In this document: positions 1-64,000 of the stretch, piece by piece | Layout of the letters: each line of letters starts with the position of its first letter | Numbering within the stretch: position 1 is the stretch's first letter | DNA from: Centroscyllium fabricii | Lineage: Eukaryota | Length of the DNA: 64,000 nucleotides | Assembly (NCBI GenBank): GCA_051313645.2 | Contig: JBNRSN020000013.1 | Coordinates: 74,958,001-75,022,000 of the forward strand | Reading direction: 5' to 3' | Program-made: the position numbers and the translations under genes | The notes under the pieces: model-generated | Told to the model about the DNA's origin: nothing | Databases searched by the model: none | Seen by the model: only the letters and a program-made list of their open reading frames with translations

Positions 1-3000
1 CCTCCCTCCCATCTGGGAACGCTATGTAAGCGTACTGGGGATTTGCGTGCAGGAGGTGGACCCGTTCGACTAGGGGATCTGCCTTGTGTCCCCTCACATG
101 CTTCCGAAGCAGGACCGGTCCCGGAGATAGTAGCCACGATGGTAGCGAGGTCCCGGAAGCTGACTTCCTGGGGAAGGCAAAAAGTCGTTCGTGAGGGGTG
201 GCATTGGTGGCAGTACAGAGGAGGGACCGAATAGAGTGGAGGGCTTCGGGGAGGACGTCCTGCCATCGGGTGACTGGGAGGTCTTTAGACCATAGGGCTA
301 ACTGGATGGCTTTCCAGACCGTGGCGTTCTCTCTCTCTACCTGCCTGTTCCCCCGGGGGTTGTAGCTGGTAGTCCTGCTAGTCGCGATGCCTTTCGCTAG
401 CAGGAACTGGCGCAGCTCGTCGCTCGTAAAAGAGGTCCCCCGGTCACTATGGATATAGTTGGGGTAACTGAACAGGGAGAAAATGCTATTGAGAGCCTTG
501 GTGACGGTGGCGGAGGTCATGTCCTGGCAGGGAATAGCGAAGGGGAAGCGGGAGTACTCATCTATCACGTTAAGGAAGTACACATTCCTATTATATGAGG
601 GAAGGGGCCCTTTAAAATCGACACTGAGTCGTTCAAAGGGGCGAGTGGCCTTGATCAAGTGCGCCCGGTCTGGCCGGTAGAAGTGCGGCTTGCACTCCGC
701 GCAGACCTGGCAGTTGCTGGTCATGGTCTTGACCTCCTCGATGGAGATGGGGAGGTTGCGGGACTTCACAAAGTGAACCAACCTGGTGACCCCCGGGTGG
801 CAGAGGTCATTGTGGAGAGTTTGGAGACGGTCAGCCTGTGCGCTGGCACAGGTACCGCGGGATAGGGCATCTGGGGGTTCGTTAAATATCCCGGGCCGGT
901 ACAAGATATCATAATTGAACGCAGATAGTTCAATTCTCCACCTTAATATCTTGTCGTTCTTTATTTTACCCCATTCTTTGTTATTAAACATGAATGCGAC
1001 TGATCCTTGGTCAGTCAACAGGGTAAAACGTTTGCCGGCCAGGTAGTGCTTCCAGTGCCGCACTGCTTCAACGATGGCCTGGGCCTCCTTCTCGACTGAG
1101 GAATGGCGGGTTTCGGGGCCTTGGAGGGTACGTGAAAAGAAGGCCACGGGTCTGCCCGCCTGGTTAAGGGTGGCGGCCAGGGCAAAGTCCGATGCATCGC
1201 TTTCCACTTGGAATGGGACGGACTCATCTACCGCGTGCATCGTGGCTTTGGCAATGTCGTTTTTAATTCTGCAGAATGCCGAGTTGGCTTCTGCAGAAAG
1301 GGGGAAAGAGGTCGATTTAAGTAGTGGGCGAGCTTTGTCCGCATAATTGGGGACCCACTGGGCGTAATAAGCAAAAAATCCCAAACACCGTTTAAGAGCT
1401 TTGGGGGAGTGGGGGAGGGGAAGCTCCATGAGGGGGCGCATGCGGTCCGGGTCTGGACCGATGACTCCATTCTCCACCATGCTGCCGAGGATGGCCAGGC
1501 GGGTGGTGCTAAACACACATTTCTCCTTGTTATATGTTAGGTTCAGGGTTTTGGCCGTGTGGAGAAATTTTTCGAGATTGGCGTTATGGACCTGCTGATC
1601 ATGGCCGCAGATGGTCACATTATCAAGGTATGGGAAGGTCGCTCGCAGCCCGTACCGATCAACCATTCGGTCCATCTCCCTCTGGAAGACCGAGACCCCG
1701 TTTGTGACGCCAAACGGCACCCTAAGGAAGTGGTAGAGGCGACCGTCAGCCTCAAAGGCTGTATAAAGACGGTCCTCTGGGCGGATGGGAAGCTGGTGAT
1801 AAGCCGATTTTAAATCTATTGTGGAGTACACTTTAAATTGGGCAATTTGGTTCACCATGTCCGCTATCCGGGGGAGGGGGTAGGCATCTAGTTGGGTGAA
1901 CCGGTTTATGGTCTGGCTGTAATCCACTACCATCCTATTCTTCTCTCCGGTTTTTACTACCACTACCTGTGCTCTCCAGGGGCTATTACTGGCCTCTATG
2001 ACCCCCTCTTTTAGGAGGCGCTGCACCTCAGATTTTATAAATACCATGTCCCCAGCACTGTAGCGCCTACTTTTGGTGGCGACGGGCTTACAGTCTGGGG
2101 TGAGGTTGGCAAAGAGAGATGGAGGGGCAACCTTAAGGGTTGAGAGGCCACAGGTAGTGTACTGGGGGTACCGCCTTGAGCTGCGGTTTCTGACCGTGAG
2201 TGAGGGAAGGGGTCCGCCAAATGCCATAGTAACGCTCTGAAGGTGGCACTGGAAGTCCAGTCCCAGGAGTAGGGGGGCGCAGAGCTGCGGCAGCAAGTAA
2301 AAACTAAAGTCATTAAACATTGCGCCCTGTACTTTAAGCGTTACAATACAGCGCCCGGTGACGTCAGCAGATTCTGACTTGGACGCCATAGATATTCTCT
2401 GGCGCGCAGGGATTACTTTAAGGGAGAGGCGCTTTACGGTATTTTGGTGAACAAAACTTACTGTGCTCCCACTGTCGAACAGGCACACCACCTCTTCACC
2501 GTTAACTTCCACCGGCATCATCGATTTCTCCAGTGGTTGAATCTTCCTCTGGTCTAGGCTCGTCGATGCTAGCACAGGGTCCTCCGAGTTATCTTGATCC
2601 GGAGAATAGTCCTCCAAGTCTGCTCCCCAAAATGGCTGCCGCCATGTGTTGGGCTGTGGAGGCTGAGTCAAAGATGGCTGCTGTTGCTGCGGCTGCCACG
2701 AGGGCTGCTGAGTGGGGGATGGGTGAGTCCAATGTGGCTGCTCCCCTGTTCCACTCGCAGCGCTGCCCAGTTTAGATTTAAAGTTAGTGTTTTTACAGAC
2801 CTTTGAATAATGTCCCTTCTTGTCGCATTTTGAGCAGGTCGCTTCTCTAGCAGGGCAGCTGCGTCTTGCGTGTTGAGGTTGCCCACAAAAGTAGCATCTA
2901 GCTTTAGCGTGGGCAGCTGTGAGTAGTTCTTCTGCCGGTCGTTGCGCCAGCGCTGTCCAAGTTTGCGGGGCTGGGCCCATATAATTACTTGAATATGACG

Positions 3001-3529
3001 ATAAGTCCATTGATGCGCTATCCAGCGCGTGTCCCAAGTCTGTGGTCGCCTGTAAGTCCTGGCCGTTCTGCTCCAGCAGTCTCTGTCTGGCATAGTCCGA
3101 TTTTAGACCAGTTACATAGGCGTCTCTGATGAGGCTCTCCATATGAACTTGAGCCGTTTGCGCTCTGCAGTCACAGTCCCGTGCCAGCACTCTGAGGGCT
3201 CTTAGGAACTGCACACTCGATTCGTTATTTTGCTGCTTTCTAGTAGCGAGTATGTGTCTCGCGTGGACTATGTTCGGTGCCCGCTTATATTCCGCCTCGA
3301 GGAGCCTGATGGCCTCTTGGAACGATGGGGCATCAACTGTCATTGAGTACACTTGAGGGCCCACCCGGGCGTTGAAGAGTCGCCGTTTTTGCTCCTCGGT
3401 TACTATGACCGGCGCGTTGGCTCTGATGTACCCTTCGAGCACGTTTCGCCAGTGTGAGAAGGCGTTTGCTGCTCCTGAAGATCGGGGGTCAACTTCGAAC
3501 ACTGCTGGTTTAAGCATTGAGGTATCCAT
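1..3529 (-). CDS. gag-pol: Gag-Pol polyprotein of G1, apparently uninterrupted, partial at window edge
   Basis: ATG at 3529. Spot checks put the RT YLDN codon (1630) and an integrase codon (418) in the same frame. The ORF track lists only other-frame ORFs here, as expected for an ORF with no stop inside the window. Not every codon was checked. Confidence 0.8.
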   Translation of the reverse strand, partial: MDTSMLKPAVFEVDPRSSGAANAFSHWRNVLEGYIRANAPVIVTEEQKRRLFNARVGPQVYSMTVDAPSFQEAIRLLEAEYKRAPNIVHARHILATRKQQNNESSVQFLRALRVLARDCDCRAQTAQVHMESLIRDAYVTGLKSDYARQRLLEQNGQDLQATTDLGHALDSASMDLSSYSSNYMGPAPQTWTALAQRPAEELLTAAHAKARCYFCGQPQHARRSCPAREATCSKCDKKGHYSKVCKNTNFKSKLGSAASGTGEQPHWTHPSPTQQPSWQPQQQQPSLTQPPQPNTWRQPFWGADLEDYSPDQDNSEDPVLASTSLDQRKIQPLEKSMMPVEVNGEEVVCLFDSGSTVSFVHQNTVKRLSLKVIPARQRISMASKSESADVTGRCIVTLKVQGAMFNDFSFYLLPQLCAPLLLGLDFQCHLQSVTMAFGGPLPSLTVRNRSSRRYPQYTTCGLSTLKVAPPSLFANLTPDCKPVATKSRRYSAGDMVFIKSEVQRLLKEGVIEASNSPWRAQVVVVKTGEKNRMVVDYSQTINRFTQLDAYPLPRIADMVNQIAQFKVYSTIDLKSAYHQLPIRPEDRLYTAFEADGRLYHFLRVPFGVTNGVSVFQREMDRMVDRYGLRATFPYLDNVTICGHDQQVHNANLEKFLHTAKTLNLTYNKEKCVFSTTRLAILGSMVENGVIGPDPDRMRPLMELPLPHSPKALKRCLGFFAYYAQWVPNYADKARPLLKSTSFPLSAEANSAFCRIKNDIAKATMHAVDESVPFQVESDASDFALAATLNQAGRPVAFFSRTLQGPETRHSSVEKEAQAIVEAVRHWKHYLAGKRFTLLTDQGSVAFMFNNKEWGKIKNDKILRWRIELSAFNYDILYRPGIFNEPPDALSRGTCASAQADRLQTLHNDLCHPGVTRLVHFVKSRNLPISIEEVKTMTSNCQVCAECKPHFYRPDRAHLIKATRPFERLSVDFKGPLPSYNRNVYFLNVIDEYSRFPFAIPCQDMTSATVTKALNSIFSLFSYPNYIHSDRGTSFTSDELRQFLLAKGIATSRTTSYNPRGNRQVERENATVWKAIQLALWSKDLPVTRWQDVLPEALHSIRSLLCTATNATPHERLFAFPRKSASGTSLPSWLLSPGPVLLRKHVRGHKADPLVERVHLLHANPQYAYIAFPDGRE

Positions 3530-3809
3530 TTCTAGTAGTCAATAAAATTGTAACCTTCAATAACGTCCACGGAGTCGAGTAGTAGATTAGAACAATCAGG
3601 CTTTTATTGACTACAGTAAGAATGCACACCAGCAAGCTGACTGTCCCCTAGAATGACATGGGGGATGGGGGCAGTCACTTATATACTCCCTCCAGCGGGG
3701 GAGGAGTCGTGGGCGGAGCCAGGTATGTTCCAGGTATCACAGTGGAATGCATTACAGGTATGGGTTACATGGTGATTAACTATATACAGTGATATACATG
3801 TTTATCACA
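1..3809 (-). mobile_element. Ty3/Gypsy LTR retrotransposon G1 (tRNA-PBS-less clade); 3' part lies outside the window
   Basis: 5' LTR 3549-3809 (minus strand TGTGATAAA...GGTTACA, TATA-like and AATAAA), then gag, protease (LFDSGS), RT (YLDN), RNase H and integrase on the minus strand. Confidence 0.95.
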
Positions 3810-3951
3810 CAGACAAACTATAAACCACCGAGTTTAAGTTTAAAAAGAGAGAAATAATCACCGCCCAATCACTTACCTGCTTTCTGGTGACGTCACACTT
3901 CGATTACTTTTTACTTCTCTCTCCCGCTCCAGAGATTAGTAATTAGTGTAA

Positions 3952-4260
3952 GCCTTACCTGGTTTCTGTCTCCTTTATACTCGCTTTGCCGCCGCTCAGC
4001 TCCCTCCTCTCGCAGGTCCGCCGCTGATCTGACGCCTTACCTGGTCTCTGGCGCCTTTTATATTCACCGCTGCCGCCGCTCAGCTCCCTCTTCTCACAGG
4101 TCCGCCGCCGATCTGAGGCCTTACCTGGTCTCTGGCGCCTTTTATACTCGCCGCTCAGCTCCCTCTTCTCGCAGGTCCGCCGCTGATCTGAGGCCTTACC
4201 TGATCGCTGCCGCTTTTAAACTCGCCGCTGCTCAGCTCCTTCCTTTCACAGGTCTGCCAC
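3952..4260 (-). repeat. About 4 tandem copies of a 75-85 bp unit; probable 5' UTR of a CR1-type LINE
   Basis: Unit GCCTTACCTGGTCTCTGGCGCCTTTTATACTCGCCGCTCAGCTCCCTCTTCTCGCAGGTCCGCCGCTGATCTGA repeated with variation. The LINE 5' UTR assignment is from recall of shark CR1 elements. Confidence 0.7.
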
Positions 4261-4370
4261 CGGTACTGGACTGTATAAAGCCTCAGTCAGCATAGGGTAT
4301 TGCTAGACTAATAAGTAGTTGGCAGTGGCTGAGAGCCTTGATGCGTAAGTGGCAGTTATTAAAACACTGT

Positions 4371-5374
4371 GGGGGAAAAATTCAGTTGTTTGCTCCACCC
4401 GTTAGCACCCTAGGAGGGTGCTAATGGGGGCGCAAAGGAACTGGCACCTGGGCACGGCGAGTTTAACACCGCTCGGCAAGTTGACCAGGCGCTCGGCGGT
4501 GGCACTTAACTTTAGTGCCACGATCTCCTTCACCGGTAGATGGTGACTTCATTCGAGTATGCAATGCCCCAGTAGTGCCCCGGACCAGATATTGAGTGGC
4601 ACCCCCCCGCCTTACCGCCTGGCGCTAACAACGATAGGTTGAGGGGAGCGTTCTCCAGTCAGAAAGGGACTGGACGAGCGCTATTTAAAGGTGACTGCTT
4701 CCTGCCTTTTTTTGTTGGTGACATTTTTGCAACACGCATTCTGAAAGAGTGAGAGAGAGACTTCTGGAGAGATTCAACACTGTATGAAGGAGTTTTGGGT
4801 ACTGAGCAGCACTTTGCAGGTTCATTTTGATTTGCCCTTCCTTGTATCGATTTAGAAGAGAATGTGGGGGTTGCATTTTCAGCTCTTTCCCTGGGTCTCT
4901 CCATTGTTCTTCCCAGCAGATTTGATGTACCTGTCTCTCCAGGCCGAGATTCAAGGCTGCAATGAGCATGATGTGGATGGACAGCAACATCAACCCTCCC
5001 CTTTAAGATAAAAACTGAAAATGCAGGAGAAACTCAGCAGGTCAAGCAGCATCTGTGAAGAGAGAAACAGAGTTAACGTTTCAGGTTAATGACCATTCGT
5101 TAGAACTCCCTTTAAGAATTGGACGGTGCCAGTGTGTCTGTGTTCCATTGCTGACTGACATCACATGAGCTTTGCCAGCGCTCTGAGGTAGCGCCTCGCT
5201 CCTTGGTCTTTGCGCCTTAACAGAAGTGTGTAGCGCCTGATTAAGCGCTCCAATCACATCCAGGGGCGTTAAAACCCAAGTTTGCTGTTGGTGGCGCGAA
5301 TTTGCGGCAGAGACTAAATTTAGCGCTGTGCCGACTACAGCGCCCCAAATGTGTCGATACTGAATTTTTCCCCC
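4371..5374. mobile_element. Non-autonomous PIF/Harbinger element (MITE)
   Basis: Perfect 16-bp TIRs GGGGGAAAAATTCAGT / ACTGAATTTTTCCCCC and a 3-bp TSD TGT on both sides. Confidence 0.9.
5009..5107 (-). mobile_element. Short Penelope-type repeat with a decayed hammerhead motif
   Basis: Inverted homologue of 5613-5748, with the core mutated to CTAACGA...GAAACGTT. Flanked by a CCCTTTAAGA duplication. Confidence 0.65.
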
Positions 5375-5612
5375 TGTTGATTTAAGTCTTACAGTGCAGA
5401 CTGATTCCTTTGTAGAACCTCCCAAACCTAAACTACCAGTTCAAGATCTAGATTATAAGCAAGTGGCAACATGTTCAATAATTCTTTTTCAGAAAATGTA
5501 GTTTGTATTGTGCAATATTTGTTGAGTGTTTTCATTGTTTTCTAAACATTTATTGAGAAATCTGCAGAGAGTCATCCGGAAACAGAGTATGTAAGAATAA
5601 CACACAAGTGAC

Positions 5613-5649
5613 AGTTCTGAAGAAAGGTCATTGACCTGAAACGTTAACT
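5613..5649 (+). ncRNA. Minimal type I hammerhead ribozyme motif
   Basis: AGTT-CTGAAGA-A-AGGTC(ATT)GACCT-GAAACGTT-AACT: stem I, CUGANGA box, stem II, GAAA box, palindromic stem III. Confidence 0.75.
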
Positions 5650-5748
5650 CTGTTTCACTCTCCACAGATGCTGCCTGACCTGCTGAGTGATTTCAGCATT
5701 TTCTGTTTTTATTTCAGATTTCCAGCATCTGCAGTATTTTGCTTTTGT
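5613..5748 (+). mobile_element. Short Penelope-type retroelement fragment
   Basis: 15-bp TSD ACACAAGTGACAGTT (5602-5616 and 5749-5763). The fragment begins with a hammerhead core. Confidence 0.75.
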
Positions 5749-6235
5749 ACACAAGTGACAGTTGTGTTGTGTGGACCAGTTGCTTTGCTGAAATGTATAA
5801 AATATCCTGCCATCACTGCCGAGTTGAGGAGTGCAACAAAATCTCTTCTGGCCCATGATTATACACTTCTTACCAATAAGGTATTATTGAACACTTTCAC
5901 CCTTGCTAAAGAGTGCATGATTTCCAAGTTGAATTTTATTTTCTTACCCATATACAATGCAATTCTCTCCATGCAGAACAGTTCATGGTTTGGGGCAGAT
6001 TAGACTGAGGTTCAAATATTAAAGTTGGAAGCAGCAATCATAAGGCACATGGAGGCTGAAATTCCTGCCTTTAATAATTCTAGTGGAAACAATAGACATG
6101 AATGAAGACATAAAGCAACAATAGACTTCAGCAATGATGAATACTACTCCACCCATTGCCACCCCTCCAAAAATGGATGAATAATCATTCATGAAAAATG
6201 AATAAAAAGCCAATTTCCTTTCTGATTAAGACCTT

Positions 6236-8342
6236 GGCCAGAATTTTCATTACCTGGGTGGGTTGGGTGTGGGCGGTCAGCGTTACGGCTCGGAACCCAG
6301 TTGTTCTTTTCATCCCACCCCTCAGAGTGACTTTCCCTTAATGGTGCCCAATCAGGCAGGCCTGCATGTGAGCTGGCTCTATTAAATGATGCGGGTCTGA
6401 TGACATCATTTCCAGCCAGGATATTTAAAGGCGCCTTGGCCACATTGCATTTGAAGGTTCATTTAGGAGTGTGTAGGCAGTTCATATCGCCGCCTGGTCA
6501 GTGCTCAGCCTTGCACAGATGGCTTCACAAATACAGAGGACTGCACCCAGGTTTTCAGATGACTCCCTACGTATTCTTATGGTGGGTGTTAGAGCACCTA
6601 TGGAGGTCCTCTTCCCTGCCAATGGGCAGAAGAGATGTCCCCAGGAGACTAAAAGAGCCTGGCTCCAAATAGCGGAGGAGGTCAACAGCAGGGATGTGGT
6701 GAGGAGGACGTGGGTGCAGTGCTGGAAGCACTTCAATAATCTCATGAGTTCAGGAAAGGCGAGTGCAAAGCCACACTCAACTTCATCCTGCGGTGCCTCT
6801 CATCACATTCCCATCACTCTGCCTTACCAAGCCTACTCCTGCATTTCATTACTCACACCAAAATACCTTGCACGTCCAGCTATCCCTCTCTCTCTATCCA
6901 CATACTCACATCCCCATCTGACTAACCACCTCTAACACTCACCCTCATCCTAATGCAATCATACCAAGTAACAATGCACAAGGAGGGTACTTGGCATCAG
7001 CACCACACTCCCTCATAGTCACCCTCTAAAGATGTGGCCCACACATTCCTTACACTCATGCCATCACTCTTACTCAAACTTTTCTTCTTTCCCTCCTTGC
7101 AGGAGAAAAGAGCCCATAATAACAGGGAGAGGGAGAGAACCAGAGGTGGCCCTCCATCATTCGCCACTTTGATAGCAGCAGAGGAGGTTGCCCTGGAGGT
7201 CTCAGGAGTTGTGGAGCAGCTGGCGGTGGGAGACAGAGAGAGGGGGACCTCTCAGCAACCTGGTGACAGAATTACATCTCATACAGCCACATGGTATACA
7301 GCAGTCACTCATATGGGGACTGATGTCAGCAGCCAATGAATGTTCATCATGTGCATAATGGTATTGTTACCCAGTCTTATATAATATTTATTTTTATTCA
7401 TCTTTTTACTCTCCTACAGTTCCATCAAGTGCACCCCCCACTGTCCAGGAGGAAGATGACTTCTCAGAGGAGCCCCTAGCCACTGAGGGTGCACCTTTGG
7501 TGGGTCCTACACGAGATAGAGTAGCGTTGTCACCTGGTGTCTCACAAGTCACAAGTGAGCAAGAGGAGATGGTGGAGACTCCTCACTGGAGGGCGCAGGA
7601 CCCTCCCAGCTCTGCTCAGCTGCATGCAGTCGCTCAGCCTCGGGGGTCATCGAGAAAGAGGGTGATCCTGGAGGTGCAGGAAGAAGTGCAGGAGGCTCTG
7701 ACAGGTTTTGCGACCGTGATGTCTGCAAATGTGCAGAGAATGTAGGAGTCCATCTCCAACATGAGCACCACCGTGTCACAGGCGATGGCGATGGTAGGTT
7801 CTTCCATGGAAAGGATGGCGACCAGCATGGAGCAGCTAATGCGCCACTCACATGAGCACATGCTATCTATGGAGAACAGATGGCAGAGGCTCATAGACCT
7901 CCTCGCGAGGAGGGATGTCAGCATAGACTTGGGTCCTCATGGCCCCACTGCTGTGCAGCAAGGTGCTCTCCAGCTCCTTGCTAGCAGGGACATTCAGGTG
8001 GGCCATAAGAGGAATGATGGTGAGAGGGGACATGGACGTGTGGGCTCCTCACAAAGCGCTCCCACTTCTTCCCCGTTGTCTCCACGTCTTCAGTGGCTAG
8101 CTCTTATCTCTAAGCAGCCAGCCGGTAAGTGTGTTTGGCGGTGCGAAGAGCTGAGGGAGGGTGGACTGGCGAAGGAGGAGAGAATCATGACAGCTGCCAG
8201 GGAATTTGGCACACACATGCATGATGATCTTCCTATGGTTGCAGACCAGCTGCACAGTGAGGGAGTGGAAGCCCTTTTTTCCCGAATTTTACTCCTGACC
8301 CGCCTACAATCCCGCATGCACGACAGCATGAAAATTCCGGCT
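6236..8342 (+). mobile_element. Harbinger deletion derivative carrying only the Myb/SANT gene
   Basis: TIRs GGCCAGAATTTTCAT / ATGAAAATTCCGGCT and TSD CTT. Confidence 0.85.
6519..8095 (+). pseudogene. Harbinger Myb/SANT-like DNA-binding protein gene, spliced and decayed
   Basis: RTAPRFSDDSL...RAWLQIAEEVN...RTWVQCWKHFNNL; second exon EKRAHNNRERERTRGGPP (about 7103-7262, ag/gt bounded); third exon from about 7421 with stops. Confidence 0.8.
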
Positions 8343-9039
8343 CTTGTTAAGATCATTAATGAAGAATTCATGCTCATGCCACAGCTGCAGAATCAAATTA
8401 AATTGAGTACAGGTATTTTATTCCAGTTCAGACCTGGCATTAGTGAGCTAAACAAATGAGAAAATTATCACCCACAGCAGAGAATAATATGCAATCGGGT
8501 TTTTTGTTAGAGTGCAAGGGCATAATGGTTACTGGTGGGTATATTGCAGTAGAGTAGGAATTGGAAGAGGTGGAAAAGGTGGCCCAGGTCTGCAGAGAGC
8601 ATAGGAGGTAATTAACTCACAGTGTGTTCTATCCCAGGCTGTCCACAAAGAGCAGCAGGGACAGTCAATCATCAGGAATGCATTACCAACAACAGTGAAA
8701 GTTACCACTTCAACTTAAATACCAGAGGTCCTTCCAAGCAAACAACAGGAAACATCTCAGGAGTCAGCGATTTATTTGTTTTTTGAGCAACTGACACTTT
8801 CTTTTCTGTGCAATAAAAGAATTGCAGACTGCAGGATATAGTGAAAGTGAATGAATTTTATTAGTTGTATGTGGCAGTGCTATACATTTTTATTGTGTGT
8901 TCCTGGTATGTTTGCCTCTTGTGCTTTGTGAACTTCTCAATGCTGGTTGTTTATATGCTCTACTATTATTTGCTTTCCTAGTTGAAGGAGTCTCACTGTT
9001 GCATAGCTGCATAGCCAGCCAGCTAGCTGCAGAAGATCT

Positions 9040-9766
9040 CAATTCAATTCAATTCAAGTTTTATTGTCATTGCAGAGTACTAGTACAATACAACGAGACG
9101 AAGACTCGACGCTCCCGAGAGTAGTGCAAATAAATTACATGCAAATTGCATACAGTAAAGTACATTATCAGGCGTGCAGGTACCGGAGTTTATTTTTAGA
9201 GTTCAGGAGGCTGACAGCCCTCGGGAAGAAGCTGTTCTTAAATCTAGTCGTGCGGGTGCGAATTGATCTGTAGCGTCTCCCGGAGGGCAGGAGGGCGAAC
9301 AGACTGTGGGTGGGGTGTGTGGGGTCTTTAATAATGTTCAGAGACCTCTGTAAGCAGCGTTTGAGGTAGATGCTTTCCATTGACGGTAGCTGGGTACCGG
9401 TGATTCGTTGGGCAGTTTTGACTACCCGCTGCAGGGTTTTCCGGTCCGAGATAGTGCAATTTCCATACCAGATAGTGATGCAGCTTGTCAGTATGCTTTC
9501 TATTGTGCAGCGGTAGAAGTTGGAGAGGATGACAGCCTGGCTTTCTTCAGCTTCCTTAGGAAGTACAGGCGCTGTTGGGCCTTCTTAACCAGAGAGGAGG
9601 TGTTTAGTGACCAGGAGAGATCTTCCGAGATGTGGACCCCGAGGAACTTGAAGCTGGACACCCTTTCCACCTCAGCCCCTTGGATGAAGATGGGGGTGTG
9701 TCTTCTGCTTCCAGTCCTCCGGAAGTCCACTATGATCTCCTTAGTTTTCTTGGTGTTCAGTGCCAG
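9040..9766 (-). mobile_element. Rex1/Babar LINE, 5'-truncated
   Basis: RT C-terminus [21 protein letters not shown]...[13 protein letters not shown] and (TTGAA)n tail; nearly identical to 53155-53890. Confidence 0.92.
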
Positions 9767-10311
9767 TACAGATCTGCTACCTGTATGCCCATAAACCTTG
9801 ATGGGCCTGCATCAGTGCTAGGAATATGCTTTGTTAACGCTATTGGCTTATTGCTTTTTGAGGCAGCACCTACTGTCACTTTTGCAGCGCTGTGTAATGG
9901 CACAAAAGTGTTACTGAAATGTTTACCAACTGGCTGCTCTTCTGCTGCTCCATGCATGTAATTGCTGAAGAGCATCACCATACGATGCCCATCGATCGGT
10001 GCTGAGCACAAGCCCTGACAATCTGTCAGGTTTTGAATCACTTTATCATGGTTTTTGTAATAATTCTCCAAATAGGTTGAAGCCAGCCATGATTGCATCT
10101 TGGAATTTGTACCTCAAAACTTCCATTGTGGAAGTGTGGTGAGTGCATTCACATGAGATACTCTTACTGTGCGTGAGGTGCCTGTAATTGAGGTGTCCAC
10201 TGTAGATGCCACTGGTGTTACCACATGCTCAATGGCAGACTGCAGTGGATGCTTCTGGTGTTTTATGACACTGCTTGTATGAGAGATGGTATTGAGTTTT
10301 TCCAGCATTTT

Positions 10312-10500
10312 CATAGAATCATAGAATCCCTACAGTGCAGATAGAGGCCATTTCGGCCCATCGAGCCTGCACCGACACATATCCCACCCTATCCCCGTAA
10401 CACCCACATATTTAATCCCCCTAACACTAAGGGTCAATTTATCGTGGCCAATCAACCTAACCTGCACATTTTTGGACTGTGGGAGGAAACCGGAGCACCC
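10312..10500 (-). mobile_element. HE1-type shark SINE, 5'-truncated
   Basis: Shares its body with 38508-38903 and has a CR1-type (GATTCTAT)n tail. Confidence 0.8.
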
Positions 10501-10874
10501 TGTTGTTATTTTGCATATCTAGTTGTTGGGCTCCCCCACACTGCTTACACCATGTTCCAATGTAATGTGTAGGGAGGCAGAGACTCTGCAATATGATGCT
10601 ATTGCTGTAACAGCCTCCCTTTGAAAGCAAGTCTTCTAAGTTCTTCATCCCCCATACAATCCAGTGGAGCCACTCAGCATATTGGAACTCCAGGCCCTTC
10701 ATCAATTATCATTGCTGCAACCCTTGCTCACTAGTGCTCAATGCCTCACTGTAAGTTTCTTCATCCTAATCATAATCTACTTCTCTCATAATGTGTGCAT
10801 TTTTGCTGTTCCACCTCAAATGGGATGATCACAGTTGGTATCTGATGGTGTTCGTGTGCATCTAGAGATCTAAT

Positions 10875-12537
10875 GGCCCAGAAATGCGGGTCCCAACGCG
10901 TGAGTACGGACGGGGTGCTCACGCGTAGGCCCAAACAAAGTGCTGGTTTCGTGCATGCACTGTGCATGCGTGGGAAACCGGCACTTCCGTTCCCCTGAAC
11001 GAAAGGGTTAAGAGGTGGAGTGCATGCGCGGGAGTGGCAGCGCGTGCGCATTGCACTTACGTTTTTTTTACAGGTTTGTACGTGCGGGTAATTCTGTAGA
11101 TTCTACACATGTAAAAAGCAGGCGCAAGGCCTGCCTTTAACAAGGTAAGTGGTGAATTAATTAAAACGTAAACATTTTTTCCCACGGGTTTATTATTTTT
11201 AATTACATTAAAAAAGGTAAGTTTATTTTTAGCCCCTTTAGAAAATGTAATTAATTTTTTCAAAAATTTAACTTGTTGTTTAAAATAGTTATTTCATGTA
11301 ATTTATAGTTATTTTAAAAATGTGATTTAAAAAGAAATTTATTTGAAGTTTTAGTGATGTTTTGGGGCTTACATAGATACATAGATGATAGGAGCAGGAG
11401 TAGGCCATTCGGCCCTTCGAGCCTGCTCCGCCATTCAATGAGATCATGGCTGATCCTTCAGTTCAGTATCCTGTCCCTGCCTTCTCTCCGTAACCTTTAA
11501 CCCCTTTTGCCTGCAGAAATATATCTAATTCCCTCTTAAATATATTTAATGAGCTGGCGTCCACTGCCCTCTGTGGCAGTGAGTTCCACAGGTTCACCAC
11601 TCTCTGGGTGAAGAAATTCCTCCTCATCTCTGTCCTAAATGGTTTAGCCCTTATCCTTAAACTGTGTCCCCTAGTTCTGTACTCTCCTGCCATCGGAAAC
11701 ATTCCTTCTGCATCTAGTCTGTCCAGGCCTGTCAGAATTTTATATGTTTCTATGAGATCCCCTCTCAATCTTCTAAACTCCAGTGTGTACATCCCCAAAC
11801 TACATAGTCTCTCCTCATAGGTCATTCCTGCCATTCCTGGTATCAGCCTGGTGAATCGCCGCTGCACTCCTTCCATGGCAAGAACATCCTTCCTCAGATG
11901 AGGCGACCAAAACTGCACACAGTACTCGAGGTGTGGTCTCACCAGTGCCCTGTACAGCTGTAGTAAGGTGTCCTTGTTCCTGTATTCTAACCCTTTTGAT
12001 ATGAAGGCCAGCATACCATTTGCCTTCCTGACCGCCTGTTGCACCTGCATGCTCGCCTTCAATGACTGGTGCACAAGAACACCCAGGTCTCTCTGTACTT
12101 CCCCATCTCCCAATCTATTGCCATTTAAATAATAATTTGCCCTCCCGTTTTTGCCCCCAAGGTGGATAACTTCACACTTATCCACATTATAGTGCATTTA
12201 CCATGTATCTGCCCAGTCCCCCAATTTGTCCAAATCGCTCTGGAGCTTCCTGATCTCTTCTTCTGAGCCTACCCCCCCTCCTAGTAGTATTCATAGTTTT
12301 GACAGCTCTTCCTGTCAAACTTATGAATAGGCAACTCTCTGCTCCGATTGGCTCTCCGTGGCCCACGTGATCCCAGGGGACGCATCGAACTAACTGCGCC
12401 CCTGGGATACGTAAGCACTGCGCGCCGGCAGTTGGAGGAGGCCCAGGATCGCAATTCCACACGGTCCCACAGCTCAACGGCCGGCGCACAAGGTAAGTGC
12501 AGGTTGGAGGCTTGCACCCGCGGGAAGCCTCTGACGC
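10875..12537. mobile_element. Harbinger-type MITE interrupted by a CR1; right TIR mostly lost
   Basis: Starts GGCCCAGAAATGCGGGTCCC and is an inverted homologue of 57618-58378. Confidence 0.8.
11371..12268 (-). mobile_element. CR1 LINE 3' fragment (ORF2 C-terminus 11463-12197)
   Basis: LYRALVRPHLEYCVQFWSP, RTRGHSLRI, RNFFTQRVVNLWNSLP, GYGEKAGTGY*, and an 8-mer tail. Confidence 0.95.
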
Positions 12538-12789
12538 TAATGTGTTCTCCTTTCTCTGTGAACAGACCAGATGGGATTTGATGAGTATATAATTATTATT
12601 ATCCATTTGGATCTTGTATTGTCATTACATGCACTATTATGTGCAATCAGTGCATACGGACAAGTTGAATTGATATATTCCATAAATGATAGAATATGTA
12701 ATTAAGGCAGTGCATACCAGTTGTTCTGCACTTCCCCTAATTTCAACAGTCCCAGTACCTTCTGAACTCTCCATCTGAAATAATCAACC

Positions 12790-13345
12790 CTCACATAAAA
12801 TGAATTGTTTAATGTCAAGGGCTCCACAAGCTGTTCCATGTTGTGCCTTCCTGTTATGTGCTAGTTTTGCCATTAACATAAGAGCAGCGAAGACTGAGAC
12901 ACGGTCATTTGTATAACCATATTTTACTTTTAACAGGGTCCATTTTTGTGCATGCAGGAGAGTGGGGACCTTTGCTTCATCATTGCTGACGTTTTTCTGT
13001 ATTAGTATGATGTTTTGGCATATATTTTTAACAGCTACAATCACTTCCTATCATGTCCATTTATATCCTGTGCTGCTATTTCTTGAAGTAATGAAACTTC
13101 TTCAGGCCTTCCAAGACAGTGGGGGTAATTTTACAAATCCACGCTGCTGACGAGGAGACATTCAGGTGCATGCTGCCTATTAAAATGAATGGTTGAAAAA
13201 TTGTGGGCAGTTCACACTTAAATTTCTGACTTTGCCAGAGAGTGAAGCTCCCCCCCGCCCCCGCAGCAGCATGAACTGATAAAATTACCCCCAGAGTTCA
13301 CATATCACCACGCTTGAGCCTCCTTTGCTGCCCTATCCTCCAAAA
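12790..13345 (-). pseudogene. Possible highly decayed Harbinger Myb/SANT-like gene remnant
   Basis: AKLAHNRKAQHGTACGALDIK resembles the EKRAHN...RTRGGPP exon of the other Myb genes in this window. Weak similarity. Confidence 0.3.
13121..13292. mobile_element. 172-bp Harbinger-type MITE
   Basis: 13-bp TIRs GGGGGTAATTTTA / TAAAATTACCCCC; flanks AGT / AGA. Confidence 0.8.
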
Positions 13346-13793
13346 ATATGCTAATTGCAAACGTAACCAGCCTTATCATCAAACTGCTTTTCTCACTTGT
13401 CATCCAGCCGCCTCCCCAAAACCTTGTGTGCTTCACAGCTGGTTTAATCAACATTTTGATATTTATTCCAACTTGTATAACAAGTGACTTGTTAGCTGCC
13501 CGAAAAGTTTTAATAGATCATTACTGTTAGCTTCTATTGCTGCTAAAAATTGCATTCGCAGGAATTACATGTTTCAAAGCTGTGCACTCCAACAATTTTA
13601 TTACTGGTTGTTAATTATGCTGAAAAATAGGCATTTTCTTATTTTTTTATGAGAACAGAAATATTACACCCACTAGTGTCTCAATGCCTCACCTTCCTCC
13701 TTGCACTGGACAGTGACCCTAAATGGCATTTGTGCTGTTTTAATCTGTTAGTATTATTGATTGAATGCTGATGGGGATGCTGAATGATTTTAT

Positions 13794-13921
13794 GATGTGG
13801 AGGTGCTGGTGTTGGACTGGGGTGGACAAATGCAAGAAGTCACACAACACCAGGTTATAGTCCAACAGTTTTATTTGAAATCACAAGCTTTCGGAGCGCT
13901 GCTCCTTCCTCAGGTGAAAGA
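13794..13921 (-). mobile_element. Second-family Penelope-type fragment
   Basis: 12-bp TSD GAATGATTTTAT (13782-13793 and 13922-13933); contains a hammerhead core followed by AATAAA. Confidence 0.75.
13881..13917 (-). ncRNA. Minimal type I hammerhead ribozyme motif
   Basis: Minus strand TCAC-CTGAGGA-A-GGAGC(AGC)GCTCC-GAAAGCTT-GTGA. Confidence 0.78.
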
Positions 13922-14051
13922 GAATGATTTTATAAATGACAATTTGTCAATTAGTATATTCCTAATGTTTATAATCCCCTGTTGCGTCATCATAGTCATA
14001 ATCATTGAATCTGTTTTAGCACAGCGATACTACAACTAACTATTGGAATCA

Positions 14052-14149
14052 TTGTTCAGACTCCGAGCTGATACATATGTCTACACACTGCTGTTACTTC
14101 TAAGTAACGGTAGTGTGTAGACATATATATCAGCTAGGAGCCTGAACAA
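14052..14149. repeat. 98-bp near-perfect inverted repeat
   Basis: 48-bp arms with 5 mismatches and a 2-nt spacer. Confidence 0.9.
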
Positions 14150-15116
14150 AGTTCTGCACACTCCAACACTTTAATGTGTTTGTGCTTTGGTCTGACTATT
14201 CGCTCCCAGGGTTAACCTATTTTATATTTAAGTCCTATGAATGGGGCCACAACATAGAAATGGAACTGTTTTATAACTATTCGCAGTTAACCACAGACAC
14301 TGCATTGAATCATTGCACACCATAAACGGTCCTATAATGCTTTATCATCAATAAATTCAATTAGGTTTAGCTTCATAAGCAAACCAATAGTGTTGGAGCA
14401 GTGGGCCTTGAAAGACGAAACTCCAGGTGTAAATATCAGCTTCAGCTGACATTCTGATTTAGGTATCCCCAGTGGACACATTTCCCCAGTTATTGACCAG
14501 GTTACGAGATGGAGTACCTGTACTTCATGGCAGTAGTGGACTTGCCTTTTTTTTCCTCTGGGAAGGGGAATTGCCAAAGGGAATTATTCTGCCTTTTGTC
14601 AGCTGATTAGAGAAGCATTGACAGCGGCTGTTAAGAACTCCTCAACCCAGCTGATTCTGTTCTTGTGACTGTCGGAATGGGGATATATGAAGAGAAATAA
14701 ATGGTAAATACCTCATTTATTTTCACTTCACATCAGAGTATTTTTGAAAATAATTAAGCCCAAAAGATTCCTATTTGTTTGTTTAATACACATAGCTAAA
14801 TCAGCAATACATATTATTTGACTGAATTTTTATTTCATCTGAGCTATTTTCTCAAGTTATTCATTTATTACATTAACACCCAATTACTAGTCCAATGCTA
14901 GTACATGATTTACTACTTTTTCATGTTTTTATTTACTCCTGTTCATAAGTTGCACTGCTAGATGCAATCATGCAAATTGATCAGTTTGTCATTAGGCAGT
15001 TAAGTAATAGACCTTTTTAAAGAGTCATATTTCAACTGGCAGTAACAATGGGAAAATGGTTTTCATAACCATACTAAAACCTAAGTAGGTGATTTTCCAC
15101 TGGTTGGTATAATAAT

Positions 15117-15651
15117 GGCCCAGAAATTCCCGTTATCGCATATCGGGTTTAAGCTCTGGTGCAAGCGCACCAGAGCATAAACCCGCAGGAAGGAGCCGGT
15201 GCGCACGTTTCAGGACTTCCTGTGCTGCCCAGTGGGGGGGTCAGTGCTCCCTGCGAGGTCCATCGCAGGGAGCATCGCACTACAGGACCGCCCAGACATC
15301 CCGATGTTTTTTTTGGATTTTTCAGCGGACCAAGAGAAGAGAAATCAACGCTGGAAAAAAGCAGTCGTTAACACCCGTTTTCATCTGGTAAGTGTATATT
15401 TTATTGATTTTAATTGATTTCTCTGTGGAAGTTTTGAATGGAGAATTCCTTCCATTGATTGGCTCCCTGCCAATCAGCTGGTCTCAAAAGCCACTTCGCA
15501 CTAATTACGTCCTTCAGATCTCGCACGGAGCTCTGACACGCAGGGCTAACGGGAATTTCTCTGTGCAAAAAATCAAAAGTGAATATGGGCAATTAAAGTG
15601 CGTTAAGCAGCTCTGCACCCACATGAAAGGCTCCACTGCAATTTCTGGGCC
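15117..15651. mobile_element. Harbinger-type MITE
   Basis: TIRs GGCCCAGAAATT / AATTTCTGGGCC and TSD AAT. Confidence 0.88.
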
Positions 15652-15656
15652 AATAA

Positions 15657-15895
15657 TTCATTGAACTTTTATTGTCATTATACAATGTACGTACATGAAC
15701 AACGAAATGTGATCTTGCAAGCTCCCAAGAGTCCAGCAAAGCTGCTGTGTCTGTGCGCGCCGCCATTCCATCTTTCCAACAATCTTCAGTCAACCGCCCC
15801 TCCCTGGGGTTCCTTTTGTGACCTTCCGCACCTGTTATTCCCTGGTGGTCACCCATCCAAGTACTAACCAGGCCTGGCTCTGCTTAGCTTCCAAG
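15657..15895 (-). mobile_element. 5S rRNA-derived SINE (SINE3-type) with a Rex1-like tail, 5'-truncated
   Basis: Minus strand GGAAGCTAAGCAGAGCCAGGCCTGGTTAGTACTTGGATGGGTGACCACCAGGGAATAACAGGTGC matches the 3' two-thirds of 5S rRNA. It ends in TCGTTGT...AATGACAATAAAAGTTCAATGAA, like the Rex1 tail at 53837-53885. Confidence 0.8.
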
Positions 15896-16714
15896 CCTTG
15901 CCAGTGACCCTGTCCCTAGTCCCAGGAACAGGGCTGGTGGTCTGTACTTTGGATGTTTTGGAGTTATAAGCCACAATCAGATCAGAATTTCCAGCCATAG
16001 TATTTTTTATTGAAGGACAAAGCTTCCTCAAAGTGCTTTGGACATTTGAACATTGATGCCAATCTTCTTTGCAACTCTTTTGAATTTGTTGTTGCATTTT
16101 CTGCAGTCCCCTGGCATTCAACACATTTTTGATATTCACTTTTCTTGTAAATATGATTTATGTAGAAGACTGTTCCTCTGAAGGGTTCCAAGAAATTTGT
16201 CCTTATATTTTAAAACCTATTTAGCTAAAATAAATAATTCTGGTTTAGAAAAAATACAGTGCTTGTTTCTTTCTCCTTCTGCACTTAGGTTTGGTCAATT
16301 ATTGACAGCGATGTATAATGTCACGCTCAATTGCATAATTAGCATGTGCAAATTGTTAAATAGGACAGTAGATTTGAATGTTTCCAACAAACTTCTGATT
16401 GGATGTCTTAATTCACCTGCAGGCACGGTCACAGCATAACTCCACAAAATCTCTTAAACATTGTCTGCTTGTTTCTCTTGGAACAATATTAACAGCCTGA
16501 GGTGAAGGTAAGATTCTGAAGGATCTCTCCCAGGTGGCAGCAGACAGCTGATGTAACTGGAGGACAAATGCTAGAAGGGCCTTGCAACATGAAAGGTTAG
16601 TGTCAGAAGGGGTTGAATGGAGGAAAGGTTTATGAGGGGAGTTCCAAACAATGGTAGAATGTGAAAGAGTTAGAAAGCCATTGAACCATGGTACACTGAA
16701 TGAAGACTTGTCAC

Positions 16715-17216
16715 CAAAACTCTGCTGCCCTTATCCTAACTTGCACCAAGTCCCGTTCACCATTACCCCTGTGCTCACTGACCTACATTGGATCCCAGTC
16801 CAGCGACGCCTCGATTTTAAAATTTTCATCCTTGTTTTCAATTCTCTCCTTGGCCTTGCCCCACCCTACCTCTGTAACCTCCTCTAGCCCTATAACACTC
16901 CGAGATCACTGCGCTTCAATTCTGGCATCTTATGCATCCCTAATTTTAATCACTTCACCACTGGCGACCGTGCCTTCAGCTGCCTAGACCTTAAGCTCTG
17001 GAATTTCCTCCCTCAACCTCTCTGCCTCTCTACCTCTCTCTCCTCCTTTAAGCCACTCCTTAAAACCTAACTCTATGACCAAGCTTTTGGTCACCTGTCC
17101 TAATATCTCCTTATGTGACTCGGTGTCAAATTTTGTTTGATAATGCTCCTGTGGTGCACCTTGGGACATTTTACTACATTAAAGGTGCTATATAAATGTA
17201 AGTTGTTATTGTTGTT
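16715..17216 (+). mobile_element. L2 LINE 3' fragment
   Basis: ITPVLTDLHWIPVQRRLDFKIFILVF...APPYL and a GCTATATAAATGTAAG(TTG)n tail. Confidence 0.9.
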
Positions 17217-17691
17217 AAGAAGAAAGGGTGATCAGTGGAGTGGGTCCCATGGTGTGAAAGTGAAAACAGGAAGGGCACTGTTCTATTACCTTGCCTGTCC
17301 TCGTCAGGTCATTAAACATCTTCCAGCATTAGTCTGCTGTCCTTAGTGTTAAGTCCTTGTAATCTACATAAAGACTCGACTCCAGAGCTAATTCCAATAG
17401 GTGTTTACTCTTAGTCAGCAGAGCGGGAACTGCCGTAAATCACTCCACCCAGTACCTTATATACTCCGGTGGTCAGGAGTGGTACTGCAGTATCATTACA
17501 CTTTACAAAGTAGTTCCCTGTTAAACGGGGTAAATCTGCATACACAACACTTAGGAGTGGGAAGTAGCATTCAGCAACACTGCCACTTCTGCCCACATGG
17601 TTCTGGTGACTGCCTTCGATGACCTCTTCTTCAGCAAGCCCAGCAGGTGGTCTCTCCTCCAGGGGATTTTTCCAGGAGGATCTGTAAATCT

Positions 17692-18420
17692 GGGCTGAAT
17701 CTTAACTCAAAAAAATGGTGGATTGGGGTCGTGTCAAAGGTTAAAATGCAAAAATTCTTGAACAGGAACCGAACCCACCTCCAGCCCACCCTCATCTCAC
17801 ATCTGGTTTTAAAGGAGGGTGGATGGGGGCGGGCACCAATCCACGCGCGGGAAGCGGGTTGGTCATTTAAATATTGTAATGAGGCTACTTACCTTCATTT
17901 TATCAGACATTCTATTTTTAACCACAGGCGACCAGGTGTGCCAGGCCTCGGGAAACTTAGCAACTGAAAGCAGGTGAGAAGGGCTGAATCGATGAGGTAA
18001 GTGCCTTTGCAGGACTGCTTGTGGGTCAGGAGGAGCAATTCTGACCTCCCAAACCACCATTGGACGCACCCCCTGTGATCCGGACCTCCCCAGAGCGATC
18101 CTGAAACCCCAGCAATCAGGACCCCCCACAATGTGGACACCCCTGCACGATCTGGGACCCCCACCCACCTGCCCCCTCCCCAACCAACGCTGTCTCTCAC
18201 TCCCTCAATGTACCTACCTGCTCTCATATGCTTCGGCCTTGTGAAGGAGGCTTCCTGCCCGAAAGGCCTCCAGCCTGTCAATCAGGCTCACTTTGGGTGG
18301 GAACCACTCTGAAAGGGCCGCTGCAGTTAATTTCTGCAGGACATTTGGGAAACCTGTTCTTCTGGATTTCCTGCCCTCACAACCTTGCAGAGAACTCGCC
18401 TTCAGGCTAAAATCCAGACC
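17692..18420. mobile_element. Non-autonomous Harbinger element
   Basis: Imperfect TIRs GGGCTGAATCTTA / TAAAATCCAGACC and TSD TCT. Confidence 0.75.
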
Positions 18421-19410
18421 TCTGGGGGCGATTATGCCAGCCCTGGGGAGGCGGGTATGGAGGTGGGACTGCCGGGAAAATGGCAGAATTTGGGGGTGGG
18501 TGCCCAACCCGCTTCCGTGCCATCTTCCCAGGAGGCAGGTAGCCGTCCTGCACTGGGTCCCGTCTCCTTGGAGGCGGGAAAGGATTAAAGCCAATTAACT
18601 GCCTGTTAACAGGTAGTTAACCGGCAGAAAATACGATTATCCCCTTTTTGCCCTCACAAGTCCGGGCTTCTAGAAGGCTCCGAAACCCGCCAGAGCAGCG
18701 AGGCGAGTACTGGGTCTGCGGGGGTCGGGGGGCTGCAAAGGTGTGCTGTGACGGTAAATGATAGGTGCAAGAGTGGAGAGGTGCATATCTGAGGTAAGTG
18801 CAAAGTGTTATTAAAAGTGTACTTACCTTTGTTTCTTCTGCAGGTTTCAGTCAGTGTGTATGTGGAGAGTCTCGGACCTCCATGTTGGAGATGACAGATG
18901 GTAACAGCCACCTCATTTCTGCAAAAGAAAAAAGTTTGATGAGGTCTTGAATTCAAGACCTCATCAATCTACAGAGAATGTCAGTGTTTGACAGCTTCAC
19001 AGAACTGTCAAACGATGACAATTCATCTGTCAAAATTTTTTTGACAGATGCTACATAATACGTTGACGTTCTCTGCAACTGGCTTTCCCTTTGACGTATC
19101 GTCAATAATCTAATAAAACTAAAGACGAGTAGTTACCTTAACTCAAGGCTTTTATTAGCTTACAATGGAGCTACGCTCCGATCGAACATCAGGTACAGAA
19201 TGAATGGGGGCCGGTCAGTCCCCACCTATAAGGCACTCACCTGAGGGGAGGAGTTAGAGGTGTGGCTGACCTGGCCCCACGACAGTGTCGCAACACAGGA
19301 CCGTTGCATCATGCACCCGACCGCTACACATACAGATAATATTGGATACAATATTATGGTGGTAATTACTGTATATACAACGGTTACCACATTCACCCCT
19401 TCTTTAAAAA

Positions 19411-22400
19411 TCAAGTCCGGCGGGGTGAATGGACAGAGCAGTTCATGATTAGCTTTTCTGGCGGTCGCGTCTGTCTGGTGGACCGCCGGGTCTCTGTCGA
19501 TTGTTCCGGTTCCTGTAGCACTGGCGACGTTGGGGCCGATGGTGGTGAAGGCGGCGCCGGTGTCAGTACTGTAGGTGCTGGTGGTGGCGGTGAGTCCGAG
19601 CCATCCGAGTCGTGGTCCTCAGCTGGCCATGGCTGGGGCTCCGGATCACGCGGTAGTGGCGGCCAGCCTCCGGTGGGTTGTGGGTCGTGTATCAGCCAGT
19701 GGTCGATATGTCGTGGCTGGAGGTGGCCGAAATATAGTGGCTGGGCGGGCTGCTGCCCGACCAGGGGCTCTGCTGTGGTGCTCCCGGCGGGTGCTAGGTC
19801 CTTGATGGAGACGGTGTCCTCGCGCCCGTCCGGGAACTGTACGTACGCGTACTGCGGGTTGGCGTGCAGCAGCTGCACCTTGTCTACCAGGGGGTCGGTC
19901 TTATGGCCGCGGACGTGCTTCCTAAGCAAGACCGGCCCCGGCGTCGTGAGCCACAGTGGAAGGGCTGTCCCCGAAGTCGACTTCCTGGGGAATGAAAAAA
20001 TAAGGTCATGATTTTTGGTGTTGGTGGCCGTACATAGCAGAGAGCGTATAGAGTGCAGCGCATCAGGGAGTACTGCCTGCCAATGGGACACTGGAAAGGC
20101 TCTGGACTTCAGGGCCAGGGTGACCGCCTTCCAGATGATCCCATTCTCCCTTTCTACATGGCCGTTCCCCCGGGGGTTGTAACTGGTCGTTCTGCTCGAG
20201 GCAACCCCTTTCTGGAGCAGAAACTGGCGCAGTTCGTCGCTCATGAACGACGCCCCCTGGTCGCTATGGATGTAGTGGGGAGACCGAAAATGGCGAACAG
20301 CGTGGTGAAGTGTTTGATCACCGTTGCGCTCGTCATATCTGGGCAGGGGAAGGTGAAGGGGAAGCGGGAGAACTCGTCTACGACCGTGAGGAAGTACGAG
20401 TTGCGGTCGGTGGTGGGGAGGGGGCCTTTGAAGTCCACGCTTAGACGTTCAAAGGGGCGGGTGGCCTTAATGAGATGCGCCGTGTCTGGCCTGAAAAATT
20501 GGGGTTTGCACTCGGCGCAAACAGGGCACTCTCGGGGGATTTTACGAAGTGGGCAAGTCTGGTGACACCCGGGTGGCAGAGGCGATCGTGGAGATCCTTC
20601 AGCCGGTCTAGCTGGGCACTGGCGCACGTTCCCCTGGACAGTGCGTCCGGAGATTCATTGAGTTTGCCTGGTCGGTAAAGAATGTCGTACTCGTAAGTCA
20701 AGAGCTCGATCCGCCACCACAGGATCTTATCATTCTTGATTTTACCTTTTTGTTTATTGTTAAACATAAACGCGACCGACCGTTGGTCGGTGAGCAGGGT
20801 AAAACGCTTACCGGCCAGGTAATGACGCCAGTAGCGCACGGCCTCCACGATGGCCTGGGCCTCCTTTTCCACTGCAGAGTGGCGAATTTCGGGTCCCTGT
20901 AAGGTGCGGGAGAAAAACGCTACGGGCCTGCCTGCCTGATTCAGGGTGGCGGCAAGGGCAAAGTCCGAAGCGTCACTCTCCACCTGGAAAGGGATGGACT
21001 CATCAACGGCGTGCATGGTCGCCTTGATGATATCTTCCTTGATCCGGGCGAACGCCGTGTGGGCTTCTGCCGAGAGGGGGAAGACGGCAGCCTTGAGGAG
21101 CGGTCTGGCCTTATCCGCGAATTGGGGAACCCATTCCGCGTAATAAGAGAAAAATCCCAGACATCTCTTCAGGGCTTTGGGGTTGTGAGGAAGGGGCAGT
21201 TCCTGTAAGGGGCGCATACGCTGTGGGTCGGGGCCGAGGACCCTGTTTTCCACCACGTATCCGAGGATGGCGAGCCGATCTGTACTAAAGACACACTTGT
21301 CTTTGTTGTACGTGAGATCCAGCCATTTCGCCGTGTCGAGATATTTGGCCAGGTTGGCATCGTGGTCCTGCTGGTCATGGCCGCAGATGGTCACGTTGTC
21401 CAGGTAGGGGAAGGTGGCCTGCAACCCGTTCTGGTCAACCATGCGGTCCATCTCCCTTTGGAACACTGACACTCCGTTGGTCACGCCAAAGGGGACCCGG
21501 AGGAAGTGGTAGAGCCGACCGTTCGCCTCGAAGGCGGTGTACGGGCGGTCGGCTTACCGGATCGGGAGTTGGTGATACGCCGACTTAAGGTCGATTGTGG
21601 AGAACACCTTATATTGGGCGATCTGGTTAACCATTTCCGAGATGCGGGGGAGGGGGTAGGCGTCGAGCCCGGTGTAGCGGTTAATGGTCTGGCTATAATC
21701 GATAACCATCTGGTGTTTCTCGCCACTCTTCACCACTACAACCTGGGCCTGCCAGGGGATGGTGCTGGCTTCAATTATCCCCTCCTTTAGCATACGCCCG
21801 ACCTCCGACCTGATAAACGTCCGATCCCCTGCACTGTAACGCCGACTCTTGGTAGCAATGGGCTTGCAGTTGGGGTCGAGGTTGGCGAACAGTGAGGGGG
21901 GTTCGACTTTCAGGGTGGAGAGGCCGCAGGCCGGGCTCCGCTTTGGGAAGGGATTGTCCCGGCTACTGACGGTGAGGGGGGTGAGGGTCCTGCCGAACTC
22001 CATTGTCAGGCTCTTAAGGTGGCACTGGAAATCCAGTCCGAGTAAGACTGGGGAGCACAACTGCTTCAGGATGTACAATTTAAAATTACGGTACACGCTG
22101 CCCTTAACTGTGAGCGTGACGGAGCAGTAGCTGGTGACGTCCGCGGTGTGGCACTGTGAAGCAAGGGAGACCTGGTAGCGCGTGGGCCGGATCTGCAGTC
22201 CGTAGCGCTGCGCTGTATCGGGGTGAATAAAGCTCTCTGTGCTTCCGGTGTCGAACAGGCAGTTCGTGACATGGCCGTTGACTTTAATCCCCATCATGGA
22301 ATTTGATAGGGTGTGCGGCCTAGCCTGATCGACTTTCGGGATGGCTGAGGCCGAAGTGTGTGAGTGTGTGTGTGAGCCCTCCGCTGGTCGGGGCCGTACA

Positions 22401-23602
22401 CAAGATGGCGGCGCCCGTGGTTCGCACATGGCCGGCCTCTGGGGACAAAATGGCGGCGCCGGAGAGTCGCACATGGCTGGTCGCTGAAGACAAGATGGCG
22501 GCGCCGGGGGGTCGCACATGGCGGGCCGCTGCGGACAAGATGGCGGCGCCCGTGGTTCGCACGCGGCGGGCCGCTGTAGACGCAGTGGCGGTGCCCGTGG
22601 TTCGCACGCAGCGGGCCGCGGTGGCTGGGTTGGCGGTGCCCGTGATTCGCACGCAGCGAGCCGCGCTGGGCGGGATGCTGGCGTTGGTGGGTCGCGCATG
22701 GCCGGCCGTGGCTGAGTTTGGCGTGCCGTGGGTGCAGCCAGCCTCTGCCACCTCAGTGTGGGAGACGGGGGCGCTTGTACTCTACCCCCGGACCGTCGTT
22801 TGCTCGCGCTGCAGTTGCAGCTTACCTGAGAGCTTTCGCAGGCCGCGCTGTTGTACCTGGAGCTGGACGCCGGGGCTGATCTGCAGGCCTTGGCATAGTG
22901 TCCTTTCTTGGAGCACCTCTCGCAGGTCACGGTCTTCGCTGGGCATTTCGCCCGTGGGTGTATTCCCTGGCCGCAGAAGTAGCATCTTTTCTCCGCCGGC
23001 GGTTTCGCAGCTGCCGCTGCCATCGTAGGGGTCTCGACCCGTTGTGGGGCTGCCCACGCGTCGTAAGCTTGTGGGTTTGGGCCGCTGTACGCCTGCAGTT
23101 TGCGGCGTGCGCCCTCCACAGAATTGGAGATAGAGATCGTCTCCTCCAAGGTTAAAGAGTCTTTTTCCAGCAGCCGCTGGCGGGCCTCTGCGGACCTGAG
23201 TCCCGTTACATAGGCGTCCCGGACGAGGAGGTTCGCCTCCTCTTCTGCCGTCCGTGGTTGGCAGCCACAGACCCGGACTAGGGCTTGGAGCGCCTGCTCG
23301 AACTGCTCATTTGACTCATTCGGTAGTTGTGGTCTGGTCGCGAGCACGTGTCTGGCGTAGACTGAGTGGACCGGGCGCTCGTAGCATCTCTTCAGTTTAG
23401 CCACCGCATCGGGGTACGTTTTGGCGTCACGGATGAAAGAGAATACCCGGCTGGAGATTCTGGATCGGAGAACCTGTAGCTTGTTCCCCTCGGTTGTAGC
23501 CTTGGCGACGTCCATGCAGGCCTCCAGGAGGCCGAACCAGTGTTTGAAGGTGTTGGCGGAGGCTGGGTCCTGTGGACTAATGTCCAGCTTTTCGGGTTTC
23601 AC
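19411..23602 (-). pseudogene. gag-pol: gag-pol of G2, frameshifted and with internal stop
   Basis: Two zinc-knuckle-like motifs (CYFCGQGIHPRAKC, CERCSKKGHYAKAC), LFDTGS protease, YLDN RT, ESDAS RNase H and integrase, split over ORFs 21554-23602, 20441-21484, 20241-20627 and 19411-20244. Confidence 0.92.
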
Positions 23603-23649
23603 AGCGCCGCTCTCCCTTTCAAATTTTTAAGCTAATAAAATTGACGTAT

Positions 23650-26600
23650 TGTGGCGGCACACCCGCTGGGATATCGAATCCGCCAACGGGGCTCCGCGGA
23701 GCACAGCCCGCTCATCCGGGTGATGCGACTACGTCACCACGTCGGCGGACGTGATGACGTCACCAACGGCGGGACGGTTTGAATATGCTTGTACTCAGTA
23801 GTTCTGCCTCTTCCTTGTTTAACTCTGTTCAGTAAAGACGTGTTTTCCATTAGCTCTGGCTCTGTGTAGTTTCTAAAGGCCTGCGGCACAACAGTGGTGA
23901 CCTCGATAACTGGAACGAATTCCAGTAAAGAAAAAAAGCTGCCACAGGATTGGGGAACTCCAGCCAAGGATTTTTTTTTACGAAAACATGCCCAACACAA
24001 GGAACCAAGCTCCACGATCACAAGGAGCTGGACAGAGCACCGGGCGCGGACTTGTTTTGCCCGAGTTCTGGGAGCAACGGCCAGCGGCCTGGTTTAGCTG
24101 CATAGAAGCCAGCTGCTGTTCACATGGCATCAACGGGGACGACCGCTACGACTTGGTGTTCACAGCCCTTCCACAAACGACCATCGATAGGATGTGGTCA
24201 AAGATCCAGCGCGTGCCCTCTGCAGGCAGGTATGAAACGCTTAAGGCCGCGCTAATTAAGAAGTTTACCCCTTCCCAGTTTGAGCGCGACTGCCAGCTCC
24301 TCGACCTCCCCGAACTCGGGGATGCAGACCCATCGGACCTCCTAGGTCAGATGCAGGCGCTCACTCCCAATCCTGCCACCCTATTTCGCACAGTCTTCCT
24401 CCTCAAATTGCCCCGCGCCATCAGACCGGCCTTGGCGGCCCTAGCCCATCGCAGCGACGATGAACTCGGCGAGGAAGCCGACAGGCTGATGGCAGCGCAG
24501 CGCACCAGCTCCACCATGTGCGTCCCTAACTCGGCATCGGTAGAGCGCAGCTATTCACCCCCCAGGCACAAATTTACGCCTGAACCTAGGGCCCCGCGCC
24601 CGCGCAACTATTCACCCCCCAGGCACAATTTTACGCCCGAACCTAGGGCCCCGCACCCGCCTAGACAACCGCGTCCCTCTAGCACCGGCTGGTGCTACTA
24701 TCACACGCGGTTTGAGCACAAAGCGCACCGCTGCGTACAGCCATGCGCGTTTAAACCCAGACCCAACTCAGCCTCCACCATGTCTGTAGGCCACACAGGA
24801 GCACTGCTCTTCGCCACAGACAGCGGTACCGGCCTCAGGTTTCTCTGCGACACAGGCGCGCAGCACAGCATCGTGCCAGCCTCCCCTGCAGAAACCAAAC
24901 GAGGCACCCGGGGCCCGCCACTAGCGGCAGCCAACGGGTCCAATATAAAAACGTACGGCACCCGCAAGCTTACTATAACCCTTGCAAGCCACACGTACAC
25001 CTGGGAGTTTGTAATGGCCCAGGTCACCTCTCCCCTCCTCGGGGCAGACTTCCTCTGCGCCAACGGCCTACTGGTCGATGTAACTCGGCGCCGCCTGGTG
25101 AATTTAAACACCATGACGACCATCCCATGTTCCACAGGGCCTGCACTCCTGGCCCACGCGGCAGCCCAATGCCGCTCCAGGGACCCCGATGCCTACGGCA
25201 CGCTCCTGGCGGAATTCCCTGCCCTTACCAACCCTACGTTCACCGCCCGCAAGGCCAAACACGGGGTGGAACACTTTATAACGACCACAGGTCCTCCTGT
25301 CCATGCACACGCCCGTAGGCTCGACCCAGCCAAGCTGGAGATCGCAATCACCGAGTTCCGCACTATGGAACAACTCGGTATAATCCGCCGCTCCAGCAGC
25401 CCCTGGTCCTCTCCGCTCCACATAGCCCCCAAGCCCGACGGAGGTTGGCGCCCCTGCGGCGACTACCGCCGCCTCAACAACGCCACCACCCCGGATAGGT
25501 ACCCCGTACCCCACATCCAGGATTTTTCCGCCAGATTGGCAGGGCGCACGATCTTTTCTAAGATTGACCTGGTGCGTGGCTACCACCAGGTGCCCGTACA
25601 CCCGGCGGACATTCCCAAAACGGCCGTAATTACCCCCTTCGGACACTTCGAGTTTCTGAGGATGCCCTTCGGCCTTAAAAATGCGGCCCAGGCCTTCCAG
25701 CGCCTCATGGACTCAGTCCTACGGGACTTGAAGTTCATTTTCGTCTATTTAGACGACATTCTCGTGGCCAGCACCTCCCCCCAGGAACACCTCCTGCACC
25801 TCAGGACCCTGTTCCAGCGCCTCACCGAACACGGCCTTATCCTAAGCCCCATCAAATGCAAATTTGGCCTCGAGACCATCGACTTCCTCGGCCACCGCAT
25901 TTCCCAAGCAGGGGCCATACCCCTGCCCTCTAAGGCACAGGCGGTACAATAATTCCCCCGCCCGCACTCTATTAAGGGGCTGCAGGAATTCTTAGGCATG
26001 GTTAATTTTTATAACCGCTTCATCCCGGGAGCAGCCGCTCTCATGGCCCCCTTATACCAGGCCACCCGCGGGCAGTCCAACAAGGCTGCGGTCGAGTGGA
26101 CGGCCGACGCCGCCACCGCCTTCACCGCAACTAAAACCGCCCTGGCAAACGCCACCCTCCTAGCCCACCCTAGGCCCAACGCCAGAGTAGCCCTTACCAC
26201 CGACGCCTCCGACTACGCGGTCGGGGCCGTTTTTGAGCAGTGGACCGGCAACGCGTGGCAACCCCTGGCCTTTTTCAGCCGGCAACTCCGGCCCCCAGAG
26301 GTAAAATACAGCGCCTTTGATAGGGAGCTACTGGCTCTCCATCTGGCGGTGCGACATTTTCGTTTCCTCCTGGAGGGCCGACACTTTACAGCCTTCACCG
26401 ACCACAAGCCACTCACGTTTGCGATGGCTAAGGCCGCTGAACCCTGGTCGGCCAGGCAGCAGCGCCAAATCACGGCCGTTTCGGAATTTGCAACCGACAT
26501 TCAACACATTTCCGGCCGCGACAACGTGGTCGCTGACTGCCTTTCACGCCCCACCATCAACGCCGCCCAAATGGCAGTTGATTACGCCCAACTGGCCGCG

Positions 26601-28159
26601 GACCAGCTGGCCGACCCCGACCTACTCAACGCGGCCACTAAACTTCCTGGCCTACGCTTGGCCAATGTCGCGCATGGCCCCGCTGCCACCGTCGTTTGCT
26701 GCGACGTTTCGTTATCGCAACCCAGGCCCGTCGTACCCCTCGCTTGGAGGGAACGGATCTTTACGACCCTCCATGACCTGTCCCACCCCGGCGTCCGCGC
26801 GTCCACTAAACTCATATCGGCCCGGTTTGTATGGCGCGGCCTGCGCAAAGACGTCCGCGCCTGGGCCACCTCCTGCATAGCCTGCCAGCGCTCCAAAGTG
26901 CACAAGCACATCAGGGCACCGCTGGAAAATTTTAAGGTACCGGCCAGACGCTTTGACCACGTCCATATTGACCTCGTCGGGCCACTACCAGCATCTTGCG
27001 GCCACACGCACCTACTGACCATGGTCGACCGCAACACTCGCTGGCCTGAAGCAGTTCCCCTCACTGCCACCAACACCACGGACCTGGCCAGGGCGTTCAT
27101 CGCCACATGGGTCGCCCGATTCGGCGTGCCCACAGACATCACCTCCAACAGAGGACCCCAGTTTACATCGACACTATGGGCGGCCATCGCCCGCGACCTT
27201 GGGGTGACACTACACAGGACCACCGCATACCATCCACAGGCGAACGGCCTATGCGAACGGTTCCACCGCTCAATGAAGGCATCACTTCGGGCCACGCTGA
27301 AAGACGCTTCATGGACCGACCGCCTTCCATGGGTCCTCCTCGGGCTGCGCTCGGCAGTCAAAGAGGACCTCAACGCCTCAGCAGCAGAGCTCGTCTACGG
27401 CCAGGCTTTAACGGTACCGGGCGAATTTCTGGCTGAGGCCAACGCCCCCTGGTCAGCAGACCAGTATTTAAAGGACTGGGCAAACCCGGCACGAGCTTTT
27501 CAACCACTACCAGTGGCCCGGCATGGAGAGCCGGCAGCTCGGGTGCCAGAAGACATCAAAAACGCCAAATGGGTGTTCATCCGGCGAGACGGGCACCGAG
27601 CCACTTTACAGCCACCTTACGATGGCCCATATAGAGTGCTTCGGGCGGGAGATAAGACTTTTGAATTACAAATGGGCAAAAGGACTGAAACGGTAACAAT
27701 AGACCGGCTCAAGCCGACACATGTGACAGCGGGCGAGACCACGGTCCCCGCACAACCACCGCAACGCGGTCGCCCTCCCGCACCAAAACCCGCCCACACT
27801 CCAACGCAGAACCAGAAGCAGCTAGCAACACAGTCCGGCCGCATCATCCGACCGCCCCAACGGCACACATAAACATTTTGCACTATTACTCCCGGACGGA
27901 TTCTGGGGGGAGCTGTGTGGCGGCACACCCGCTGGGATATCGAATCGGCCAACGGGGCTCCGCGGAGCACAGCCCGCTCATCCGGGTGATGCGACTACGT
28001 CACCACGTCGGCGGACGTGATGACGTCACCAACGGCGGGACGGTTTGAATATGCTTGTACTCAGTAGTTCTGCCTCTTCCTTGTTTAACTCTGTTCAGTA
28101 AAGACGTGTTTTCTCTTAGCTCTGGCTCTGTGTAGTTTCTAAAGGCCTGCGGCACAACA
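23650..28159 (+). mobile_element. CsRn1-like Gypsy element C1, inserted in the 5' LTR of G2
   Basis: 244-bp LTRs 23650-23893 and 27916-28159 (3 mismatches seen), 4-bp TSD GTAT, tRNA-Trp-like PBS TGGTGACCTCGA, PPT GGGGGGAG. Confidence 0.96.
23988..27872 (+). pseudogene. gag-pol: gag-pol of C1 with one in-frame TAA at 25950-25952
   Basis: LPEFW...PAAWF gag start, CHCC motif CYYH...C...C, LCDTGA, YLDD, HHCC/DDE integrase with GPY. The two ORFs are in the same frame. Confidence 0.93.
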
Positions 28160-31062
28160 GTATCGTCAATAATCTAATAAAACTAAAGATGAGTAGTTAC
28201 CTTAACTCAAGGCTTTTATTAGCTTACAATGGAGCTACGCTCCGATCGAACATCAGGTACAGAATGAATGGGGGCCGGTCAGTCCCCACCTATAAGGCAC
28301 TCACCTGAGGGGAGGAGTTAGAGGTGTGGCTGACCTGGCCCCACGACAGTGTCGCAACACAGGACCGTTGCATCATGCACCCGACCGCTACACATACAGA
28401 TAATATTGGATACAATATTATTGTGGTAATTACTGTATATACAACGGTTACCACACCCTTAATTGGCCTGTTAAGCCCGGGCGGGCAGGCTTAACAAGGT
28501 CATGTGGTAACCGTCTTATATCTATATTACCACTGTATCACCATGGCTAATGATGGGCTGTGCAGATGTTAGGCACAGCCCGGTTTACTGTGACACTGTT
28601 GGGAGCCAGGTCAGCCACACCCCCGACTCCTCCCCCAGGTGAGGCCCCGATATAAGTGTGGTCTGACCGAGGCTCCATCCATTCCTGTATAGTAGTTCGT
28701 AAGGAGAGTAGCTCCGTTCTTTAGTAATTAAAAGCCTTTAGTTTCGGTAACTACGCGTCGACTCTTTTAATTGAAGACCTTGACGATACGTCAATTTTAA
28801 TTACTAAACTATTTTAAAATGGATAGCTACAACGTTAAGCCGGAGAAGCTGGACATCAGCCCCCAGGACCCTGCTGCTCCCACTACCTTCGAACACTGGT
28901 TCGGCCTGCTGGAGGCCTTCATGGAAGCCGGCGAGGCTACAACAGACAGGGACATGCTACATGTCCTGCGATCTAGGATCTCCAGCAGAGTATTCACCCT
29001 CGTCAGGAACGCCACCACCTACGAAGCGACTGTAAAGATTTTAAAGAAATGCTACGTGCGCCCGGTCCATTCGGTCTACGCCCGACATGTGCTGGCGACT
29101 AGACCTCAACTACCGGGTGAGTCGAATGAAGAGTTTGAGCAAGCGCTCCTAGCCCTGGTACGGGCCTGTGGCTGCAAAGGCACAACTATTGCAGAGGAGG
29201 AAGAACTCCTCGTTCGGGACGCTTATGTCACAGGACTAAGGTGTGTGGAAGCCCGCCAGCGGCTACTAGAGAGAGACAATCTAACCCTCGAGGAGGCAAC
29301 CACGTTAGCCAAATCGGTTGAGGGGGCCCGCAGAAAGTTACAGGTGTACAGCGGCACTAACCCGCAAGCCTACAACATATGGGCCGTGCCGCAACAGGCC
29401 CAGGCCTGGGTGCCACGGGCCGAGACCCCCACGATGGCCGCGACGGCCACTGAAGATGTTAAAAGAAAGCGCTGTTACTTCTGCGGCCAGGGACTGCATC
29501 CTCGAGCGAAATGCCCAGCCAGGACAGCGACCTGCGAGAAATGCGCAAAGAAGGGACACTACGCTAAGGTCTGCAAATCGGCTCCAGCAGCATCTCCAGC
29601 AGCGTCTCCAGCAGCGTTTAACAAAAGGTACAACAGTGCAGCCTGTGAGAGCACCGACAGAGACCAGGTAAGCTGCATTAGCAGCGCGATCCAGCGACGG
29701 TACGGGGGTAAACGACAAGCGCCCCCATCCCCCACCCCGATGCAGCAAAGACCGGCCAAGCGCGACCCCCCAACGCGGCCGGCTGCGTGCGAATCACGGG
29801 CACCGCCAACCCGACCACCGCGGTTCGCTGCGTGCGAATCACGGGCACCGCCAACCCGACCACCGCGGTTCGCTGCGTGCGAATCACGGGTGCCGCCAGC
29901 GCGTTCACAGGGCCCCCCAGAAACGCCATTTCGCAACCAAGGCCCCTCCATGTGCGAGCCAGGGACGGCGCCATCTTGTATATGGGGCCCCACCAGCTGC
30001 GGGCCAGGGGCGACGCCATCTTGTATCCAGGGCCCCTCCATGTGCGAGCCAGGGGCGGCGCCATCTTGTATACGGGGCCCCACCAGCTGCGGGCCAGGGG
30101 CGACGCCATCTTGTATCCAGGGCCCCTCCATGTGCGAGCCAGGGGCGACGCCATCTTGTGCACAGTCCCGATCAGCAGGGGCTGCTGCAGCCAGAACCAG
30201 AGTTAGTCAAGGCAGGCCCCATAACCTGTCTAACTCAATAATACCGATTGGCGTTTTATTCACCCCGATACAGTGCGGCGCTGTGGACTGCAGGTCCTAC
30301 CCACCAACTACCAAGTCTCACTAGCTTCGCAGTCCCACACCGCGGACATCACCGGCTACTGCTCCGTCATGCTCACCGTCCAGGGGCGCGTGTACCGTAA
30401 TTTTAAATTGTATACCCTCCAACAGTTGTGTGCCCCAGCCTTACTAGGTTTGGATTTCCAGTGCCACTTCAGGAGTGTGACAATGGAGTTCGGCGGGACC
30501 TTACCCCCCCTCACCCTCAGTAGCCGGGACAATCTCCCCCCAAAGCGGACCCCGGCCTGCGGCCTCTCCACTCTGAAAATCGCCCCCCCCTCGCTGTTCG
30601 CCAACCTCGATCCAAAGTGCAAACCCATTGCTACTAAGAGTCGGCGGTACAGTGAGGGGGATCGCACGTTTATCAGGTCGGGCGGATGCTGAAGGAGGGG
30701 ATAATTGAAGCCAGCACCAGCCCCTGGTGCGCCCAAGTTGTAGTGGTGAAGTCTGGCGAGAAACAGCGGCTGGTTATCGATTACAGCCAGACTATCAACC
30801 GCTACACCGGGCTCGACGCCTACCCCCTTCCCCGCATCTCAGAAATGGTCAACCAGATCGCCCAGTACAAGGTGTTCTCTACGATCGACCTTAAATCGGC
30901 GTATCACCAGCTCCCGATTCGGAAAGCCGACTGCCCCTACACCGCCTTCGAGGCGAACGGTCGGCTCTACCACTTCCTCCGGGTCCCCTTTGGCGTGACC
31001 AACGGAGTGTCAGTGTTCCAACGGGAGATGGACCGTATGGTCGACCAAAATGACTTGCAGGC

Positions 31063-34000
31063 TGTGATAATACAGAACAGCTTCTATCTGCTTACATCAC
31101 TTCCGGGGACCTATAAACTTTTGTATGATGTCACTTCCTGTAACTAGCCCAGTATAAATACTGGGCTACTCACTATGATTTAGTAAGAGGCATAGTGAAG
31201 ACCTCTTTTGTATGTAGCACCTTTATAAGTTGATTAAAGCTTACCTTAAGTTCCTATCGTGTAAGTTTCATTCTTACAACAATTTAATCAACTTTGCAAA
31301 ACCTCTCACTCAACTCGAACTTTTGGACAAAACTTGGAGCTGAGGATCCAGGGAAGCCACCAGCATGGAGAACCTCCTTAGACCGACTTGTCTCGATTTG
31401 GACCCAAACACCCCAGCAGCGGATAAAGTCTGGAAACACTGGTATCACGCTTTTGAAAATTTTCTTGTATATTGTGAAGCTGATGATGACATGAAGCTCA
31501 AGTTACTAATCAACTATGTCACCCCAAGGGTATATGAATGTGTGGATCATTGGACTAATTTTGATGAGGCAATTCGGACACTTCAGAGACTATATACTAA
31601 GACACCTAATGAGGTCTATGCTAGACATCTACTAGCTACAGCCCGACAAGGGCCAGAGGTATCAATTGATAAATTCCTTCATGAGCTTCACAGGCTTAGC
31701 ATGAATTGTAACTTTCAGGCGGCTTCAGCTGAGCTGTACCGTGAAGAAATGATTCGTGATGCCTTCATCTGCGGGCTTGCCTCCCCATTTATTCGCCAGC
31801 GTCTACTCGAAAGTAAGACACTGGAACTACAAAAAGCTTATGACTTGGCTTGTTCTCTGGATTTGGCAAAAAGAAATGCAGACCTTTATGAAGTACCTAG
31901 ACCTCGAACTGCTGCTTTAACCACAACCAGACAATTTAAGCGGCCACAGGTGAACTCTATTAGGGAGGACTGTTATCCTGATGATCAATCTAAGGACTTC
32001 ACTGATGAAGAAGATAATGACCCCACTCTGGCAGCCTCTTGGTGATCTAAGAAATGCTTCTTTTGTGGTGATGAGTTTCATCCTAGGAAATTCTGCCCTG
32101 CTCGCAATGCGATTTGCAGTCATTGTGACAAAAAGGGTCATTTTGCAAAGGTTTGCTTATCACGAGCCTCTATGAGGGCTTATCAAGCTCAGTCCTATCG
32201 AACTGCCCCAATTAGGGCCTATCAAGATATTCCGGCTAAATCTTATCATGCTTCCTCTCGGGGTTTTTCCCGAAGAAGCACACCTAGAGTTTCTGCCACT
32301 CTTTGTGCAACAACATCAATTACAGCTGCTTGTCCTCCAAATCTATTCTATGCTGCTGTGAAGGCATCAATTGCTGGACATACTTTAGATGCCTTAATTG
32401 ACTCTGGCAGCTCTGATAGTTTTATTAGGGAACAGGTTGTTACAAAGTTAAAGCTACATGTTTTCCCATCCAACCAGGCAATTGCGATGGCTCAGTCGTC
32501 GCTCAACACCAGAACCTCCGGCTTTTGTATTGTTGAAATATCACTTAATGGCCACAGGTATCCCTCTACCCGGCTTTCGGTGCTCAAGGACCTGTGTAGT
32601 GACCTTCTCTTAGGGCTGGACTTCCAAAAGCAGCATAAGACGCTCACTATTGAGTTCGGCGGATCCAAACCCGGACTCACTGTTTCTAATATCCTGCCTC
32701 AATTACCGTTCTGTGCATTGTCAGCGGCTTCGCTGGATGAACCCTCACTATTTACCAGTATTCCTCCTCGATGCAAGCCAATTATAACAAAATCACGACG
32801 TTTCACTCAGGAAGACCAGTCCTTTATTGCGACTGAAATTTCTCGGCTTTTGGCAGAGGATATCATCGAGCCTTGTTCATCGTCATGGCGGGCCCAAGTT
32901 GTTATTGTTAAAAATCCTCTGCAGCCTCACAAGAAACGGCTGTGCATTGACTATTCACAGACCATCAATCAATATACGGACTTGGACGCCTACCCATTGC
33001 CGCGCATAGATGATATGGTTAATAAATTGGCTGAGTACACGGTGTTCTCAACGTATGATCTGAAAAGCGCCTATCATCAAGTACCTTTGAAAGTCTCAGA
33101 CAAGCAGTATACGGCCTTTGAGGCCAATGGACGGCTGTACCAGTTCCGTCGCCTCCCGTTTGGGGTCACTAATGGAGTGGCTGTCTTCCAGCGGGCAATG
33201 GATGACTTCGTCAAGCAGGAAAACTTAAAGGATACTTTTCCTTATCTAGATAATATTACTGTTGCAGGTCGTGATCAACAGGAACACGACGCCAATCTCC
33301 AACGATTTCAGGATGCACTCCAGCACCGTAATTTAACATTGAATGCGTCTAAATCTATTGAGTCACAACCAACCATCAACATCCTTGGCTATTGTGTGGG
33401 CAATGGCATAATTAAACCGGACCCTGAAAGGCTTCGTCCGCTCCAAGAGCTCCCGCCACCTAAGAATCCAGCCTCCTTGCGTCGGGCCCTCGGCCTCTTT
33501 GCATATTATGCTAAATGGATTCCTAACTTCTCGGACAGAATCCAACCCCTACTGAAGGCCAGAACATTTCCATTAGACACAGCGGCTGTTACAGCCTTTA
33601 ATCTTCTAAAACAACTGTTGGAGAAAGCGGCCCTTCACTCTATTGATGAGAATCTGCCCTTCGTCGTTGAATGTGATGCCTCAGAAGTGGCGATCTCGGC
33701 TACTCTGAATCAGGAAGGTCGTCCGGTGGCATTTTTATCCAGGACCTTTCAAGGTGCCGAAATACATTATCCTCCAGTGGAGAAAGAAGCTACAGCCATT
33801 ATCGAGGCAGTACGGAAATGGAACCATTTTCTAGCTCGGCAACACTTTACGTTAATAACAGACCAGCGATCGGTCGCTTTTATGCTTGATAATCGGAAAC
33901 GAACCAAAATTAAAAATAATAAGATCCAGCTTTGGCGGATGGAGTTGGCCTCTTTCGGTTACACCATCCACTACCGACCTGGCAAGGACAGTGTGGCCCC

Positions 34001-35585
34001 GGATACCCTCACACGAGCATTCTGCTCCGCCGTGTCACCCTCTACTCTCGTGGACGTCCATGATGGATTGTGTCATCCTGGCGTTACCCGCATGTTACAC
34101 TTCGTGCGATCACGGAATCTCCCTTTTTCTACCGGGGATGTCAAGAAGATGTGCTCGGACTGCAGAGTCTGTGCAGAATTAAAGCCTCAGTTTTTCCGCC
34201 CCTCGGGTGGTACGCTCATACATGCGACCCAGCCGATGCAATGGCTTAGCATTGATTTTAAGGGCCCGTTGCCTTCTTCAACTCGAAACACTTATTTACT
34301 GACCATGGTCGACGAATATTCCCGTTTTCCGTTTGCCTTTCCCTGCCCCAATATGCTGTCATCCACCGTTATCAGCTGCCTTGAACAGGTATTTTCTTTC
34401 TGTGGCATGCCGTCTTACGTTCACTCGGATCGGGGTCCTTCCTTCATGTCAGGAGAACTCAAGGCTTATCTCTCGGATCGGGGCGTTGCTACCAGTAAAA
34501 CGACGCCTTATCATCCTGTCGGGAATGGGCAAATCGAACGGTATAATGGCATCCTTTGGAATTCTGTACGTCTAGCTTTGAAATCTCGGGGCTTGCCCAT
34601 CCAGCAATGGGAAGCAGTACTCCCAGACGCATTGCATTCTACACGGTCCCTTCTTTCGACCGCCACGAATATGACTCCCCATGAACGATTCTTTCAATTC
34701 CAGCGTCGCTCATCCTCCGGGATCTCTCTTCCATCGTGGCTGACTACACCAGGACCGGTGTTACTCCGGAGACATGGCCGGGCATCCAAGAATGACCCCC
34801 TTGTAGATGAGGTGGAACTGACTGATATCAACCCGACCTATGCATATATCCGATATCCTGACGGTCGGGAATCCACTGTGTCGTTACAGGATCTGGCTCC
34901 CTGCCCGCCGAAACTTACTGGGACACCTGGGGATGGTGATTTGCCAGGCGCATCTCTGTGCTCGCCAGGTACCCCTCACCAGGATCTGGATCTGACGCTG
35001 GCTGGCACTTCACTCCAGGATACAAACCGGAGGCAGACCGACTATGAGCCCGTTGGGGCTCGCACACGCAGCCACGATCCACCACGTTCTACACGCCCAG
35101 AAACGAATCTACCACAGACCTACTCAACACCCGTTCGGGCTCAAACGCAAAGCCATGCTCTCCCAGACCCTTCACAGGGCGGGCCAGACCACACGGATTC
35201 TGATCAATGGCCCACGGCACGTAAACGGGCTAGAGACCCTCTATCACCATGTGAACCCAAACGGGTGCGACTCTCCCTCATTCGACGGATACGTAATGAA
35301 GGGAGGATTCCGGCCTCCTACTCTTTTGGGAGGGAGGCGGCCTCCTAATCTTTTGGGAGGGAAGAATGTGATAATACAGAACAGCTTCTATCTGCTTACA
35401 TCACTTCCGGGGTCCTATGAACTTTTGTATGATGTCACTTCCTGTAACTAGCCCAGTATAAATACTGGGCTACTCACTATGATTTAGTAAGAGGCATAGT
35501 GAAGACCTCTTTTGTATGTAGCACCTTTATAAGTTGATTAAAGCTTACCTTAAGTTCCTATCGTGTAAGTTTCATTCTTACAACA
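31063..35585 (+). mobile_element. Gypsy LTR retrotransposon G4 (divergent member of the tRNA-PBS-less clade), nested in G3
   Basis: 219-bp LTRs 31063-31281 and 35367-35585 (2 mismatches seen) and TSD CAGGC. Confidence 0.96.
31365..35348 (+). pseudogene. gag-pol: gag-pol of G4 with one in-frame TGA at 32043-32045
   Basis: ORFs 31365-32045 and 32172-35348 are in frame; zinc knuckles lie just after the stop; LIDSGS, YLDN, ECDAS and integrase motifs follow. Confidence 0.93.
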
Positions 35586-38507
35586 CAGGCCACCTTCCCT
35601 TACCTGGACAATGTGACCATCTGCGGCCACGACCAGCAGGACCACGATGCCAATCTGGCCAAATTTCTCGCCACGGCGGCTAAGCTACACCTCACGTATA
35701 ACAAAGACAAATGTGTCTTTAATACAGCCCGGCTCGCCATCCTCGGATACGTGGTGGAGAACGGGGTCCTCGGCCCCGACCCACAGCGTATGCGACCCTT
35801 GCAAGAACTGCCCCTACCTCACAACCCCAAAGCCTTGAGGAGATGTCTAGGATTTTTTCCTATTATGCACAATGGGTCCCACAGTTCGCAGATAAGGCTA
35901 GACCACTCCTCAAGGCTGCCATCTTCCCCCTTTCTGTGGAAGCCCAAACGGCATTCGCAAGGATAAAGGAAGATATTATCAAGGCGACCATGCTTGCTGT
36001 TGATGAATCCATCCCTTTCCAGGTGGAGAGTGACGCTTCGGACTTTGCCCTTGCTGCCACCCTGAATCAGGCAGGCAGGCCCGTAGCGTTTTTCTCCCGC
36101 ACCTTACAGGGACCCGAAACTCGCCACTCAGCAGTGGAAAAGGAGGCCCAGGCCATCGTGGAGGCCGTGCGCTACTGGCATCATTACCTGGCCGGTAAGC
36201 GTTTTACCCTGCTCACCGACCAACGGTCGGTGGCGTTTATGTTTAACAATAAACTACGGGGTAAAATCAAGAATGATAAGATCCTGCGGTGGCGGATCGA
36301 ACTCTCGACTTACGAGTACGACATTCTTTACCGACCAGGCAAACTCAACGAACCCCCGGACGCACTATCCAGGGGAACGTGCGCCAGTGCCCAGCTAGAC
36401 CGGCTGAAGGACCTCCACGACCGCCTTTGCCACCCGGGTGTCACCAGACTCGCCCATTTCGTCAAATCCCGTAGCCTCCCCTACTCCATCACGGAGATCA
36501 AGGCTATAACCCGAGAGTGCCCTGTCTGCGCCGAGTGCAAACCCCACTTTTTCCGGCCAGACACGACGCACCTCATCAAGGCCACCCGCCCCTTTGAACG
36601 TTTCAGCGTGGACTTCAAAGGCCCCCTCCCTTCCACCGACCGCAACTCATACTTCCTCACGGTAGTGGATGAGTTCTCCCGCTTCCCCTTCGCCTTCCCA
36701 TGCCCAGACATGATGAGCGCAACGGTGATCAAACACTTCACCACGCTGTTCGCCATTTTCGGTCTCCCCAGCTACATCCATAGCGACCGGGGGTCATCGT
36801 TCATGAGCGATGAACTGCGCCAGTTTCTGCTCCAGAGAGGGGTTGCCACGAGCAGAACGACCAGTTATAACCCCCGGGGGAATGGCCAGGTAGAAAGGGA
36901 GAATTGGATTATCTGGAAGGCGGTCACCCTGGCTCTGAAGTCCAGAGGCCTTCCAGTGTCCCATTGGCAGGCAGTCCTCCCAGATGCGCTGCACTCTATC
37001 AGATCACTGTTATGTACTGCTACTAACGCCACCCCGCACGATCTTATTTTTTCGTTTAACAGGAGGTCGACTTCGGGGACAGCACTCCCTCCATGGCTGA
37101 CGACTCCGGGGACGGTTTTGCTTAAAAGGCACGTCCGGAACCACAAGATGGACCCGCTGGTGGACAAAGTACAGCTCCTACACGCGAACCCGCACTACGC
37201 CTTCGTGCAGTTCCCAGACGGGCGTGAGGACACCCTGTCCATCAGGGACCTGGCCCCTGCCGGAAACACCACCACAGCGCCCCCTGTGGGCCAGCAGGTC
37301 GTTCAACCACCAGACACAAGATGGCCCCCGAGTTTCCCCGACTGCGACCCGGACGGCGGGGACCAGCCGAGCCCACCGCCACCCGAAGTCACAGCGCCGG
37401 CAGATGCGGGCTATTCGACCCAGGAGGCATCACCACCAACACCGGAGCTTCGGCGGTCCTCCAGGCAGGCACGACCGCCGGACAGATTAATTATGAACTG
37501 TTCGATCCATTCACCCCCCCCCCCCCCGGACTCAAAGTTTTTAAGAAGGGGTGAATGTGGTAACCGTCTTATATCTATATTACCACTGTATCACCATGGC
37601 TAATGATGGGCTGTGCAGATGTTAGGCACAGCCCGGTTTACTGTGACACTGTTGGGAGCCAGGTCAGCCACACCCCCGACTCCTCCCCCAGGTGAGGCCC
37701 CGATATAGGTGTGGTCTGACCGAGGCTCCATCCATTCCTGTATAGTAGTTCGTAAGGAGAGTAGCTCTGTTCTTTAGTAATTAAAAGCCTTTAGTTTCGG
37801 TAACTACGCGTCGACTCTTTTAATTGAAGACCTTGACGATACGTCAGGTCAATCAAGGGAAAATAGCATGGGTTGGCCAGAGGTTGATGGAGGCGGGACT
37901 GAAACCCGACAAGTGGGAGTCCCGCATCCAAAAGCTTCCCATTGAGAAAATTACCCCCTCTGTGTCTGAAGAATTGTGGGCTCATGTCCTTCTGTCAGCA
38001 CTTACCTGAGGCCTTCATTACGATCCTCCAGCGCATGGTGTGGAACCATGATCAAGTCTTGATAAATTACAAAGGAATCCTTTGGTAAAAATTCACTGCA
38101 GTTCAACATTCTTGTCAAAAGCAGGAGGAGGAAACACACCACTTACTTGCTGTACCTCCAGGAAGCTGCTGTCACCTTAAGTTCCTGTAGGTTTTTAAAT
38201 CTTGCAGAAACAAGTTTCCTTTCCTTCCAGTGATTTACTCCTGTGTTACACCGGAGTTACTCTCCTAGCCTGCTAATCAAATGCTAATGAGTGGATCCCC
38301 CAATTTCTAGCATTGCTGCAGCTTAAACAGTCCTGTGGATTTTTGAGCCATTGTTTTTAATCTTACAGACTGACTGCCATGCCTAATTGAGACTGAAAGA
38401 CAGACATAAAGTAGGTTAGAGAGAGAGTGAAGGGGAAAGAGATGTGTCAGTGCACTTAAGAGAAAAGTAATGAAAGAAGTGCAAAAACACACCATCAAGG
38501 GGGTAAA

Positions 38508-38903
38508 CATAGAAACTAGGAGCAGGAGTAGGCCATTTGGCCCTTCGAGCCTGCTCCGCCATTCAATGAGATCATGGCTGATCATCCAAACCCAGTACCC
38601 CGCCCCTGCCCTCTCCCCATATCCCTCGATCCCTATCGAGCCTCCATCAACACATATCCCACCCTATCCCCGTAACCCCACCTATTTAATCCCCCTAACA
38701 CTAAGGGTCAATTTATCATGGCCAATCAACCTAACCCCGCACATCTTTGGACTGTGGGAGGAAACCGGAGCACTCGGAGGAAACCCACGCAGACACGGGG
38801 AGAATGTGCAAACTCCACACAGATAGGACCCAAGGCTGGATTTGAACCCGGGTCTCCAGTGCTGTGAGACAACAGTGCTATCCACTGTGCCACCGTGCCG
38901 CCC
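38508..38903 (-). mobile_element. Full-length tRNA-derived HE1-type SINE with an extended CR1 tail
   Basis: Head GGCGGCACGGTGGCACAGTGG (A box) ... GGTTCAAATCC (B box); tail homologous to CR1 11385-11490. Confidence 0.88.
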
Positions 38904-39364
38904 TAATTTTAACGTGGAAGAGTACGTGAGTTTGGGTGCGGGTGGGGGGTTAAAACCAGCAAAAATATCAGCGCGTTGAGAAGTCGGTTCCAACCCGCCG
39001 ACTTCTACATTTCACTGGCGCGTGTTAGGCTGCGTGTGTGCAACCCCCTCGGGAGAGGTGGATTGCCAATTAACACATGTGAATCGCTCAATTAGAGAGA
39101 CATTGACCTAGATTTTTGTGCTAATCGTTGGATCCACGGGTTTCCTGGACTTCCTGGACTTCACCAGTGAAAGCAAGGCGAGTACACAGCGACAATTGAG
39201 GAGCTGAATCAATCTCAGGGAAATATGCCAATAAATACTCAGTACTCGTAGCTGCTTTCTTACCTACTAGTGGGAAGGGGTTTGCTCTCTGTACCTTTGC
39301 TTTAAAGGTTTCATCTGCATTTTGGAGGTCTGCTCTACACTTTGGAGGTCTGATCGATCAGATA

Positions 39365-40000
39365 GGAACATAGGAACATAGAAAGAGGAGTAGGCCATTC
39401 AGCCCCTTGAGCCTGTTCAGCCATTCAATGAGATCATGGCTAATCTGCGATCTATATACCCGCCTTTGGCCCATATCCCTTAGTACGTTTGGTTATCGAA
39501 AAGCTATCAATCTCCGATTTAAAATGAACAATTGATCTAGCATCAATTGCCGTTTGCGGAAGAGAGTTCCAAACTTCTACCACCCTTTGTGTGTAGAAGT
39601 GTTTCCTAATTTCACTCCTGAAAGGTCTGGCTCTAATTTTTAGAATATGCTCACTAGTCCTCGAATATCCAACCAGCGGAAATAGTTCCAAATCTGTTCC
39701 CCTTATCCCCTTAACCTTCTAAATTCTAGGGAATAAAACCCTGATTTGTGTAATCTCTCCTTGTAACTTAACCTGTGAAGTCCGGGTATCATTCTGGTAA
39801 ATCTCTGCTGCACTTCCTCCAAGGTCAATATATCCTTCCTACGATGTGGTGCCCAGAACTGCTCACAGTACTCCAGGTGTGGGCTAACCAGGGCTTTGTA
39901 TAGCTGCAGCATAATTTCTACCCCTTTGTACTCTAATCTTCTGGATATAAAGGCCAGCATTCCATTAGATTTTTGGATTATATTCTGTACCTGTTCATGA
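39365..40000 (-). mobile_element. CR1 LINE 3' fragment with an internal deletion
   Basis: LYKALVSPHLEYCEQFWAP, YTQRVVEVWNSLP and a (GTTCCTAT)n tail. Confidence 0.92.
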
Positions 40001-40009
40001 CAGATCAGG

Positions 40010-41213
40010 ATGGGTACCACTTATGCTGCCTTAGATGATGACCAATCTGACCAGCAACAGCACCAGCAACAGCCTGTGGGTCACAGACCTGTAGCTTCAC
40101 AGGGGAGAGGGGAGCAGCAGAGAGGTGCAGCTTGCAGAGAGGTGCAGCTTGCAGGAGGCCATACTCGGCAAACAGGGTGTATAGGCAGAGGATAAGCTTC
40201 CTCGACATGTCTGAACAGCAGTGTGTCAGGACGCTCAGTGTGTCACGCCAGGTGATAACAGACATTTGCAGCCTGCTGCAAGTTAGACCTGGTGCCATAG
40301 AAACATAGAAACTAGGAGCAGCAGTAGGCCATTCGGCCCTTCGAGCCTGCTCCGCCATTCAATGAGATCATGGCTGGTCATCCAAACCCAGTACCCTGTC
40401 CCTGCCTTGTCCCCATATCCCGATCGAGCCTGCACCGACACATATCCCACCCTATCCCCGTAACCCCACATATCAATCCCCCCAGCACTAAGGGTCAATT
40501 TATCATGGCCAATCAACCTAACCCGCACATCTTTGGACTGTGGGAGGAAACCGGAGCACCCAGAGGAAACCCACGCAGACCCGGGAGAATGTGCAAACTC
40601 CACACAGATAGTACCCGAGGCTGGATTTGAACCCGGGTCTCTAGTGCTGTAAGGCAACAGTGCTAACCACTATGCCACCATGCTTCACCAGTGGTTGCCA
40701 AAGTCACCACCACCCTCGGCTGTTTTGCTTCTGGCTCCTTCCAGGGCTCTGTCGGAGACATTTGCAGGATCGCCCAGTTGGTGGCACACAAATGCATACG
40801 ACAGGTGACTGATGGCTTGTTTGCCAGGGCCACCAATTATGTCAACTTTGCCTGCGATGACGCCAGTCAGAATGAGCAGGTGCTCAGGTTTGTAGTTCTG
40901 GCTGACTTCCCACAGGTGCAGGGCGTCATCAACTGCGCATATGTGGCAATCCGGGCGTCCCCAGATCAACCAGGAGTGTTCGTCAACCGCAAGTGCTTCC
41001 ACTGCATCAATGTGCAGCTGGTGTGCAACCACAAAAAGATCTTTATGCAGGTGTGCGCATGATTCCTGGGCAGCTGCCATGATACTTTTGTCCTGCAGCA
41101 GTTCATCCTCCCTGCTCTCTTCGCTGCTCAGAGACAAGAGACACCTACTTAAAACGTGACTGATGACACCTCTCAGAAACCCGAGGAATGAGGCCCAACA
41201 GCGATATAATGAA
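40010..41213 (+). pseudogene. Harbinger (HARBI1-like) DDE transposase of H1, N-terminal part
   Basis: KVTTTLGCFASGSFQ, FPQVQGVINCAYVAI, NRKCFHCINVQLVCNH, LMTPLRNP; interrupted by SINE 40296-40684; continues at 61143. Confidence 0.88.
40296..40684 (-). mobile_element. HE1-type SINE with an extended CR1 tail
   Basis: Homologous over its full length to 38508-38903. Confidence 0.88.
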
Positions 41214-41378
41214 GAGAATCATAGAATGGTTACAGCACAGAAGGAGGCCATTCAGCCCATCGAGCCCGTGCTGGCTCTCTGCAAGAGTAATTCAGCTAGT
41301 CCCAATCCCCCGCCCTTTCCCCGTAGCCCTGCAATTCTTTTCCTTCAGGTACTTATCCAATTCCCTTTTAAAAGCCAT

Positions 41379-44300
41379 TGTGGCAGGTCCACATCCCACT
41401 GTGTATAGCTGTACATAACCTCCATGTATATAATTCTCTGTAACTGTATATGTAACTTACTTATGTACGAGGCATGGCCCCTTTAAGAGCGCAGGAAATG
41501 CGGACCCATGTGATGACACGCGGTGACATCATCACGCTGGGCTCGGGCTTGTTCAGACAGTGTGATCAGCGACTTGATAGAGTAAAGACCTGTTTTGTTA
41601 CTGTTCCTTCATGTGGACTACGTTTCTTCAGCTTAGACTGCTACATTGGTGACCCCGAGTTGATGAACGTATTCACCAGCTTTCACAACATTATGGCATC
41701 AAACGCTGTGGCCCTGAAGCTGCCTTCATTCTGGGAACAACAGGCGCCCGCGTGGTTCGTACACGTCGAGGCCCAATTCACCCTGCGGGACATCATGGAG
41801 GACAACACCAAGTTTCTGCACGTTGTCTCCAGCCTCGACAGTTCTACAGCCTCCCAGGTCCTCGGCCTCCTCGAAAGTCCACCGGGTAACGGCAAGTATG
41901 ACACTTTAAAACATAGAAACATAGAAACATAGAAGATAGGAGCAGGAGTAGGCCATTCGGCCCTTCGAGCCTGCTCCGCCATTCAATGAGATCATGGCTG
42001 ATGATCCAAACCCAGCACCCCGCCCCTGCCCTCTCCCCATATCCCTCGATCCCTATACCGACACATATCCCACCCTATCCCCGTAACCCGACATATTCAA
42101 TCCCCCTAACACTAAGGGTCAATTTATCATGGCCAATCAACCAAACCCGCACAAAAGCTAGACGACTGCAGGTCTTCAGCCTCTCCAAGGATGAGCGAGC
42201 CCTTTGACTGCTCACGTTGCCTGGCCTTGGGGACTCAACACCCTCCCAATTGATGAGCCAAATGCTCACGCTGCTCAGATCAGAACCTGAATGCTTTCTC
42301 TTCAGGGCGTTGTTCCTAAGCCAGTTATCCGAGCAGGTTCAGGTTGCCCTCGCGGGTTCATTGATCACCGACTACGCCGAACTCGTGGCCGAAGCTGATA
42401 AAATTTTCGCCGTCACCAGACACAGTTGCGCCGCCACGAGGTACCCCGCCCCCGCGAACAACGCCCCGGCTCGCTAGGCTGCAGGCCTCTGTTTATATCA
42501 TGTAAGGTGCGGCGCGAAAGCACAATGCTGCCGCCCCCCACACGTTCTCCTCAAAAAAAAACCTGAACAACTGAGCCCGCAGCCACGGCGGACCACTTCT
42601 AGCCGTTCTCCCGCAGCAATACTGGCAGTCGGTTTGGCAGGGAAACTCCTGTTTATAACGAACTCCCTTTCGGGTCGGCGGTTCCTCTGCGACACCAGCG
42701 CGCAGTGCAGCATTCTGCCTGCGTCTACCCTCGACACCCAGGCTGGACAGCGCGGAGCTCCCCTCGAAGCAGCAAATGGCGCCACGATCCAAACCTTTGG
42801 CAAGCAGCGGGTGGAAGTTTGTTTTGAGGGGTAACACTTCCACTGGGATTTCGTCATGGCTACGATTTCCCAGCCTCTTCTCGGTGTCGATTTTCTATAC
42901 GCCCATGGCCTCCTTGTAGACTTTGGCGGCTCATTAATGCGGCCACCTTCCAGTCGCTGCTGTGTCAGCGCAGCAACACGACGGCACGCACTGTCTCATG
43001 TGCCTCCCCTGCGCCCGATGAATATTCTCACCTACTGGGCGAATTCCCCTGCCTCACACAACCCACCTTCTCATGTGCATCAGCCAAGCATGGCGTGGAG
43101 CACCACATCTCCACCAACGGCCCCCCGGTCTACGCGCGGGCTCGGTGTCTGGAACCTGGCAAAGTGGTGGTGGCGAAGGTGGAGTTTGCCACGATGGAGC
43201 GGCTGGAGATTATTCGCAGGTCCAGTAGTCCCTGGTCCTCACCTCTACACATCGTCCCAAAACCTGGCGGCGGATGGCGGCCCTGCGGTGACTACCGTCG
43301 ACTGAATGATGCCACCACACCGGATCATTACCCAATCCCACATATACTGGATTTCTCCGGGCACTTGGCGGGCAATACCATATTTTCAAAGGTAGACCTA
43401 GTCCGAGGCTACCACCAAGTTCCCGTGCACCCGAAGGATGTTCAGAAGACCACAGTTATCACTCCGTTCGGCCTCTTTGAATTTCTTAGGATGCCCTTCA
43501 GTCTGAAGAACACCGCCCAAACTTTCCGGCGCTTGATGAACCCCGTGCTTCGGGATCTTAAATTCAGCTTTGTCTATCTCGACGACATCTTGGTGGCCAG
43601 CCCAAACAAATTGGAGCATCTTACGCACCTGCGTGCCCTGTTTCAGCACTTGAGCCAGCACGGGCTCATAGTCAACCTGGCCAAATGCCAGTTTGGCTTG
43701 AGCCAGATTGACTTCCTCGGCCATTGAATCTCGGCTGAAGGAGCAGTCCCCCTACTGGCTAAGGCGCAAGCGGTGTCAGCCTTCACACGCCCCCAGACGG
43801 TCAAATCCATACCAGAATTTCTCGGCATGGTGAACTTCTACCACAGGTTTGTGCCGAAAGCAGCACTCCTCATGCGGCCCCTGTATGGAGCTATCAAAGG
43901 CAAGTCCGGCAAAAACCCAGTCCAATGGACAGCTGAAATGTCTCTGGCTTTCGACAACGTGAAGCTCGCATTGGCCAATGACACCATGCTAGCGCACCCT
44001 CTGCCTGGTGCCACCATAGCCCTCACGACCGACACGTCCGACTATGCCATCGGGACCTTCCAGCAACAATGGGTCGACGGCGCATGGCAACCCCTGGTGT
44101 TCTTCAGCTGGCAGCTCCGGCAAATGAGAGGGCTTACAGCACCTTTGACCGTGAGTTGCTCACCCTGTTCTTAGTGATCAGGTACTTTCGCTTCCTCCTG
44201 GAAGGTTATCCCTTTACGGATTTTGTAGACCACAAGCCACTGACGTTCGCGATGTCCAAGACCACCGAACCGTGGTCCACGCGGCAGCAGCGTCAACTCC

Positions 44301-46030
44301 CATTCATCTCGGAGTTCACTACCGATATTTGACACGTGGCTGGCAAAGAGAACATGGTAGCGGATTGCCCCTCCCGCCCAGCCCTACATGCCGTCCAATT
44401 AGGCATTGATTATGCTCGCATGGCGGCGGACCAGCTCACCGACGCGGATGTACAGTCCTGTAGGACAGCAGCCACGGGACTCTAGCTGGCCGACGTCCAT
44501 TTTCATGCAGCAGGTACCACCTTGCCCTGTGACGTCTCCATCAAAGACCCTCAGCCCATCGTTCCAGCCACTTGGCGGCACCAGGTTTTTGACGCAGTTC
44601 ACGGGCTTTCACACCCGGGCATAAAAGCCTCCCAAAATCTGATGGCGGTGAAGTTTGTTTGGCACAGTCTCCACAAAGATGTCCGGGACTAGGCGAACAC
44701 CTGTCTGGTCTGCCAAAAATCCAAGACACACCGACACGTCAAGGCGCCTCTCACACCTTTCACAGTACCAGAACGCAGATTCGACCACATCCACATGGAC
44801 TTAGTAGGCCCCCTTCCACCGTCTCATGGCTACTCTCATATTTTGACGATGGTGGACCGCACTACAAGATGGCCAGGGAAAATTTCACTTGCCTCCACCA
44901 CCGCAGCGGATGTGGCCAGAGCATTCCTCGCAACATGGGTTACCAGGTTCGGCGTCCCTGCCGATACCTCATCGGACAGAGGCCCGCAATTTACCTCACA
45001 GCTCTGGAACGCGGTCGCCCAGGGACTCGGCACCAAGCTTCACCGGACCACCGCTTATCACCCGCACGCAAATGGTCTCTGCGAAAGATTTCACCGTTCG
45101 ATGAAGGCCGCACTGAGGGCCAGTCTCCAAGGTGCCGGCTGGGTAGATAAGCTGCCGTGGGTCCTGCTGGGACTCCGCACTGCTCCTAATGAGGATTTGC
45201 ATTCCTCCCCCACAGAATTAGTCTATGGTCAACCTCTCAAGGTTCCAGGTGACTTTATTCCTATGGCCACCGAGTCCAGGTCTGCATCCGCACAACTGGC
45301 ATACCATCAGGAAGCTGCCAGATGTTTCCGCCCGGTCCCCACTTCGCAACATATCTTTCAACGTTCTCACGCGTCCAAGGAGCTTCACGACGCCGAGTAT
45401 GTTTTCATTCGGCAAGATGCCCACAGAGCTCCCCTCCAGGCCCTGTATACTGGGCCTTTCCATGTGTTAGAAGTGGGTGTGAAATCTTTCACCCTCGACA
45501 TGGGAGGCAAAGCCGATCATGTCTCTGTGGATCACCTCAAACCGGCGCATCTAGATCATGATTCCCCGGTGCAGCCGGCGCAGCCACCGAAATGTGGAAG
45601 GCCTCCTGCCGGCATCCTCCCTGAAACACCGCAGCCGCCCGCGAGTCCGCCCTCCTGCCAACCCACCAGTCTGCCAGTCCTCCAGCCCGCCAGTCCGCCA
45701 GCCACACCGCAGCTTCCGTCGTCTGGATACTGCAGCCGCCTCTGCGTTTGACTATGTGGCAGGTCCATATCCCATTGTGTATAGCTATACATAACTTCCA
45801 TGTACATAATTCTCTGTAACTGTATATGTAACTTACTTATGTATGGGGTGTGGCCCATTTAAAAGCGCGGGAAACACGGACCCACGTGATGACATGCGGT
45901 GACGTCATCACGTTGGGCGCGGGTTTGTTCAGCCAGTGTGATCAATGACTTGATAGAGTAAAGACCTGTTTTGTTACTGTTCCTTCGTGTGGACTCCGTT
46001 TCTTCAGCTCGGAATACTTAGATTCCTATA
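41379..46030 (+). mobile_element. Older CsRn1-like Gypsy element C2 with decayed gag-pol (about 41693-45751)
   Basis: Diverged LTRs 41379-41645 and 45755-46030, TSD CCAT, tRNA-Trp PBS TGGTGACCCCGA, LKLPSFW gag start, YLDD, many stops. Confidence 0.93.
41912..42150 (-). mobile_element. 5'-truncated HE1-type SINE in the gag of C2
   Basis: Homologous to 38508-38740 with a (GTTTCTAT)n tail. Confidence 0.85.
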
Positions 46031-46959
46031 CCATGATTGAATCTGTCTCCACCACCCTTTCAGGCAGTGCATTCCAAATCCTAACCACTCGCTGCGTAAA
46101 AACGTTTTTCCTCATGTTGCTTTTGGTTCCTTTGCCAATCACCTTAAACCTGTGTCCTCTGGTTCTCGACCCTTCTGCCAATGGGAACAGTTTCTCTCTA
46201 TCTGCAGTGGGGACAGTTTCTCTCTGTCTAGACCCATCATAATTTGGAACACGTCTATCAAATCTCCTCACAACCTTCTCTGCTCTCGGGAGAACAACTC
46301 CAGCTTCTCCAGTCTATCCACGTAACTAAATTCCCTCATCGCTGGAACCATTCTTGTAAATCTTTTCTTCACCCTCTCTAAGGGCTTCACATCCTCCCTA
46401 AAGTGCGGTGCCCAGAATTGGACACAATACTCCAGTTGAGGCCAAACCAATGGGGTCAATTTTCCTGGAGCCGACAGGTGGCTTTTTCGGCGGCTGGGGA
46501 GGGAAAATCGCAAAAACGGGGAGTTGCGACCCCTCCATCTGTTATCCCGCCAGCTTGTCAGTTTCACCTCGGCGGGTCCGATTGGCCCGCTTCAGTCCCG
46601 CCCGGCATCGGCGGGGATGGTCATAAGCGTCCTTAATGAGCAATAATTGGCATCGGTAATGCCATTTTAAGGGCCCATAACTATTTTGATCTTTTTCCCA
46701 CATTAAACACGCCTGGTGGGAACACCGCCGTTGAAACCTGGCGGAGACACTGTTGAGCTGCTGACTATCAGCAGCAGGTCAATCAAAAAGGAAGATTTGT
46801 AAGCAGCCATCATTTGCAGGTGGCAGTACTTAGTTGTTTCAGGCCTGGGGCAGCTTGCTCCAGGCTAAACCAGACAAGCGGAAGGTTGCAGCCTCACACA
46901 GTTCTCCAGTGTGACCTCCTGGGAAAGCCCTCTCGCCACCTCCACTCAGCGCATCCTCA

Positions 46960-48232
46960 GTGGAGGCATCCACAAGAAGCATGGGAGGCCTTTTTTACCT
47001 TCCCTTCTCGGCATTAGAGGATCTCCAGCAGCAGAGGCGCCAGCAGCAGAACCAGGAACAACAACAGCAACAGCCGCACCAGCAACATCAGCAGCAGCAG
47101 GAGCCACAGGCTCCTGCTCACCCTCCGGAGGCAGCACAGGCCAGAGGGGGCCAGCACATGGAAGGCCGTCGGCGCAGGAGATATCCCCCGAACAGAGTCT
47201 ACAGACACAGGGTCAGCTACCTCAACATGACTGAACGGCAGTGCCAAAGGCGGCTCCAACTTTCGCGACAGGTAGTGACTGACATCTGCGCAATGCTATA
47301 GCAAGCCCTGGAGCCCAGAGCACCAGGTAGCCACTCCTTACTAGTGGCCATCAAAGTCACCACCGCACTCAACTTCTTTGCCTCAGGCTCATTCCAGGGA
47401 TCATCAGCAGACATCAGCAGCATTTCCCAGTCAGCTGCACACACTTGCATCATGCAGGTAGCCGATGCCCTCTTTGTCCACGCGCGTAATCACATCCATT
47501 TCACCAGAGATCAAGCAAGTGTGAGGGTGCAATCGATTGGATTTGCTCATCTGGCAGGCTTTCCAAGGGTGCAGGGCATCATTGACTGCACACAGGTGGC
47601 CCTTAGGGCACCCCTCGCACTTCAGGTATTTTTGTCAACTGCAAGGGCTTCCACTCCCTTAACGTTCAACTTGTGATTGACCACAACAAGGAAAGTTTGC
47701 ATATTTGTGCCAAGTACCCTGGCAGTTGCCATGACTCTTTCATACTGCGGCAGTCTACTGTGCCTCCGTTCTTCAGTCCACCAGACGAACATCAGGGATG
47801 GCTACTTGGAGACAAGGACTATCCCCTGAGGACTTGGCTAATGACGCCATTGAGGAGGCCAGCCAATGAAACAGCCACAACTCCAGCCACATTTCCACCA
47901 GATGCATTATCGAGTAAACCATCGGCTTGCTGAAGATGCGATTCAGATGCCTGGGTAGTTCAGGTGGAGCCCTACAGCACTCAGCAGCCAGGGTCTCCAA
48001 AATGGCCGTGGTTTGCTGTGCACTTCACAACATGGCACAGCGTCATGGCTTGCAGATTCCTGAGGACCAACTACCTCCTCGCATACCCTCCTCAGGTGAG
48101 GATGATGATGATGAGGAGGAGGAGGAGGAAAACGAGCATCCTGCAGAGGCCCATCAACCAGCGGCAGCTGTGCGTGAGAACATTGCTGCCCGGGATGCAA
48201 GCAATGCAATTATCCTGGCCAGATTTGCTTAG
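46960..48232 (+). pseudogene. Harbinger (HARBI1-like) transposase of H2
   Basis: [65 protein letters not shown], acidic tail; stops and frameshifts. Confidence 0.92.
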
Positions 48233-49004
48233 CCTTGTGCAGCAAACACTTTAGCCTCTCTGCTTCTTCCCTGAGCATTGACAATGGCCAAACCCTGCGG
48301 ATCCCAAGCTGGTTCACCAGCAGCCTCACAACTGCAAGTAATCCTAAGCCCTCAAAGTGAAAGCGCCATTCGTGAAATTACACACGCCAGAACTGCAACA
48401 GTTGCCATCAGAATTTTTATGTACAAGAAGCAACTGATGGCCTTCACACATTAAACATCAAATTTCACCCAAGTGACTACCCTTGTGACTATTTGTGCTT
48501 TATTTTCCTCTTATGAGTGCTCCTACATAGTGGTTCTCCTGTGGCTTCAGCAGATGTGGAGGCCCCTAGCTCACTTTCCTGCTGCTCCTGTCTCAACAAC
48601 TTTAGCGGACGTCCTCTGGGGTGGCGAGCATGTGAGGGCTCGTCAGCAGTCTGCTGCTCCTGCGGCTGTGCAGGAGTGCAGACGTCTATCTCACCTGGGT
48701 GTGGACTCCGGCGGGGCTCTGACCGAGGGCTTTGCAGTGGCATGGAAGTGTGAGCGCTTGGAGAGGAGCCCCCACTTCCTTGAGGTGTGCCACCAACCTC
48801 CCTCTCTTGGGTCTGCGCCCCCTCAGTGCCTGCAAGTGGCTGGAGAGCACCTTTCTGCACATCAGGTGGGCCATGGGGACCCGAATATGCATTGGCAGTC
48901 CTATTCAGAAGGACCTCCATGAAGGTCTGTATTCTCTGTTCAATAGATGCCCATCGCTCCTCAAGAGATGTCATTCTATTCTGAACACTCACCATGTTTC
49001 CCAA

Positions 49005-52000
49005 TGTGGTGAACCATTTAGTGTAGTTCACACTGTGTTATTATTGTATATAGTTTGTGCTAATAAAGGTGTTCCTTTCTGTAAGGACCTGGACCAGCTG
49101 ACCCCGCCTCCGGGTATGAGTATAAAGGAGGATGCTCCACCCACCTGACTCTCATTCCGGGCGGGACTCATCGCGGACCAGGTCTTGTTCTTAGCGAATA
49201 AAAGCCTTTGATTACGATTCACCAAAGACTGGCGTAATTGATTAGCGCATCAATTTTATTCGCTAAGATTTACAATGGGTGATGAGCCAGGACAGAGCCA
49301 ACAGCCAGCTGCACCAGACACCTGGAGATCGATCCTCAAGCCAAAGACTCTCGACCTCAACCCCCAGGCACCGAACGCTTCGAACGATTGAGCACTGGCT
49401 GAGCTGCTTCGAGTCATTTCTGGTGGTGGCCGGAGTCAGCGATACGCACAGGAGACGGGTCCTAGTCTCCTGCGTCAGTGGCAGGGTCTATGCAATCATC
49501 AAGAATGCCACTGACTATGATGCAGCGTTGGAGCTGCTGAGGGCTCGGTACCTCCAGCCTGTCAACGCCGTCTACGCTCGCCATCTACTCGCCACGCGGA
49601 GGCAACAACCTGGTGAGTCGAACGAGGAGTACCTGGAGGCTCTTCAGGCTCTCGCTCTGCGCTGCGAATGTGCACCCATTAACGCCCAGGAGCACATGGA
49701 CCTCCTCGTCCGCGATGCCTACGTGGCAGGAATCTGATCGGCCCCAGCCCGCCTGCTCGAGCAGGATGATTTGTCCCTGAACCAGGCGGAGAAGCTCTCC
49801 AATGCGGTGGATGGGGCCCTCCGCAGCCTGGATTCGTACACGGGGCACGGCTCCCACGCAGTTTCCCCAGGGCCTTGGGACTCGCGTTTAACGCCCTCGA
49901 CGGCAACCGTGGTGGCCACGGCGCCATCCGGACAGCCAGCGCCCCTGAAATGCCATTTTTGTGGCCAAAAACGCCACCCACGAAGCTCCTGCCCAGCGAA
50001 GTCGGCATCCTGCTCCAGGTGTGGCAAGAAGGGCCACTTTGCGAAGGTCTGCCGATCGGCCCCGGAATCTACTAAGAAAACGGCAGCAGCCTGCGATCTC
50101 TATGCCACAGAGTGGCCTCAGGTACCTAGCGCCCCCCAACAGCGTTTTTCTAAGAAACTATTACCTAACTTGCCTCAGGTGCGGCCTGCCAGCGCCATTT
50201 CCCGCATTCTGCCGTCTTCCTCTTCAGTCGAAACGTGGGCGCCGTCGCCATCTTTGGGGGGCGCGGCCTTCTTTATGCCTGGAACGGCGCGAACGGGTTG
50301 CAGAGGCCCCGCCCCATCACGTGACGCCACCGTCTCCCCACGTCACGTCAGCAGCGGTCCCCCCCCATCACGTGACAAAGACCGAACGGGCGGCAGAGGC
50401 CCCGCCCCATCATGTGACGCCGCCGTCTCACCACATCACGGCAGCAGCGGTTCCCACCCATCACGTGACGCCACCATCTGAACGCGTCACGGCATCAGCG
50501 GTCCCGCCCCATCACGTGACAACGCCATCTTGGTGCAGGACGGCCTGCATACCTACAGCGGAGGGCCCGACACCATCTTTGTATAGGAAGATTTTTAAAG
50601 CACAGGCTGCTGCACCAACTAGCAACTTTAAATTAACCTCAGTGGTCCTAGCAGCTGCAACAGACTACTCCAGACCACTTCAGCATCCGGGCACTGCTGC
50701 TGCGCCGCGAGCCCTTCGGTCTTCCCGACGGCATTCTCGGAGACTCACCCACCGGTCCGAAACACCACCGCGGCCCGCCGCGTGCGAATCACGGGCGCCG
50801 CCAGCAACCGCGGACCCTGCATCGCACAAGGGCCCCAGCGCGCACACCACACTTGCCTCTACGGCCCCGAACCCGTCTCTTACTTTATCAACGATGACCA
50901 CCCGGGTGGAGGGGCACCTCACCCGCTGTCTGTTCGACACTGGGAGTACGGAGAGCTTTATACGCCCTGATACAGTGCGCCGTTATTCCCTCAGGGTTAG
51001 GCCCACGCATCGTAAAATCTCTCTCGCCTCCGAGTCCCAGACTGTGGACGTCATCGGCTGCTGTACAGTCACCATTACCGTGAAGGGGGCGACATACCGC
51101 AACTTACCACTGTACGTCCTCCCACAGCTCTGTGCCCGTGTTGCTTGGCCTGGATTTCCAGTGCCATTTGCAGAGCTTAACGATGGCGTACGGTGGTCCC
51201 CTGCCTCCTCTCACGGTCAGCAGCCGTGACTGCCCTGCCTCACAACCACACTCCTCTTGCGATCTGTCTACCTTGAAGATAGACCCCCCCTTGCTGTTCG
51301 CCAACCTTGACCCTGACTGCAAGCCCATTGCAACCAAGAGTCGGCGATACAGCGCGGGGGACCGCACCTTTATTAAGGCAGAGGTTGCCCGGTTGTTGCG
51401 GGAGGGCATCATCGAGGCCAGTAACAGCCCGTGGCGGGCCCAGGTGGTAGTGGTTAAGTCGGGCAACAAACAGCGCCTGGTCATTGACTATAGTCAGACC
51501 ATTAACCGCTACACTGGGCTCGACGCTTATCCGCTTCCTAGGATAAATGATATGGTCAACCAGATTGCCCAGTATAAGGTCTTCTCCACCATCGACCTTA
51601 AGTCGGCCTATCACCAGCTCCCCATCAGAGCTGAGGACCGTAAATACACTGCCTTTGAGGCAAATGGGCGCCTTTTCACTTCCTCCGGGTCCCCTTTGGG
51701 GTTACCAATGGAGTTTCGGTCTTCCAATGGGAGATGGACCGAATGGTTGACCAGTACCATTTGCAGGCCACATTCCCGTATTTGGACAATGTCACGATCT
51801 GCGGCCATGATCAGCAAGATTACGATGCCAATTTGGACAGGTTTCTCCGTACGGCCCAGCGTCTGAACCTCACTTACAATGAGAATAAGTGTGTTTTCAA
51901 CACTAACCGGTTGGCTATCCTCGGCTACATAATTGAGAACGGGGTCTTCGGTCCTGATCCCGAATGTATGTGCCCCCTTCAGGAGCTGCCTCTGCCGCAC

Positions 52001-55000
52001 TCCCCCAAATCTTTGGTGAGATGCCTGGGGTTTTTCTCGTATTATGCACAATGGGTTCCCCATTATGCTGATAAGGCCCGGCCTCTCCTCAGAGCTACCT
52101 CCTTTCTGCTCCCATTAGAGGCCCAAATTGCATTTTCACATATTAAGCAGGACATCATCAAGGCAACCATGCACGCTATTGATGAGTCTCTCCCCTTCCA
52201 GGTCGAAAGCGACACCTCAGACTTCGCCCTGGCCGCCACCCTCAACCAGGCAGGCAGGCCCATTGCTTTCTTCTCCCATACCCTACAGGGCCCTGAAGTC
52301 CGCCACTCTTCAGTGGAAAAGGAGGCCCAAGCAATCGTGGAAGCAGTGCGCCACTGGCGTCACTATTTGGCCGGTAAGCGTTTTACCCTTCTTACGGAAG
52401 GCCGCAGGTCCTGATGGCATCCCCGGCCGGGCACTCAAAGAATGTGCCGACCAACTGGCTGAAGTCTTCACTGTCATCTTCAACCTGTCACTGGCGAAGG
52501 CAGCTGTCCCTACCTGCTTCAAAACCGCCACCATCATCCCTGTGCCCAAGAAAACGGCCGTGACGTGCCTGAACGACTACCGCCCTGTTGCACTTACACC
52601 CATTATCATGAAGTGTTTCGAGCGGCTGGTCCTGGCCCACATCAAAGCCAGCATCCCCGCCGCCCTGGACCAATACCAGTTCGCCTACCGTGGGAACAGA
52701 TCTACAGAGGATGCTATCACTACGGCTCTTCACTCTGCACTAAACCACCTGGATAGCAAAGATACATATATCAGAATGCTGTTTATTGACTACAGCTCAG
52801 CATTCAACACCATCGTCCCCAGTAAATTGTCTACCAAACTCCTCACCCTCGGCCTGAACACCTCCCTCTGCAACTGGACCCTGGACTTCCTAACCAACAG
52901 ACCACAGTCTGTGAAGTTAGGCAACCTCACCTCCCTCCCCCTTACCCTGAACACGGGGGCCCCACAAGGTTGTGTGCTCAGCCCCCTCCTCTACTCCCTC
53001 TTCACTCACGACTGTGCGGCTGTCCATGGCTCCAACACGATCATCAAGTTCGCGGATGACACCACGGTGGTTGGCCAGATCACCAACAACGACGAGTCAG
53101 CCTACAGGGATGAGATCCAGCGCCTTGTGGGTTGGTGTGCCGACAACAACCTGGCACTGAACACCAAGAAAACCAAGGAGATCATAGTGGACTTCCGGAG
53201 GACTGGAAGCAGAAGACACCCCCCCATCTTCATCCAAGGGGCTGAGGTGGAAAGGGTGTCCAGCTTCAAGTTCCTCGGGGTCCACATCTCGGAAGATCTC
53301 TCCTGGTCACTAAACACCTCCTCTCTGGTTAAGAAGGCCCAACAGCGCCTGTACTTCCTAAGGAAGCTGAAGAAAGCCAGGCTGTCATCCGGCATCCTCT
53401 CCAACTTCTACCGCTGCACAATAGAAAGCATACTGACAAGCTGCATCACTGTCTGGTATGGTAATTGCACTATCTCGGACCGGAAAACCCTGCAGCGGGT
53501 AGTCAAAACTGCCCAACGAATTACCGGTACACAGCTACCGTCAATGGAAAGCATCTACCTCAAATGCTGCTTACGGAGGTCTATGAACATTATTAAAGAC
53601 CCCACACACCCCAGCCACAGTCTGTTCGCCCCCCTGCCCTCCAGGAGACGCTACAGAGCAATTTGCACCCGCACGACTAGATTTCAGAACAGCTTCTTCC
53701 CCAGGGCTGTCAGCCTCCTGAACTCTAAAAATAAACTCCGGTACCTGCACGCCTGATAATGTACTCTACTGTATGCATTTTGCATGTAATTTATTTATTT
53801 TATTTGCACTACTCTCGGGAGAGTCGAGTCTTCGTCTCGTTGTATTGTACTAGTACTCTGCAATGACAATAAAACTTGAATTGAATTGAATTGAATTGAA
53901 TTGAATTGAATTGAATTGAATGTTCCACCATAAACAGAAGGGTAAGATCAAGAATGACAAGATCCTCAGGTGGCGGATCGAACTCTCCGCCTTTGAGTAC
54001 GACATTCTGTACTGGCCAGGGAAGCTTAATGATCCCCCGGACGCCCTGTCCCGAGGATCGTGTGCCAGTGCCCAGTCGGGTAGTCTGAAGACCCTCCACG
54101 CTAATCTCTGCCACCCGGGGGTCACGAGGCTCGCTCACTTCGTCAAATCACGCAATCTCCCTTATTCCATTGCGGAGATCAAGGCGATGACGCAGGAGTG
54201 CCCTGTCTGTGCTGAGTGCAAGCCCCAGTTTTACAGGCCTGACAGGGCGCACCTCATCAAGGCCACCCGCCCATTCGAGCGCCTGAGTGTGGACTTCAAA
54301 GGTCCCCTCCCCTCTACCAATCGTAACTCGTACATCCTCACTGTGGTCGACGAGTTCTCCTGTTTCCCTTTTGCATTCCCATGCACAGATATGACGAGTG
54401 CAACAGTGATAAAGCATTTTATCACGCTATTCGCCATTTTCGGCCTCCCCGGCTTCGTACACAGCGACCGGGGGTCCTCTTTTTGAGCGACGAACTGCGT
54501 CACTTTCTGCTCGCGAGGGGGGTTGCCTCGAGCAGAACGACCAGTTACAACCCCCGGGGGAATGGCCAGGTAGAGCGGTTTAATGGGACCATCTGGAAGG
54601 CCATTTCTCTGGCCCTTCGATCCAAAGGCCTTCCAACCACCCACTGGCAGGAGGTCCTCCAGGATGCGCTCCACGCTACTCATTCCCTTTTGTGTACAGC
54701 TACCGGTTGCACTCCTCACGAGAGACTCTTCTCTTTCCACAGGAAATTGACTTCGGGGACGTCGCTGCCGACGTGGCTTACCAACCTGGGGCCGGTCATG
54801 CTTCGTAGACATGTCCGGGGGCACAAGACGGACCCTCTTGTTGAACGTGTGCGCCTGCTGCATGCCAACCCTCAGTACGCTTACGTGGAGTACCCAGACG
54901 GGCGTGAGGATACCGTCTCAATTAGAGACCTCGCGCCCGCTGGAGACGTTCACGGGGAGTTGTTGGCGGAGCCCTTGCCCTCCCAGGTCGCACTTCCACA

Positions 55001-55578
55001 ACAGGGGCCTACTTTTCATTCACCGCCGCACATTACATCGGGGCCCTTGCCACCTACAATGCACGACAGAGTTCATCACGTTGCTCAACCTCCGGCGGCT
55101 GCTACACCTCCACCAGATCTTCCTGCGTATGAACCTCCTCTTCCACCGGTGGAGTCCCTGTTCACTTGGGGAGCTCCGTCAGCATCTTTTCCGATTGCGA
55201 CTACTCCCGCTTTTTTATGTGAATCGCCATTGCTTCGCAGGTCTTCTCGGACTGTTCGACCTCCTCAAAGACTGATAATGCAGTGCTGATGTTCGCCCCG
55301 CGGGTCTTGTTTTTTTAAGGAAGGGGTGAATGTGGTGAACCATTTAGTGTAGTTCACACTGTGTTATTATTGTATATAGTTTGTGCTAATAAAGTTGTTC
55401 CTTTCTGTAAGGACCTGGACCAGCTGACCCCGCCTCCGGGTATGAGTATAAAGGAGGATGCTCCACCCACCTGACTCTCATTCCGGGCGGGACTCATTGC
55501 AGACCAGGTCTTGTTCTTAGCGAATAAAAGCCTTTGATTACGATTCACCAAAGACTGGCGTAATTGATTAGCGCATCA
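49005..55578 (+). mobile_element. Gypsy LTR retrotransposon G5 (tRNA-PBS-less clade) with frameshifted gag-pol (about 49275-55289)
   Basis: 248-bp LTRs 49005-49252 and 55331-55578 (3 mismatches seen), TSD CCCAA / CCCAT, PPT TTTTTTAAGGAAGGGGTGAA, LFDTGS, YLDN, integrase. Confidence 0.95.
52395..53920 (+). mobile_element. Rex1/Babar LINE, 5'-truncated, inserted in the RNase H of G5; RT frame open to 53756
   Basis: [45 protein letters not shown], and a (TTGAA)9 tail at 53876-53920. Confidence 0.95.
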
Positions 55579-56059
55579 CCCATACCCTGGCAACTAACCT
55601 CCTCCATGGCCATAGCCCTCCTCTCCTCTACCATAGCCCTCCTCTCCTCTACCACAGCCATCCTCTCCTCTACAGCAGCTAGCCTTACCATGGAGGCAGC
55701 AATCATTTCCACATAGGTAGCCATCCTTTCCGTGGTGATGCGTACATGTGCCACTGACTCCACAAAGGCTCTGCTCATGTTCACTATGGATTCCTCCATT
55801 CGCTCCACACTCGCAGCGACCCTGGAGACAAAACCTGCCAGAGACTCCTGCATCTGTTCATGGAGTCCCACCTCTGATCAAGTGGATGGACCCAGAGGCT
55901 GAGGGTCGACATGCAGCTGAGCTGAGCTGGGAGAGTCCTGCACCCTCCGACTAGGACTCTCCACTGCTGTCCCTGTCTTCACATTCTGCTGAGGCTCACT
56001 TGTGAGCTGTGATACACCAGGTGACAACACTGCTCTGTGTGCCAAATCCCAAAGTCAGG

Positions 56060-56937
56060 AGGGAGTAGCCCTGGGAATCCTCAACATTGACTCAGGACCC
56101 CATGAGGTCTCATGGCATCAAGTCAAACATGGGCAAGGAAACCTCCTGCTAATTACCACCTACCGCCCTCCCTCAGCTGATGAATCAGTACTCCTCCATG
56201 TTGAACATCAGTTGGAAGAAGCACTGAGAGTAGCAAGGGCACAAAATGTCCTCTGGGTGGGGGACTTCAATGCCCATCACCAAGAGTGGCTCGATAGCAC
56301 CACAACTGACCGAGCTGGCCGAGTCCTAAAGGACATAGCTGCCAGATTGGGTCTGCGACAGGTGGTAAGGGAACAAACAAGAGGGAAAAACCTACTTGAT
56401 CTCGTCCTCACCAATCTACCTGTTGCAGATGCATCTGTCCATGACAGCATTGGTGGAAGTGAACACCACACAGTCCTTGTGGAGACGAAGTCCCATCTTC
56501 ATGTTGAGGATACCCTCCGCAGTGTTGTGTGGCACTGCCACCGTGCTAAATGGGACAGATTTTGAACAGATCTGGCAACTCAAAACTGAGCATCCATGAG
56601 GCGCTGTGGGCCATCAGCAGCAGCAGAATTGTATTCAACCACAATCTGTAACCTCATGGCCCGGCATATCCCTCACTCTACCATTACCATCAAGCCGGGA
56701 GATCAACCCTGGTTTAACGAAGAGTGCAGGAGAGCATGCCAGGAACAGCACCATGCATACCGAAAAATGAGGTGTCAACCTGGTGAGGCTACAACACAGG
56801 ACTACTTGCATGCCAAACAACAGACACAACATGTGATTGACAGAGCTAAACGATCTCACAACCATCAGATCAAATCAAAGCTCTGCAGTCGTGCCACATC
56901 CAGTCGTGAGTGGTGGTGGACAATTAAACAGTTAACA
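56060..56937 (+). mobile_element. Internal fragment of an APE-endonuclease non-LTR retrotransposon
   Basis: TTYRPPS, VGDFNAHH, TRGKNLLDLVLTN, DQPWFNEEC motifs; clade not assigned. Confidence 0.85.
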
Positions 56938-57617
56938 GTCTCGGGAGTCCCTCATCTCAGCGGCACAGAAAGCAGAATGGCCGTGAACTGTCAAAAGTTT
57001 CAGCATTCCGCTTTCTGTTTTGGGGAGATCTCTAAATCATCCTGAGAGGAAGGAATTAACCTGGAGTACAGATTGTCAGTGTTTGACAGCTGCAAACAGC
57101 TGTCACACGCTGATATTTCATCTGTCAAAAGGCCTTGACAGATGAAATATCAATTTGTGATGTCACCTGTTGCCGGGTGGCCCTTAATTGGCCTACTGAG
57201 CCCGCTGGGCGGGCTGAACAAGCTCAATCAAGTCAAAATCGCGTGGGTTGGCTAGAATTCAATGGAGGTGGGACTCCAACCCTGAAAGTTGTAGTCCCAC
57301 CTCCTACCTGCCTCCTTAATGAAAATCCAGCCCCATGTCTCTATTTATGAAGCCCTGTATCCCATATACTTTTTTACCTGCTTTCTCAACCTGCCCTGCC
57401 ACCTTCAACAATTTCTGCACATCTACCTCCAGGTGTTTCTGTTCATGCACCCCCTTTACAATTGTACCCTTTAGTTTATATTGCCTCTCCTTGTTCTTCC
57501 TACCTAAATGTATCACTTCGCACTTTTCTGTGTTAAATTTAATCTGTCACATGTCCGCCCAATTCACCAGCCTGTCTGTCTTCTTGAAGTCTATCACTGT
57601 CCTCCTCACTATTCATT

Positions 57618-58378
57618 GGCCCCGAAATTTGGGTCGGAGGCTTCCCGCGGGCGCAAGCCCCCGACCTGCACTTACATAGCGTGCCTGCCATTATGCTCTG
57701 GGCCCACGTGGGATTCTGATCCTGGGCTTGCTCCAACTGCCAGCGTGCAGTGCTTGCGTATCCCAGGGGTGCAGTTAGTTCGCAGTGTCCCCTGGGGTCA
57801 TGTGGGCCATGGAGAGCCAATCGTAGCAGAAAATCTCCATTCATAGATTTGACAGGAAGACCTATCAAATCTATGAATAGAGATTGGCCCCAAAACCTAA
57901 GTAAAACTTCAAGTACATTTTTTTTAAAGTCATATTTTTAAAATAACTATAAATTGCATAAATTAACTATTTTAAACAAAAATTAAAATTTTTGAAAAAT
58001 TAATTAAAGTTTTTAACAGGGCTAAAAATAAACTCACCTTTCTTTAAAATATTTTAAAATGATAAACCTGTGGACAAATGTTTTAATTTTACTTAATTAA
58101 CCTGTTACCATGTTAAAAGCAGACCTTGCGCCTGCTTTTTCTGCGCGCAACTGCTAGGGACTTAGCCGCAGTGAAACACCTGTGAAAAAAGTGGAAGTTC
58201 CAGGCATACACGCTGCCTCTCTGGTACACACGTTTGACCTCCGAACCCCTTCCTTCAAGGGAACGGAAGTTCCGGTTTCCAGTGCATTCGCAGTACATTC
58301 ACGAAACCGCCACTTTCGTTGGCTTTACGGATGAGTACAGAGCACGTCCTCACCCGTGGGGACCCGAATTTCTGGCCC
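57618..58378. mobile_element. Harbinger-type MITE inside the long CR1
   Basis: TIRs GGCCCCGAAATTTGGGTC / GACCCGAATTTCTGGCCC and TSD ATT; CR1 resumes on both sides. Confidence 0.9.
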
Positions 58379-59134
58379 ATTGTACTTCCAAGTTTTGTAT
58401 CATCTTCAAATTTTAAAATTGTACCCTGTACTCCCATGTCCAAGTCATTAATATATATCAAGTAAAGCAGTGGTCCTAGTACCGACCCTTGGGGAACACC
58501 ACTGTATACTTTCCTCCAGTCCGAAAAACAACCATTCACCACTACTCTCTTGTTTCCTGTCACGTGGTCAATTTCGTATCCATGCTGCCACTGTCCTTTT
58601 TATTCCATGGGCTTCAACTTTGCTGGCCAGCCTATTATGTGGGACTTTATCAAATGCCTTTTGGAAATCCATGTACACCACGTCAACCGCATTGCCCTCA
58701 TCAATCCTTTTTGTTACCTCATCAAAAAACTCGATCAAGTTAAACACGATTTGCTTTTAACAAATCCATGCTGACTTTCCTTAATTAATCAATACTTGTC
58801 TAAGTAACTGTTAACTTTGTATCTGATTATCATTTCTAAGAGCTTTCCCACTACCAAGATTAAACTGGCTGGCCAGTAGTTGCTGGGTTTATCATTACAC
58901 CCTTTTTTGAATAAGGGTGTAACATTTGCAATTCTCCAGTCCTCTGGCACCACCCCCGTATCTAAGGAGGATTGGAAGATTATGGCCAGTATCTCCGCGA
59001 TTTCCTCCTTAACCTCCCTCACCATCCTCGGATGCATCGCATCTGGTCCTGGTGACTTATCAACAGCCTTTCTAGTACCTCCTCTATAAATTTTTATCTC
59101 ATACAGTATTTTCACTACCTCCTCTTTCACTATG

Positions 59135-60288
59135 TGTAACGTTTGGGTGTGGGACCCAAATGCGAGACACTGAAAAAGGCTGTCTAGAGCTAGAACTCCT
59201 TTATTTAATATAAAATACAGAAAACCTAATCAAATACATCCATACCATACAAAATATATAACATATAACACAAGTCTTCACTGAAGACTGGCACAAGCTT
59301 AATACAGAAAACTGAACCCTCGGGACACTCAGGAAAGAGTATCTCAATGACAGAAAGGGCCTCATATATAGTAGTAATGAAAAGTCCAAATATCTGAGTA
59401 CAGCTGATTGCAAACAATGTCCAACAGTACCCACAGGACACTCGGCCAAGAGCATCCCTGGATATAGTCCTCCTCAATGAAGTAGGAAACAGGTCTTCCT
59501 CTGAACTCCCAGGACACTCGGCAACGAGCATCCTGATAATAGAAAAGACCTCATTGCAGCAGAAATGAAATGTCCAAATATCTGAGCACCGGTAATAGAA
59601 GGCAATGTCCAGAATAAGCAATGGAACTCTCCCAGAGTCCGCCCTACAGCTGGGACTCATCTCTACCAGAGTCTTCAGAAGGAGAAATCCATTATTCAAC
59701 TAGCAGGGAAAAGCCCTACCAACACAGCCTCCATCGGAGCTCTAGAGTTTCAGATCATAACAAGTAATGTCCATAAAGTATAAATGGGAAGTCCAAACCT
59801 GATTACAGGTGATGAAGAACAGTGTCCAGAATGTAGAATTTAGGAATCTTCCAGAGTCCGCCCTTCAATAGGAACTCACTCTACCAGAGTCTTCTGAAGG
59901 AGAAATCCAAATCCAGGAATCTTCCAGAGTTCGCCCTTCAGCAGGGACTCACTTTCCCAGAGTCTTCAGAAGAAGAAATCCAAATCCACCAGCTTACTGC
60001 CTCCCACGAAGCTAGAAACACCTCTGTGTGTCCTAGTACTGCAAAATTTGTTACAAGCTACTTGGTAGAATAAAGTAGTATAATGATCCAGCGACTCCCT
60101 GGTCAAAGCACCCAGCTTATAAGCTGAACAGGCAAACAAGATTCATTAGTGCTAGCCAATAAGATGCAGGTATTGAGAACCAGGAACACACAGGTATGTG
60201 AACAGTTAATTGAGATACAATGAACCAAAACAGAGAACAAAAGATACATTCAAAATGGATTCCTTAAAGGGGAATGCCATCTGTGACA
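59135..60288 (-). mobile_element. 1154-bp solo LTR with internal tandem repeats
   Basis: TGTAAC...GTGACA termini and 5-bp TSD CTATG; minus-strand AATAAA near 59203 and GCATTTGGGTCC near the end, resembling fish Gypsy LTRs. Confidence 0.85.
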
Positions 60289-61142
60289 CTATGACTTTTG
60301 CAGCATCTTTGGTGAAGACAGATGCAAAGTACTCATTTAGTCTCAGCCATGCCCTCTGCCTCCATACGTAGATCTCCTTTTTGATCCTTAATTGGCCCCA
60401 CCCCTCCTCTTACAACCCTTTTATTATTTATATACCTATAGAAGCTGTTTGAATTCCCTTTTATGTTAGCTGCTAATCTATTCTCATACTCTCTTTTTGC
60501 CATCTTATTTTCTTTTTCATTTCCCCTCTGAACTTTCTATATTCAACCTGTTCTCACTTGTATTCTCAACCTGACATCTTTTTCTGCTTCATCTTACTAT
60601 CTCTTTCATCATCCAGGGAGCTCTGGCTTCAGTTGCCCTGCCTTTCCCTGCCCCCCCCCACCCCCCTTCGTGGGAATGTACCTCGACTATACCTGAACCA
60701 TCTCCTCTTTAAAGGCAGTCATTGTTCAATTACAATTTTGCCTGCCAATCTTTGATTCCAATTTACCTGGGCCAGATCTGTTCTGAACCCACTGAAATTT
60801 GCCTTCCTCCAATTAAGTATTTTTACTCCAGATTGCTCCCTGTCCTTTTCTAAACCTAATCTAAACCTTATGATACTATGATCACTGTTCCCTAAATGTT
60901 CCCCTACTGACACTTGCACCACTTGACCAACCTCATTCCCCAGAATCAGATCCAGCAATGCCTCCTTCCTCATTGGGCCAGAACCGTACTGATGAAGAAA
61001 ATTCTCCTGAACACACTTCAGAAATTCTTCCCCCTCTCGGCCCTTTACGCTATTACTATCCCAGTCTATATTAGGATAATTGAAATCCACCATTATTACT
61101 ACCCTATAGTTCCTGCACCTATCTGTAATTTCCCTGCAAATA

Positions 61143-61480
61143 CCATATGACCACCAGATGTGTCACTGAACAAGCCATCACCATGCTGAAGATGTGTTTC
61201 AGGGGCCTGGACAGATCTGCAGGTGCCCTTCCATACGCACCAGCCAGGGTCTCCAGAATGTTCGTGCTGTGCTGCACTCTGCACAGCATTTCCCAGCAGC
61301 AAGGTTTGGACCTGCAGGAGGACCAAGGCTCAGAGTACAGAGCCTCTTTGGAGCATTCCGAGGAGAATGAGGAAGACAAAGAGGAGTACGATGAAGAGGT
61401 GGAGGGTGATGAGAGCAATGGACCGCCAGCTACACACATTGCTGCCCGGGTTACCCTGATTATTGCGAGGTTTATTGAGG
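61143..61480 (+). pseudogene. C-terminal part of the H1 transposase
   Basis: HMTTRCVTEQAITMLKMCFRGLDRSAGAL...CCTLHS continues from ...AQQRYNE at 41213. Confidence 0.88.
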
Positions 61481-61789
61481 TTCCACCAGTGCACCCATCT
61501 AACAACCACATGCAAAAAGCTACTTTTCGCATCCACCCCCTCCCCCCCCCAATGCCACTAACACAAACAGTCCTGCAAACAACCAAGCATCCCTTTCACA
61601 TTCCCTATTGGTCGCCGTTAATTCACATCTTCCATCCATCCTCTGAAAAGGCCACTTGTCAGTCAGCAACCAAGAATGGGCAAGATGGGAAAGTGGTGCA
61701 AAAGCATAATATTTATGTGTTTCGAGTAAAGAACAGAAACTTAACAATATAACAATGTCTAAGACATCCAGGTACATACCCTTATACAA

Positions 61790-63761
61790 CTACAAATCTT
61801 TAATCTTCCTTTTCCTAGCACTTCTATGTGGTGCAACTCCTGTGGCTTGAGCAGAGGTAGAGGCAGGCTGCTTAGATCCCAGCTCTGACTGTTGAGCTGC
61901 CCTTGGCTGATGTCCTCTGGGCTTTGGAGCCCGTGATGGCCCCGCCCAAGACTGCTCCAGCTGCACCTGTACAATGGTAGACTGCGATTGGGACACGATG
62001 CAGCATGCCAGGTTCTGACGGGGGGTGGGGGGGGACGGGGAGCCGGGGGGATCAACAGGTGAGAAGTGGAAACGCTTTGAGTGGAGTCCCCACTTCCATG
62101 TCCCCTTTTGCCATTATCCATCTCATGGCCCAGCTGCACTTCCCTGCTACCACTGTGCTGGAGAACCCTTTGCTGCAGATCAGTGGGGCTCTGCAAGGCC
62201 AAGGCTAGGGTATTGGTCATCATATTTAAAGTGGCATCCAGAGTCTTCAGGCCCTTGTTCAAGACCTACTTGCACTTGTTTGATTGCCGCGTTTGATGCT
62301 CCATGCAGTTGGCCACTCTATCCATGGAAGAAAGTGTCATCACACTGGCCTGTGACAGGAACCCACTCTTGCTTGAGGTGGACTCCTCCAATCTATCTGC
62401 AATCATAGATAGTGTGCATTGAATGCCTGTCAGTACATTGCAGTTTCTCTGCTGCTGCTCAATGATTATCCTCTTCATCGACAGCCCCCGGGATACAGCA
62501 TCTGTGTCCAGCTTAGCAGAGCTTAGAGAGGCATGCGCCCTCTGACAGGGACTCTCCACTGCTGTCACTGACTCCACCATCTGCTCTTGCTCTCTTGTGA
62601 AGTGTGAGTCACCAGTGAAAATCCAATTATCTCTATTACTAGTCCTACTGAAGTGCGAGTAGCTGAGCTGGTGCATGGTCTGCATGAGTCCTGTGACAGT
62701 GCACATTCAGAGGGATTGAGTTCCTCTGAGGAAGCGTCGTCGACGACCTCTGAAAAACTCTTGCTGCACACATGAGGACCCTGTTGGAGATAAAAGACAT
62801 GAATGAGTACTGTCAAGGTAAGAATGCTGGAAGTTATCATTATGAACATGATCATATTTCACTCACTGTTGACATCGAGTCAACATGACCAAGTGTTGTA
62901 TGACATGTGGCTGTTTGATATTAATTCTGTTACCAGGTAGGTGGGAGGCCCCCCATCTCTGACAGCCAGGCATGCTGAGACTCTGATGATCTCCATCGCC
63001 TGCACTTGTGAGTTGTGTGATCTGTGGAAGGTCTCTGCCTCTCCCTGGTGTTCTGTGCCCTCTTCTCCTGCAAGGAGGGAAAGAACAGACTTATGAGTGA
63101 GTGTAATGGAATGTGTTCAACTTATAGATTGGAGTGCATTTGGTGAGGGTAAGTGTGGTAAACCTGTATTTCACCACTGTATTGTACCACTGTAATGGTA
63201 CCATAATGCACCACTGTACATATGTAAATATCAGTAAACAGGAGCCTGCCTCAGCTGACCCACCTCTGACTCCTCCCCTGAGTCCAGGTATATAGGTAGT
63301 TGCCTACCATCCCCCAGTCAGTACAGACCCGAGCTCAGCTGAGACACGCTCCATTCTATAGTTAATAAAAGCCTTCAGTTGAGGTAACTATTCGTCTTTG
63401 TGTCATAATTGACAAAACGTCAGTAAATATGAAGGAGAGGCATTAAAAGGCATAAGAGTGGGGATAAGTGGGAGTGGTGGATGGATAGATGGGGATGTGA
63501 GGAAGTGCATAGACAGAGAGGGATGGGTGCATCTGCAAGGTAAGTGGGTGTGAGGAGTGATGTGCTGGAGTAGGCTTGAGAAGCCTGAGTGTGGAGGTTG
63601 GGGTGATGCGCACATCAGGATGTAGGTGAATGTGCAACTGTACTCACCTTTCCTGACCTGCGTAGGTTATTAAACCACTTCTTGCACTACATCCAGGAGT
63701 TTGGCACTACGCTTCTGTTGCTCACCTCCTCTGCCACCTCCAACTACTCCTTCTTGGGCTG
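61790..63761 (-). pseudogene. H1 Myb/SANT-like gene, three exons, decayed
   Basis: Exon 1 ends near 63648 (CKKWFNNLRRSGK, then gtgagt); exon 2 at about 63070-62933 (EKRAQN); exon 3 from about 62781. Confidence 0.78.
63154..63422 (+). mobile_element. Solo LTR of the G1-G5 clade
   Basis: TGTGGTAA...ACGTCA termini, AATAAAAGCCTT motif, TSD GTAAG / GTAAA. Confidence 0.88.
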
Positions 63762-63948
63762 GGTCATTAAATACATTTAAGGTGGAGATAGACAAATTTT
63801 TGCAAGATAAGGGAGTGAAGGGTTATGGGGAGTTGGGGGGGGGGAAGTGGGTTTGAGCCCAAGATCAGCCATGATCTTATTAAATGGCGGAGCAGGCTCG
63901 AGGGGCCGAGTGGCCTATTCCTGCTCCTATTTCCTATGTTCTTATGTT
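63762..63948 (+). mobile_element. Short CR1 3' end
   Basis: FKVEIDKFLQDKGVKGYG, GGAGCAGGCTCGAGGGGCCGA and a (TTCCTATG)n tail. Confidence 0.88.
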
Positions 63949-64000
63949 TCTGCTGCAGATTTCCTCCTCCCATTGCTGGAGAGTACTATGTTCCTCCTAC

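Follow-up and report, generated by a model that had tools for sequence, protein, structure and literature searches.

A Ty3/Gypsy clade with a primer-binding site complementary to its own LTR poly(A) signal: a candidate for internal self-priming

In a clade of Ty3/Gypsy retrotransposons recognized in the genome of Centroscyllium fabricii, the 5′ LTR ends in CA and is followed by one spacer base and then by 13 nt complementary to a segment of the same LTR that ends in the poly(A) hexamer. Self-priming of reverse transcription in some form is very probable for these elements and, judging from sequence, it is reasonably likely that minus-strand synthesis starts without a tRNA, from an internal piece of the 5′ copy of the element's own RNA cut just after AAUAAA. 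The arrangement was encountered in a 64,000-nt stretch of DNA, here called the window (assembly GCA_051313645.2, contig JBNRSN020000013.1, positions 74,958,001–75,022,000, forward strand), which contains five related and partly nested Gypsy elements, G1–G5, as well as two unrelated ones. A preliminary description of the window had reported five perfectly reverse-complementary segment pairs, each beginning one A past the CA of a 5′ LTR, and the absence of a TGG-type primer-binding site (PBS) from all five elements. Each of these observations stands: the pairs are exact at their coordinates in 5/5 elements, CA, one A and the duplex follow one another in all five, and TGG-type sites number 0/5.

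The layout is most completely displayed by G5 (forward strand). Its 5′ LTR, TG...CA, occupies 49005–49252 (248 nt, three differences from its own 3′ LTR) and carries, by sequence reading, a TATA box at 49121 and an Inr-like TCATTC with its A at 49154, which together mark the predicted transcription start (49121–49157). The partner segment and candidate self-primer lies at 49189–49203, pairs exactly, and includes a conserved 13-nt core (49191–49203) and AATAAA (49197–49202). Next comes a loop that runs from the candidate cut site to the LTR end (49204–49252); its first bases, GCC, are those that in most relatives start a short helix adjoining the duplex, and G5 is the single exception to the two usual positions of that helix. 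The spacer base (49253) and the PBS follow (49253–49268 together), with a 13-nt core at 49254–49266 and pairing out to 49268. The gag ATG is at 49275, and the polypurine tract and 3′ LTR (55331–55578) close the element at 55317–55578.

G3 (forward) spans 28503–28808 at its 5′ end, comprising the LTR (28503–28793), the partner (28720–28733) and the PBS (28795–28808), and has its 3′ LTR at 37556–37846. Nested inside it is G4 (forward), with the 5′ LTR at 31063–31281, the partner at 31227–31238 and the PBS at 31283–31294 (31063–31294 overall), followed at 31344–35585 by gag-PR-RT-RNase H-IN frames, here split by a stop, and the 3′ LTR (35367–35585). On the reverse strand, an element nested at about 23650–28160 interrupts the 5′ LTR of G2, so that the pairing of G2 is visible only across the insertion: the main piece with the partner (28214–28226) lies at 28160–28455, and the last 8 nt of the LTR, the spacer (23641) and the PBS (23640–23628) lie at 23628–23649, with the 3′ LTR at 19092–19391. 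G1, also on the reverse strand, extends past the left edge of the window; its 5′ LTR (end at 3549, start approximate), partner (3602–3614) and PBS (3547–3535) fall within 3535–3810. LTRs differ at 2–3 sites within elements; of the 5-bp target duplications, those of G2, G3 and G4 are intact and that of G5 carries one mismatch.

Allowing at most one mismatch, the best helix between the PBS and the element's own LTR measures 12–15 in the five window elements, against means of 5.8–6.5 and maxima of 8–10 for shuffled LTRs (30 shuffles per element); the 3′ flank yields 5–8 in the four elements whose 3′ LTR lies inside the window. The two unrelated elements, the one nested in the G2 LTR (23650–28160, forward) and a second at 41379–46018 (forward), are CsRN1-like with TGG-type tRNA PBSs; the same helix test gives 9 and 5 for them, and neither has self-pairing at the PBS register. 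An Rfam search matched nothing within the window.

Generality was assessed in a scored table of 59 elements, 40 from this genome and 19 from metagenome contigs. In this genome, the first 60 matches of the clade's RT motif on one contig were taken, 43 of which have a repeat pair and 35 CA-defined LTR ends; pairing extends over 12 nt or more, with no more than one mismatch, in 34 of these 35, and over 11/13 in the remaining one. The other 25 matches comprise 10 with the same junction form and 15 without a scoreable junction, and because a loose scan (at least 11/13 after any CA) matches 32/60 control stretches by chance, those 10 were accepted on position and form. The metagenome sample came from the best 80 of 550 loci, most of which have no 5′ end; 11 of the 19 elements were obtained via LTR pairs and 8 via a duplex scan, the latter thus being selected for having the duplex. 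Among 18 further metagenome loci examined, 7 pair 12/13. Four loci (L064, L086, L089 and L090) have upstream sequence and no clear duplex. LTR pairs are mostly 95–100% identical. A TGG PBS occurs in 0/59 scored elements, and none is present in any clade member whose LTR end is defined.

Across the 59 elements the duplex has sharply defined limits. It begins one base past CA in 59/59, a register identical to that of the tRNA-type and sushi-like PBSs of the same genome, and the spacer, an A in 58/59, forms a Watson-Crick pair in 0/59. Positions 1–13 are Watson-Crick in 752 of 767 cells, with 2 G.U pairs and 13 mismatches, and pairing at position 14 (28/59) is near chance. Own-element pairing exceeds cross-family pairing at positions 5–11 (0.97 vs 0.63) and 12–13 (0.95 vs 0.52) among 39 distinct variants, levels that 0 of 5000 permutations reach; positions 14–16 are marginal (0.43 vs 0.35, 179/5000) and positions 17–20 at chance. 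Related copies are non-independent, and these permutation figures are accordingly not strict probabilities. The compensatory covariation proposed from five elements is thus real and clade-wide, as the 59 elements and the genome-wide counts given below attest. The originally described duplex of 12–15 bp was correct in its exact pairing, but the conserved unit is 13 bp and longer runs are mostly chance extension.

That the complementarity merely reflects chance A/T matching or an assembly artefact is scarcely credible. An A/T-rich hexamer does make up half of the duplex, and the loose scan described above readily finds matches in control sequence; against this stand the fixed register, covariation at G/C pairs, the permutation and shuffle controls, and the recurrence of the duplex on independent metagenome contigs. 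Two genome-wide junction patterns, moreover, gave 38,473 matches together and 0 with reversed controls.

The same genome-wide patterns bear on what the duplex does. A primer that is copied should show G.U no more often than C.A, whereas a plain RNA helix would tolerate G.U better. At position 8, 18,559 junctions carry either Watson-Crick form (roughly 4 in 10 of the first 100 matches listed, counted by eye, being the T form), alongside 52 U.G and 62 C.A; at position 9 there are 19,914 Watson-Crick junctions, 131 G.U and 130 C.A. Other predicted helices of the same leader contain 12% G.U (56/452). The mismatches were checked in the first 20 of each class, and the 3′ LTR region could be located for 24 of the 40: in 10 the 5′ partner is unlike its own 3′ copy, indicating a change after insertion, and in the other 14 the two LTRs match each other but not the PBS, a pattern that fits either one later change or a mismatch carried through one cycle. 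The scarcity of G.U, together with the fixed register and the sharp length, favours priming; strict selection for Watson-Crick geometry could yield the same G.U and C.A counts. Templating of the PBS by the primer is also not universal, since neither Ty1 nor Ty3 inherits its PBS from the primer (PMC5371799).

The partner always contains a hexamer, AATAAA in 31 of the 59 elements, ATTAAA in 21, GTTAAA in 6 and TTTAAA in 1, the last two classes (7/59) being weak or non-canonical signals; a second canonical hexamer is present in only 1 of 52 LTRs. The partner lies 30–67 nt from the LTR end and PBS. In 22 representatives the predicted probability of the local duplex averages 0.90, and the hexamer is predicted to be paired with a probability of 0.96 in the 5′ context vs 0.43 in the 3′ context. 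The duplex is followed by GCC or ACC in 52/59, and a 3-bp RCC/GGY helix adjoins it, closing locally or just before the LTR end; such a helix is present in 42 of the 43 distinct loops, against a null mean of 13 and a maximum of 21. A helix 3′ of the PBS, equivalent to a second duplex of the Tf1-like 'pretzel', scored 5.88 vs 5.62 for shuffled sequence, in a test that is weak on sushi controls too. Masking of the 5′ poly(A) signal would follow from the geometry of the duplex, and may be either a by-product or a second role. A hexamer as near to the cap as 45 nt may in any case work poorly as a poly(A) signal, and masking may then be incidental.

These data invite the alternative that the duplex regulates polyadenylation, or translation, and nothing else, with priming at this site, or close to it, by another RNA (a tRNA half or a small RNA, for example). 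The invariable presence of the hexamer within the partner and its predicted concealment at the 5′ end only would suit such a role, and the comparison with tRNAs covered just Lys and Cys genes (9 sequences; longest PBS match 7 nt), too narrow a set to count. Regulation, however, supplies no reason for a duplex that starts one base past CA, stops at 13 bp and rejects G.U; the 39 distinct 13-mers each fit their own LTR and no common RNA, and there is no TGG site for a mature tRNA. We therefore regard this alternative as very unlikely.

In this genome a TATA box is present in 39/40 elements, and among these 39 an Inr-like A lies at TATA+27 to +33 in 37 and the duplex starts at TATA+66 to +73 in 38, in agreement with the earlier estimate of about 70 nt past the TATA box. 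Four barely alignable LTR types share the TATA and Inr, 37–44 nt upstream of the partner. With promoter elements upstream and the duplex at +66 to +73, the primer is predicted to be internal. The base at the 5′ end of the duplex is a pyrimidine in at least 50/59 elements, and a pyrimidine is a poor Pol II start. The 18 metagenome elements inspected for promoters present a different picture: a TATA-like word occurs in 2 and there is no consistent upstream Inr. The proposal that the partner is not the transcript 5′ end is accordingly supported for members from this genome, where it is predicted to lie about 37–44 nt inside the RNA, but in TATA-less metagenome members priming of the Tf1 type is possible. 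Four sequencing runs compared with the elements consisted of contigs spanning U3 and the empty-site junction; the rows examined contained no starts, ends or tails, a result without bearing on expression.

Tf1-type self-priming, newly adopted by this clade, would place the start at or just inside the partner and make the first 11–13 nt of the RNA the primer; R would then be only about 30 nt long, and the 5′ hexamer would be silent because it would be adjacent to the cap and part of the primer. Such a scheme requires no novel chemistry, and several observations are in line with it: a conserved A(G) lies exactly 11 nt from the duplex end in 56/59 elements, in register with the duplex and not with the hexamer, often in an Inr-like TTAGT or TCAGT context; 4 of the 18 metagenome elements match an Inr-like pattern at that A; TATA-less relatives have, by eye, a U/GU-rich stretch upstream that is a possible 3′-only poly(A) enhancer; and one element, L095, pairs over only 11 nt, which is the length of the Tf1 primer (PMC7175516). 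Yet covariation, involving all four pair types, extends to positions 12 and 13 (58/59 and 56/59 elements), so that bases upstream of the conserved A belong to the pairing RNA, and the TATA and Inr common to the four LTR types lie well upstream of any such start. The sushi-like elements of this genome also behave differently. Among 20 loci, 15 with a repeat pair, nine were usable, the remainder of the 15 having mis-called or unusable ends; seven of the nine have one spacer base and exactly 11 complementary nt and two more have the same register with one mismatch. Their primers start with G after TT, at TATA+29 in 8/9, and the partner is far from the hexamer, some 340–440 nt from the LTR end. 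On this evidence a Tf1-type start is an unlikely, if serious, alternative for the clade as a whole.

The conserved A at 11 nt is left unexplained by the internal-primer model. By eye, the conserved AG stands in a polypyrimidine-YAG in some families and in AAG in others; ideas of the AG as a splice acceptor, of a DPE downstream of the partner and of a B-box in the leader, likewise formed by eye, found no support.

The internal-primer model can be set out as a series of steps. Transcription would start at the Inr-like site about 30 nt past the TATA box, placing the partner at roughly nt +38 to +52, and the duplex would fold locally on the nascent RNA and conceal the 5′ AAUAAA; the 3′ copy, with no PBS after it, would keep a usable hexamer. 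In the particle, RT/RNase H would cleave where the duplex meets the RCC helix, immediately 3′ of AAUAAA(A). The preliminary description had argued that the polarity of the partner gives a 3′-OH facing the LTR end, and polarity and register do fit a primer ending at this point. The resulting 3′-OH, one base from the LTR end, would copy the spacer, U5 and a short remnant of R. During plus-strand synthesis RT would copy into the RNA primer and remove it after about 13 nt. An internal primer needs a limit to this copying back, and by analogy a spacing like that of Ty3 RT, whose polymerase active site and RNase H active site are about 13 bp apart (PMC5371799), would supply one that matches the duplex length. 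Re-templating of the PBS from the partner in each cycle is proposed to account for both the sharp 13-nt length and the lack of G.U. In Tf1, a PBS copied into DNA is retained at the 3′ end of about half of the cDNA (PMC11042837).

A primer could instead be drawn from the 3′ copy of R, if the RNA circularized, the 3′ AAUAAA segment paired with the PBS, and a cut dropped the tail and let the 3′ end of the genome prime. The partner is identical in both LTRs, this route would leave the whole R for strand transfer and would work with any start site, and Ty3 priming uses 5′-3′ contacts and a bipartite PBS (PMC5371799). The 5′ copy, however, is only 30–67 nt from the PBS, is made first, and is predicted to pair locally with the mean probability given above, and the loop length and abutting helix are conserved, all of which makes use of the 3′ copy improbable. 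Genomic copies cannot separate the two sources of primer.

Taken at its fullest, the internal-primer model would describe an independent invention of tRNA-free priming in which the internal primer is the poly(A) signal itself, and one 13-bp duplex, sized by the RT ruler, both shuts the 5′ poly(A) site and starts reverse transcription throughout the clade; this complete picture is put forward tentatively, as somewhat less likely than not.

The clade is, on its domains and tree position, a non-chromovirus Ty3/Gypsy lineage apart from the Tf1/sushi group. Its elements have the hallmarks of Ty3/Gypsy (TG...CA LTRs, a polypurine tract and a 5-bp target duplication), and the 1100-aa long frame of G4 has the Gypsy domain order, PR-RT-RNase H-IN (Pfam, 8 hits), with Ty3 Gag-Pol as the best PDB match (E 6.5e-59). 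None of the eight Pfam hits of this frame, the one that was scanned, is a chromodomain after integrase, and among the accessions precomputed for 120 homologues none is the number that we take to be that of the chromodomain family. An unrooted RT tree of 36 rows separates the 24 clade rows from all others by a branch with 100/100 support and groups the sushi-like rows with tRNA-primed CsRN1-like rows (98/95); the labels sushi-, Mag- and CsRN1-like are our own assignments, made from motifs. G3 and G5 are in neither of the trees built because their RT is interrupted, and their membership follows from the motif and from 70–87% DNA identity to G1/G2. Two Mag-labelled loci (L171 and L174), in which other nested elements were caught, were excluded from the 36-row tree.

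Assignment to the Mag lineage was rejected, as same-genome Mag-like copies show TGGC.ACGA and occupy a separate RT branch; of 20 such loci, 6 have a repeat pair and 3 a TGG-type site, and self-pairing is at most 5 nt in all. Saci2/lennie was ruled out as a name for the clade by PBS type and target-duplication length. PMC6238403, on Cigr-1 and MolGy1-16, does not mention the PBS, and the clade RT motif is absent from the five of its supplementary files that were searched.

Homologues with 55–75% identity over RT-RNase H number 1,197, and the named hosts in the best 120 of these are a soft coral, sea anemones, shrimps, a copepod, a whipworm and a catshark. In the 7.2-Gb assembly the clade RT motif, searched as a DNA pattern, has 203,356 matches, against 0 with the reversed control; haplotype duplication in the assembly would inflate the former count. 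The viral contigs searched contained no clade relative, the prokaryote genomes searched gave one stray contig without a 5′ end, and ESM Atlas matches were to generic RT/RNase H clusters only.

These results add a widespread animal Gypsy clade, with homologues recorded from cnidarians, crustaceans, a nematode and a catshark, outside the Tf1/sushi self-primers. Should the primer be internal, self-priming can do without a cap-proximal 5′ end, and a further answer is gained to the question of how identical LTRs escape 5′ polyadenylation. The clade would presumably also escape silencing by tRNA fragments directed at the PBS, and its elements would be missed or mislabelled by annotation tools that identify a PBS through its tRNA match. 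Because the model predicts the start, the cut and the strong-stop ends to within a base or two, it can be tested directly.

Among known systems, self-priming is, by published accounts, demonstrated only for fission-yeast elements of the Tf1 type; predictions of it exist for a small number of groups in plants, fungi and vertebrates. Searches of published full text, which took in few subscription journals and did not include Repbase, returned self-priming only for Tf1/sushi/Tcn1 and plant TAR Copia elements, and nothing on pairing of a PBS with a poly(A) signal. Tf1, Tf2 and Tj1 and the Tf1/sushi chromoviruses, including Tcn1, share with the present clade the lack of a tRNA PBS and a PBS complementary to the element's own 5′ LTR in the same polarity. 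In Tf1 the primer, made by an RNase H cut between nt 11 and 12 (PMC7175516), lies in a three-duplex 'pretzel' (bioRxiv 10.1101/2022.12.06.519325). The Tf1/sushi primer is thus the first 11 nt of the RNA, whereas the segment described here is 13 nt long, lies at TATA+66–73 and includes the hexamer; the partner is 30–67 nt from the LTR end as against about 340–440 nt in sushi-like elements; and Tf1/sushi elements are chromoviruses, whereas this clade forms a separate RT branch with no chromodomain match in G4. For the TAR lineage of plant Ty1/copia (Houba, Osr-1), the prediction of self-priming is based on 10 nt or more of complementarity between PBS and LTR (PMC6317226), so that independent origins outside the Tf1/sushi group are, on that account, already on record; TAR belongs to another superfamily and kingdom, and a link to the poly(A) signal is absent from the account in PMC6317226.

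Other comparisons concern only part of the arrangement. Retroviruses (RSV/MMTV/HTLV-1, HIV-1, MoMLV and foamy virus) face the same problem, in that their LTRs are identical and yet the 5′ one has to be transcribed through and the 3′ one cleaved. Three routes are described, namely a signal in U3, a downstream splice donor with U1, and weak sites (PMC3694450), and in HIV-1 a hairpin contains AAUAAA (PMC2645353); pairing of the hexamer with the PBS is none of the three routes and is 5′-specific by construction. Saci2/lennie of flatworms are likewise described as short invertebrate Gypsy elements that have a single ORF and whose LTR and PBS vary (PMC12471100); compared by description only, they have a tRNA PBS (Leu in lennie) and mostly a 4-bp target duplication, as opposed to no tRNA site and 5 bp here. 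The 'conserved hairpin site' of fungal GalEa Copia elements also replaces a PBS by a conserved structure at the same position, but that hairpin is entirely downstream of the LTR, and its authors report finding no LTR complement (PMC5445492). Self-priming as a mechanism is thus already known; what would be new here, as read from the genomic copies, is its layout in a non-chromovirus Gypsy clade, which is itself defined by the duplex between PBS and poly(A) signal.

The reverse transcriptase (RT) of G4, the Gypsy-clade element nested in G3 (window 31063-35585), groups in the tree with elements from metagenome contigs (support 98/88), and the other clade members of its own genome fall outside this group. 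Because the G4 RT stretch is 99-100% identical across the best-scoring 150 genomic matches, G4 is best read, from sequence, as a very recent burst of copies, possibly preceded by horizontal transfer.

G2 and G3, each of which carries one nested element, lie back to back, 47 bp apart (28455-28503), with divergent promoters. GC-rich tandem repeats of 45-93 nt are located between the gag zinc knuckle and the protease in G2 (22400-22664), G3 (29923-30159) and G5 (50290-50530); they differ from family to family and are absent from G4. The RT of G5 is interrupted by a non-LTR retrotransposon (52399-53921; RVT_1 and ALKBH8_N hit, TTGAA-repeat tail), to which a fragment at 9039-9766 is 95% identical. 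The window also holds a near-perfect palindrome of 98 nt (88%; 14052-14149).

In the 59 scored clade members, the LTR segment that pairs with the PBS has a conserved AG at position -11/-10; its distance from the end of the duplex is exactly 11 nt, independent of the register of the poly(A) hexamer. A start site, an RT contact and a second cut are candidate roles for this dinucleotide. Clade members at loci L064 (1-119), L086 and L089/L090 have upstream sequence in which no clear duplex was found, and may be decayed, rearranged or true exceptions. Judged by eye among the matches listed, one subfamily with a G3-like U5 seems to make up more of both position-9 mismatch classes (G.U and C.A) than it does of the perfect copies; possible explanations are age or duplex editing.

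Sushi-like elements, with 16,429 motif matches in the genome, display the Tf1 geometry (G000 C1, loci L146-L161); one genome therefore holds two self-pairing designs.
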